The position numbers and the translations under genes were made by a program. A stretch of 64,000 nt of DNA from Octopus bimaculoides (taxonomy: Eukaryota): the NCBI RefSeq assembly GCF_001194135.2, contig NC_069000.1, forward strand, positions 35,490,690-35,554,689, read 5' to 3'. Below, in pieces: positions 1-64,000 of this stretch (its first letter is position 1; every line of letters starts with the position of its first letter). Under the pieces are notes generated by a model that made no database searches, had not been told where the DNA came from, and saw only the letters and a program-made list of their open reading frames with translations.

Positions 1-215
1 CACCAGAGAGAAAAGTGTTTGTCTGTAGACCTTTCAGATGTGTCCACCATACACATTCTTTTGCCACAGCCACAAGCATGATGAAAAAGGCTCTTCCTTC
101 CCGTTCCAAGGAAGGAGGCATGACAATATTCACGATAGACTTGGTTGATAAACTGACTCGTCCCACATACGATAGCAGTCGTTCGACATAGGCCAACAGG
201 TCAGAAATGGTTGGA
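1..215 (-). mobile_element. L1/Tx1-type LINE ORF2 C-terminal fragment
   Basis: Minus-strand translation TISDLLAYVERLLSYVGRVSLSTKSIVNIVMPPSLEREGRAFFIMLVAVAKECVWWTHLKG resembles the region after the zf-RVT domain of Tx1-like ORF2. Confidence 0.5.
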
Positions 216-518
216 CACTGTGAAAAGCACCATTCAAGTATGGCTGATGCCAGTGGCACATAAAAAGCACCTTTCAAGCGTGGTCAATGCCATTCAAGCA
301 TGGTTGATGCCAGTGCCGCCTGACTAGCCCCCATGCCAGTGGCATGTAAAAAGCACCCACTACACTCTTGGAGTGGTTGGTATTAGGAAGGGCATCCAGC
401 TGTAGAAACCTTGTCAGATCAGATTGAAACCTGATGCAGCCTCCTGGCTAAACCAGTCCTGAGTCAAACATCCAACCCATGCCATCATGGAAAGCAGATA
501 TTAAATGATGATGATGAT

Positions 519-552
<34 letters not shown>

Positions 553-1568
553 TAGATAGATAGACAAGCAGACAGAATGATAGGCAGTCTGATAGATAGA
601 TAAATAGATAGATAGACTGGCAGGCAGGTATGTAGGCAGGCAGGCAGATTGACCAATCTAAAATATAAATATATTTAATATATATTAAATGTTGAAAAGC
701 TAAATACAAGATTTTAATATCTAAGTTTATATCAAAGCAGTGTTTACTGTATGACTTTTGAAGTTTGTGAATGTGTTTTTGTTCTGGTCAAATCATAAAA
801 CCATTTTTTTGCCTTCACTATTTACATTGTGATGTTAAAATTAATTTACAAAGTTTGCAAATGAAACTCGTGTTTTGCTTCATAGTCTGTGATGATTTTC
901 CCCATTACTTCACAACTTTAAACTATGTAATAGTAACACATCAGAAATTTTAAAGTGGTAAGATGTTTACTTCCCAACTACATGGTTTTAGGTTCAGTCC
1001 GACTGCTTGGTACCTTGAGCAATTGTCTTCTGCTATAGTCTTGGGCCAAACAATGCCTTGTGAGTGTATTTCGTAGATGGAAGCTGAAAGAAGCCTGTCA
1101 TATATACATCTATGTATGTGTATGGAGGTGTGTGGCTTAGTGCTTAAGGTGTTGGACTCACAATTGTAAGATTATGGTTTCGATTCCTGGACTGGGCTGT
1201 GCATTGTGTCCTTGAGCAAAACACTTCATTTCACATTGCTCCAGTCTGCTCAGCTGTAGAAATGAGTACCACTAGTAGAGACGAGTTGCTCAGTGGTTAG
1301 GATGTTAGCTGTAGAAATGAGTTTAGCCTGAATTACCATGTCTCCATGGTATGAAACTATTATTCTTTTACTTGTTTCAGTTATTGGACTGTGGCCATGC
1401 TGCAGCACCACCTTAAAGAGTTTTAGTCGAAGATAATAAGCCTTGTATTTATTTATTCTATCAGTCTCTATTGCCAAACCACTAAGTTATGGGAACATAA
1501 CCACACCAACATCGGTTGTCAAGCAACGGTGGTGGGCAAGAAACACTGACTCAAAGACACACACATAA

Positions 1569-1603
<35 letters not shown>

Positions 1604-1703
1604 NNNNNNNNNNNNNNNNNNNNNNNNNNNNNNNNNNNNNNNNNNNNNNNNNNNNNNNNNNNNNNNNNNNNNNNNNNNNNNNNNNNNNNNNNNNNNNNNN
1701 NNN

Positions 1704-1739
<36 letters not shown>

Positions 1740-1744
1740 ATATG

Positions 1745-3705
1745 CTAGCAAATGCACCCGTCCTTTGGACAGTATAATTTATCATAATGGTGCACTCCTA
1801 TAGCCATTTTAAATTGAATTAACCTACAGTTACAAGTCGTTTCAAGTTGATAAACATAAAATCTATAATTACCAATTTCATTAACAGTTTATGATATGGT
1901 ATTAAGCAATTTAGGTAATGAATAAAATGTTTTAAATACAAATTTGACCGTTAGTAATAAATGAAAGTCCATGAAATGAGATTGCAATTTCAGTAGGCAT
2001 TAGGGGTACTATATCTTACTTGAAGCAGTTTGTATCATGTATTATTTTTCTCGTAATGCCTGACACAACCGCATTGAAGCTTTTTTTCAATGAAAGTCAT
2101 GTATGATAAAGAAAAGCAAACATTTACAGCAAACACACAAATAGAATAATGGTGTGTTATTTCTTTACTACCCACAAGGGGCTACACACAGAGGGGACAA
2201 ACAAGGACAGACAAACGGATTAAATCGATTATATCGACCCCAGTGCGTAACTGGTACTTATTTAATCGACCCCGAAAGGATGAAAGGCAAAGTCGACCTT
2301 GGCGGAATTTGAACTCAGAACGTAGCGGGCAGACGAAATACCGCTAAGCATTTCGCCCAGCGTGCTAACGGTTCTGCCAGCTCGCCGCCATAAATAGAAT
2401 AATGGTGTGTACAAAAATAAATGTCAGAGCATGCTTATGAGCGAACAGCGTGTGTGAAGTGAGAAGGGCCATTGAAGGTAATGTACTGTTAACAGGAATC
2501 AGGGAAATGAAGCAAAATATTAATGAAATGCTTGCAGGAAGTCTGGTTGCTAACGGCTACAGTTTGGTGGAGATATGAAGAATGCAGTAGAGGAATAACT
2601 ACTGTAGGGCTGTTTTGTAGACGACATTTTTGGTTCTTCCTTCAGGAGCATAGATGAATTAATTGTCTGGATGGCCAACTCTGGAACAACTGACATAGAA
2701 CTGTCCATGTGAAAAGCACAACATTCGAAGGTCCAATCTGACAACTTTCAGTGACTGACCATGTGCTTTGTTAATTGTCATTGCAAAGCTGAGTTTGAGA
2801 GGGAACTGAAGTCTCTGCATAGGTTAGGGGTCTGTCTTTTGGGGTTAGCGGAATTTTCGGAATGAAAATGATATCGTTTTTGCGTTGTCCCATGATAATT
2901 TGGGATTCGATGATGTGATCCATCATTTGTTTGACCACAAGGTGAGTTCCATTGCCTAGTGTTGGTGCATTTAGATTGCATAGGAGGATGACAGGGCAAC
3001 CGATTTTAAGTGAATTTCATGGGGAAGGAGTCCTGGAGGATCTTGGGAGTTGAGTAATTCCATTGGAAAGTGTGTAACCTGATCGAGGTTGGTAACGGTG
3101 TCAACTGATCTGTAACAACATTCTTGAGAAGGTAGCTGAGTAAGTCATACTTAAGAGTGTTGACAGTTGCATTTGTAGGTGCAAGAACAGCCCTGTCGCG
3201 AAGCCAATCTGGTTTTATTTATTCCATTGTAAGATTTGGGTAAACGGCAGAACATGTCATCAGGGCTAGAGACAGTGTGGCCAATGGTGGTAGTGTCAAT
3301 GTATCCATTGTTGTTGGACTTAATTTGTCCAGTGCCGATTTTAGAGAGTATTTCCGAAAGCTGGGTTGTAGGCTGACCAGCCTGTATGAGTGATCTTATG
3401 TTGATGGTGAGTTGTTTCAAGTGGACATGCAGCCAAAGGAGGGATTTCTTTGAGGCAGGTATTAAGTTCATCAGCGGGTGTTCCTTTGGGTATAATAGGC
3501 AGAGTTTGTCACACCTCCAAGGATGTTGTTCGATCTAAGCTCTCTCTCATCGTGGTATCAAGTGTTTGTGAGGAACATTTATGGGACATAGTTGCTTCAT
3601 CCCAAACACAAATAATGAGTTTGCACTTTTTCAAAATTGTCGCTTCGTCCAAGGAATGCATTATGTGGCATGCTGGGTTTTCTCGAAAGATATTGATTTT
3701 AATGG
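1745..3705 (-). mobile_element. Helitron 3' half: decayed PIF1-type helicase (2599-3705), 3' UTR, subterminal hairpin and CTAG end
   Basis: Minus-strand peptides [91 protein letters not shown] and APEGRTKNVVY..LQ*. Hairpin ctgtcc-aaa-ggacgg lies about 10 nt before CTAG at 1745-1748. Confidence 0.88.
2158..2391 (-). mobile_element. tRNA-derived SINE (family A, ~230 bp) with a 19-bp target-site duplication
   Basis: Head ggcggcgagctggcag, B-box gagttcaaattcc, tail aaagaaataa. TSD aaatagaataatggtgtgt at 2139-2157 and 2392-2410. Confidence 0.92.
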
Positions 3706-3753
3706 GGTTCAGTTAAATGGTCTGTCACATATACACACACATACATCTTCTGT

Positions 3754-3803
<50 letters not shown>

Positions 3804-4157
3804 CAATGGGCATCTTTTAGTTTTCATTTATCAAATCCACTCACAAGGCTTTGGTCAGCCTAAGGCTATAGTGGAAGACATTTGACCAAGGTGTCACACA
3901 GTGGGACTGAACCCAGGGTCATGTGGTAGGGAACCAAGCTTCTTACCATACAGCCACACCTGCACCTGTCTAGCTCTTATTTTAATACTGTCTACATTAA
4001 ATGATATGATATATATTTCACATATAATTTAACATACGTAGTTATGACTATTGTTGCCATTTGTAGTGTTACTGCTATTAGTTAATGAAACTGCTGTCAC
4101 TGTCAACGATTATATTTATCATGTCTTTAACTCCACTATCATTTATATATTTGCCAG

Positions 4158-4280
4158 GAATGGGAATTACTCAGTGGAACGTATGTGTCAGATTTTAAGA
4201 TTTCTGCTCAGGCTTTAGAACAAGAGTTACCTCCCTGGATTGAGGACCGTGAATGTGCCATGCCTGTTGCTATATTGAAG
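4158..4280 (+). CDS. DYNC2H1: DYNC2H1 exon (phase 0-0): [41 protein letters not shown]
   Basis: Acceptor ttgccag, donor gtgagt, 123 nt; matches human EW...LPSWIDQERSWAVATLK. Confidence 0.9.
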
Positions 4281-7200
4281 GTGAGTACATATATATATCT
4301 GTTGATACAAGATGTTAAGTTTATTTACATTCATATACTTGCATTGATGCACCTCTACTGGTGCTGTGTAAACGCACCTATGCCAGTGATACGTGAGGAG
4401 CATCCAGCTCACTCTGTTAAGTGGTTGGCATTAGGAAGGGCATCCAGCCTTAGAAACCATGCCACAGCAGACAGTTGGAGTCTGGACAGCACCCTACTAG
4501 CCAGCTCCATCTCAAACCATCCAACCCATACCAGCATGGAAAGCAGACATTAAATGATGATGATGATGATGATGATTTGTATTGTACTTTCAGCATTGGA
4601 ATCCTTTCTCTGGTCTTGTGGGAAGAAGAGGCCATTCTCTCCTAACTGAACACACTTTCAGGAAATTTCTCTTCTTCCTTAGAAAGAATTGGTAATGGTT
4701 GAAACCAATGTTCTCCATACTTCTCTCTTTCGCTTGTTTCAGTCACTGGACACCGGCTATGCTATGGCATCACCTTCCAGGGTTTTAGTTGAGCAGTACT
4801 TATGTTTTCTTTTAAGTATGGTACTTGTTCTATCAATCCCTTTTGCTGAACCACTATGTTACAGGGATGTAAACAAACAAACACCAGTTGTCAAGCAGTG
4901 TAAGGACAAACACAAAGACACACACACATACATATATGTAAGAACAAACACAAAGACTCACATACATACACACACACACACATATGTAAGGACAAACGCA
5001 CACACACATGTGTAAGGACAAACACAAACATATATACACACATATATGGACAGACTTCCACACAACCAAAAATAAAAGACATCATCATCATTTAACATTT
5101 TTTTCCCTCTTGTATCTTTTACTTGGTTCAGTCATTAGACTGTGGCCATGCTGGGGCTCACCTTGAGGAATTATAGTCAAATAAATCGACTTATTTTGTT
5201 TTTTAAGTTTGGTACTTATTCTATCAGTCTCTTTTGCTGAACTGCTAAGTTACAGGAACATAAGCACACAGACACAAATACATACGCAAACACACACACA
5301 TATACATATTTATATATGACAGGCTTCCATCTATCCAATCTACTCACAAAGCTTTGGCCAACCCAGGGTTATAGAAGACGTTAGTGCCACACAGTGGGAC
5401 TGAACTTGAAACCTCATGGATGTGAAGCAAACATCTTTAACCTCACAGCCATGCAATGTATTATATCTAAAGCATTGTCTTTAGATATAATACATAGGGC
5501 TGTTTACCTTGTTTCCATGTGGTTTAAGTAACCAAGAGCACAAAAAGGGCCCCAAAGTGGGATGCCAGCCCATCACAAGTTTACTCATTTACAGTTGAGG
5601 GTGGAGGCGCAATGGCCCAGTAGTTAGGGCAGTGGACTCATGGTCATAGGATCGCGGTTTCGATTCCCAGACCGGGCGTTGTGAGTGTTTATTGAGCGAA
5701 AACACCTAAAGCTCCACGAGGCTCCAGCAGGGGATGGTGGCGAACCCTGCTGTACTCTTTCACCACAACTTTCTCTCATTCTTACTTCCTGTTTCTGTTG
5801 TGCCTGTAATTCAAAGGGTCAGCTTTGTCACACACTGTGTCACGCTGAATCTCCCCGATAACTACATTAAGGGTACACGTGTCTGTGGAGTGCTCAGCCA
5901 CTTGTACGTTAATTTCACGAGCAGGCTGTTCTGTTGATCGGATCAACTGGAACCCTCGACGTAAGTTGAGGAGACTGGAACAATATAAAAATGAAGCGTT
6001 TTGCTCCAGAACACAGCTCACAGCCCTGTATGGAAATTGAAACCATGATCTTGTGATCATGAGCGCAACAGCCCTAACCACTAGGCCACATGTCTTCACT
6101 GTGTAAGGAAAATTAATGGTGCATAGATTGTTTTTAATGTTTTATGTAATGTAAATTATTTGTGCAGGATGATTTATATGCAAAGCAATCAATATTATAT
6201 GTAAGATAATCAATATTATACATATATTAATCAATATTAGATATAACTCAAAAGAAGTTTTTGTGAATGTGGAGAGTTTTGAAATGCAGTTTGGTTCTTA
6301 TTGAGCAGTTGTTACCACGGAGATTAACTGCTTTAAAAATCTCTTTTGAATATTCTCTCACAAGGTGGTCAGTCAGAACAGAGAGAGGCAGTTTGTGGAT
6401 GGGTTGGGGGAGGAAGTGAGAATATTTGGACAATTCACTAGATTTTAATGGATATTTCTGCAGGAATTTTCCAACAATAGAGGAGTTGATTATCAAGTGA
6501 GAAATATTCCCAACAATAAACAATGCTGCATACTTATTTCTTTTGAGAGCAGAAACCTATAGAAGAACCTTGAGAAACATCTGGCAGTCTCATAGTGAAC
6601 ATGGAATTGAATGGAACTGAAGATTATTGCTGTTTAATTTGGGAAGTTTTATTGATATCTGAAGAGGCAAAAATGCATTCCTATATTCTATGTCACCAGA
6701 CTGTTGAAAGATGTTAGGGGTCAAAATACTTGATAATCACTAATGGAATGGTTATCAAACATAATAATAATAATCCTTTCTATTATAGTCACAAGGCCTG
6801 AAATTTTTTGTCGGGGTGGGGGATAAGTCGATTACATCGATCCCCAGTGTTTAGCTGGTACTTATTTTATTGACCTTGAAAGGATGAAAGGTAAAGTCGA
6901 CCTCAGCAGAATTTGAACTCAGAACATAGCAACGGGTGAAATACCACTAAGCATTTCGTCCAGTGCACAAATGATCTGCTAGCTCACCACCTTAAATAAT
7001 AATAATAATAATAATCCTTTCTACTATAGGCACAAGGCCTGAAATTTGGAGGAGGGGGACTAGTCGATTACATCGACCCCAGTGTTTCACTGGTACTTAA
7101 TTTATTGACCCCGAAAGGATGAACAGCAAAGTCGACCTCGAGCATGGAGGGTGGACATTAAACCATCATCATCATCATCATCATTTAATGCCCATTTTCC

Positions 7201-8639
7201 ATGGTGGCATGGGTTGGGTAATTTGACAGATGACAATATAGAGTGCTACACCAGGTTCCAGTTGTCTGTTTTAGCATGCCTGTCTATGGTTGGATGCCCT
7301 TCTTAATGCCAACCACTTTACGTTGTATACCAGCTACTTTACATTTCTGCCACAACACACAGACACACACATATATTATTATTATTATTATTGCCTTTGC
7401 ACAGTATCCAATGCTGGAGATGTACTACTGTGTCAGCTGTTTACTACCAGTGAACTAAGGTAACACCTCTTATTTTTCGAGCACCTTCCAGAGTATTCAA
7501 GCGGTCCCAAGCAGTGCTGTTTTCTGCAAGTGCTCCACCCTTATTGCAGCCCCTATTTCTTCCACGTACTTCTCAAGATTTTTGCTCACTGTTCCCAGGG
7601 CTCCGACAATTATTGGTACTACTGCTACCTTTTTCATCCCTTTTTTATCGACCACAACTGCTTAACTTTCCAAGCCAGCCTGTCATATCTCTCGACTTTT
7701 CTTTCTTCCTTATTGCATACCTTGTCAGCTGGGAATGCTATATCTATGATCCAACATTGTTTGTTTTCTTTCTCAATTAATACTATGTCTGGCTTTCTAT
7801 TCTCTATCTCATGGTCGCACTGAATTATAAAATCCTTTTTATGATTCATTATTATTATTATTATTATTATTTATTATTGCTATGTTCTCACCTTCATATT
7901 TCAGTACAATTTCTCTGAACTCTATGGAAAGCTGAATTTCCAAGGCTCAAACCTCTGGACACCATTTCTCCATAGCAGATGTTGTGAGCAAGAATTTCCC
8001 AAAGCAGTCGAAAATAATCTGAGCAAGTTCCAACGCCTTCTTGTAATCCATGCTGTGAGACCTGATCGTCTGCAGACTGCAATGACACAGTTTGCTTGCT
8101 GGGTACTAGGTAACTGGGATTTTGGCACGCTTTTATGAAGGATGAAAGGAAGGAAGGAAAGGCGTTATCTGTGTTTCTGTGTGTGTGTCCATGTGTTTGT
8201 GGTGGGGAGTTTAATATGTGAGGGTGTGTGCTTGTGTGTGTTTGTATGTGATTGCATGTATGTGTGCTCGTGTATACATACTTGTAGGTGTGTACATATG
8301 TGTGTGTGTGTACATGTTTGTGTTTGTGTGTGCATGTGTTTTTGTGTGTATTCATGTGTGTATGCGTGTGCCTGACTGTGTGCTTGTCTATGTGCATGTG
8401 CATATGTGTGTGTATATATGTATATTTGTATGTGTATATCTGTATGCTTGAGTGTGTGTGTGTGTTTCTGTCTATGTTTATCTGTGTGTATATGTGTATG
8501 CATTTGTTGTATTTCTGCATGCCTCTTTGGTGTCACCGATTCAATGCTGGCTTTATGGCTTATTTTTTCTCTCATTTCAATGTTTCTCTCTTTCTCTAAA
8601 TCCCTCCCTCCCTCCACCTATCTCTGTCTGTCTGTCTCC

Positions 8640-8734
<95 letters not shown>

Positions 8735-9442
8735 NNNNNNNNNNNNNNNNNNNNNNNNNNNNNNNNNNNNNNNNNNNNNNNNNNNNNNNNNNNNNNNNNN
8801 NNNNNNNNNNNNNNNNNNNNNNNNNNNNNNNNNNNNNNNNNNNNNNNNNNNNNNNNNNNNNNNNNNNNNNNNNNNNNNNNNNNNNNNNNNNNNNNNNNNN
8901 NNNNNNNNNNNNNNNNNNNNNNNNNNNNNNNNNNNNNNNNNNNNNNNNNNNNNNNNNNNNNNNNNNNNNNNNNNNNNNNNNNNNNNNNNNNNNNNNNNNN
9001 NNNNNNNNNNNNNNNNNNNNNNNNNNNNNNNNNNNNNNNNNNNNNNNNNNNNNNNNNNNNNNNNNNNNNNNNNNNNNNNNNNNNNNNNNNNNNNNNNNNN
9101 NNNNNNNNNNNNNNNNNNNNNNNNNNNNNNNNNNNNNNNNNNNNNNNNNNNNNNNNNNNNNNNNNNNNNNNNNNNNNNNNNNNNNNNNNNNNNNNNNNNN
9201 NNNNNNNNNNNNNNNNNNNNNNNNNNNNNNNNNNNNNNNNNNNNNNNNNNNNNNNNNNNNNNNNNNNNNNNNNNNNNNNNNNNNNNNNNNNNNNNNNNNN
9301 NNNNNNNNNNNNNNNNNNNNNNNNNNNNNNNNNNNNNNNNNNNNNNNNNNNNNNNNNNNNNNNNNNNNNNNNNNNNNNNNNNNNNNNNNNNNNNNNNNNN
9401 NNNNNNNNNNNNNNNNNNNNNNATATATATATATACACACAA

Positions 9443-9481
<39 letters not shown>

Positions 9482-11688
9482 CCATGTGACTGGCCCTAGT
9501 GCCGGTGGCACGTAAAAGCACCTACTACACTCTTGGAGTGGTTGGCGATAGGAAGGGCATCCAGCTGTAGAAACTCTGCCAGATCAGATTGGAGCCTGGT
9601 GCAGCCTTCTGGCTTGCCAGTCCTCAGTCAAATCGTCCAACCCATGCTAGTATGGAAAGCGGACGTTAAACGATGATGAAATATATATATATGTATGTAT
9701 GTCTTTTATCTTTTACGTGTTTCAGTCATTAGATTGCAACCGTGCCCCAGTATGGACACAATCTAATGACTGCTTTGAAGGGTTTGATCAAATAAATTTC
9801 CGCCCAGTGCTTATTTTTTTCTTAATGTCTGGTACTTATTCTATTGGGCTCTTTTTGCTAAACCACTAAGTTAATAATGATGATGAAGAGGGTATGTGTA
9901 TGTGAGTGAATGTCTATATTTGTGATGGTTGTAAAAGAATGCTGCTGTCATACAAGCAGTATCACTTATTCCCACCTAGTATCCTGTGGAGGCATTTCTG
10001 GCCGTAGAGGGATATTACGTTGTTCGGAAATAGGTGAGAGTCGGCGACAGTAAGAGTATTTGACTACAGGAAATTCTATGCCAATGTTATCTTGCCTGAC
10101 CTATGCAAAGCATGGAAAAGTAGGCATCAAAACAATGATGTTGCTGACAGCGGTGATGATGGTGAGGAAGAGGGAGAGGAGATGTGTGTGTCTGTGTCTC
10201 CTTGTCTTGACGTAGCATAATGCTTGTAAATGAGTGTCACTGTCATATGAGCGGTGTCATTCATTTCCAATGTTCTGCAAAAACATGTCTGGTCATGGAG
10301 AGGAAATATTACCTCGCTTGGAAACAGGTGAGGGTTGACAATTGGGTGGGGGGCATCTGACCATAGCCAAGTCTACATCAGTGACCCACTTTGTTGAACA
10401 CAGGGTTGTTTATTCCAGTATGTTCTACTTGTTGCCTGTTGAGGCGCAATGGCCCAGTGGTTAGGGCAGCAGACTCGCGGTCATAGGATCGTGGTTTCGA
10501 TTCTCTTACTGGGCGTTGTGTGTGTTTATTGAGTGAAAACACTTAAAGCTCCACGAGGCTCCGGCAGGGGATGGTGGTGAACCCTGCTGTACTCTTTCAC
10601 CACAACTTTCTCTCACTCTTACTTCCTGTTTCTGTTGTGCCTCTAATTCAAAGGGTCAGCCTTGTCACACTGTGTCACGCTGAATATCCCCGNNNNNNNN
10701 NNNNNNNNNNNNNNNNNNNNNNNNNNNNNNNNNNNNNNNNNNNNNNNNNNNNNNNNNNNNNNNNNNNNNNNNNNNNNNNNNNNNNNNNNNNNNNNNNNNN
10801 NNNNNNNNNNNNNNNNNNNNNNNNNNNNNNNNNNNNNNNNNNNNNNNNNNNNNNNNNNNNNNNNNNNNNNNNNNNNNNNNNNNNNNNNNNNNNNNNNNNN
10901 NNNNNNNNNNNNNNNNNNNNNNNNNNNNNNNNNNNNNNNNNNNNNNNNNNNNNNNNNNNNNNNNNNNNNNNNNNNNNNNNNNNNNNNNNNNNNNNNNNNN
11001 NNNNNNNNNNNNNNNNNNNNNNNNNNNNNNNNNNNNNNNNNNNNNNNNNNNNNNNNNNNNNNNNNNNNNNNNNNNNNNNNNNNNNNNNNNNNNNNNNNNN
11101 NNNNNNNNNNNNNNNNNNNNNNNNNNNNNNNNNNNNNNNNNNNNNNNNNNNNNNNNNNNNNNNNNNNNNNNNNNNNNNNNNNNNNNNNNNNNNNNNNNNN
11201 NNNNNNNNNNNNNNNNNNNNNNNNNNNNNNNNNNNNNNNNNNNNNNNNNNNNNNNNNNNNNNNNNNNNNNNNNNNNNNNNNNNNNNNNNNNNNNNNNNNN
11301 NNNNNNNNNNNNNNNNNNNNNNNNNNNNNNNNNNNNNNNNNNNNNNNNNNNNNNNNNNNNNNNNNNNNNNNNNNNNNNNNNNNNNNNNNNNNNNNNNNNN
11401 NNNNNNNNNNNNNNNNNNNNNNNNNNNNNNNNNNNNNNNNNNNNNNNNNNNNNNNGAATGTGTATGTGGATATGCATGTGTGTGTGTATGTGGTTATGTG
11501 AATGCATGTGTGTATATGTACGAGAACAACATGTTTGTGTATGTATGTGAATGTATTTGTGTGTGTGTGTGTGTGTGTGTGTCAGTTACTCTATTCAATC
11601 ATTGCTGAAATATCTTGTTTCTATAATCGTGATCTTATCTTCTTTGTCTCTGTCTTTATATATGAAATGTATGTGTTTGAGTATCTTT

Positions 11689-11761
<73 letters not shown>

Positions 11762-14700
11762 ATATATTTCCAGCTTCGTTCTAAAACATTAATGGAGCTT
11801 CAGATTCATCTTCTATAGAATTACTCTATCCATATGATTGCAAGTGTGATGTTTAAGTTTCCACCACACACACACACGTATGTGTTCTGGTATTTTATGT
11901 TCTGAATTCATTTCCTCTCACATCTTAGGCATTCCACTGCATCCATCTGTAGCAGGGTATCCATTTCAGTAAACCATGCTTTAGCTAAAGACATGGATTT
12001 ATTGAGGAGATCCAAATCGTTCAAATATCAACTACAAAGATAGTTCCTACAGAAAACCTCTCTCTCTCTATTTTTTAATAAGTGTTATAATAATACTCTT
12101 TTACTCTTTTACTTGCTTCAGTCATTTGACTGCGGCCATGCTGGAGTACCGCCTTTAGTCGAGCAAATCGACCCCAGGACTTATTCTTTTTGGAAGCCTA
12201 GTACTTATTCTATCGGTCTCTTTTGCCGAACCGCTAAGTTACGGGGACGTAAACACACCAGCATCGGTTGTCAAGCAATGCTAGGGGGGGACAAACACAG
12301 ACACACACACACACATACACACACATATATACATATACACCAAATCCACTCACAAGGCTTTGGTTGGCCCGAGGCTATTGTAAAAGACACTTGCCCAAGA
12401 TGCCGCGCAGTGGGACTGAACCCAGAACCATGTGGTTGATAAGCAAGCTACTTACCACACAGCCACTCCTTTCTTCAAGATTTTCCTCATCTTAAATTCT
12501 TCTAAATTTTTATTCTTGAAACAGGACTGAAGGATTTGGCCCCACCAACATTCAATCTGAAGAAGTTGTTTACTGATGAGACCGTTGCTACAGAACCGAT
12601 CTTGATTATCATATCTCCTGGTGCTGATCCTTCTCATGATCTACAAGAACTTGCTTCGCAGACAATTGGTTCTGACCGATACTATCAGGTAAAGTGTTGA
12701 GCAACAAAAGCAATAAGTACATAGATAAACAAATAAATTTTATAAATAATAATTATAAGCTTATAAGTGTTCACTGTGTATTGGCTATAGAAAATAGTTT
12801 AATATCAGGACATGTAAACTCTTGGCAGGAAAAAAATGGGTACTAGTATGCATGGGAACTGAACCCCTCCCTCTTATTTTCACGATAAGTATACTGACTG
12901 ATTACACAAACTTACCGGCCTGTTTCTTTCCATTAGATTTAAGAACTATAATTTCATAGTGTTGTGTAAACAATTTGTGTATGTCTAATATTGTGGAATA
13001 TAAACCATTGACAGAAGAGAACTAATGAATAAATGGGTTCAATGGAATTGGCTGCAGATTTACTGAGTCACTCTAGCATAAGGTGAAATACCTTGTATTA
13101 GTTGTTCTGGGTCTTTGCATTCTAATTTCAAATCTCTTTGTGGTTAGCTTTGCCTGTCATCCTTCTGGAGAGTGGGGGTCGATACAATAAATTTCCTAAG
13201 GGCAGTGGATTTCCATAATTGCAGTATTTGATCCAAGGACACCTTGCAGTATTTGTTCCAAGTCTTAGCATTCTGAGTTCAAATCCCACTACAGCCTACT
13301 TGGGTGATGGTCTTATTCTGTCGCTTGGTTTGATGTCACTACATGACCCTTGGGGGCCTTTGGTGAAGGGGTCCACTCTGTAGCAAGCATTTAGGTCAAG
13401 CTTGAGAATAACTTCCTTGCTTCTTATCATCAGTTTCAGAAGACATGAAATGCCACTAAGCATTTTGTCTGACGTGTTAACAATTCTGCCAGCTCACCAT
13501 CTTAATAACAACAACAAGAATAATAATAATAGTAATAATAATGATAACTGCACTTATGCAATACCAGGCACTAAGCTCTCATGGCTTCTGACTGGAAGTG
13601 TTATCATGTACATGTTTTGTCTTGGCGTAAAAGAAGGACTGCAGCAAATATTCTGCTCAATACCATAGATTTGCTTGTCAGTTGTTTGACCTTAACCAGT
13701 TAAGCATGTTCCTTGGTGGCTGACGATATGTGCGTCTCTGATCAGGAGCATCATTGCCATGTGTTGAGAGGATATCTTTGGGGTTTGAAAAATTCACCTC
13801 TGGAAACATGGGTGCTTCATTCAACATCCTTAAGCAACCCTTATTCCGTCAGGAACCTTTTGAGCAGGATGAGCTACTTGACCTGAAGAAAATTCTACCT
13901 GGGCCCCACCTGCAAGGTTATGTGCTGTTTATTTTGATATGATATCACCATGTTATGCACATATGGTTGTGATGCATGTGCCTGGTGTACCCTTATCAGG
14001 TGGGTAGTTATGATGGGTACACTGGGCTTTGTATATTTGTACCCCAGTGTTACTTTGATGGCATACCCTGCTCTCTCTCACTCAATAATAATAATAATAA
14101 TATACTTTAAATTATTTTCCTTGTAGGTTGCCATGGGGCAGGGACAAGCTAATGTGGCATTAGAATTACTTAGGCAATCAGCCCATGATGGAGACTGGTT
14201 ATGTTTGAAGAACCTTCATCTTGTCACATCTTGGCTTCCTATCTTAGAAAAGGTAAGTGTCACTTTTTTTTTTTTTCATGGATCTTTTTTTTTACTTTGT
14301 TTTAGTTTGTTTTTTCCCTCAGGTGTACTGATATTCTGTAGCTTGTTTATATTTATGTGCTAGAGATATTTTTTAATCCACATCATTAACTGGTTGTTAT
14401 ATCATTGCTGTTATTTCTGTTCAGAACAGGTTTGAACATTTTAATAAACCTTGTCATCATCATTGTCGTCATTGTCATCAATATCATCATCGTCATCATC
14501 AACTTTATCTTCACCACCATCATCATCATCATCATCATCATTATCGTCATCAGTGTCATTGCCATCATCATCATCATCATCATCATCATAAGTAAAAATA
14601 AAGAACCTATCCATTCAATGTAGAAAATTGTTTTTTTTTTTTTTTTTTTTTTGTTTAAACAATCACAGTAATAATGAATATCTCATCAATAACCGTTAAT

Positions 14701-16282
14701 GTCGTTTTAGGAAATTAACAGCCTGAAACCAAACAATGGCTTCCGTCTCTGGCTTACCACCGAAGTGCATCCACATTTCCCCAGTGTCTTGCTCCAGTCT
14801 AGTCTTAAAATCACCTACGAGGTCAGTAACTACTCTGTCTCTCCTCTATCAAGAGCTTTATCAGATTTCTCTCTTGTGTCTATTTAATAAACAGTTAGAA
14901 GAATTTCCATTGACCTTTGATCTGTTTTGTTTCAGTCACCTCCTGGGCTAAAGAAATCTCTCCAACGAACATACGAGGCCTGGTCAAGTGAGTACCTGCG
15001 GCAGGGCAATGAAAATCGAGCCAATGCTTTGTTTGCTCTCGCTTGGTTCCACGCCGTTGTACAAGAAAGGAGGACTTACATTCCACAGGTGAGTTTGTGT
15101 TTCCGATTGCATCAGTCGGTGGCGGTGGCAGCGTGATAATTTTAAAATGATCATCACTGTCATACAAGCGGTGCCATTCATTTTCCAATATTCTGCAAGA
15201 ACATGTCTGACCATGAGCATGGGGAAATTATTACCTTGTTTGGAAACGTGTGTGAGTTGGTGACAGGAAGAGCATCCGACTGTGGAAAATTTGTCTGTGG
15301 GCATTAAAATGATGATTATGATGGTGGTGGTGGTAGTGGTGGTGGCAGTGGTAATGATGGTGGTGATCCATGCTTGCATGAGTTGGACGGCTTGGCAAGA
15401 CCTGGTAGATCTAAGGACTGCATTGTGCTCCAGTGCCTACTTTGGCATGATTTCTATGGCTGGATGGATGCCTTTCCTAACACCAACCACTTTACAGCAT
15501 GTACTGGGTGCTTTATTTTTCATGCCACCAGTACTAGTGAGGCAGCCATGTTGCTTGCAAGACCATGAAACTTGAGCAGGGAGAGTATATAAGGAGATGA
15601 GATCTAAAGTACAATAGAGGAACATACACAGGTGTTTTGTTATTGAGGAGATACATAGTCAAAGGAGATACATGGTCAAAGGAGATACATGGTCAAAGGA
15701 GATACATGGTCAAAGGAGACAAGAGAAGGTAATGATGGGGTACTACAGCAAACTCTCAAGAAACAAGAAGGTGAGCCTAAGAGAGGATACAGATGGTTAG
15801 TCACAGGATGAGAGAGTGTGTGGATGCTTTCATAGGAGTGTGAGAAGGAAGTGAACAGGTAGCAGTAGAGACAGAGGTTAATGTAGTGAGTGATGAGTGA
15901 GGGTGGGGGTGCAGATGATGGGAAATACCAGTTGTGAAAGGAGTAAGGTGGGAGATATAGGGATGACTCAAGAAGATGAATGGTCTAGTGGTTAGTGTGT
16001 TGCACTCATGATCGCAAGATCATGGTTTCAATTCCTAGACTGCGTGGTGTGTTGTGTTCTTGAGCAAAACACTCCATCTCCCATTACTCTGCAATGATTT
16101 CGACATGTGACACATGGCACACTTGTGCACCTGTTTGGGCAACGGCAATTTGATGAAGGGAGTAAGCTAATATGCAGCACATTTATTTGACCACTATAAA
16201 CAAATCAGTTGTGTAGGTCATTCGACAGAAATTCTGAACACTCGTATGTCATCTTCAACAGGAGAGTCCATCATTATTATTA

Positions 16283-16325
<43 letters not shown>

Positions 16326-17817
16326 CATTATTATTAAGGTGGCAGACTCGGAGAATTGTCTGCACACTGGGCAAAATGCTTAGTAGCATTTCATCTTTTT
16401 CTACACTGGAGGTAGATGTAGGTGCATTGGTACATAGGCAAATAGGTAGGTAAGCAGGTACATAGGTAGGTGTGTGTTTGTGCCATAAGAAATGACTAAA
16501 GTTCGATGACTGGCACCTGTGCCAGTGGGGCGCTAAGAGCACCGTCTGAGGGTGATCATTGTCAAAGCAGCTGTCTGGCATTCTCGCCAGTGGTACGTAA
16601 ATAGCACCATTTGAGCATGATCATTACCAGCATTGCCTTACTGGCACTTGTGTCGGTGGCATGTGCAAAAACATTCAAGTGAGGTCGTTGCCAGTGCCGG
16701 CCACTGGACTGGCTCCTGTGCAGGTGGCACATAAAAAAACACCATTTTGAGCATGGCCATTGCCAGTACCACCTGACTGGCCCTTGTGCCGGTGGCATGT
16801 AAAAGCACCCACTACACTCTCGGAGTGGTTGGCGTTAGGAAAGGCATCCAGCTGTAGAAACTCTGCCAGATCAGATTGGAGAGCCTGGTGCAGCCATCTG
16901 GTTCACCAGTTCTCAGTCAAATCATCCAACCCATGCCAGCATGGAAAGCGGACGTTAAACGATGATGATGATGATCGTCCTTCATATTTTCTTCTANNNN
17001 NNNNNNNNNNNNNNNNNNNNNNNNNNNNNNNNNNNNNNNNNNNNNNNNNNNNNNNNNNNNNNNNNNNNNNNNNNNNNNNNNNNNNNNNNNNNNNNNNNNN
17101 NNNNNNNNNNNNNNNNNNNNNNNNNNNNNNNNNNNNNNNNNNNNNNNNNNNNNNNNNNNNNNNNNNNNNNNNNNNNNNNNNNNNNNNNNNNNNNNNNNNN
17201 NNNNNNNNNNNNNNNNNNNNNNNNNNNNNNNNNNNNNNNNNNNNNNNNNNNNNNNNNNNNNNNNNNNNNNNNNNNNNNNNNNNNNNNNNNNNNNNNNNNN
17301 NNNNNNNNNNNNNNNNNNNNNNNNNNNNNNNNNNNNNNNNNNNNNNNNNNNNNNNNNNNNNNNNNNNNNNNNNNNNNNNNNNNNNNNNNNNNNNNNNNNN
17401 NNNNNNNNNNNNNNNNNNNNNNNNNNNNNNNNNNNNNNNNNNNNNNNNNNNNNNNNNNNNNNNNNNNNNNNNNNNNNNNNNNNNNNNNNNNNNNNNNNNN
17501 NNNNNNNNNNNNNNNNNNNNNNNNNNNNNNNNNNNNNNNNNNNNNNNNNNNNNNNNNNNNNNNNNNNNNNNNNNNNNNNNNNNNNNNNNNNNNNNNNNNN
17601 NNNNNNNNNNNNNNNNNNNNNNNNNNNNNNNNNNNNNNNNNNNNNNNNNNNNNNNNNNNNNNNNNNNNNNNNNNNNNNNNNNNNNNNNNNNNNNNNNNNN
17701 NNNNNNNNNNNNNNNNNNNNNNNNNNNNNNNNNNNNNNNNNNNNNNNNNNNNNNNNNNNNNNNNNNNCATAACAGATACACAAACATATACACACACACA
17801 ATGCACACACACACAAG

Positions 17818-17863
<46 letters not shown>

Positions 17864-20800
17864 ACAGGCTTCTTTTAGTTTCCATCTATCAAATCCACTC
17901 ATAAGGCTTTGGTTGGCCTGAGGCTATAATAGAAGATATTTGCCCAAGGTGCCATGCAGTGGGGCTGAACCCAGAACCATGTGGTTGGTAAGCAAACTCC
18001 TTACCACACAGCCACTACACATTATCAACTGCACATACTCAATGTATGTGTTCTGTGCCAGACCACAGCATACTGGCCAACAAGTAAAACACATACATTG
18101 AGTATGTGCAGACGATAATGTTTACAACACTAGCACTGGTTTTAATTCATAATTGAATGTGTGTATGTTATGAAGAAAAGAAGTGTATTCCCATGCAAGA
18201 AAGAATATAGGAGAGTTGGTTTTGAGGGTTGAAAATGCACCTGAGTATTAAAATGTGTGGTAGTTTTTTTAAATTTTAAATAGATTTATTAAAATACCAA
18301 ACTGGTTTCAACCATGTATTGTTTTACAATGGTAAATAAAAAAAAGTTTAAGAAAGGTTGAATGTTCACACATTTTAAGACTTCAGTGCATTTTCAACCC
18401 ACAAAAACAACTCTCCTATATATATTCCAAAATGAGAAAAACACAAAGACAAGGTTAAAAAATGGATGACTTAAGTTTACATTCAGGTAAAATGAAAGAA
18501 GTTTTTAACATTTTGAGCCTACATTCTTCTACAGAAAGGATAGATGAAGAGAGAAAAAGGATGCAGAGAAAACAAACATGTCTGAATTATATGGTTAAGG
18601 CATTCTGAAAAGTTGTGTGTGTGCGTGCGTGCATGTGTGAATATCCATGTATGTACATGTATGTGTTTGTTGGTTTGTCTATGTGTGTATGCATGTGCAC
18701 GACTTAGTAGGTCAGCATAAAAGATCAATAAAATAAATATCAGTCTTAAAGAAAAGTAAGTATTGTGGTTGATTTATTTAATTAAAACCTTTCAAGGCAA
18801 GTGCCCCAGCATGACCACAGTCCACTGACTGAAACAAGTAAAAGGTAATGTGCGAAAGCATTTTCCGAACACTCTTTAACCCTTTTGATACCAAACACCT
18901 GACATCATCCCTGGTTCTGTTGTTTGCCTTCCATCAAAATGTTATGTTCCTCTATATTCCAACTATCAGCTTCAGATTTTAACACAAGATCAGCAATTTC
19001 GGAGGTGGAGTCTCGTCACTTACATCAACCCCAGTGCCCAGCTGGTACTTATTTTATCAACCCCAAAAGGATGAAAGGCAAAGTCAGCCTCAGTAGAATA
19101 TGAACTCAGAACATAAGGACAAACCAAATGCTGCCCAGTATTTTGCCCAGCATCCCTTACAATTCTGCCAGCTTGCCATCTTTTACCAACTTAATAATGA
19201 TAATATTATTTTAATAAGTTCTTAGTTATTTTGAAAATTAATTGAAACAAAGGCTTTATGTTTCATGATAAGTATATGCTTCAACATAAGAACTGTGCAT
19301 GTTTGAGTCAACCCTTTCGTTAGTATATTTCTGACCAAAATACACCTCTCACGAGTTTCAATTAAATTCTAAAATAATCATGAATTAACATATTAATGTG
19401 ATATTTGGAGCATAATTAAAGAAAGGGTTCTTAATCAATTTCATTGCATAACTTTTGTCTCAAAGTGACTCTAATTACAGGTAAATCCAGGTAAACTGAA
19501 CAAAAGGTAAAAATATTAAAATTTTGTTTAAGCATCACAATAGAAAATGAATCATCAGCTAATATTCAATTGGGTATGCAACAAAATTTTGATATAGAAG
19601 AATTGTGCAGATCACTAGATTATCAGTTGAATTTAATGCACAACAGAACAGGTGTACCATAAAGGCGAAATAAACTGAAACACTGGAATCCACCGCAAGT
19701 TTGACCGAACTAAATAAATCTGCCAAAAGATAATATACAACCTTGGTTATGGTATGGAAGTGATAAATTCCAGACCACATTGTACCCTAGGCCATGCTGA
19801 CTAACATTATTTTCCCTATATAAAATCTAAATCCACAGCAGTACCCAGTATTTGCTTCACAAATTTTCCAAACTTTGATTCCCCCATTTTGTGGGCTTTC
19901 CTGGCATATACTGTTTGTTTACATTCTGCATAACAGTTCGTTTCCACAGTGATTGCTTCAAACAAGCATACTGAAAAAAATAAAAGTCTAACGGTTTCGT
20001 TTTCTAAGGAAGACTCTGGATAGACCCCATCTCCTCAGAAAAATTGCTAATAAAAACATTTTTTAAGTTTTTACTTCATTTCGATGTAAAATCGTCTTTG
20101 CTGTCACTATCACCGCTTTCAGTTTCTTCAGAATCGCTGCTTTCGGTTTTGGATACAGAAATATCCTATTCATTCTCGTACACCACATGCTTTTGTACCT
20201 CATTCATTCTTTTTCTCAATATCTCCATATTTTCCATTGAAAATCCTGTAAATTCAGAATCATTGCATGATAGCATGAAACTCCTATCCATTTTCAAAGT
20301 TGCAAACAAATCGATGCCAATAAAAAGTGGAAAAAAGTCTCTCAAAATTCAGTGAGTTCAGATATCATGTCAAGCAATGTCAGATACTATAACTCAACTA
20401 TTTACAAAGTGAAATCATGTATTTTCACAAATGTGCTAACGAGATTTGTGCTTAAATTCCCATTTAAATAACAATGAGTACTCTCAGCCGGCTACAGCCG
20501 GGTTGGTCTTATGAACCAGAAAGACCAACCTGGGTTAGTATCAGCAGTTTGCATAAAAAGAAAAGAAAATACAATATCCTATCCAAAAATGAAATTTTTT
20601 TTTGAAAAATCAAAAAATATCTAGATTATGACTGGGAGACAACAGTTTACTCAAAATGGTTGTTCTCAGCTTCCAGCATGGCCATCATGCATTCCTCACT
20701 GTATCCCTGAGAAGATTTTTGGACACCTCCTTGATCTTGGCCACCAGCTCAGCCTTGGTTTTGCAGGCAGAGCAGTTGGTGTCTTTCTCAACTTGGAAGC

Positions 20801-21413
20801 CAGAAATTGGGGCTGGTGAAGTCGTAGAAATTCTCCACGAACCATTTCTGATTCTTTGCAGAAGTACGCCAAGGAGTTGAATGCTGCTGCTACATATAGG
20901 ACCTTCCAGCAACAACTCTCTCCAGCCAAAGTTTCACTACTGTCTCCACCACCTTCATATAATCATCAGAATTGTGCCTAAAACCCTGTTCAAAGATGTA
21001 AGGTAGTATGATGTTACCCTCGCTGCTGATGCACCCAAAAATCATCACTGTTGAGGGGATCTTGGTTTCCATGATGTCTTTGTCATATCTTACAGCCCTT
21101 GCAGTGTTCACAGAGCATTGAAGAGCAGTCATGATGTCGGCATTTTGTTACCTGGCATGACTCATCATGATACAAGAAACTCTCTTCCAATATTCAGATA
21201 GCTCCTACTCCTCCATATCTCTTTTACTCATTTCAGTCATTTGACTGGAGCACCACCTTTAGTCAAGCAAATCGACGCCAGGACTTATTCTTTGGATGCC
21301 TAGTACTTATTCTATTGGTCTATTTTACCAAACCGCTAAGTTATGGGGACGTAAACACACAGTTGTCAAGCAATGTTGGGAGGACAAACACAGACACACA
21401 TACACACATATAC

Positions 21414-21455
<42 letters not shown>

Positions 21456-22377
21456 GATGGGCTTTTTTCAGTTTCTGTCTACCAAATCCACTCACAAGGC
21501 TTTGGTCGGCCCAAGGCTATAGTAGAAGACACTTGCCCAAGGTGCCACGCAGTGAGAATGGACCCCGAACCATGTGGTTGGTAAGCAAGCTACTTACCAC
21601 ACAGCCACTCCTGCTTACTTTTTCGCAACTCCAACTTTAATCATGATGCTCTAATGCCATTGACTGTTCACCAAAACATGAAGCTGTTCCTGAAAAAATA
21701 GAAGACATGAAAATGTCATCAAATTTAAGTCAAACACCTTATATACATCCATATTCTCTCTCTATTTCTCTCTCTCTAGCTATCTATATGTCTATCTATC
21801 TCTATCCTTCTCTCTTTATGCTATCACCCTCCATTCATCGTTTTCTCCTATCAAACTATCATGCTTCTCTTTGTGAGCTGTCACAGCCTTTTCAACGCCA
21901 ATTAATTAATCATTCAATCAATCACATTATCCAATTCAAATCTCTCATCTCTTCTCCTTACTTATAGGCCATAATATTCAATGGCAGTGGATCCATGGCC
22001 TCTTTGAACAGGCAATATATGGTGGTAGAGTAGACAACACCTTTGACATAAGGGTGTTAGTCTCTTACCTGAAGACTTTCTTTGACAACCGGGTGTTGGG
22101 TGAACATGTGAGTGACAGACGCATTGGAAATCTGCAACTGCCAAATTCCTGCCAGTACAGAGTAAGCATCTCATCTTATGTTACAATGTTCTTCTTTTCT
22201 TTCTTTCTGATTTTTATGAACACATGAAGGGAACTCTGTTTACTAGAAATAGAAACCAAAACACTCTCAAATCAAGCTCTAGATACTGATGTGTTGAAAC
22301 AATGGTATAATTGTAAGGCATTTAATCTTTATTGAAGGTGTGCATCTGTATGTGCATGCACGTGTGTGTGTATTAGG

Positions 22378-22419
<42 letters not shown>

Positions 22420-25400
22420 GGAATATTTTACAAACTGTTTTTCTGAGATTTCACATGATTGTTCGTCAGACAGTTTGATGAATGGTGTTACATAAGACTC
22501 TGAATAACAGTTTGTGAAGTCTTTCAGCTTCAATAAAATATTTTACTTTACTTTTGGTATTCAAGTAATATTTCATCCACCTTGTTTTGCATTTATGTGT
22601 TCACATGTATATGTGTCTGTGTGGTGTAATTCTTTTTATATGGAAAATATTGATATTGATTTCAAAGTTCCACTAGTCATTGCTTCATGAAACTTCAAAG
22701 CTTTGTTTTTTTTAAACCTTTTTATATATTTTTGGTTCATCTAGTGGATGAGATTTAGTGGTTGCAACCTTTCACTTATAAAAATAAATGTTAAATTATT
22801 TTTAAATGTTATATTTTATTTAAATTGCATGATTTTTCAGTTGATATTAGACCATTTTTATATATAACTGTACGTAAAAAGAAACATTAATTACATACGT
22901 ACACCTTAACAGAAAGTTTTTTTTTTTTATCTATCTTAAAGCCTTGGTTTCCTGTTTCTTTCAGGACTACATTTCTCTGATTGATAAACTTCCTGACTAC
23001 AACCAACCTTCTTTGTTTGGTCTTCCTGAGAATATTGAGCGGTCTTCTCAGAAGACCATAAGTAACAATGTTATCTGTCAGCTGAGAATCCTGATGAGGT
23101 CTGACATCAAAGGCAGTAAATTTGATAAGGAAGTCTGGTCTTCTGAACTGGGGCCCATTCTCAATTTGTGGAAGAAACTTAACCAGGTAAGGCACTTACT
23201 CAATTTAGTCGATGCTAATAGGGAATGTCTTTCTTGGCTTCCCACCCTGCTAGAAATGACAGCCAAATCTTGCTGAAATCATATCCCACTATCTTTGATA
23301 TGTGATGGATCAATTTGGTCAATGCTACAGAGGAGTGTCTTTCTTAACTGCTCACCCTGCTGGAAACAGTAGCCAAGTCTTACACAAATCACATCCAGCT
23401 GCTTTTAATATGAGATGGACATATTTTACCCTTTTAAATGGCTGTCACTGAAACTCTTTTGATCATTGTTGTCATCACCATTTACTGTATGCTTTTGCAG
23501 CATGTTAATAACATAACACTACAAGAGTAGTACCTGTACGTCTACCAAATTCACCCACAAGACTTTGGTCAGCCTGAGGCAATAGTAAAAGACACCTTAG
23601 GTGCCAAGCAGTGGGACTGAACCTGGAATCATGTAGTTGGGAAGCTACTTACCACACAGCCATGCCTATATCGTTCGTTTAACATCCGCTTTCCATGCTA
23701 GCATGGGTTGACATATATATATATATATATTCTTTTTTTCTTTTATTTGTTTTAGTCATTTGACTGTGGCCATGCTGGACAAATCGACCCTAAGACTTAT
23801 TCTTTGTAAGCCTAGTACTTATTCTATCGGCCTCTTTTGCTGAACTGCTAAGTTACAAGGATGTAAACACACCAACATCAGTTGTCAAATGATGGTGGGG
23901 GGACAAACACATACACACAAACACACACACATATATGACAGGCTTCTTTCAGTTTCCATCTACCAAATCCACCGACAAGGCTTTGGTCAGCCTGAGGCTA
24001 TAGTAGAAGACACTTGCCCAAGGTGCCATGCAGTGGGACTGAACCCGGAACCATGTGGTTGGAACCATATTTGCACATGTTCAATTATCATTTTACTATT
24101 TTCACATCCTCTCTTCTAGTTTAATCCATCATTTATGATGGAAAATGTCTTCAGTTTATCTATTTTTTTATTTTATTTTCTTTCTTTGATTTTAGGGTCA
24201 GCAATTGATTCATATGAAGGTGAACCCACCAAAACAGAAAGATGGCAACACGTCCCCCTTGCTGGCCTTTATTCAACTCGAGAAGTACAATGCCATTAAA
24301 CTTATCCAGTTTGTCCATTTGTCCCTGGCCGCACTCAGCAAGGTTATCCGTGGCTCCACTCTGCTGACCGCTAGTGTCCAGCAACTTGCTGAAGCACTGC
24401 TCAATCAAGAGGTAAGTGAATACCATCACTGATACAGTGTCTCAGATTCTCCATGCAATAAATGTATACAATGAGCTTTCGTTGCTGATGTCATTTACAT
24501 GTTTCAGTCAATGGACTGTGGCCATAGTGGGGCACCACCCTGAAGGGTGTAGTCAAACAAACTAACTCTAGTACTCATTTTATCGGGTCTTTTGCCTAAC
24601 TGCTAAGTTATGACATAAACAAACCAGTACCATCTCACGAGGAACAAATACAATATAAGCACAAAGACAAACACATCTACATATATATCTTTACCGCATT
24701 TGAGTTCACCAGACACATGAAGACCTGCTCTTCTCTCAGACATGTTCTCCAATTTTCTAATAGTACTGCCATCCACAATCTTGGCCAGTTCTTGTGATGT
24801 GTAAAAGATACCTGTGCTGGTGAGACATAAAAGGCACCTGTGTCAGTGACATGTTGAAGTTACCCACTATACTCTTGGAGTGGTTGGTGTCAGGAAGGTC
24901 GTCTAGCTCTAGAAACCAAGCCAAAACCAGACTGGAGCCTGGTACAGCTTTCAAGCTTACCAGTTTCAGTCAGACCATCTAACCCATGCCAGCATAGTAA
25001 ATGGACACTAAATGATGATGATGATGATTAAAAATGTAATTTTAAAAGATGCAAACATGAATTAAATTTAAAGNNNNNNNNNNNNNNNNNNNNNNNNNNN
25101 NNNNNNNNNNNNNNNNNNNNNNNNNNNNNNNNNNNNNNNNNNNNNNNNNNNNNNNNNNNNNNNNNNNNNNNNNNNNNNNNNNNNNNNNNNNNNNNNNNNN
25201 NNNNNNNNNNNNNNNNNNNNNNNNNNNNNNNNNNNNNNNNNNNNNNNNNNNNNNNNNNNNNNNNNNNNNNNNNNNNNNNNNNNNNNNNNNNNNNNNNNNN
25301 NNNNNNNNNNNNNNNNNNNNNNNNNNNNNNNNNNNNNNNNNNNNNNNNNNNNNNNNNNNNNNNNNNNNNNNNNNNNNNNNNNNNNNNNNNNNNNNNNNNN

Positions 25401-26195
25401 NNNNNNNNNNNNNNNNNNNNNNNNNNNNNNNNNNNNNNNNNNNNNNNNNNNNNNNNNNNNNNNNNNNNNNNNNNNNNNNNNNNNNNNNNNNNNNNNNNNN
25501 NNNNNNNNNNNNNNNNNNNNNNNNNNNNNNNNNNNNNNNNNNNNNNNNNNNNNNNNNNNNNNNNNNNNNNNNNNNNNNNNNNNNNNNNNNNNNNNNNNNN
25601 NNNNNNNNNNNNNNNNNNNNNNNNNNNNNNNNNNNNNNNNNNNNNNNNNNNNNNNNNNNNNNNNNNNNNNNNNNNNNNNNNNNNNNNNNNNNNNNNNNNN
25701 NNNNNNNNNNNNNNNNNNNNNNNNNNNACAAATATTTAAGTGACTCTTGATGGAAACTGAAAAAAATAGTTCCCTGCCATACCAAGCTATAAAAAACTTA
25801 TCTAAAGGTGTAGGCATGGCTGGAGTGGTTAAAAAGCTCACTTTGCAACCACATGGTTTCAGGTTCAGTCTCAATGCACAGCACCTTGGGCAAATGTTTC
25901 TTAAAATAGCCCCAGGTCAACCAATACCTTATCAGTGCATTTGATAGACAGAAACTGTGTGAAACCCTGGCGGCGAGCTGGCAGAAACGTTAGCACGCCG
26001 GGCGAAATGCTTAGTAGTATTTCGTCTGCCGAGGTCGACTTTGTCTTTCATCCTTTCGGGGTCGATAAATTAAGTACCAGTTACGCACTGGGGGCAATGT
26101 GATTGACTTAATCCCTTTGTCTATCCTTGTTTGTCCCCTCTAAATTTAGCCCCTTGTGGGCAATAAAGAAATAAGAAACTGTAAGAAGCTTGCCA

Positions 26196-26234
<39 letters not shown>

Positions 26235-28401
26235 GTTAAAGACCTCCTTTGGTCATGAATGACCATGGGATTACACCTAGAAAATTGTCTTCTGAGGTCC
26301 AAGCAAGGTTGTTTATGGAAGACCAGCAGTCACCCATGCATACCAGCCTCCCTTCTCCATGCACCTGATGTTATTTAAGGGAAAGGCAAAGGCCGATACA
26401 GCTTGGCACCAGTGATGCTGCAACTCATTTCTACAGGTGGAGCAATGTGAAATAAAGTCGTCTTGCTCAAGAACACAACACACTGCTCAGTAGCCTGGTC
26501 CGAGAATTGTACTCACTATCTCATGATTGTGAGCTCAACAATCTAACTACTAAACCATGCACTTTCACACACACATATATCATCATCGTTTAACATCCGC
26601 TTTTCATGCTGGCATGGGTTGGATAGTTTGACTGAGATCTGGCAAGCTTGTGGGCTGCACCACGTTCCAATCTGATCTGGCAATGTTTCTACAGCTGAAT
26701 GCCCTTCCTAATGCCACCAACTCTGAGAGTGTAGTGAGTGCTTTTTACTTGCCACTGGTACGGGAGCCAGTCAGGCAGCCCTGGCATTGGCCACATTTGG
26801 ATGGTGCATTTTATGTGCCCCTGGCATGTAAGCCAGTCAGGTGGTCCCGGCCACAGCTATGATTTTGATTTTACTTGACTCAACAATCTTCTCAAGCATA
26901 TATCATCAGAACCTTCGAGGGTACTTTTAAATGGGCCGGTCATGCAACACTGGCATCGGCCAAGGCTGCAATCTCGCTTTACTTGCCAGGTCTTCTCAAG
27001 CACAGCATATCTCCAAAGGTCTCGGTCACTTGTCATTGCCTCCATGAGCCCCAACATTCGAAGGTCATGCTTCACCATCTCATCCCATTTCTTCTTGGGT
27101 CTACCTCTTCCACAGATAATAATACACTAAGGCCAAATGCATCACAGGGTTAGTTGAAGGGAGAGGTGAAGAATGAAAGAAAAATACGGTGAGAGAAAAA
27201 TGGGAGAGAGAAGTGTTAATGACATGTTATAGGATGGGGAGGAAGGTGAAGAGAAAGAGAGAAATGTTATAGGCATGAAGAGGGGGAATTACATGGTTAA
27301 AAAGTTCATTAAAGAGGTAGAGAGAAAGAGGGAAATATAAGTNNNNNNNNNNNNNNNNNNNNNNNNNNNNNNNNNNNNNNNNNNNNNNNNNNNNNNNNNN
27401 NNNNNNNNNNNNNNNNNNNNNNNNNNNNNNNNNNNNNNNNNNNNNNNNNNNNNNNNNNNNNNNNNNNNNNNNNNNNNNNNNNNNNNNNNNNNNNNNNNNN
27501 NNNNNNNNNNNNNNNNNNNNNNNNNNNNNNNNNNNNNNNNCATCCGCAGGGGCCTACCTCACCATGCGTATCGGTGGACTGCTTCTGGAGGGTTGTATAT
27601 TTGACGGCCGTAACCTGTCTGATAATCAACCAGAATCTCCAACAGTGTGTGCCCTTCCTCCATGTTACATATCCTGGGTTCCAAAGGTACCGTTTCTTTT
27701 CTTATTCATTTTATGTATATTTATTTATTTATTTATTTTCTGTCTCCTTCTCTCTCTCACTCTCTCTATCTGTATTTGTCTATTTCTGCACGTGTGTGTG
27801 TGCATGCATGTGTATGAATGTGTGTGTGTGTGTGTGTCTGTGTGTTTGCTTCTGGTACCAAAAATTTACTATCACCAAAACAGGCTGAACGTCCAGTCAT
27901 TTGTGCCAAATGACCAGCATTCAAACAGTTGCATCCAATTAATTACATGGCACCAGCACCCATACCATTTCTTTTTATGCGGCATCTTGACTTTAGGATT
28001 TCATGGCACCTATTATCTCAGAGCTTTGGAATTTTAATGGTGAGAGTGTAGGGTATGTGTGAAAGGATGAATCTGGCTGGTTTGAGCATAAAACAAGGTG
28101 GAATATATGGACAGATTAAATGCTAAAGGTTTAAAATTAAACTCTTCATACAACTTTGGATGATTTTGTTTGTGTTGTTGGCTTCTTTGTTGTTGTTTTT
28201 ATTTATTTATTTATTTATATATTTTGTTCCCTGCAGAATGTTCCTGAGAAAAGCAACACAGCCGAGCACATCTCTCTACCTCTCTACTACAGTTCCCAGA
28301 GAGACAGGGTGGTCACCTATTTGGATTTACCGTGCATCTCGTCCGATCCGAACCACTGGCTGCAGTGTGGTGCAGCAATCTTTCTCTCGTCCAATACCTA
28401 A
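4158..28401 (+). CDS. DYNC2H1: Cytoplasmic dynein-2 heavy chain, 3' portion of a multi-exon gene (AAA6 and C-terminal domain); the gene begins upstream of the window
   Basis: Eleven exons translate, in order and with consistent splice phases, into motifs recalled from human DYNC2H1: [93 protein letters not shown]. Confidence 0.96.
5604..5965 (+). mobile_element. tRNA-derived SINE (family C)
   Basis: Head gaggcgcaatggcccag..ttagggcag and B-box gtttcgattcc; a near-identical copy lies at 10441-10692. Confidence 0.85.
6250..6720 (-). mobile_element. Possible highly decayed CR1/L2-type LINE 3' fragment
   Basis: Minus-strand [25 protein letters not shown] loosely resembles the CR1 C-terminal RGH..K...RKHFF motif. 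Confidence 0.3.
6762..7140 (-). mobile_element. Two tandem SINE family A-type copies
   Basis: Repeated gtcgattacatcgaccccagtg and gaaaggatgaa...gtcgacctc segments with (TAA)n ends. Confidence 0.8.
7374..7849 (-). mobile_element. Dong/R4-type (restriction-like endonuclease) non-LTR retrotransposon 3' end
   Basis: [25 protein letters not shown]...KVERY (PD..D..K endonuclease) followed by IVGALGT..KNLEKY; (TAA)n tail, with (ATT)n arrays on both sides. Confidence 0.85.
7905..8109 (+). CDS. DYNC2H1: DYNC2H1 exon (phase 0-1): [18 protein letters not shown]...CEQEFP...[18 protein letters not shown]
   Basis: Acceptor atttcag, donor gtaact, 205 nt; CEQEFP and RPDRLQ motifs. Confidence 0.93.
9485..9680 (+). 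mobile_element. RTE-type 3' tail repeat (family D)
   Basis: Ends in atggaaagcggacgttaaacgatgatga. Further copies at about 230-520, 4400-4575, 16490-16975, 24790-25030 (+) and 31930-32082 (-). Confidence 0.75.
10441..10692 (+). mobile_element. SINE family C copy, truncated by a gap
   Basis: Near-identical to 5604-5850. Confidence 0.85.
12096..12470 (-). mobile_element. tRNA-derived SINE (family B, ~380 bp with an internal (CA)n tract)
   Basis: Head aggagtggctgtgtggtaag, B-box gggttcagtccc, tail (gagtaaaa)n. It ends about 54 nt before the acceptor of exon 12525. Confidence 0.88.
12525..12688 (+). CDS. DYNC2H1: DYNC2H1 exon (phase 1-0): [16 protein letters not shown]...[32 protein letters not shown]
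   Basis: Acceptor gaaacag, donor gtaaag, 164 nt; AAA6 motif [13 protein letters not shown]. Confidence 0.95.
13545..14100 (+). mobile_element. ~550-bp interspersed element with a (TAA)n tail (family E)
   Basis: Colinear second copy at about 34300-34820; both copies are flanked by TAA-type arrays. Confidence 0.7.
14127..14252 (+). CDS. DYNC2H1: DYNC2H1 exon (phase 0-0): [42 protein letters not shown]
   Basis: Acceptor ttgtag, donor gtaagt, 126 nt; canonical dynein AAA6 motifs. Confidence 0.96.
14455..14590. repeat. (CAT)n-rich microsatellite
   Basis: Imperfect catcatcat array seen directly. Confidence 0.9.
14711..14821 (+). CDS. DYNC2H1: DYNC2H1 exon (phase 0-0): [37 protein letters not shown]
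   Basis: Acceptor gttttag, donor gtcagt, 111 nt. Confidence 0.95.
14936..15088 (+). CDS. DYNC2H1: DYNC2H1 exon (phase 0-0): [16 protein letters not shown]...[17 protein letters not shown]
   Basis: Acceptor gtttcag, donor gtgagt, 153 nt, following a 114-nt intron. Confidence 0.95.
15644..15720. repeat. 17-bp tandem repeat, about 4.5 copies (aaaggagatacatggtc)
   Basis: Three exact copies at 15661-15711, plus one variant copy before and a partial copy after. Confidence 0.9.
16997..17767. other. Assembly gap predicted to hide a DYNC2H1 exon
   Basis: N-run preceded by ccttcatattttcttcta; phases of the flanking exons are incompatible without an intervening exon. Confidence 0.75.
18029..18111. 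repeat. Perfect 24-bp inverted repeat with a 35-nt spacer
   Basis: ctgcacatactcaatgtatgtgtt (18029-18052) is the exact reverse complement of 18088-18111. Confidence 0.92.
18205..18421. mobile_element. MITE-like element with ~55-bp imperfect terminal inverted repeats
   Basis: Arms 18205-18259 and 18367-18421 (atataggagagttg.ttttg.gggttgaaaatgcac...taaaatgtgtg), with TA-rich flanks. Confidence 0.7.
18876..19300 (+). mobile_element. piggyBac-type MITE remnant (ttaa-cccttttgatacc...) interrupted by a minus-strand family A SINE at ~18966-19180
   Basis: TTAA followed by a CCCTTT end; the inserted SINE motifs are recognisable. Confidence 0.5.
19312..20550 (-). mobile_element. Internally deleted, decayed piggyBac element
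   Basis: Minus strand: acidic N-terminus ([13 protein letters not shown]) and [19 protein letters not shown], joined to [16 protein letters not shown] (one frameshift) and [11 protein letters not shown]. End ccctttcgttag after tcaa at 19312; the other end is degenerate. Confidence 0.75.
20650..21110 (-). mobile_element. Tc1/mariner (maT-like) transposase C-terminal fragment
   Basis: [47 protein letters not shown]...WQQ and [23 protein letters not shown], with frameshifts. Confidence 0.8.
21222..21615 (-). mobile_element. SINE family B, full length
   Basis: Same layout as 12096-12470. Confidence 0.85.
21968..22161 (+). CDS. DYNC2H1: DYNC2H1 exon (phase 1-0): [39 protein letters not shown]...LPNSCQYR
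   Basis: Acceptor cttatag, donor gtaagc, 194 nt; YGGRVD motif. The phase-1 start requires a missing phase 0-1 exon upstream. Confidence 0.93.
22965..23186 (+). CDS. DYNC2H1: DYNC2H1 exon (phase 0-0): [29 protein letters not shown]...LWKKLNQ
   Basis: Acceptor ctttcag, donor gtaagg, 222 nt. Confidence 0.95.
23735..24065 (-). mobile_element. SINE family B
   Basis: Same layout as 12096-12470, with CpG-decayed positions. Confidence 0.85.
24196..24411 (+). CDS. DYNC2H1: DYNC2H1 exon (phase 0-0): [12 protein letters not shown]...[29 protein letters not shown]
   Basis: Acceptor ttttag, donor gtaagt, 216 nt. Confidence 0.95.
25074..25727. other. Assembly gap predicted to hide one or more DYNC2H1 exons
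   Basis: About 80-85 expected residues are not found elsewhere between 24412 and 27540. Confidence 0.6.
25969..26174 (+). mobile_element. SINE family A with an internal deletion
   Basis: Head ggcggcgagctggcagaaacg, tail aataaagaaataag. Confidence 0.85.
26580..27118 (-). mobile_element. RTE-clade LINE 3' end with the family D 3' UTR and (GAT)n tail
   Basis: Minus-strand [40 protein letters not shown] runs directly into the family D UTR, linking family D to RTE LINEs. Confidence 0.8.
27541..27686 (+). CDS. DYNC2H1: DYNC2H1 penultimate exon, 5' part hidden in an N-gap: ..[48 protein letters not shown]
   Basis: Open frame runs from the gap edge to donor gtaccg; matches human ISGLLLEGCSFDG...LPCFMGWIP. 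Confidence 0.9.
28237..28401 (+). CDS. DYNC2H1: DYNC2H1 last coding exon: [54 protein letters not shown]
   Basis: Acceptor ccctgcag, stop TAA; matches the human C-terminus ISLPVY.S.ERDRVV...QWIQCGAALFL. Confidence 0.95.
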   Translation, partial: NVPEKSNTAEHISLPLYYSSQRDRVVTYLDLPCISSDPNHWLQCGAAIFLSSNT

Positions 28402-28806
28402 CGAGAGAAGTAGGAAAGTGGGTATGGATGGTGGGAGGGGGGACTTAAATGAGGTGAGAGAAAGAGTAAGAAAGAGAGAGAGAAAGAGTAAGAAAGAGTA
28501 AGAAAGAGAGAGAGAAAGAGATAAGTGTAGACTGAGGAGAAGAAAATGGAGGAGAGAGAGGGAAGGAGATGGAGTTATTGTAAAAACAAAAATGGACCTT
28601 ATCAACAGAGATTGTATTTAGTAATTTGAGATGCTTATTAATTTGATAGGGTTGTAGTATATATCTAGGGAGAGTGTTGAGATGGGGCTGCAGCTTTTGA
28701 CAGCTTTTCACACATATTGCAGTATACCACACTTCTATATATTGCCGCATCCATCAAAAAACCCCAATATGACATAGATTATGCACAATATTAATATCTA
28801 TATTAG

Positions 28807-29040
28807 GGCGGTGAGCTGGCAGAATCGTTAGCATGCCGTGCGAAATGCTTAGCAGTATTTCATCTACCATTACATTCTGAGTTCAAATTCTGCCAAGGTC
28901 GACTCTGCCTTTCATCTTTTCGGGGTTCGATTAAATAAATACCAGTTATGTACTGGAGTCGATGTAATCGACTTAGTCCCTTTGTCTGTCCTTGTTTGTC
29001 CCCTCTATGTTTAGCCCCCTGTGGGCAATAAAGAAATAAA
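28807..29040 (+). mobile_element. SINE family A
   Basis: Full-length copy with B-box gagttcaaattc. Confidence 0.88.
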
Positions 29041-29049
29041 TATTAATAT

Positions 29050-30600
29050 CTATATCACACTGCACTGCTAAACAATGTTACTTTTGTTGTCACAGTACAT
29101 GACTATATGTTGTTATTAACATCTCAACATACAATGTAACATTTATCTGTGATAGTACCCCACTTTATGTTAACATATCTATCACAGTACCTCATTATGA
29201 GATGTCAGAGGTTTTACAAGACTATGCTATGTTAACATCAATATTACTCAATGCTACAATACAATGTCACATCTTTTGTCACAATACATGACTATATGTT
29301 GATAAATATGTCACAGTATACAATGTTACAATGTAACATCTGTCACACTACTCCATTATACAATGGTAGATGCACTGTAACAGTTCACCTCTAATGCAAT
29401 ATCACATCTATATAATAGTTTCATTTATGTCACAGTTCACAACAATATTGTCACATGCCTTAGAGTTCACCACTATATAACATTACATCTGTGTCACAGC
29501 ATGTAGCATTATAATGTCACAGTAATGCCTTAAAGTATTACATCAGTATCATGTTACACTCCTATACATGTAACATGTATAGGGGTGTATACAGTGGTGT
29601 ATTGTACATGTGCTGTAGTACACTACTATATTGTATCATACCAGTGTCACAGTACATCACTTACAGCACTGTACTGTATCATATTTATGTCATAGTACGT
29701 TACTCTATATCTGTACCGCAATACACCAAGATATAGTATTGCATTTAAATCATAGTACATGACCATATAGTGTCATAGTACACTTCTTTATAACACCTGT
29801 GCCAAAATATACCTCTGTATAGTATATGCAGAATGTCGTTTTCTAGAACCTTTGGTTCCAAAGCCTTACCAGATTAATGGTTTTTCCAAACTAAGTGGGG
29901 ATCACCTCTAAATTAATCATTCATTCATTCGGTTCACATTGTGCCTTGTGGCACTTGAGGCGACAGCAAGATCATTCCACCTTCTAACTCTGAAAGTGTC
30001 CTGGACAGCTTGTTCCTTGTTAACCCTCTGCTTTTAAGATCTGTTATTGTTCTCCGCCACATTTCTTTTTGTCGGCCACGTCTTCTTTTACCTTGTGGAA
30101 CCCATTGCAAAGCGATGCTGACAAGTGAGCTTGGTTTATAGCAGCAAACTCAACCCAGCCATTTCCATCTCCTTGCTCCAATAGTTTCTGTTATTAGTTT
30201 CATGTTAGCCTTGGTATGTAATTGGCTATTCGAGACCTAAATTAAACAAATACTAAAACAATTAAATGAAATACAGGTACCTGTTCATTAGAGTAAATTA
30301 GGGTGGATTATAAGAGGATCCAGACCATTAGTATTCAGTATCACAACTAATTCATAGTAAACTATATAGTGTTACAGTACTCTACAATATCATATCTGTG
30401 TCACAGTACAATACTATATACAATACTATGTTATATCTATGTCACAGTACATTACTCCATAATAGTATCACATCTAAGTTACAGCACACAATTATACAAT
30501 GTCATAGTGAACAATGCTATAGGGTATTGCACCTGAATCACTATATACCACTTCAAATAGTACCACAATCACAGTACACTAATATCATATCTGTATGTCT
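29050..30600. repeat. Degenerate minisatellite built on a TGTCACAGTAC core, split by an insertion at ~29830-30340
   Basis: About 18 variants of (t/a)(g/a)tca(c/t)agtac at irregular spacing of roughly 30-60 nt. Confidence 0.65.
29917..30236 (-). mobile_element. 5'-truncated RTE LINE with an (ATGA)n tail and 9-bp TSD
   Basis: TIGARRWKWLG..ALQWVPQGKRRRGR motif; TSD ctaaattaa at 29908-29916 and 30237-30245. Confidence 0.8.
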
Positions 30601-30889
30601 GTGATATGTTGTTGACTAGTATTAAACAACTAAAGACTACTACCACCACCACCATCATTTATTCACACTATAAAACAATGTTAAATCTCTAATATTTATA
30701 ATCTTGTTGCTGTATTATACCATTTTACTACTGTATCACATTTATTACTGTATTATACTAGTTAATATTTTGTTATTAATATACTTTTTTTGTTAACCAG
30801 TGTTTACTGGTTGGAAACCTCTGAGGATGTATATTTCGTAAGTTTAGGGTTTTTTTTTCTCCTTCTTTACACCACCAATCCGTCCAAAG

Positions 30890-30895
30890 AATAAA
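30890..30895 (+). terminator. Candidate polyadenylation signal for DYNC2H1
   Basis: AATAAA outside a SINE, followed by a T/GT-rich stretch, about 2.5 kb after the stop codon. Weak in AT-rich DNA. Confidence 0.2.
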
Positions 30896-33255
30896 ATATT
30901 TTCAGAAATTAATGTTATTATTTGTTTGTTTCTTTTTAATTTCAAACATTTATCTTTCATTTTTTACTGGTTTCAGCCATGCTGGAGCACCTCTTCAAAG
31001 AATTAACTCCTGTACTTATTTAAACATTTTTTTTTTAGCCTGGTATTTATTTTATAGGTCTCATAAAATTCAAAAGGAAAATGTGTTACAGAGTGATCCA
31101 CACCAACACAGATATTTGCTAGCAGCATAAATGGTATTTGCTGCCACAAGAAGAAGCACTATTGCAGGAAGATTCCAAAATTGTGATTTCAGGTGGCACC
31201 TAACAAAGGTAGTATCTTACACTACAAACTGTAAGTAAGATATATCATATCTGATGGAATATAAAACACACTTTTTCAAGCAAAACAAATCTCAAACAAT
31301 CACTTTGGCTCCTATATGCAAAGTTGGGCCTCCTATAAGCTAATTTTGTTACTAATACTCACTACACTATGGGCTAATTACATGGACCCCAGTGCTCAAC
31401 TGATACTTATTTTATCAATCCCCAAAAGGATGAAAGGCAAAGTTGATCCCAGCAGAATTTGAATTCAGAACATAAAGACGGATGAAACACCACTAAGCAT
31501 TTTGTCCAACATGTTAACAGTTCTGCCAGCTTGTTGCCTTATTTATGCCATCAAATATAGTCAATCTTTATTCAAATTTTCTTAAATTCATAAAACAAAA
31601 CATCATTAAAAATTCAGCATGCATTTTGTTTCTTATTTATAATAACATTTTCACAATAAATGTAATTAGAATTTTACCATATATTTAATAAATTTTCCTT
31701 TACTAAGACCTTATTAGATTGCACGGAATTTAATGTAATCTTAAAAAAAAGTTTGCTACCATAGGCGCAGGAGTGGCTGTGTGGTAAGTAGCTTGCTTAC
31801 CAATCACATGGTTCCGGGCTCAGTCCCACTGCATGGCACCTTGGGCAAGTGTCTTCTACTATAGCCTCGGACCGACCAAAGCCTTGTGAGTGGATTTGGT
31901 AGACGGAAACTGAAAGAAGCCCGTCGTATATCATCATCGTTTAACGTCCGTTTTCCATGCTAGCATGGGTTGGACGATTTGACTGAGGACTGGTGAAACC
32001 GGATGGCAACACCAGGCTCCAATCTAAATTTGGCAGAGTTTCTACAGCTGGATGCCCTTCCTAACGCCAACCACTCAGATAGNNNNNNNNNNNNNNNNNN
32101 NNNNNNNNNNNNNNNNNNNNNNNNNNNNNNNNNNNNNNNNNNNNNNNNNNNNNNNNNNNNNNNNNNNNNNNNNNNNNNNNNNNNNNNNNNNNNNNNNNNN
32201 NNNNNNNNNNNNNNNNNNNNNNNNNNNNNNNNNNNNNNNNNNNNNNNNNNNNNNNNNNNNNNNNNNNNNNNNNNNNNNNNNNNNNNNNNNNNNNNNNNNN
32301 NNNNNNNNNNNNNNNNNNNNNNNNNNNNNNNNNNNNNNNNNNNNNNNNNNNNNNNNNNNNNNNNNNNNNNNNNNNNNNNNNNNNNNNNNNNNNNNNNNNN
32401 NNNNNNNNNNNNNNNNNNNNNNNNNNNNNNNNNNNNNNNNNNNNNNNNNNNNNNNNNNNNNNNNNNNNNNNNNNNNNNNNNNNNNNNNNNNNNNNNNNNN
32501 NNNNNNNNNNNNNNNNNNNNNNNNNNNNNNNNNNNNNNNNNNNNNNNNNNNNNNNNNNNNNNNNNNNNNNNNNNNNNNNNNNNNNNNNNNNNNNNNNNNN
32601 NNNNNNNNNNNNNNNNNNNNNNNNNNNNNNNNNNNNNNNNNNNNNNNNNNNNNNNNNNNNNNNNNNNNNNNNNNNNNNNNNNNNNNNNNNNNNNNNNNNN
32701 NNNNNNNNNNNNNNNNNNNNNNNNNNNNNNNNNNNNNNNNNNNNNNNNNNNNNNNNNNNNNNNNNNNNNNNNNNNNNNNNNNNNNNNNNNNNNNNNNNNN
32801 NNNNNNNNNNNNNNNNNNNNNNNNNNNNNNNNNNNNNNNNNNNNNNNNNNNNNNNNNNNNNNNNNNNNNNNNNNNNNNNNNNNNNNNNNNNNNNNNNNNN
32901 NNNNNNNNNNNNNNNNNNNNNNNNNNNNNNNNNNNNNNNNNNNNNNNNNNNNNNNNNNNNNNNNNNNNNNNNNNNNNNNNNNNNNNNNNNNNNNNNNNNN
33001 GGGAGATAGATAGATAGATAAGCGGCTCAGTTAACGTTTATGATCGCTTTTAGTGTCGTCCGCCTCAATGAATATGAATTACTGGAAACAATCAAACGCA
33101 GGCGTGGGATGGTATAAAAGGTTTATTAAAGAGAATTGAATAACGGTTATTGAAACATTGTTTAAACGAATAATAAATGGCCGTGTGTGCATCTGTATGG
33201 GTACCTATGAATATATATGTGGACGTATGTGACTATATATTTTGTGTGGTGTACC

Positions 33256-33298
<43 letters not shown>

Positions 33299-34299
33299 GT
33301 GTGCATGTGTGTTCATATCTGTGCATATATGTGCATGTGTATCTGTAAATGTGTCGTCGGCGAATGCACGTGTGGACATTTGTGAATATCTGAGGGACTT
33401 TTGTGTGTGGATCTGTGAGTATAGATATTGATGTGCCTATGGTTAATTATGTAAGTGTGTTGGCTTATGAATATATAATATAATATACACAGCACATATA
33501 TACGAATATACATGTCTTTTGGAGTAAGTCTTTTGCGAAGATATGTTTTACTATGTGTCCCTCATCTCTGTAAATTAATCAACGGGGATGTGTGTGTGTG
33601 TGTACGTGCGTGTATGTAAATGTGTGCACAACACACACACACACACTGCATATGTATTTTTGTATATATTTGGGAATAACTATAAATGTTCATTTCTATA
33701 TATGTGTGTGCGTGGTGTATGCGTGTGTATGTGGTGTATAAACACTCACACAAATACCCTCACACACATATATGCTTATGTACGTTTATATATATATATA
33801 TACATATGTACATATCTATCTATATAGACATACACACACACACACACACAGAGAAAGAGAGAGAAATATTAACTAAACATCGACATCTATGTATGTATAC
33901 ATACATTTATGTGCCCAAGTATGTATGTGTGTGTTTGTGCATGTATTATGCATGTATATATGCATGCATGTATATGTATGTGTATATGTTCCTAAGTGTG
34001 CATATTTGTGAGAATACCTGCATGTATATGTATGCATACCTGCGTGTATGTATATACCCATGCTGTTTAGCGTGACATGGTGTATGCACCCATTACAAAC
34101 TGTGTACACGTCTGTATACATATTCAGTATTAAACCAAAAGTGCATTACATCAAACTCTGCTTTTTGCACCTTTTAAAGGAATTTAAAAGATGCGCGGTA
34201 TTACAAATGAATTTTTTTTCTTTGTTCTATTTTTTGACGGTAAAGTAAAAAGATGAAAGCTAATAATAATAATAATAATAATTCCTTATCTTAACTAAT

Positions 34300-34820
34300 T
34301 GGAAGTATTATCATGTACATGTTCTGTCTTACAAATATTCTGCTCAATACTTGTCTTGGCATAAATGATGGGCTACAGCAAATATTCTGCTTAATACCAC
34401 AGATTTGCTTGTCAGTTGTTTGATCTTAACCAGTTGAGCATGTCCCTTAGAGGCTGGCAATATGTGCATCTCTGATCACGTGCAAGAGTAGCGGGGGTAG
34501 GGTGTCATAGCCAAGTGTTGAGAGGGATTGTTCGAATATTTCACATCTGGAAACAAGGGTGATTTGCTCATCATCTTCAAACAGCTCTTATTCAGGAACC
34601 TTTTGAGTGGAATGGGCTACTCGAACCAAAGAAAATTCTAAGTGGACCCCCACCTGCAAAGTCATGCGCTGTTTAACTTGTTACGAGTTCACTATATCGT
34701 GCACATATGGTTGTGATGCATGTGCCTGGTGTACCCCCATCAGACGGTATATTGGACTTCATGTATTTGAACCCCAGTGTCACTTTCATGGCATGTGCCA
34801 CTCTCTCATTCAATAGTAGT
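34300..34820 (+). mobile_element. Family E element, second copy
   Basis: Colinear with 13545-14100. Confidence 0.7.
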
Positions 34821-34849
34821 AGTAAAACTTGATAATAAACAAGAAAGAA

Positions 34850-35450
34850 TCAACAGCAAGTTGGATGCTGGAACGATAAGCCACTCTTATTTCAAAAATA
34901 CCAAGAACACCATACACCCACAAAATTATAGGCCAATAAAGATGCCTATCAACAATCTACCAAACATTCTATCAGTTATCTATAAACGTCTTGTAATACA
35001 CCTGGAAAACAACAATGTTTTGCCAGAAGAACAAAAGAAAACACTTTTCTCTATACACAAGGAGGCAACAAAATACGAAACAGAAACGAATTACACTGAA
35101 TCACTGATTTGAGATGAAAACACAGCAGGAATAGTCAGAGACAAAAATATCTTGAAAACAGAACAGCAAAACATACGGAAGAAGAAATGGATAGAAACAT
35201 CAGTTCATGACCAATTTCCTTCAAGGCTTCACGGAAAAGGAGCGAGTTTCAGTAAAAGTCAACAATGGCTCGAAAGCTCTGGACTAAAAGCAGAAACGGA
35301 AGGATTGATTCTCGCTGCACAAGACCAATGCCTATCCACAAACAACTATAAAAGCAAAATAATGAAAACAGGATCTAACACTAAATGCAGCCAGTAGAAT
35401 GAGACAGTCGACCACATCTCTGACTGTCTAGTCCTTGCCAAATCTAAACA
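34850..35450 (+). mobile_element. Dong/R4-type LINE remnant with large internal deletions
   Basis: NYRPI....HLENNNVLPEEQK (RT start) and WLESSGLKAETEGLILAAQDQCLSTNNYKSKIMKTGSNTKC (zinc-knuckle region). Confidence 0.8.
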
Positions 35451-36689
35451 CACACACATATAGTGGCTTCATGAAGGCATAGCATGGATTCGATCCTCGA
35501 TAGCTAAATTTCACTTAACAGTTCAACAGTACTTTTCTCACGGTAAAACAATAGTTTTTCTGTAAGTGACAGCAGTTACATTTACCAGATGCCTTCGCTA
35601 AGCAGAATAATGTCTTTGCCACTTGACCTTTCTAACCTCTTCTATTTCACCAAAAGCTAGAATAGAGATAACGGATCGCCAACGAAATCTATTGTTCTCA
35701 ACAATATGTCTATCCTTCTGGCTGGTTTTGGATAGTTATAAAAACAAGAACTCCGTAAGCCAAAGTCAGTTAGTGAGAACCGAGTCTAGCTGACCGGCTG
35801 AACAAAATGCCGTCACTAAAGGAAAAGGCACAAAGAGGCATATATGGTAACTCACCAACGAAGCAGTTGTTTCGTCCCACCACTCTCACTTTTATTAAAG
35901 CTTTCTTTTCTCTGTAACATTACCATATCTCTCTCTATATATACTACTATGAGATCGTGTACACACATATACAGGCTGAAATTAACTTTCTTTAAATTGC
36001 ATGCTTTACGAAATGTGTTATATACTATTACACTAGCCTACATGTCGTGGTATATAAATATATATATATATATATATAAATAATTCTCTAACAGTTTTTT
36101 TCAAATGAATCAAGTCATAAACTTATCCATCTATTGTTTTCATNNNNNNNNNNNNNNNNNNNNNNNNNNNNNNNNNNNNNNNNNNNNNNNNNNNNNNNNN
36201 NNNNNNNNNNNNNNNNNNNNNNNNNNNNNNNNNNNNNNNNNNNAATTAATTATTTTGTTTATTTCTCTTTACTATACTATATTACCTGTATACTTACCCA
36301 TATATATATTAATGGTTGTGCCTGTCACTTTCGTGCATATGTGTATGCATTTCATTACTGCTTATGTATGTCGTGCGTTATATGCATATACATTCAATGG
36401 TGTGCATATGTTCGTCTCAGGAAACTCAAACGAAAAATTATTGGACTGGTTTACAAATATCCATTGACCACTAATTCATTCTATTTAGAGGATACGAATA
36501 TTTGCTTTTATTATTTCTTGGAAAGAAAAAAAACAGCTTTTAAGGTTCTTATGCAAATCTGTCGTTACTTAGCCCAGTACATGTATAATAATCGATACAA
36601 ATGAAAATCTGTAGTATGAATATAAGGGCCATGGGTTTCTCGTTAGTTTACCATAAATGTTTTTCCGTTTCCTCGATTTCACATCCATT

Positions 36690-36797
36690 GAGTACTTGAG
36701 CTGATCTAACCTGAGCTGCCCTGACATGACCTGACCTGACTTGACCTATCTTGAACTGACCTGACATGATATGACATGATATGACATGACATGACCT
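36690..36797. repeat. Pentanucleotide microsatellite (TGACC/TGACA/TGATA)n
   Basis: Seen directly. Confidence 0.85.
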
Positions 36798-36967
36798 CGA
36801 CCACCGTGCATAATTTTTGTTCTCAGTTCCTTTAACAAATATGATACCCCCGGCGAGGGATGTAGTGTAAACTGGTGGATATTTTGGGGCGGCTACTAAC
36901 GATTGGGACGGTATTTTTCCTGCTGGTATGGCACATTCGACATTTTCGGTCACAACGCGGAAGTTTT

Positions 36968-37418
36968 TATCTTTCATCTTTTACTTGTTTCAGTCTTTGA
37001 AGTGCGGCCATGCTGGAGCATCACCTTGAAAAGTATTTAGCTGAGCAAAACGCTCCCCGGTACTTATGTTTTAAGTCTGGCACGTATCCTATTGGCTTCT
37101 CTTGCTGAACCGCTAAGTTACGGGGACGTATATAGACCAACACCGGTTGTCAAGAGTGGTGGGTGGGGCAAACAGGCACACAGACACAAAGACCTACACG
37201 CTCTCACGCATGCACGCATACGCGAACACACGCGCGCACATACACACACATGCATACACACAACGCGCGCGCACATATATAATCGTACACTACTGGTTTC
37301 CTTTCACACAATTTCCGTCTACCAAATTCCCTCAAAATACCGTGCATAATGAGACTGAACACGAAACCAAGTAGATACAAAGCGGCCTTCTTAATCACAC
37401 AACCATACCTGCGCCTAT
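36968..37418 (-). mobile_element. SINE family B, diverged but CpG-retaining
   Basis: Family B 3' and 5' motifs flank a (CA/CG)n tract. Confidence 0.8.
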
Positions 37419-37479
37419 ATCTTGCATCTACCACGTATTTACTAGCAATCTTCTGCTCCTGAATAGCAGAAAGACTTAC

Positions 37480-38330
37480 CTTACTAGGTGAGACGCTAAG
37501 TCATTATCACAATCCAGGTAAAACTATTATTCCTGGTAACGATGATGGCGTTCTTGTTGTCGCAAGTTATATACCAAAGTATAACTTTCTGTTCGTCTGA
37601 TGAGTGTTTCTTCTCCAAGAATCTGTTTAAGCAGGTTAATCCACTTTCTTTCGCTTCACACGGAACAGCTGTACTCTGAGTCCATATTCAGAAGTTTACC
37701 TAATTCTACGTTGTTTTGTATTTTCACTATTAAGTACACGAGACACTCCCTTCAGTGTTGAGTAGGCGTTGTTTGAGTGATATAGAGCGACACTCAGAGG
37801 TTGACCACGTGCTTCGGCTTCCATTCTTCCATTTAACAAAGTACTGTCGGTGTCACTGTTGAAGTGAAAATTACAAGTGGTGGTTAATGTCTTTCCTGTC
37901 TTGGTGTTCTAGTTTCGAATCTCTTCAAGTGTCCCGTCAAGGATCTTAAATATTAGCACCAGCATTAGCACTAGCTGTGGCACTGCAAAAGCATTATTTG
38001 ATATGATCTTATTGAATGATTTTTATACCTTCCAAAGTCTGCTGACGTATTCTTTTTGTCACTCCAGTTTTACTCACAGCACCAACGTACGCAATATTCT
38101 CATAAATTTCGGGGTATTTCTAACAGTCATCACTGAAGATGGAGAAGACAGATAGGTTATTGGCGTTCATATTTTTCTCTCTGGCTGACAATTTCTCCTC
38201 AGTTGATTGCCTAACAAAACTACATTTCTGTGTCCTTTGAAAATGTTGCAATAGTGCTATACCTTGGTCTCGAGGATATTATTTGAATGCAGCTTAAGAT
38301 CATCAATGAAAACGGTGACTGCTATTACGA
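37480..38330 (-). mobile_element. Dong/R4-type LINE reverse transcriptase fragment
   Basis: FIDDLKLHSNN (RT YxDD box) and NKIISNNAFAVPQL...TLEEIRN..TKTGKTLTTTCNFHFNSDTD, with stops and frameshifts. Confidence 0.7.
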
Positions 38331-40071
38331 TTTCTCTCTTCTACAGATCCTGTCATGCAGAAACAGATGCAGAAACAGAACAAATACCGGAACCAATGAA
38401 AGAGAAAAGAGACAATCCCGTGGCTTGCTTCTTATGCGACCCGAGCATACATCCTTTAATTAGCTTCGTTAAATCCAAAGTTCACCAAATATTAGCAATA
38501 ATTTCTAGTCAATTATAAACTTCTGATTTGCTTCTCAATTGTAAACTTGAAATGATTCCAAACTTAATATATCTTTGCGTAAATCTAGATTGCAATTAAA
38601 TTGCTTGATTAATCTCTTGCATTATAACCTCACCTAATCATGCGTCATATAAGATCATTAGTAGCATCTACTAATAAATCACATATGTGAATTATCTTTC
38701 CAAATCTTATTACTTACGCGACAAATACACTATACCCTAATCTGACACGAATGTGTCAGATGTAGCTATCTGCTGTTACATTAAAATTAAACTCCGAAGT
38801 CTTATTTCACACATTAGTCGCCACAGATTTATTGCAAATCCAAGCCGAAACGTCAAAATGATTAATCTTGTTTACATCCTCACCACTTCTGTTGGCGTCC
38901 AGATATCTAGGATAAATTCTATGTAATTTATTCTTGAACATTAATTACTTAATCCAACCTAAATTCTTCTTTTCCAGAAGTCACTAAGAAAACTAAACTC
39001 ACTGAGTGCTAAATACAAAAATCACCTAACAAGACTAAAATCACCTATCTTCATAGGAATATCTCTAGCTTGTCTGAATAGCTTGCACGCAGATATAGAC
39101 CTGTGTGTGTGTATGTGTGTGTATGTGTGTGTGTGTGTGAAGTCTTGGCGATTATCTCAGTCAGCACTCATGCAAATCCATGCTAACAAGATGTAATGGT
39201 GGAGGGGAAAAACGATCCAGTAAATTTAATGTGTTCCACAGAAACTGAGAACCCAGGACGTTTACAACAACCACTGTGTATAACATATGATGAATACAAG
39301 ATTGAAGATATTGGATCACACTTATTACTCAGTCGTTTCAATAACAGATAGGCTGGATAAATCATTTAACATGCTGGAATCAATATAAACAATGGATATG
39401 TAATTTCATGCGATATTAAATGGAACTCCATTCTGGCATGTCATCGTGACCTTGCAAAAGATACAATACGCTTCCATTAGGATGAAAACCCTTGCAAATA
39501 TACAATAAGTGGGAGTGGCTTGGAGTATGGTTGAGAGCAATTAATCATTTAGATATGCTTATGGAAATGTACAGAGTAAATTGATCAAAGGACAGGCGAT
39601 ACAACTAGATAAATCAATTTAGGGGCTTGGCATACCAAGTTAGGTGTGGCAAGGGATATATAATATCGATGGCTGTCAGAATAGGGAGGATGGTATTTAA
39701 TGACAATGGTATTTAAAGACGGTGGTATTCACAAATGGTCATTAGTTAAGCGGGATGGGTATGTCAGGAATAACCTTACAGGAACTACGATAAGAAAAAA
39801 GTTTAAGAAAATGAGAAGGAGGAAGATTGAAGAGGATCGTGAAGAATAGTAAGATAGAAAACGATAGAAAGATATAAAGCCGTACAATTAAAGGTGATGA
39901 TTAATTTCACATTAAATAGAATAGAACAGTAAGTCGTATCATAGTATCTCTTTACTTGATGTTACATATGTTTCTGTATTCCACAATTAATGACGCCATA
40001 TCATATAATAATATAATAGTATAATATAATACAATAAAAGTAAATATTAATGATAAGAAATAAATATTAGT

Positions 40072-40266
40072 TTCAAATTTTGGCACAAGGTCAGCAATCT
40101 GGAGGAAGGGGATAAGTCGACTACATCGACCCCAGAGCTCAGCTAGTACTTATTTTATCGACCCCGAACGGATGAAATGCAAAGTCGTCTTCAGCAGTAT
40201 TTGAACACAGAATGTAAAGACGGACGAAATGCCGCTAAACATTTTGTCCAGCGTGCTAACGATTCT
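40072..40266 (-). mobile_element. SINE family A-type copy
   Basis: Family A motifs in reverse orientation. Confidence 0.8.
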
Positions 40267-42068
40267 AATATAATTATTATTACATTAAACAGGATCAGTA
40301 ATTGGCTATAAAAGAAAAATTGTAGCAGGAAACAATAAGATAGGAATGAGATAATAAACGAATAATTAGTTCTAAAGAGCAGTTAAAACCATTAGAAGGG
40401 ATCAACTAATTACAGAGCAATAAGTATCAAAAGAAATTAGAGAAGAATGATAGTAACAATAAGAAAGGAAGTACAATCGAAGGAAATACGTATGTTGATT
40501 TATAATATCTTATAACACAACACATAAGTTTAATAAACGGAATCCTCAAAAAGGTTTTATTTAATCTGGCGTAGGTAACGGATTAACAACTCATTACGTA
40601 TGTTAATTTGTCAAGATTTGCAGCTTAGAATTTGAAGTGCCTCTATGCCACGTAATTACAACTTCTCCACCCACTTTGTACAAGTGCTGTCCAAATAATT
40701 AAACACGAATTATAGTAATCTATATTCCTATTCTTCAAATCCAAATGAATTTTGTTCATGGAGTATTATGTACATGTTATTAAAAGAATGTACATAGTTG
40801 CTCTACCTCAACTTGAATTTTGATGTGACACTGATATAGTACTAAACCTTATCAGGTGTTAGGACTGAACATTTATATACTATATCCCTCCGGAGGCACT
40901 GGTTACTAAAAGGGTGACCATCTCTAACTCTTCAGTAAACACTGACTATGAGGTTTACTAAATAGTGTCAAATTAGTACTTGAATTATTATTAGAGCTAC
41001 TGTTAGGAAGAAGCATATAATCGATAGTAGCATTCCTGTTAGATCGATATGCGTTATTAACGGAAGAACTAGAGGAAAAAAAAAACAGTTATTATAATTA
41101 GAATCACAAATTTCTTATCAACAACGACTATAGTATCAACCAAATTAGTTGTGATGGAATATGAAAATTTAGAAGCGTGAATCCTTCGATCTGAGGTCAC
41201 CTTATCCATCCTTCACAGCTGGCACAAGTGTGTATATATGTGATTAGGTAGGGGCACACCGTGCCAGCTCGTTTCACATCCATATCACCAAGATAGTGGT
41301 AATGTGCAAGGGAATGGCCGGATGGATTCTGAGAACCTTCTATGACTAAAACGTTAAACCTCACCTAGAAACAACTATTAACAACATGATCAATTCTGCA
41401 TATTAAAAAAAAAATTGAACAAGGAAGTTTGCTCCTCAACCAGATGGATACGAGTTCAGTCTCACTGCATGGCACCTTGGGTAAGTGTTTTCTACTATAG
41501 GATCCTGGATAACCATCGATTCCAGATAAAGAGCTCTCAGTGTTAGAATCGATATCGCTTTTATTTTATCTGCTTTCGCTGGAAGATACGGATCGCATCA
41601 GTCAATGAAGGCACGAAATGTTCTTCAACGGGATCATTGATCTAGGTGAGATAGCACCTCAATCTCCCTCAACTCCCTGAAATCACATCCTACCGACGTT
41701 AACAAAAAAGGAAGAGAAGAAACTAGGAATATACAGGGTAATGTAGATCTAGACAAGAATGAACAACCTTTTTCGAGAAGCAGGCCGTATAGATCATCAT
41801 GAAGTGAGTCGCACTACTAAAAAAATTTTAAGTAACTTTTCGTTAGACGTGCCATACAGAAATTCCTGCGGGCCGCAGTTTTCCTATGACTGATCTAGAT
41901 ATCGAGAAAAAACCGGGATGGTTGCAAACGAAATGCCCTTAATCAAATATTTACTTAATTAAGGCCGGACTACGAGTTCAACTACTGCTACAACAATAAC
42001 GACAGCATAAACAATTGTGATATCTAAGTTCAACTTGGCAATAAACAAAATAACGTCTGGAATTTACG

Positions 42069-42209
42069 CTTATCTTCTTGCTTATATGGCTTCTTGCTAA
42101 AGGTCGTTCTTATCTTCTTACATGTACGCTTCTTGCTAAAATAACTTCAACAAAATTTCTACACGAGAAAGTGACGTCATAACAGTTGCATGACATCATG
42201 GCATCAGTT
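42069..42209 (+). promoter_or_regulatory. Candidate promoter: two GATA-type sites in a ~33-bp direct repeat, a CRE palindrome, a CRE-like site and an Inr-like TCAGTT
   Basis: cttatct at 42069 and 42109; TGACGTCA at 42172-42179; TGACATCA at 42191-42198; TCAGTT at 42204-42209, about 145 nt upstream of ATG 42353. Confidence 0.3.
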
Positions 42210-42352
42210 TTGATAATATGGACGATATTCAAACAGTCTCAACGTCGTTTGGAGGCAACCTCAACCATATAAGTTTTTGCAGTTGTTTCAACTGTTATTT
42301 GGTTTAACAAAGCATTTTGCGAGCTACCCAAAGGGAAAACCGAAAAGCAAAA

Positions 42353-42440
42353 ATGTCACATACGATGGTATACCCGATTCACCGACGCAGTGCTTCAGCG
42401 CCACCGCCAGTAACAAGAAGGGTGAAAAATACAAAAACAA
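42353..42440 (+). CDS. Candidate first coding exon of an OTU-like gene: MSHTMVYPIHRRSASAPPPVTRRVKNTKT (phase 1)
   Basis: aaaaATG context, in-frame stop upstream at 42305, donor aa|gtatgt. Phase 1 matches the acceptor at 52821. The sequence is non-repetitive and CpG-rich. Confidence 0.5.
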
Positions 42441-42489
42441 GTATGTACTGCCGGATTATAACCCCGTTCAATTCTATCCTTTATTTTCT

Positions 42490-42698
42490 ATCTTTTATTT
42501 GTTGTCGTCATTAGACTACGGCCATGTTGGGGCACCGCCTTGTGCAATTTTAATCGGATGAATCGACCCCAGTACTTCTTTATTTTTTACTTTTTTAAGC
42601 CTGGTACTTATTCTATCCGTCACTTTTGCCGAACCGCTAAGTTACGGGGACGTAACTGCACCAAAACCCGTTTTCAAGCCGTAATAGGGGACAAGCAT

Positions 42699-42751
<53 letters not shown>

Positions 42752-42885
42752 TACACAAACACACGACGGGCTTCTCTCAGTTTCCATCTTCCAAATCCAG
42801 TCACAATGCTATAGTAGAAAACACTTGCCCAAGGTGCCATGCAGCAAGGCTGAATTCGTAACCATCTGGTCGAGGAGCAAACTTC
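42490..42885 (-). mobile_element. SINE family B, about 50 nt after the candidate donor at 42441
   Basis: Family B layout with an internal (CA)n tract. Confidence 0.82.
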
Positions 42886-43016
42886 CTTGTTCAACTTTTT
42901 TTTAAATACGCAACGCAGAATTGACCACGTTTTCAATAGTTGCTAATTGTTTCTTTAAGTGCTGGTTGTTTTGGTTGGGGTGAGGTTTAATGTTTTAGTC
43001 AGAGAAAGAAAAAAAA

Positions 43017-43551
43017 AGTGCCAACGTCCTTTTTAAAGGTTTCCGTGACTGGGAGGAGAAAGAGAGGAGAGGAAGTTATTCCCAGACCTGAAACCTCATC
43101 TAAATACTTGTAACGGAATGGACTCCATCTAAGACACCTCAAATCTGTGTTGTGGTGTAAAACCGGGCGAAGTAGTAAGCCTACCATTCCAAAACATGAA
43201 CGGGATTCTACATAGTTTCCGTCCACATATTGTCATTCACGAGTTTTTGGTCGACTCGAAGTTATGATAGAAGGTAGATGACACTCGATCGAAGTGCCGC
43301 GCGATGGGATGGGATCTAATGCGGAACCCTGTTGTTGCGGAGAGAAGTCGTTAACCACACACCTGTCTTTTGGAGGACGTTAAAGAACTTAAGATTTATA
43401 TATAGAAATATCAGTCTTCGCAACCCAGACCTCAGGTGTCTTGGACGAAGTCCATTCTGTTGCTAGTATTTAGATTAGGACTCTGGTTGGAGAATGACTC
43501 CCTTTCTTCCACCTACCAGCCACGGAAACCTTTAAAAAGGACGTTGGCACT
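43017..43551. mobile_element. Non-autonomous DNA element with 36-bp terminal inverted repeats
   Basis: agtgccaacgtcctttttaaaggtttccgtgactgg (43017-43052) versus 43516-43551, one mismatch. Confidence 0.82.
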
Positions 43552-43844
43552 ACTCCTCTTTCTCTGACTCTCAGTAATGCAGTATAATGTGTACCTTTTA
43601 TGCAGACGCACACATACACACAGGCACGCATACATCCACACACACACACACACACACACACACATAAATACGTATGTGTGTCTATTACACACGTGGTCAC
43701 AAAAAGAAGTAAACTCGCGCACGATATATGCAGTCACGTGGAGAGGTATAAAAGCTCATACACGCACTTGCCCACACAATTGTATATCTCACTGACTACG
43801 CATGCACAAACTATATTTCTTATAACATCTGTGACACTCTCTAA

Positions 43845-44078
43845 GGCGGCGAGCTGGCAGAGACGTTAGCACGCCGGGCGAAATGCTTAGCGGTATTTCG
43901 TCTGCCGTTACGTTCTGAGTTCAAATTCCGCCGAGGTCGACTTTGCCTTTCATTCTTTCGGGGTCGATAAATTAAGTACCAATTACGCACTGGGGTCGAT
44001 GTAATCGACTTAATCCGTTCGTCTGTTCTCGTTTGTTCCCTCTATGTTTAGCCCCTTGTGGGCAATAACGAAATAGGT
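43845..44078 (+). mobile_element. SINE family A, near-consensus
   Basis: Full-length, CpG-rich copy. Confidence 0.9.
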
Positions 44079-44860
44079 NNNNNNNNNNNNNNNNNNNNNN
44101 NNNNNNNNNNNNNNNNNNNNNNNNNNNNNNNNNNNNNNNNNNNNNNNNNNNNNNNNNNNNNNNNNNNNNNNNNNNNNNNNNNNNNNNNNNNNNNNNNNNN
44201 NNNNNNNNNNNNNNNNNNNNNNNNNNNNNNNNNNNNNNNNNNNNNNNNNNNNNNNNNNNNNNNNNNNNNNNNNNNNNNNNNNNNNNNNNNNNNNNNNNNN
44301 NNNNNNNNNNNNNNNNNNNNNNNNNNNNNNNNNNNNNNNNNNNNNNNNNNNNNNNNNNNNNNNNNNNNNNNNNNNNNNNNNNNNNNNNNNNNNNNNNNNN
44401 NNNNNNNNNNNNNNNNNNNNNNNNNNNNNNNNNNNNNNNNNNNNNNNNNNNNNNNNNNNNNNNNNNNNNNNNNNNNNNNNNNNNNNNNNNNNNNNNNNNN
44501 NNNNNNNNNNNNNNNNNNNNNNNNNNNNNNNNNNNNNNNNNNNNNNNNNNNNNNNNNNNNNNNNNNNNNNNNNNNNNNNNNNNNNNNNNNNNNNNNNNNN
44601 NNNNNNNNNNNNNNNNNNNNNNNNNNNNNNNNNNNNNNNNNNNNNNNNNNNNNNNNNNNNNNNNNNNNNNNNNNNNNNNNNNNNNNNNNNNNNNNNNNNN
44701 NNNNNNNNNNNNNNNNNNNNNNNNNNNNNNNNNNNNNNNNNNNNNNNNNNNNNNNNNNNNNNNNNNNNNNNNNNNNNNNNNNNNNNNNNNNNNNNNNNNN
44801 NNNNNNNNNNNNNNNNNNNNNNNNNNNNNNNNNNNNNNNNNNNNNNNNNNNNNNNNNNNN

Positions 44861-45125
44861 CCTCCTCCTCATCATCATCCCGCTCCTCGTCCTCCTCATC
44901 ATCATCATCCCGCTCCTCCTCCTCCTCCTCCTCATCATCATCATCCCGCTCCTCCTCTTCCTCATCATCATCCCGCTCCTCCTCATCATCATCATCATCC
45001 CGCTCCTCCTCCTCATCATCATCATCATCCCTCTCCTCCTCCTCCTCCTCATCATCATCATCATCATCCCTCTCCTCCATCTCCTCCTCCTCATCATCAT
45101 CATCCCGCTCCTCGTCCTCCTCATC
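44861..45125. repeat. Composite (TCC)n(TCA)n-cccgc minisatellite
   Basis: Units of about 21-36 nt of the form ctcctcctc-atcatcatc-ccg, running into a gap. Confidence 0.9.
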
Positions 45126-45391
45126 CAGTATGTTGAAGCCACTATAATTCACAACCGTTACCATCTTGTATTTTGAGATATATCATCTGTGTGGTGACAT
45201 CGAGCAGCAGACGCCACTCGTAGTCAACGGAGTGAATTGGAACCACATAAAATGAAGTGCCTTACGCAAGGGCACCAAATGCTACCTGGTCCGGAAATCA
45301 AATCCGCCAGAACAACAGCCTAACAATTAGGTCAAAGGCCATTATTTGCCGAATATGTGTAGATATGTATATATATAATCACAACGCGTGA

Positions 45392-45705
45392 AGGTCTGTG
45401 GCTTAGTGGTTAGGGTATTCGGCTCGCGATTGTAAGGTCGTAAGTTCGATTCCCGACAGTGCGTTGTGTCTTTGAGCAAGTCACTTTGCTTCAGTTCGCT
45501 CACTTGGCAAAAATGAGTTATGGCTGTATTTCAAAGGGGGCCAGCTTTGTCACATTGTGAGTCACGCTGAATCCCTTTGAGAACCACGTTAAGGGAACGC
45601 GTGTCTGTGTATGTTCAGTCACTTGCGCGTTAATTTCACGAGCAGGCTGTTCCGGTGATCGGTTCAACTGAAATACTCGTCGTCGTAAGCGACGGAGCGT
45701 CAGTT
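45392..45705 (+). mobile_element. Family C-related SINE; an inverted partner lies at 46375-46650 (-)
   Basis: tRNA-like head gtggcttagtggttagg..gttcgattccc and shared 3' segment cacgagcaggctgttcc..gatc. Confidence 0.8.
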
Positions 45706-45869
45706 TAATCCCATCGCAGTTCTAATACAAATACCAGCTTGGTGCCTGGCGCGAATAAGACCACCAAAACCAACAAGATGAAAAGGGTTCGAAATGATAA
45801 CTAAACCGTATCGTCTGTCGTGCGGGTTAACATGTGACGCGTTCAGATCTTAAGAGAGGTCCTTTCAAA

Positions 45870-45935
<66 letters not shown>

Positions 45936-46819
45936 NNNNNNNNNNNNNNNNNNNNNNNNNNNNNNNNNNNNNNNNNNNNNNNNNNNNNNNNNNNNNNNNN
46001 NNNNNNNNNNNNNNNNNNNNNNNNNNNNNNNNNNNNNNNNNNNNNNNNNNNNNNNNNNNNNNNNNNNNNNNNNNNNNNNNNNNNNNNNNNNNNNNNNNNN
46101 NNNNNNNNNNNNNNNNNNNNNNNNNNNNNNNNNNNNNNNNNNNNNNNNNNNNCACACACACACACACCCACACACAAAATGCGTATCCCGGGACACCGAA
46201 GCAAGTTCAGGAGGGAAAAAACTGTTAGTGATTTTGGAACGATAGGACTCTAAGGCAGGGCGTACCCGAGAATTTACCCCCTGTGATCTTCTCAGGAATA
46301 GTGGACGGAGAAGATAGATGGATGTATATGCACACAAATTTTCTAGTTGCTTTACTAGCAAGCCCTATAACTGGTACTCCGTCGGTTACGACGACGAGGG
46401 TTCCAGTTGATCCGATCAACGGAACAGCTTGCTTGAGCACTCCACAGACACAAGTACAGAGAGATTCTGCCTGATACAGAATGTGGCAAGGCTGGCCTTT
46501 TGAAATGCAGATACAACTAATTTTTACCAGCTGAGTGAACTAGATCAACGTGAAATAAAGTGTTCTTACTCAAGGACATAACGCACTGTCGGGAATCGAA
46601 CTCACGGCTTTACAATCGAGAGTCGAATACCCTAACCACCAAGCCATGCGTGAAGCATTATAATAAGCTTTTTACTCAATGTCATTTAAGTATTGTCTTC
46701 CGTTTTTACTTAGGTTCGAATTTCTTCCAACCATCTTAGCTAACTCTCTCGTCCTTTCTTTTGCTTCGGTAGTTACTTTCCATTTCCATTCATCAAACCC
46801 GTCAACTTGTATTTATTGG

Positions 46820-47965
46820 GTTCAAATTTTGGCACAAGGCCAGCAATTTCGTGGGAGGAGGCAAGATGATTACTTCGACTCTAGTACTCAACTGGTACTT
46901 ATTTTATCAAACCCGAAAGGATGAAAAGCAAACTCGATCTCGGCAAAATTTAAACTCAGAACGTGGCCGACGGACGAAATACCGCTAAGTATTTTGCTCA
47001 GCGTGCTAACGATTCTGTCAGCTCACCGCTATATATTGTTTCAAATTTTGGCACAAAACCAGCAATTTCGGGGAACGTGGTAAGTTGATCACTTCAACCC
47101 TAGTACTCAACGGATACTTATTTTATCGACCTAGGCGAAATTTGAGCTTGAAATGTAAAAACAGACTAAATCTTTTCTGCTCTAGGCACAAGACCCGAAA
47201 GTTTTGGGGGGAGGGAACCAGTCGATTAGATCGACCCAGTACGCGACTAGCACTTAAGTTATCGATCCTGAAAGGATGAAAGGAAAAGTCGACCTCGGCG
47301 GAATTTGAACTCGGAACATAAAGACAGACGAAATACCGATTTCTTTATTACCCACAAGGGCTAAACACAGATAGGACAATACACACATGCGGGGACAATT
47401 AACACATGATAGAATGGAACAATGAAATTAAACAATGATGATGGGACGACCACGTTATTTCAATTATTTCAACAGTTCTCAATAGTTCCTTTCACAGTCT
47501 TCGATAGTTCTTTTCAAAATTATCTCAATTTATCCAAAATAAAACTAGTCACCATTTTATATAATATTTTATTTCCTCGTAGTTCACCACTGGAGCGCTG
47601 GATTCTAAATTCACCTNNNNNNNNNNCGCAGTGAGTAATATAACACGTTCGACCAGTAAACTCACAGAGCCGTTATATCGCTAAGCAGTTCGACCGGCGT
47701 GCTAACGTTTCTTATTTCTTATTTCTTTACTGCCCACAAGGGGCTATACACAGAGGGGACAAACAAGGACAGACAAACGGATTAAGTCGATTACATCGAC
47801 CCCAGTGTGTAACTGGTACTTAATTTATCGACCCCGAAAGGATGAAAGGCAAAGTCGACCTCAGCGGAATTTGAACTCAGAACGTAATGGCAGACGAAAT
47901 ACCGCTAAGCATTTCGTCCGGCGAGTTAACGTTTCTACCGACTCGCAGCCTTTCCCGCCAGCTCA
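46820..47965 (-). mobile_element. Cluster of four family A-type SINE copies in the same orientation
   Basis: Copies at about 46820-47030, 47035-47140, 47165-47380 and 47700-47965. Confidence 0.8.
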
Positions 47966-48829
47966 CTGACTTAATCATGTATACATTACCATTTGGTTTA
48001 TCCACAAAATTATTTACTGGTTCCAATAACGCATTTTCCTGTATGAACCTATTAAATTTTTCCTGCTTACTAGCTGACAATATATGCATCTATGACAACG
48101 AGCAGGTGCAGTGGAGGAGGGGGTCAACATAGCCATGTGGATTCTTTAGGGTTTGAATAAAAGAAACAAGCAAAATTTGAAGGAAATATTAGCCGTTTTT
48201 CATACTTTCTAAGAGTAAGTAAAAAGAAAATAACAATTGCTACCCTTCTGTAATAAGTTCCTTACCATTAATATGACTAGTAAAAAAAAAAAAAAAAAAC
48301 CTTATGCTCAGGTGCTGAAATTTGATTCTTCATTTGGTAAGGGCAAAAGGGAAACGACAAAATGCTAAACCTACCTTTGAACATTATAGTTTGACATTCA
48401 TCCTTCTTCATGCACAAGGCCTATAGTTCTAATCAGACACCATCAATTGCATTTCGAAAAGTGATGATGTAACTCTTCAATGTTGTAAAACAAAGAATTG
48501 TCAGGATAAAACATTAGAGTTAACGACTGTCAAATTTGGTGCATAAGAAAATCGGACATTTCATTCTTAATGACCAAATATATATTATACATATGTGCGA
48601 CGGCCCTTTTTTCGGTTTCCGTCTGCCAAATCTACTCACAAGACTTAGGTCGGCCCGAAGCTATAGCAGAAGATACTTTCCCAAAATGCCATTCAGTAGG
48701 ACTGATCCCGGAACCATGTGGTTGGGAAGCAGCTATTTGAGAACAAAAGTTTAATTTAATGGGAAAATATTTATTAGAGAAATGTATATATTTTTTTAAT
48801 AGAATTTGGTACACATACATACAGCAAGA

Positions 48830-49440
48830 GGTTATTCAACAAAACCGCTATCGGCCTCCATTACTGCCTTGATACAATTTCTGAAACGATTAAATGTGTT
48901 GAGCAAGGTGGTCGTCATTCATGTTGCTCTTAACGCCCCTAATAGCAGACATCAACGAGTCCATGCTTCTTGATCTCCCTCTCAACAACACCCTAGACGT
49001 AGTAGTCCGGTGGGGTGGGGTTCAATCAGATCTAGTGGACCAAATGGTAGGGATAACGTAATCATGAAAATTTTCGACCATCCTGGGTCATGCAGGCTGT
49101 GTGAGAGGGAGCTAAATGTTGCTGGAACACGTGCAGCATCCCCCGAGAAACTCTAGATCCAGCGCTTGACAACTGTCTCCATTGTTTTGGTGTAGGCTGC
49201 CACGTTGACCCTAAGACCTGGGAAAAAAGTCTGGTGATATAATATGGCCCTCGTTGCCCACAACCCTCATGAACATCACAGACGATGGATACTTGGTGTG
49301 TATAACAATGAAGACTTCAGTGGGACTCGCGTAAGGCCGTCTGGCATACCTCCTGTTCACTTTTTGATCTTGGATAAATGTCTTCTCATTTGAAAAAGAA
49401 CAGAGTATGTCGGCCTCCTTGGGGTGCTTGAGTTTTTTTG
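48830..49440 (-). mobile_element. Tc1/mariner (maT-like) transposase fragment
   Basis: KKLKHPKE...FSNEKTFIQDQKVNRR..., TKYPSSVMF..VVGNEGHI, TMETVVKRW and VFQQHLAPSHTA. Confidence 0.8.
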
Positions 49441-49602
49441 TTTTTGTTTTCTTAGCAAATGTAAAGGACTACCTCTTCCCTGAAATTGCAAGCCTTGTGC
49501 CAAAATTTGAAATCAGTATATACTGTCTGTGTATTGTTGGGTATGAGGCATGCGTGACAACGCCTGGACGTGAGTTGTGTGTTGATTGAGAGAGAGAGAG
49601 AA

Positions 49603-49643
<41 letters not shown>

Positions 49644-49645
49644 AC

Positions 49646-49699
<54 letters not shown>

Positions 49700-49907
49700 T
49701 AGAATGAATGTAAGACGGTGAGTGAAATCGTCTTTTATCACTTCTTTTCTTGAATCCTTTTGCCCCCAGGGAGANNNNNNNNNNNNNNNNNNNNNNNNNN
49801 NNNNNNNNNNNNNNNNNNNNNNNNNNNNNNNNNNNNNNNNNNNNNNNNNNNNNNNNNNNNNNNNNNNNNNNNNNNNNNNNNNNNNNNNNNNNNNNNNNNN
49901 NNNNNNC

Positions 49908-49974
<67 letters not shown>

Positions 49975-50039
49975 CATATATATATGTATACATATATATA
50001 CATATATATACATATATATACATATATATGTGTGCGTGC

Positions 50040-50085
<46 letters not shown>

Positions 50086-50394
50086 TTATGTACACTCATA
50101 TTTACCACACGCGAACATGTGTTTGTGAGTATATCCGGATTTTATTCAGAAACTACAAAACGAAAATCCACAAACCATGCTATTTCCCAAGGTAGAATTT
50201 TATATTAATTTTGATATATAAAGCAGAAATGTATTTTATTTCATTAAAAAATAATTTGTATTCCTACCAAAACAAATAAATATACATTTTCCCTTCAGTT
50301 ATCTTTCTGTCTTTGGTTTCTTTCACTTGATTCAGTCCATTGTTGTGTCGTAATTTCCGGTTGAAAGATTTCTTCTGAATTCATGTGAATATAT

Positions 50395-50520
50395 AGAAGG
50401 ACGAATAGACGGACGGACGGACAGACGGACGGACGGACAGACGGATGAACGGATGGAGAGACGGACAAACAAGCGAATAGATGGACAGACCACGGACGGA
50501 GAGATGGTCGGACGGATGGA
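50395..50520. repeat. (GACG/GACA/GATG)n tetranucleotide microsatellite
   Basis: Seen directly; retains many CpGs. Confidence 0.85.
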
Positions 50521-51236
50521 CATCACGGCTCTTATAATATAGATTTTATATTTCATGTTATGAATTTTAGTATCGTTATTTACAGCACTGAATTTTCCAC
50601 TTTCTTTAGAAAATAACATCGCTGTTTACACGTATAACAAGTGTTAGAACATAGAGATCATATTTTTAGTGGATGTCTTTGTTGGTTACGATCTTAACCA
50701 AATCCTAGAGCACAACAAATTTGCAGCTGTCACAAATATAAGGGACTATTTCTCAGCAGATGTCATCAACAAAACACTTAATTTCACCTTGCTCAGTCCA
50801 CTCAGCTGTCAAAATGAGTAATTCTGCGACGGAACGGCGTCCCGTCCAGGTAGGGAATACATACGCCATGAGAACAGGAAACCGGCCCTTATGAGTTAGT
50901 ATGACGCGAGAAGGGAACTTTACCTTTGAAATCAATGATTTGGGCCGTATAGTATTTATTGATGGTAAGCTACAGGATTCACAGATCAGAATTAGGTCCT
51001 TTGACCCTTGAGGCCCGTCGGCAACATTCCAGTATGCCCATGCCTTTAGATACAAGAGCAATAGTACTTGAAGCGTCTGAGAATGTCTACTCTAAAACTG
51101 AGTACGAAGGGCGATGTGATCTTTTTTATAGGAATATTTGCTCCAAGTTCATTGGAGATAATGAAATCAGTTCAGTGATAATTTATGCTCATTATGTGGT
51201 CGCAGACAACGTGAATTAGTAAAAATTTTCTTGGTT

Positions 51237-51630
51237 AGGAGTGGCTGTGTGGTAAGTAACTTACTTACCAACCACATGATTCCGGGCTCAGTCCCACTGC
51301 GTCGCACCTTGGGCGAGTGTCTTCGACAATAGCCTCGGGCCGACCAAAGCCTTGTGAGTGGACTTGGTAGACGGAAACTGAAAGAAACCCGTCGTATATA
51401 TGTATATATATGTATGTGTGTTTGTGTGTCTGTGTTTGTCCCCCCAACATCGCTTGACAACCGACGCTGGTGTGTTTATGTTCCCGTAACTTAGCAGTTC
51501 GGCAAAAGAGACCGATAGAATAAGTAGTAGGCTTACAAAGAATAAGTCCTGGGGTCGATTTGCTCGACTAAAGGCGGTGCTCCAGCATGGCCGCAGTCAA
51601 GTGACTGAAACAAGTAGAAGAGTAAAAGAG
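51237..51630 (+). mobile_element. SINE family B, full-length and near-consensus
   Basis: Complete head, internal (TG)n tract and gagtaaaagag tail. Confidence 0.9.
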
Positions 51631-52084
51631 GTCAGAACTTCGTATCTTGTCATCTAGTGTCACTTTTACCGCAATATACACATTGTATGTAACAGGAACA
51701 CAATAAAATTTATGTGTTTCGTTAGCAGCGCCGAACTCTAGTTCTTTTGTGAACGTGAAGAGAACAATGGTGGCTTACAACTCCAGTGTATTTTTTGTAT
51801 TAATCACTCCATGAAGGGTAGGATTTTAATGGTGAATCCTTTCTTCACGACGACACGACAATACTGACCAATTGTACCGACACATTAGACCTATTTGCAA
51901 TTATTGAATACGAGCTTTTATTTACTTGTATTGAGTTCTCATTAACATATGGCTGAGTGCTCTTCTCTCATGATCCTTTACCTATAATAACATTTGAAAT
52001 CGTTATTGCAATGCAAATAATTGTTAATTATGCAGTGTCCTTATTGATTAACTGAGGCGTGTCGTCCTTCGTCATATGCTTGTC

Positions 52085-52600
52085 TTTTTACAGTCAAATG
52101 TGGATTGAACTAACTCAGCGATCGTCTGGTGACTTCGTCATGCTAGCTACATTTTAATAATTTAGTGGACTTCATAGCTAAAATCCACTTTTTAGTTATG
52201 ATGTTTATGAGTTGAGTACAAAGTGGACTGACTCTGCGATGATCTAGTGTCTTAATCATTAAAGCTATCTATTTATAGACAAGTTGACTTAATCCGCTCT
52301 CTATTTATATAATTAAATGAATTGACCAAGCGAAAGTTTATTGTCTTATTTATGATAGCTAAGTGAACTCATCTAGTGAATGTCTTACGTCATAACCATG
52401 GTAGCGATATATTTATAATAAAGTGGATTCAACGATGAATAAATATCTTAGCTATGACATTTATTTTGAGTAGAGTAACCCAGTGAAAGTTTGATGATTT
52501 ACTCATGGCTAAATGGATTGACCCAGCGAAAATTTAATGTCATAGTCAAGATACCCATATATCTATATATCTAAGTGGACTGATTCAGTTTAGTAAATTT
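52085..52600. repeat. Degenerate tandem array with an AAGTGGAYTGAC(Y)CAGCGA-like core
   Basis: About 10 variants at roughly 45-65 nt spacing, ending about 220 nt before the OTU-like exon. Confidence 0.5.
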
Positions 52601-52820
52601 AGTATTTTAGTTATAGACCTGTGAAGTCATACGAACACAATTTGTGAAGTGATACGAACACTAAGCTTGTAATTTGACACAATAATCGACTCGACAGGCT
52701 GCTATCTTTTGTTTGTTTCGTCATTGTTATTTTTACTTTTTAACCTTTACATGAAATTAGAATATCTATAAATAATCATAGTATAACCGATGATCATTCG
52801 AAAACTTCTCTCCTTTTCAG

Positions 52821-53329
52821 ATCCATCAGCTGTAGCTAGTGCAAATCTCAAAACTGAAAACCGGAAATTGATTCCCGTCATTAAAGATGGCAACTCGTTT
52901 TTTCGGTCGGTAAGTTATCTCTTTTCAGGTCATGAAAGGAATTACATAAAATGGCGCAAGGTCATAATAGCTTTCGAATCTCTCTTTCCCGATCATGTTT
53001 TCCACACAGACATGATTGATAAGGCGGTTCGTTATGAACACGCTCAGAAATTATCAATCAACCGTGCGCCTGCCACTGAATTCGAACTTATTGCTTTTGC
53101 TACAATGGTACAATGCCAAGTTTACGTTTATGATATGATCAGTACAAAGCCCTACAGATTCGTTTGGCGTTTATACTTGCCGCGATTTGCTTGTGAACAG
53201 CTCTATAACAAAGGCTATTTGACTTTCTATCGTGAGCGAAACATTTATAGTCCGATCAAAGACAATCTTCAAGTATCAACCGATGAACAAGAACAGGCGA
53301 GACATCACCGATGGAGAAGTGTGTATTGA
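52821..53329 (+). CDS. Terminal exon encoding an OTU-like domain with substituted catalytic residues (putative pseudo-deubiquitinase)
   Basis: Strong acceptor cttctctccttttcag and an uninterrupted 509-nt frame. IKDGNSFFRSVSYLFSG aligns to the OTU Cys loop GDGNCLFRA, ATEFELIAFA to the WG..EL.A helix, and YRERNIYSPI to the His loop YRYGEHYDSV. AATAAA overlaps the stop. Confidence 0.7.
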
Positions 53330-53334
53330 ATAAA
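53329..53334 (+). terminator. Polyadenylation signal overlapping the stop codon of the OTU-like exon
   Basis: Sequence tat-TGA-ATAAAg gives AATAAA at 53329-53334. Confidence 0.4.
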
Positions 53335-53990
53335 GTAAACTTATAAGCAAGGTTTCGGAAGATTCAGCAAGTTTGAAAGCAAACAATACATATTTATATA
53401 TACATATATATATATATACATATATANNNNNNNNNNNNNNNNNNNNNNNNNNNNNNNNNNNNNNNNNNNNNNNNNNNNNNNNNNNNNNNNNNNNNNNNNN
53501 NNNNNNNNNNNNNNNNNNNNNNNNNNNNNNNNNNNNNNNNNNNNNNNNNNNNNNNNNNNNNNNNNNNNNNNNNNNNNNNNNNNNNNNNNNNNNNNNNNNN
53601 NNNNNNNNNNNNNNNNNNNNNNNNNNNNNNNNNNNNNNNNNNNNNNNNNNNNNNNNNNNNNNNNNNNNNNNNNNNNNNNNNNNNNNNNNNNNNNNNNNNN
53701 NNNNNNNNNNNNNNNNNNNNNNNNNNNNNNNNNNNNNNNNNNNNNNNNNNNNNNNNNNNNNNNNNNNNNNNNNNNNNNNNNNNNNNNNNNNNNNNNNNNN
53801 NNNNNNNNNNNNNNNNNNNNNNNNNNNNNNNNNNNNNNNNNNNNNNNNNNNNNNNNNNNNNNNNNNNNNNNNNNNNNNNNNNNNNNNNNNNNNNNNNNNN
53901 NNNNNNNNNNNNNNNNNNNNNNNNNNNNNNNNNNNNNNNNNNNNNNNNNNNNNNNNNNNNNNNNNNNNNNNNNNNNNNNNNNNNNNNNNN

Positions 53991-54049
<59 letters not shown>

Positions 54050-54307
54050 AATTATATCTGCATATGCATTATTCATAAACAAGCGTATTATTGACATTGA
54101 CTTCGAAGTTTCGGCGAGATAACCCATCGTAGGACTGCAATAATTTGAAGTTAATCTTAGCTTTATATAGTCTCTGTTGAGTTAAAATCTTTCTTGGGCA
54201 TGTGGGTTTGAGAAGAGTGGTGATTAGGTTTAAAGGTGGATTGTTATGGAAAGGTGTTTTCGAGAAATTTTTATTGATTAAATTTGATGTTATGTTATTA
54301 CTTAGAA

Positions 54308-55930
54308 CAGTGATTCTCAAACTTTTCAAAAGGTTTTATGTACCGGTCCCCTTACAGTTTTTTCGATAATTCGCGGTTTCCTATAAAATGCAGGATAATT
54401 AACAGGGAAAAAGTGACCTACTTTCGTGTACGTATTTTTCGTACTATAACACGTACTGACAATAAACCCGCAACATCGAAGACCACAACTTAATCCACGC
54501 AAAACCCATTGGGGTACAATAAATACACATGAAAACACGGGGAATCAGTTGATCGATTGGTTAGAACACATATGAGAAACGAAAGCAGCCCGGAAATATC
54601 CCGGGCATCCTGTACTAACAACTGCGTAAGACCCATTTATATCCATTTAACAGAAAGAAACAGTAGGTCATACGCCGAAAATGACAGTGGTTTTCGAGCT
54701 TTTGGTATCATCTTCCCCTTTCACCATGTTTTGAGATGCTATTCCTCCCCATTGGCATGCCATTCTTCATACTAATTATCCAAGAAGTGCATTTCAATCA
54801 GTTTAGCTATTTTCAGCAGAAGAATTGTAATAGAATCCCAAAATGTACAGAAGTTTCTGCCAATTGGACTATTAGTATGCAGCTAGTATGCACGGAAAAC
54901 CACAATTTTAGCAGAAACACCGTTTTTTCCTCCTCTCCTGAAGGTTTGCCTCTCTTTTCTTGAATCCCTGATACATNNNNNNNNNNNNNNNNNNNNNNNN
55001 NNNNNNNNNNNNNNNNNNNNNNNNNNNNNNNNNNNNNNNNNNNNNNNNNNNNNNNNNNNNNNNNNNNNNNNNNNNNNNNNNNNNNNNNNNNNNNNNNNNN
55101 NNNNNNNNNNNNNNNNNNNNNNNNNNNNNNNNNNNNNNNNNNNNNNNNNNNNNNNNNNNNNNNNNNNNNNNNNNNNNNNNNNNNNNNNNNNNNNNNNNNN
55201 NNNNNNNNNNNNNNNNNNNNNNNNNNNNNNNNNNNNNNNNNNNNNNNNNNNNNNNNNNNNNNNNNNNNNNNNNNNNNNNNNNNNNNNNNNNNNNNNNNNN
55301 NNNNNNNNNNNNNNNNNNNNNNNNNNNNNNNNNNNNNNNNNNNNNNNNNNNNNNNNNNNNNNNNNNNNNNNNNNNNNNNNNNNNNNNNNNNNNNNNNNNN
55401 NNNNNNNNNNNNNNNNNNNNNNNNNNNNNNNNNNNNNNNNNNNNNNNNNNNNNNNNNNNNNNNNNNNNNNNNNNNNNNNNNNNNNNNNNNNNNNNNNNNN
55501 NNNNNNNNNNNNNNNNNNNNNNNNNNNNNNNNNNNNNNNNNNNNNNNNNNNNNNNNNNNNNNNNNNNNNNNNNNNNNNNNNNNNNNNNNNNNNNNNNNNN
55601 NNNNNNNNNNNNNNNNNNNNNNNNNNNNNNNNNNNNNNNNNNNNNNNNNNNNNNNNNNNNNNNNAGAAAACGAATGCCGGAGAATTCGGCGTGCAAATCT
55701 GGCTTGGAATCTTGTAAAAAACCGTGGACTTCTTTTCATAGAAGGAAAACTATCTTTATCGTTTTTCCTCTCGAAAGCCATCTCATTTGCGAGTGCAATA
55801 AAAGCGTTTCGAATTCAGAATCACTTTCAGAATCACTTCTTTTGCACAACTCGGCAAACAGACGGGAGTTGAGTGCGTTCGCTTTGATAAAGTTCGCCGC
55901 CGTAATCACATAAGAACATTTTTTTAACTC
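54308..55930 (-). mobile_element. hAT (Charlie-like) transposon remnant spanning a gap
   Basis: TIR-like cagtgattctcaaactttt at 54308. Minus strand 55670-55925 reads ANFIKANALNSRLFAELCK...LLLHSQMRWLSRGK. Whether 54330-54976 belongs to the same element is uncertain. Confidence 0.7.
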
Positions 55931-56479
55931 ATCACTTTGTTGGTCTGTATGTTTCTCTCTATGTGTTCATTGTTCTATAAGCAATTTGATTAATATGTAG
56001 AAATTCTAACTTTTGTGTTTTATGGAGGCAGAGTTTGTGGGATATGTATTTATAAATATTTCTTCAATTCTGTTTCAAACTTGGGTATTTTATAATATAT
56101 TATTTTAGGCTTATGGGTATATGCGAAAGCGGGCCATTATAAAAAGGTGTGTATATACTCATGTATGAAAATGGGAATAAAAACAAAATTCGATTTTAAA
56201 AATTGATTCGAAAATTTAAAATTTTTTAAGTAAAAAGAAATTTTAAAGTATTATTAAAAAATGGAGGATTAAAAAAGAGAAGGGGTTTCCAACTTGCTTG
56301 CATACAAATATATGATTATATATGTGTATGTAGGTTTGTGTGCTTATAGCAGAAGATTTTATTGTGGGGATTTTGGTTGGAGATAGGGAAACTTTTAGAA
56401 AATCTCTGAAGTATTTTAGTGTAAAGCTGTAAATATATATATATATATTATGGAGATGGTTTACGCTGTAGGTGGAAGG

Positions 56480-57400
56480 AGAGGAATTGGTGAAATATTT
56501 ACATATTTAATCGTTAGAAAAAACTATTGGTTTGAAATGTTCTAGTGTTTCAATTTTTTTTTTTTTTTTTTTTTGCTTACATGAAGAGACTAGTTCAGAG
56601 TTTCGGTTCAAAATTTGGTTCTTGAATGTGAGAATGAGGTAGGATTCATTAGTACAAAGTTGGCAGGGTTTGTTTCTACCTCGGTTTGGTGTGAGAGTAT
56701 TTCCCAATAGGTACTAAACGGAGATTATTTTTTATTTTAATGTTCACCTGTTTGGATAGTGACGTATCAATTTTCCTGTTTGGGCTGCGAAAAGTATGCG
56801 TATGTTGGCTATATCTTATTTTGAACTGGCCTGCTCTAGATCCGATCTATGCAGATATAGTAGTTGGTGTTATGTTCGTGGTTACCGTTGCGCTATATAC
56901 GATATTATTTGAGAGACAGATTTCTTCTAGAGGACAGGATAAAAGGTTTTTTACTATTACAGTTATTATTATGTGTGATTTAGGTTTTCATTTTTAGATA
57001 GTTTTTTTATGGTTTAATTAATTACAGTTTTTTTTAAAGTTGTTGGTTATGCTTGTTTGTTAGTTTGTTGTACATGTGGTAGAGATGAGAGTATTTTACA
57101 ATAATTTTGAAAAGTAATTTAGTTATTAGCATGGAGACTTGTACGTTGAAGGAGAGATTATACCAGAGGAATTCCTTCTTATATTCTTACGTATTTTATT
57201 TCATGTGGCAGGTTTGTGGTTTATATATTGCCCTTTTCCTTTATAATTACTGTTATTGAGAGCTTCGTTATATTTCGTTTAGATAAAGAGAAAAGTCTAA
57301 GAGAAAGTTCTTTGATAATATTTCTGGATTGTTTATGTATATACTGAATTAAATAAGGGTTTCTTTGTTCTAAGTGGCCGATCATATGCTCTTTGAAATG
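56480..57400 (-). mobile_element. Penelope-like element: RT C-terminus and GIY-YIG endonuclease, decayed
   Basis: LWYNLSFNVQV, NIVYSATVTT..IGSRAGQFKIRYSQHTHTF and PCQLCTNESYLILTFKNQILNRNSELVSSCKQ. The element may extend to about 55960. Confidence 0.75.
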
Positions 57401-57448
57401 TCATCTCCTAGGACATATATATATATATATATATATATNNNNNNNNNN

Positions 57449-57481
<33 letters not shown>

Positions 57482-57559
57482 GAGTGGAAACTCATTCCTT
57501 CTATGCTTTCTACTACTTTAATACACTTCAGTATTATTAAAACAAATTCTCTTTTAGAG

Positions 57560-58250
57560 AGCTCACCGCAAGATGGAGCTGTTTTGAAACTTTTTTAGGT
57601 TAACTGTACTGATTGGGTTCATCATCATAGAAATCGTTGCCTTTGTAAGTGAATGTTTCTCCATCAGATATGCTAATTTCCTCGTTTCAAGAATCAGCAG
57701 ATGAGTTGATAAAGGATCTGTTTGGTCTTTGAAGGTTGCAATATCATTTTGGCTGCTAAAAATTTGATTTATCAATTCATGTTTTTTTTTATTATACAAG
57801 AACACCATTTGGTAACTCGATTTTGTCATCAGAATCCAGTTGTTTCTTCTCTTGGCAAATGTTAAGGAGGAAAATCAGTCCAGCAACTGTTCTGTTGATT
57901 CTGTAGCCGTACTTCCAAAGTGAGTTTCAATTTCATTACTCTCCTCCATAGTGAAAAACGGGTAGGGTTTCTAAGCGTCTTCATCATAGCAGCAGTACAA
58001 GCTGTCTATAATATTGGAAGAGATGCAATGCAACGTTGTCAGTGGTTAGGTCAAAGTTTTGAGCTAGAAAAAATTTGACACCATATTACAAACATAAATG
58101 TTTAAATGAAGTTAACAGTTTCTGTGTGTTTCTGAACGGCTGACGTGTACCTTCTATGCTGCAATCGTTTTAGTTTCAGCACACAATCTCAGATGAAAAC
58201 ACTCGCCATGCAAGCACATCACCGTTATGTTGGAAGTGTTTGGCGAATAT
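57560..58250 (-). mobile_element. Second Helitron helicase fragment, more decayed
   Basis: FSLWRRVMKLKLTLEVR, DKIELP..KHELINQIF and GETFTYKGNDFYDDEPNQY, in the order expected for a Helitron PIF1 helicase. Confidence 0.6.
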
Positions 58251-59044
58251 AACCAAGAAACACCATAAACTAGAAGATAATTCGTTTTGAAAAACTTCAC
58301 GAAATATGCAGGTAACTGCTTCGTGCACACACTTCTACATTTCTAATGTTTCACCTCAACATTTAAACCACATTTTCTTATTATTTTAGCCAGTTATTAT
58401 TTTAGGTAGAATGCCTGTCAATGGAGGTTGGAAGATAAAAAGTTAATGAGTTGTAGGATCTTTTCTAGTACAATGCAATGAGATTTAGTTGATCCAAACT
58501 TAGACTTCTTCAATAAGTGTTTGGTTTATTCAAGCCGTCAGGATCATCGTTAAAGGAAATATTTTAACTTGGATTGTTGTTCTTTATAGCATCTTTTAAA
58601 TCGAAAACAGCTATGCGTGCACACGCACACACAGTACACAAGAACACGGCAACAGACATGTACTACCGCATGCGTATACATACATACACATACTTGCACT
58701 CGCTATCAACAAAATATAAATTTCAGAGACACAGAGAAAGAAAAATGGTAGTCAATCAATCAATAAAGAATGGAAGTGAAATACAACCAGTTCGTTTGTT
58801 TTATTGGCGTAATGATCCCCAAAAAGTAACACAATAAATATTATTTATTAATAAGTGAGAAACAACTATATCGATGGTATACCTGTTGTTGATGGTTATC
58901 AAATACTTTTCTCAAAATACTGAAATTAATCCGATATACGTTATTGAGGCAATATTTGGTCAAAATAGCCATTCATGTATCATACTTAACCTATATACAC
59001 TGCCAACAGGCCAGTTATTGGGGTATTATTCATTGACGTTATCG

Positions 59045-59516
59045 CTGGCTGCTGCTGGGATAAAGTTTCGTCTCTTTCTGATATTTATTGTTTTTTAACG
59101 CAGCGCTTCTATAAGAGATTTTATTTCAGGATAAATATTGCAGTGTGTATACATTAAATATGATACATAGACGAATATTTCAATCTGATACTGTCTCAAG
59201 TGTTATACCGAATTTTTATTCCACTGAGCAGCTTCTCGCAACATCAGTGAATGCTTTAGTTCCTGTTTCCTATATTGGAGGCGACGAATGATCGTCCGAA
59301 CATGTGGCTTACTGAGAGTACACACCATTAATAACGCCCAAGAAGGTGTCTACTATTCTCACTGGTCACTGCTGAGATGAATTTTCGTCTTCTGACATTA
59401 TTGTGGGGTTTTTTTTAACGCAACACCTCTGTATTAAATCTTATCTCAGGACAAAAACATAGTAACTGGCCTATCAATCAATAGAGTGTGTACATTATTT
59501 ATGATACATAGATGGC
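59045..59516. repeat. Diverged direct repeat of about 130-150 bp, spacing about 318 bp
   Basis: 59045-59172 versus 59363-59516 share ctgctg.gat.aa.tttcgtct..ctga, ttttttaacgca, ttat.tcagga.aaa and gtgtg..tacatta..tatgatacataga. Confidence 0.7.
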
Positions 59517-59917
59517 TACTAAATATTGTTTTGAATAAGTTAGACAAAAGAGGAAGAGAATCCTCGGAGTTTTGTCATGGGTACAGAATAATTGTCACAT
59601 TATATTTACAGATAAATTCCTCTATTTATATAATATCGAGGTCTCTTTCATTCTTTTGTTGTCTTGCCATTTCTATTAATATATATATATNNNNNNNNNN
59701 NNNNNNNNNNNNNNNNNNNNNNNNNNNNNNNNNNNNNNNNNNNNNNNNNNNNNNNNNNNNNNNNNNNNNNNNNNNNNNNNNNNNNNNNNNNNNNNNNNNN
59801 NNNNNNNNNNNNNNNNNNNNNNNNNNNNNNNNNNNNNNNNNNNNNNNNNNNNNNNNNNNNNNNNNNNNNNNNNNNNNNNNNNNNNNNNNNNNNNNNNNNN
59901 NNNNNNNNNNNNNNNNN

Positions 59918-59949
<32 letters not shown>

Positions 59950-61132
59950 CTCTTTCAACCCCTTTCCTGTAATTTCCAAGCCATACACACGGCTAACATT
60001 TCAATGCACTCTTTTACTTATATAGTCGTGCCTGCGCTTAAACTCTTTTTGCGCTAGCTTATTGCACTCAAGAGATGATCAATACTTTTGTACATGTTTA
60101 TATAGTCATAGTTTTAAATGTTTGTATATATGTGTGTATATGTTCTATATAATCGTTATTGAATTTTTTAACCCAGGAGCTTCTTCAATCCATAGTTTTT
60201 AAATTTATGAAAAAAGACTTACGTCTCTACTATCAATTATTAATTATTAACTGATCCCTTCTGGACACACATTACTCCTTTCTTCACTGAAGTTTTTTCG
60301 ATATTATATAATATAATATATTTACATTAGCGAATACAGCACCGTCTATGTTTTGAAAATAGGTTACCCAATCAAATTCAAATGCTTATTCGTCAAATTG
60401 CATTATTTGAAATTAAATATTACATGTACCATAACAATTTTATTTCTAGTCTTGAGAAATGTCCGACGAGCGGAAACGTGAAACACTGAGTAGCAGTTTT
60501 GTGATGTATTTGTAGCTTTAATAAAAAAAAAGTATNNNNNNNNNNNNNNNNNNNNNNNNNNNNNNNNNNNNNNNNNNNNNNNNNNNNNNNNNNNNNNNNN
60601 NNNNNNNNNNNNNNNNNNNNNNNNNNNNNNNNNNNNNNNNNNNNNNNNNNNNNNNNNNNNNNNNNNNNNNNNNNNNNNNNNNNNNNNNNNNNNNNNNNNN
60701 NNNNNNNNNNNNNNNNNNNNNNNNNNNNNNNNNNNNNNNNNNNNNNNNNNNNNNNNNNNNNNNNNNNNNNNNNNNNNNNNNNNNNNNNNNNNNNNNNNNN
60801 NNNNNNNNNNNNNNNNNNNNNNNNNNNNNNNNNNNNNNNNNNNNNNNNNNNNNNNNNNNNNNNNNNNNNNNNNNNNNNNNNNNNNNNNNNNNNNNNNNNN
60901 NNNNNNNNNNNNNNNNNNNNNNNNNNNNNNNNNNNNNNNNNNNNNNNNNNNNNNNNNNNNNNNNNNNNNNNNNNNNNNNNNNNNNNNNGATAATTTTTCC
61001 AATTTGATGAATTAGGTGTTTATAAATCATTAGGAGTTTACAAATCGTGACTCTGTTTTGAGTATCTTGCTTAAAAGTAGTTTTCAAACTGTTTTTATTG
61101 GTATCATAGTTCCTTCAATACCGTTATAGCTT

Positions 61133-61625
61133 TGTTAAGCTATACACAAACAAACTAGTTGAGACGAGAATACATTTTATCAAAGGTTTATTACTTTACG
61201 TACATCAGGGCTTAAGTCGCCAGTTATTTCTGTTTAGTTCATTCAGATTCGTTTAACACTCACTGTTGGCATTCCTACGCTTTTGCTTCTTCTCCCGGAA
61301 GTCCCTTTTTTGCTGCTGGTCAACTTCTTAGCTAGCCCGCAGCGAAGTTTCTGTCTACAGTTCGTCTGTCACGAAGTCTGCCCTACATAGCTCCCTCTCA
61401 TCGAACTGTTGACTGCCATTGGAAACGGGAAGGCGTTTTAATTGTCCTGCCCATGCGTGTGGTTACTCAACTCTTTGGTGACTGTTCCTTGTCAAGGGTT
61501 GGTGTGATCTGTCTAGGATGGCCCCTGTTTGGTGACTGGGCCACTTGAACGAGGCTGTCAATATCGAGATGGGCCGGTTTCAATCTATCGATGGAGACTG
61601 TGTCTTGTCGTCCACCAATTATGAG
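61133..61625 (-). mobile_element. Gypsy-type LTR retrotransposon 3' end: integrase tail, polypurine tract and a 255-bp LTR (61133-61387)
   Basis: IGGRQDTVSIDRLKPAHLD..VAQSPNRGHP; PPT gagagggagcta followed by an LTR bounded TGT...ACA and containing AATAAA. Confidence 0.8.
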
Positions 61626-62361
61626 TTGGAATGTTATATATATATATATATATATATGAATGTTTCTATTTATGATTGTATGTACGTACGTATAGCATAT
61701 ACATATGTGTGTGTATGCATAGATACATCCATGCATACATATATATCTGCATCCATACATACATGCATACATACATACATACATACATACACTTGAGTGC
61801 ATATATATAAGTGTACGTATCATTATATGAATTTGTTTCCACTTTTGAATGTACATAAACATGCTTGTATATCTATATAGGTGTATATATACTACAAAGG
61901 AAACTTCATGCATGTTTTTCGTAATTTACAGATTCATTAATTAATGGTTTACAACTGTGATTTTCCTAATTAACAGGCCTTTCTTATTTTATATTTTATG
62001 AAATCCTTGAGGCAGTAAATTACATAACTATCTGCTCCAAATTTTCATTGATGCAATTCATAAAGAGCTGTGCGTATGTATATCTAACGGTTTATGCGTA
62101 CGTATTTCTGTATATACGTATGCTTGTATTTGTGCGTGTATGTATGCATGTATGTATGTATGTATGTATGTATGTCGTTTGTGTATGTATGTGTGTAAAT
62201 ATTAGTTGAGGCTGTATGGTAAGAAGCTTGTTCCCAACCACATGTTTCTGGGTTCAGTCTCATTGTGTGGCACCTTGGGCAAGTGTCTTCTACTATAGCC
62301 AAGGGCCGACCAGGAACTTGTGAGTAGATTTGGTTGACGGAAACTGAAAGAACCCCGTCGT

Positions 62362-62410
<49 letters not shown>

Positions 62411-62486
62411 AAAACAGACGACAGACAGAAAGGCAGACGACAGATTGATGGATGGATGGATGGACAGAAAGACAGACGACATATAA

Positions 62487-62557
<71 letters not shown>

Positions 62558-63691
62558 CACACACACACATATGATAATGGACTCTCCCGTGATTAGACGA
62601 CGTATGAGGGTTTGACAAATTCTTACCGAACAACCACACAGATGATTTTTTTATAGTGATCAAATGTTTTTTCTGTAGACATAAGCTCACCCCCTCCATC
62701 AGATCGACATTACCTGTACAGGTGCAACGGGCGCCACATGTCAGATGTCGAAATGATCGCTGAGCTTGAATATAACATATTATTAAACGATATATTACAT
62801 TAAGAAAAACAAAAAGACCGGTTAATGCAGCTTATGATTGATTCATTGACAAGTAAATGTGTAGATGAGCAGCAAATTTTAAGGAAAAGAATAAAAGGAA
62901 AAAAGAAACCGTTCAGAATAACATTGAGTGTTAAGTGGTTTAGTGTAAGAAGACCCAAGGGTATATTTGTCTCAGGGCCAGTGGTCTTTGGGAAGGACAA
63001 CCATTTGCACGGTTTGGGTGTATAGCAGAGGCTTGCGTATTTTCAGTTGGGTGATCTCAAATTTTTGTCTGGAGAAAAAAAAAAAGCCAGTAATTAAGCA
63101 GTTTGAGATACTACAAGGCAGTTATGTCAAACATGCAGCCCTTGAATCAAATACAAGTGCTGCTCGCAAGTGGCGTAGCTAAAGGTTTAGAAAGGGGAAT
63201 GCAAAAATCATTTTTGATAATAAAAATGCTGGCCTTGTGACTAAAGGGTTACTCCACATGACTCCGTAGGGAACATAGGGTCGGTTTTCTGCTTTCTCTG
63301 GTTTGTATATTCCTTTCTGGACGGAACGCCGGTCTGTCATAGGGTTACTCATTTTTGCCAGCTGAGTGGACTGGAACAACCTTAAATGAAATATGCTTTG
63401 TTCAAGAGCGCAACGCATCACACGGTCCGGTACTTTGCCAAACTTCTAAGTTATGGGGACGTAAACATACCAACATCGGTTGTCACGTGGTGGTGGGAGA
63501 CAAATACACACACAAACACACACGCATGCATACGCACATGCTCACACACATACACACATATATACAGTATGACCTCACTTTACGATGACCTGCTTTACAA
63601 GAACCTCGGTTTATGAGTTTTATTTTTCAAGTACAAGATCTGAAACAAGTAGTAAAAGATAAAAAAGAAATATATATATATATATATATAT

Positions 63692-63907
63692 ATTTCTTTA
63701 TTACCCACCGGGAGCTAAACATAGAGAGGGAAAACAAAGGGATTAAGTCGATTACATCGACCCCAGTGCATAACTAGTACTTATTTAATCGACCCCGAAA
63801 GGATGAAAGGCAAAGTCGACCTTGGCGGAATTTGAACTCAGAACGTAACGACAAACAAAATGCCACTGAGCATTTCGCCCGGCGTACTAACGATTCTGCC
63901 AGCTCGC
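63692..63907 (-). mobile_element. SINE family A, followed by a family B head (63920-64000, +)
   Basis: Family motifs seen directly. Confidence 0.85.
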
Positions 63908-64000
63908 AAGAAATATATATAGGCACAGGAGTAGCTGTGTGGTAAGTAGCTTGCTTGCCAACCACATGGATCCGGGTTCAGTCCCACTGCGTGGCACTTT

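What the first reader, a model, noticed from the sequence alone, without database searches (positions are those of the whole stretch)
42353..53334. Candidate spliced gene for a catalytically dead OTU-like protein with a 14-3-3-type motif
Seen: a phase-1 exon (42353-42440) and a phase-1 terminal exon (52821-53329) join in frame into about 198 aa. The terminal exon has a strong acceptor, no disabling mutation and AATAAA over its stop. Known: OTU deubiquitinases use a D-G-N-C loop and an H-Y loop. Here the Cys position is Ser (TCG, 52895-52897) and the His position is Ile (ATT, 53243-53245). Each is at least two nucleotide changes from the catalytic codon, so a sequencing error or single recent hit is unlikely. 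The N-terminus carries RSASAP, a mode-1 14-3-3 motif (R-S-x-pS-x-P, Ser15). Inference: this may be a lineage-specific, phospho-regulated ubiquitin-binding or scaffold pseudo-enzyme. An intact frame among heavily decayed transposons hints at selection.
Basis: partly seen in the sequence, partly recalled or inferred. Interest (0 to 1): 0.75.

Follow-up and report, generated by a model that had tools for sequence, protein, structure and literature searches.

The report
Conserved catalytically dead OTU gene in octopus
This is a real octopus gene, already annotated as "uncharacterized", that encodes a deubiquitinase-like (OTU-fold) protein lacking its catalytic cysteine and histidine; selection has kept it intact in several species, so it is a modest new example of a known kind of "pseudo-enzyme".

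Summary
Exons 42353-42440 and 52821-53329 join in frame into 198 aa. This product is identical to Octopus bimaculoides XP_014776050.1 (LOC106873271, "uncharacterized"). All four assembly gaps lie inside the intron. A gap-free O. sinensis locus has the same two exons and collinear landmarks.

The protein gets no Pfam hit by itself, but it is an OTU domain:
- Profile-profile comparison with active OTUs gives 99.3% probability.
- An AlphaFold model (pLDDT 83) matches OTUD3, OTUD1 and OTUD5.
- Ser55 (TCG) sits at the catalytic Cys and Ile171 (ATT) at the catalytic His.

Ser55 and a non-His residue (Ile or Val) are kept in six full-length sequences forming two deep clades. dN/dS is 0.19-0.22 among octopods at useful divergence and 0.075 in the second clade.

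The closest active relatives are transposon-borne OTU domains (Helitron, Ginger-like, MULE-like), so a domesticated transposon domain is likely.

Not shown here:
- Transcripts or junction reads.
- Any role for RSASAP. The motif is seen only in two sister species.
- Ubiquitin binding.

A single-exon 179-aa reading from ATG 52790 is not excluded.

Verdict: a real gene and a new member of the pseudo-deubiquitinase kind, of moderate interest.

The parts
42090..42352 (+). Promoter-like and 5'UTR block upstream of exon 1. It contains a palindromic CRE-like TGACGTCA (42172-42179) and a TATA-like CATATAAG (42266-42273, 87 nt before the ATG).
   Evidence: There are 7 differences in 264 aligned positions against O. 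sinensis, compared with a 7.8% background (binomial P=4e-4). The stretch 42202-42317 has none. Promoter function is inferred, not shown.
42353..42440 (+). Coding exon 1 (phase 1 at its 3' end): MSHTMVYPIHRRSASAPPPVTRRVKNTKT plus the first base of codon 30. The donor reads CAA|GTATGT.
   Evidence: It is identical to the N-terminus of XP_014776050.1. The exon and donor are conserved in O. sinensis, 85/88 nt. AlphaFold gives low confidence for residues 1-29, consistent with disorder.
42386..42403 (+). RSASAP (residues 12-17), a match to the mode-1 14-3-3 consensus R-S-x-pS-x-P, with Ser15 at 42395-42397.
   Evidence: Read directly from the sequence. It is identical in O. sinensis. The chance rate is 2.4-4.4e-5 per residue. 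Function was not tested.
42441..52820 (+). Intron of about 10.4 kb (length uncertain). It holds four assembly gaps and several interspersed repeats.
   Evidence: Gaps listed. A collinear chain to the gap-free O. sinensis intron is.
52790..52792 (+). In-frame ATG inside the 3' end of the intron. It is the start of an alternative 179-aa single-exon ORF (52790-53329).
   Evidence: An ATG is also present just upstream of the acceptor in the other octopods and in the second clade. Its use is unknown.
52800..52820 (+). 3' splice site: a polypyrimidine tract and AG (GAAAACTTCTCTCCTTTTCAG).
   Evidence: It is conserved in three octopods. In the second clade an AG at the same codon phase is preceded by a CTAAT branch-point-like motif and a T-rich tract. 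This is conserved between two species whose silent sites are near saturation.
52821..53329 (+). Terminal coding exon, residues 30-198. The OTU-fold domain covers about residues 31-180 (52823-53272). The stop TGA is at 53327-53329.
   Evidence: Homology is shown. The fold is shown. Selection is shown.
52886..52897 (+). Cys-loop D52-G53-N54-S55. The Asp of the triad is kept and the catalytic Cys is replaced by Ser (TCG, 52895-52897).
   Evidence: It aligns to DGNC of OTUD3, of 80+ active relatives and of the active-only profile. Ser is encoded by TCG, TCC or TCT in different species.
53243..53245 (+). Ile171 (ATT) at the position of the catalytic His (N-H-Y/F becomes N-I-Y).
   Evidence: The position is Ile in all octopods and Val or Ile in the second clade.
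53329..53339 (+). Candidate poly(A) signals: AATAAA (53329-53334, overlapping the stop) and AGTAAA (53334-53339).
   Evidence: The first hexamer is absent in O. sinensis. The second position carries A[GA]TAAA in all three octopods. TAATAAA overlaps the stop in both second-clade species. Usage was not tested.

Best explanation
The locus is a genuine, apparently single-copy host gene: O. bimaculoides LOC106873271, with an orthologue in O. sinensis and relatives in further species. It encodes a small OTU-fold protein.

The protein keeps the Asp-Gly-Asn of the catalytic loop but has Ser in place of the nucleophilic Cys and Ile or Val in place of the general-base His. It therefore almost certainly cannot act as a cysteine deubiquitinase.

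The fold, and especially the former active-site loop, is under purifying selection. The protein most likely works non-catalytically. It could bind ubiquitin, a ubiquitin-like tail or a partner protein in the old substrate cleft, or it could act as a scaffold or regulator. Known pseudo-deubiquitinases work this way.

Its nearest active relatives are OTU domains carried by transposons, so it most probably arose by domestication of such a domain in an ancestor of these species.

The most likely gene structure has two coding exons. A short, disordered N-terminal exon follows its own conserved promoter-like block and is spliced across about 10 kb to the domain exon.

Shown: the gene structure is compatible with the sequence and matches the annotation; OTU homology and fold; the substitutions; the selection; the transposon-borne relatives.

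Inferred: loss of activity, a binding or scaffold role, the domestication route, splicing in vivo, and any phospho-regulation.
For: Identity:
- The product is identical to the annotated 198-aa protein.
- The O. sinensis orthologue has the same exons, donor and acceptor at a collinear, gap-free locus.

Homology:
- phmmer against 1.84 billion representatives finds 92 hits. Except for one bacterial cadherin-repeat protein that is a low-complexity artefact, the hits scanned with Pfam or traced to a source are animal OTU domains with DGNC...NHY/F.
- A cephalopod-only profile against an active-only profile gives HHalign 99.3%, E=2.8e-20.
- The family profile hits OTUD5, OTUD1 and OTUD3 in the PDB at E about 1e-21.

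Fold:
- The AlphaFold model has pLDDT 82.8, and mostly above 90 for residues 30-180.
- The best Foldseek matches are OTUD3 (E=3.8e-9, TM 0.80, rmsd 2.7 A), then OTUD1 and OTUD5.

Substitutions:
- Ser55 aligns to the Cys and Ile171 to the His in every alignment.
- Ser is kept through synonymous codon changes (TCG, TCC, TCT).

Selection:
- dN/dS is 0.225 and 0.186 for O. bimaculoides and O. sinensis against a third octopod (Fisher p=1e-5 and 1e-7).
- dN/dS is 0.075 at dS=0.87 within the second clade (p=1e-27), where the flanks no longer align.

Not a repeat:
- There is only one copy in the window. Both exons and their near flanks are unique within it.

Origin:
- Relatives carry Helitron Rep and Pif1 domains (P0006, P0013, P0020, P0081) or a Gypsy-type integrase as in Ginger1 (P0046). 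P0029 sits in a repeated MULE-like unit found at two loci.
- Pairwise bit scores are 57-63 to a Helitron-associated OTU but 8-19 to human OTUD1 and OTUD3, with OTUD5 scoring 8 or not at all.
- OTU domains in Helitron/Helentron and Ginger1 elements are documented (PMC4067079, PMC2836005).

Precedent:
- An OTU-class pseudo-deubiquitinase, OTULINL/FAM105A, is known (PMC7862380).
Against: - No transcript, junction-read or protein evidence could be obtained with these tools. The three gene models (UniProt, NCBI O. bimaculoides, NCBI O. sinensis) may not be independent of each other.
- Pfam's OTU model does not hit the protein directly, even at E up to 10.
- The AlphaFold model was driven by an alignment made mostly of active OTUs. 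With orthologues only, it failed (pLDDT 37).
- O. bimaculoides against O. sinensis alone gives dN/dS 0.47, which is not significant (p=0.18). The two species are too close.
- The species of the second clade are unidentified, so "conserved across cephalopods" is an inference.
- Transposon ancestry rests on similarity ranking, not on a resolved phylogeny.
- Ubiquitin binding is untested. The best-known OTU pseudo-enzyme, OTULINL, reportedly does not bind ubiquitin (PMC7862380).
- In the second clade a His sits one residue before the canonical position (G-H-V/I-Y).
Confidence: 0.6

Rival explanations
1. The gene is a single-exon unit. Translation starts at the ATG at 52790 and gives a 179-aa protein (MIIRKLLSFSD...). 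Exon 1 and its RSASAP motif are not part of the product, or they belong only to a minor isoform.
For: - The ORF 52790-53329 is complete by itself.
- An in-frame ATG lies just upstream of the acceptor in all three octopods and in both second-clade species.
- No exon-1 homologue or RSxSxP-coding candidate exon was found in the 10 kb upstream of the distant orthologue.
- About 180 nt upstream of exon 2 is still alignable among the octopods.
Against: - The ORFs from the unannotated assemblies were found by a caller that needs a start codon, which is an ascertainment bias.
- The ATG positions differ between clades: 31 nt before the exon boundary in octopus and 16 nt in the second clade.
- The sequence around them looks like a classical 3' splice site (CTAAT, T-tract, AG), with the AG at the same codon phase in both clades.
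- The only TATA-like box nearby (52767-52774) is too close to the ATG. A transcript started from it would begin after 52790.
- Exon 1 has its own significantly conserved promoter-like block.
- Existing annotations in two species use the spliced model.
Confidence: 0.2
2. The protein is still a hydrolase. It would use Ser55 as the nucleophile, acting as a serine-type OTU esterase or isopeptidase, with another residue serving as the base.
For: - Asp52, Gly53 and Asn54 of the catalytic loop are invariant.
- Second-clade proteins have a His immediately before the canonical position (G-H-V/I-Y).
- Independent Cys-to-Ser variants that keep the His exist among relatives: P0085 from Mytilus edulis, P0083 from Poeciliopsis prolifica, and P0016.
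Against: - The octopod proteins have no His at or next to the catalytic position (R/Q-N-I-Y).
- The neighbouring His of the second clade is Asn in octopods, so no common base is conserved.
- No Ser-nucleophile OTU is known to me (own knowledge).
Confidence: 0.07
3. It is a decaying relic of a transposon or virus OTU domain, an unprocessed pseudogene, whose open frame survives by chance.
For: - The window is rich in repeats and gaps, and Pfam finds nothing in the neighbouring ORFs.
- The closest relatives are transposon-borne.
- The catalytic residues are lost.
Against: - The frame is intact in six full-length sequences from two clades.
- dN/dS is 0.075-0.23, highly significant.
- The coding sequence is 97.2% identical between O. 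bimaculoides and O. sinensis, against roughly 89-93% in the flanks.
- Ser55 is kept through synonymous changes.
Confidence: 0.03
4. It is the coding part of a currently mobile, multi-copy element rather than a host gene.
For: Many relatives are multi-copy or transposon-encoded.
Against: - There is one copy in the window and the flanks are unique.
- The same collinear position is occupied in O. sinensis.
- Each protein cluster is seen on one contig per genome or run.
- No Rep, helicase, integrase or transposase ORF lies nearby.
- A whole-genome copy count could not be run.
Confidence: 0.03

Closest known systems
OTULINL / FAM105A (human OTU-class pseudo-deubiquitinase)
   Same: It has an OTU fold with a disrupted catalytic triad and is retained as a conserved gene. 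It is presumed to act through protein-protein interactions rather than catalysis (PMC7862380).
   Different: - It belongs to a different OTU subfamily: OTULIN-like, against the OTUD/transposon-type here.
- Its substitutions differ (Asp at the Cys position, with His retained).
- OTULINL has a membrane-localisation motif and is vertebrate.
- There is no evidence of common descent of the dead state.
Transposon-borne OTU domains (Helitron/Helentron accessory ORFs; Ginger1 transposase C-terminal OTU)
   Same: These are the closest sequence relatives found: 57-63 bits to a Pif1-helicase-linked OTU. They share the compact domain of about 150 aa and the motifs DGN-x-FFR, W-A/G-T-x-x-E-I and Y-x-W. OTU domains in these elements are documented (PMC4067079, PMC2836005).
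   Different: - Those domains keep all the catalytic residues (PMC4067079), are multi-copy, and are linked to Rep/helicase or integrase.
- This gene stands alone, appears single-copy and syntenic, has an intron, and has lost the Cys and His.
Human OTUD3 / OTUD1 / OTUD5 (canonical OTUD deubiquitinases)
   Same: They are the best structural matches to the model (TM 0.79-0.80 on the target for OTUD3 and OTUD1). The Cys-loop and His-loop positions align.
   Different: - Direct sequence similarity is only 8-19 bits.
- Those enzymes are active and have UIM/UBA or other extensions.
- This protein has Ser and Ile at the catalytic positions.
OTUB1 non-catalytic E2 inhibition
   Same: It is an example of an OTU fold doing useful work without hydrolysis, by binding ubiquitin and E2 enzymes (own knowledge; not tested here).
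   Different: OTUB1 keeps its catalytic triad, and its inhibitory function depends on an N-terminal helix that has no counterpart identified here.

Membership tests
OTU superfamily (Pfam PF02338, OTU-like cysteine protease) | Significant sequence homology to OTU domains | tested here: met
   - HHalign of the cephalopod-only profile against the active-only profile gives 99.3%, E=2.8e-20.
- phmmer gives E=1e-10 to 1e-7 against proteins that carry PF02338.
- The family profile hits OTUD5, OTUD1 and OTUD3 at E about 1e-21.
- Caveat: the protein alone gets no Pfam hit, even at E up to 10.
OTU superfamily (Pfam PF02338, OTU-like cysteine protease) | OTU fold | tested here: met
   - The AlphaFold model has pLDDT 82.8.
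- The top 50 Foldseek PDB matches listed are all OTU domains; the best is OTUD3 (4bou, E=3.8e-9, TM 0.80).
- The model depends on an alignment made mostly of active OTUs.
OTU superfamily (Pfam PF02338, OTU-like cysteine protease) | Catalytic Cys in the D-G-N-C loop | tested here: not met
   Ser55 (TCG, 52895-52897) is at this position in all six full-length sequences.
OTU superfamily (Pfam PF02338, OTU-like cysteine protease) | Catalytic His in the His loop (N-H-Y/F) | tested here: not met
   The position is Ile171 in octopods and Val or Ile in the second clade.
OTU superfamily (Pfam PF02338, OTU-like cysteine protease) | Acidic or polar third triad residue (Asp of D-G-N-C) | tested here: met
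   Asp52 is invariant.
OTU superfamily (Pfam PF02338, OTU-like cysteine protease) | Deubiquitinase or UBL-hydrolase activity | not testable with these tools
   This needs a biochemical assay.
Pseudo-deubiquitinases (pseudo-DUBs) | DUB fold with a disrupted catalytic centre | tested here: met
Pseudo-deubiquitinases (pseudo-DUBs) | Retained by purifying selection, that is, not a pseudogene | tested here: met
   dN/dS is 0.075-0.23 with p between 1e-5 and 1e-27.
Pseudo-deubiquitinases (pseudo-DUBs) | Experimentally shown lack of activity together with a non-catalytic function | not testable with these tools
Mode-1 14-3-3 ligands | R-S-x-pS/T-x-P sequence | tested here: met
   R12-S13-A14-S15-A16-P17. 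The chance rate is about 0.5-0.9% per 198 aa.
Mode-1 14-3-3 ligands | Motif lies in an accessible, disordered segment | tested here: inconclusive
   Residues 1-29 have pLDDT 46-71 and no secondary structure in the model. This is suggestive only.
Mode-1 14-3-3 ligands | Motif conserved in orthologues beyond close relatives | tested here: inconclusive
   It is identical in O. sinensis, but dS is only 0.05. Exon 1 is unavailable for the third octopod and was not found within 10 kb upstream in L006.
Mode-1 14-3-3 ligands | Ser15 is phosphorylated and binds 14-3-3 | not testable with these tools
   This needs phosphoproteomics or a pull-down.
Domesticated transposon-derived gene | Nearest relatives are transposon-encoded | tested here: met
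   Relatives are Helitron, Ginger-like and MULE-like. Bit scores are 57-63 against 8-19 for canonical OTUDs. No resolved tree was built.
Domesticated transposon-derived gene | Single copy at an orthologous position, without transposon termini or a transposase | tested here: inconclusive
   It is single-copy and unique in the window, collinear in O. sinensis, and no transposon domains are found in neighbouring ORFs. A genome-wide copy number could not be measured.

The most novel reading that the evidence does not exclude
A transposon (Helitron-type) OTU domain was captured early in cephalopod evolution. It was converted by Cys-to-Ser and His-to-Ile/Val changes into a permanent "substrate trap". 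The protein would read or shield ubiquitin (or ubiquitin-like) chains, or block an E2/E3 enzyme. In octopods it would be switched by phosphorylation of Ser15 and 14-3-3 binding on a newly acquired N-terminal exon.
Probability: 0.15. Interest if true: 0.55.

Novelty: new member of a known kind. Interest (0 to 1): 0.35.

Why it matters
Pseudo-enzymes of the ubiquitin system are recognised regulators, but few OTU-class examples are known, and those I know of are vertebrate. If the inferences hold, this gene would add three things. It would be an invertebrate example that has been under strong purifying selection for a long time. It would have a naturally fixed Cys-to-Ser active site with an otherwise invariant catalytic loop, which is convenient for asking what a dead OTU cleft binds. 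It would also be a probable case of a transposon accessory domain recruited as a host gene. It also gives a function-level annotation to a protein currently labelled "uncharacterized" that Pfam misses. The impact is limited, because the kind of thing is known and nothing is yet known of its expression or partners.

Tried and rejected
- Pfam scan of the 179-aa and 198-aa products: no family at E up to 10. Homology needed PDB phmmer, the representative search and profiles.
- First AlphaFold run with only three orthologues: pLDDT 37, unusable. It was repeated with a 66-sequence alignment.
- Hit P0005 (1908 aa, E=1.6e-47) is a bacterial cadherin-repeat protein that matches the low-complexity N-terminus in 15 stretches. 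I discarded it as an artefact.
- Search for exon 1 in the distant orthologue locus L006 by tblastn, blastn and a scan for ATG-to-phase-1-donor exons or RSxSxP: nothing convincing. Only 10 kb upstream was available.
- Literature searches for the gene, protein and run accessions: no papers. The species behind the Logan and ENA contigs, and whether those runs are DNA or RNA, therefore stay unknown.
- Logan contigs carry intron-side sequence and extend past the poly(A) hexamer. They look genomic and give no splice evidence.
- TATAAATA at 52767-52774 as a promoter for the 179-aa ORF: rejected on geometry, because it lies only 23 nt before the ATG.
- An apparently conserved intron element at 52640-52820 is 87% identical to the third octopod, against about 81% expected at dS=0.22. 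This is only slightly above neutral, so I do not claim an element.
- Rfam and tRNA scans of the whole window: nothing.
- Pfam on nine other gap-free ORFs in the window: nothing.
- A formal phylogeny was not attempted. The domain is short, identity is 20-30%, and no tree software beyond distance methods was available. I used bit-score ranking instead.

Full report
**Observation**

- Exon 1 begins with ATG at 42353 and ends at 42440, followed by GTATGT. It codes for MSHTMVYPIHRRSASAPPPVTRRVKNTKT.
- The second exon follows TTCTCTCCTTTTCAG at 52821 and runs to the TGA at 53327-53329.
- Joined, the 88 + 509 nt give a 198-aa product with no internal stop.
- TCG at 52895-52897 is Ser55 within D-G-N-S. 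ATT at 53243-53245 is Ile171 within N-I-Y. Both are two substitutions away from Cys or His codons.
- AATAAA lies at 53329-53334.

**Assembly gaps (the program's question)**

- All four gaps inside the finding (44079-44860, 45936-46152, 47617-47626, 49775-49906) lie in the intron. The reading frame does not depend on them; only the intron length does.
- A gap-free O. sinensis locus (L001, no N) carries the same two exons at 10001-10088 and 24707-25215, with the same donor and acceptor.
- A collinear chain of matches links the two species on both sides of the 44079 and 49775 gaps.
- The other two gaps lie in a 2.7-kb stretch that O. sinensis lacks, so they cannot be checked.

**The gene is already annotated**

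- The 198-aa product is identical to XP_014776050.1 / A0A0L8H2I2, "uncharacterized protein LOC106873271" of Octopus bimaculoides.
- O. sinensis has XP_036366708.1, 95% identical.
- The spliced model is therefore the existing gene model, not a new discovery.
- No paper in the library mentions these identifiers.

**What the protein is**

- Pfam gives no hit to it.
- phmmer against PDB sequences gives only OTUD3 at E=0.0047, with DGNS aligned to DGNC.
- An exhaustive phmmer search of 1.84 billion representatives gives 92 hits. One is a low-complexity artefact (P0005). Those scanned with Pfam or traced to a source are animal proteins with Pfam OTU domains, and their motifs are DGNC...NHY/F.
- A profile of the cephalopod sequences alone matches a profile of active relatives alone with 99.3% probability (E=2.8e-20). 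This places Ser55 on the Cys and Ile171 on the His.
- The family profile hits OTUD5, OTUD1 and OTUD3 in the PDB at about 1e-21.
- With a 66-sequence alignment, AlphaFold gives pLDDT 82.8, mostly above 90 for residues 30-180. The exon-1 segment gets low confidence.
- The top 50 Foldseek matches listed are all OTU domains, led by OTUD3 (E=3.8e-9, TM 0.80).
- The fold result leans on an alignment of active OTUs. An orthologue-only run failed.

**Conservation and selection**

- A third octopod is represented by Logan contigs L002-L005 (species unknown) and has the same domain, 87% identical.
- A second, distant clade is 51-56% identical to octopus. It comprises P0004, P0173 and P0095, plus a 130-aa fragment P0172 that lacks the Cys loop. 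Its loci are L006-L009 and the species are unknown. It also has D-G-N-S and Val or Ile at the His position.
- Ser is encoded by TCG, TCC and TCT in different species.
- dN/dS by comparison:

| Comparison | dN/dS | Fisher p |
|---|---|---|
| O. bimaculoides vs O. sinensis (dS 0.05) | 0.47 | 0.18 (not significant) |
| O. bimaculoides vs third octopod | 0.225 | 1e-5 |
| O. sinensis vs third octopod | 0.186 | 1e-7 |
| Within the second clade (dS 0.87) | 0.075 | 1e-27 |

- In the second clade the flanks are unalignable apart from about 30 nt at each end of the exon.
- This rules out a decaying relic.

**Gene structure**

Evidence for splicing is indirect:
- The annotations use the spliced model.
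- The donor and acceptor are conserved in O. sinensis.
- In the second clade the AG falls at the same codon phase. It is preceded by a conserved CTAAT and T-tract, although silent sites there are near saturation.
- A block upstream of exon 1 (42090-42352) has 7 differences in 264 positions against a 7.8% background (P=4e-4). It contains TGACGTCA at 42172 and CATATAAG at 42266.

Against certainty:
- An in-frame ATG at 52790 gives a self-contained 179-aa ORF. Similar ATGs occur in the other species.
- No exon 1 was found upstream in L006.
- No transcript data could be reached.

I put the two-exon model at about 0.75.

**The 3' end**

- AATAAA over the stop is specific to O. bimaculoides among the octopods.
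- An A[GA]TAAA hexamer five bases further on is shared by all three octopods.
- TAATAAA overlaps the stop in both second-clade species.
- A very short 3'UTR is therefore plausible.

**Origin**

- Multi-domain relatives are Helitron proteins with Helitron_like_N or PIF1-type helicase domains plus OTU (P0006, P0013, P0020, P0081), and an integrase-OTU fusion like Ginger1 (P0046).
- P0029 sits in a repeated unit next to a ZSWIM/MULE-type domain at two loci.
- Bit scores to a Helitron-linked OTU are 57-63. Scores to human OTUD1 and OTUD3 are 8-19, and OTUD5 scores 8 or not at all.
- OTU domains in these elements are documented, with all catalytic residues kept (PMC4067079, PMC2836005).
- The octopus gene is unique in the window, syntenic, and has no transposon domains nearby.
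- Domestication is the best reading, but it is inferred.

**Mechanism**

- Without the Cys and His, cysteine-protease chemistry is excluded.
- The former catalytic loop VIKDGNSFFR is invariant across both clades. This suggests that the cleft is still used, most simply for binding.
- The closest functional precedent is the OTU-class pseudo-deubiquitinase OTULINL/FAM105A (PMC7862380).
- Ubiquitin binding, a scaffold role and phospho-regulation remain untested.
- RSASAP matches the 14-3-3 mode-1 consensus and lies in a probably disordered segment. Such a match is expected in about 0.5-0.9% of proteins of this size, and its conservation is uninformative so far.

**Verdict**

This is a real gene and a new member of a known kind (pseudo-deubiquitinase, probably a domesticated transposon domain). 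Interest is moderate to low.

Noticed in passing
window 42090-42352: A block upstream of exon 1 is much more conserved with O. sinensis than its surroundings, with no differences at all in 42202-42317. It contains a perfect palindromic CRE-like TGACGTCA (42172-42179), a TATA-like CATATAAG (42266-42273), and short direct repeats of CTTCTTGCT around 42060-42140.
   Followed up: partly
window 52790-52792; L001 about 24676; L002 345; L006 10001; L007 227: An in-frame ATG lies a few codons upstream of the splice acceptor in every species examined. The domain exon is therefore also a complete ORF by itself. This could be chance plus ORF-caller bias, or an alternative start for an intron-retaining or internally initiated transcript.
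   Followed up: partly
window 43842-44075 and at least 12 other places (for example 47720-47952, 2158-2392, 28804-29038, 63691-63907, 25969-26173): A SINE-like repeat family of about 235 nt, 78-91% identical between copies and in both orientations. It is also present several times in the O. sinensis locus L001.
   Followed up: no
window 51237-51630 and copies at 12096-12470, 21219-21612, 23731-24062, 42491-42870 and others: A second interspersed repeat family of about 400 nt, 65-92% identical. One copy starts about 50 nt after the exon 1 donor. Copies also occur in L001.
   Followed up: no
window 53386-53426 and 53991-54047; L001 25270-25670: The assembly gap after the gene is bounded by (TA)n and (CA)n microsatellites. 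In O. sinensis the corresponding roughly 320 nt is microsatellite-rich and contains an AATAAA (about L001 25476). A more distal poly(A) site could therefore be hidden in the gap.
   Followed up: partly
window 52620-52661; L002 about 130-260: The motif TGTGAAGT[C/G]ATACGAACAC occurs twice, 23 nt apart, in the intron about 160-200 nt before exon 2. The third octopod has three copies. The surrounding 180 nt is only slightly more conserved than the neutral expectation.
   Followed up: partly
window 45270-48015 versus L001 12598-12622; L001 17481-22356 versus window 50758-50768: There are large lineage-specific insertions or deletions in the intron. About 2.7 kb is present only in the window, and about 4.9 kb is present only in O. 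sinensis.
   Followed up: no
proteins P0085 (Mytilus edulis CAG2223483.1), P0083 (Poeciliopsis prolifica XP_054876799.1), P0016: Independent Cys-to-Ser replacements (DGNS or DSNS) occur in other animal OTU relatives that still keep the His-loop His. This raises the question of whether Ser-nucleophile or repeatedly inactivated OTUs are common in this family.
   Followed up: no
L010 3673-4362 (-) and 10001-10636 (+), Argonauta hians: Two nearby single-exon ORFs (229 and 211 aa) have Pfam OTU hits, and one is named "OTUD3-like". They sit next to a thymidine-phosphorylase-like gene. These are small standalone OTU genes of the same family in another octopod; P0103 at least keeps the DGNC Cys (invariant in A7).
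   Followed up: no
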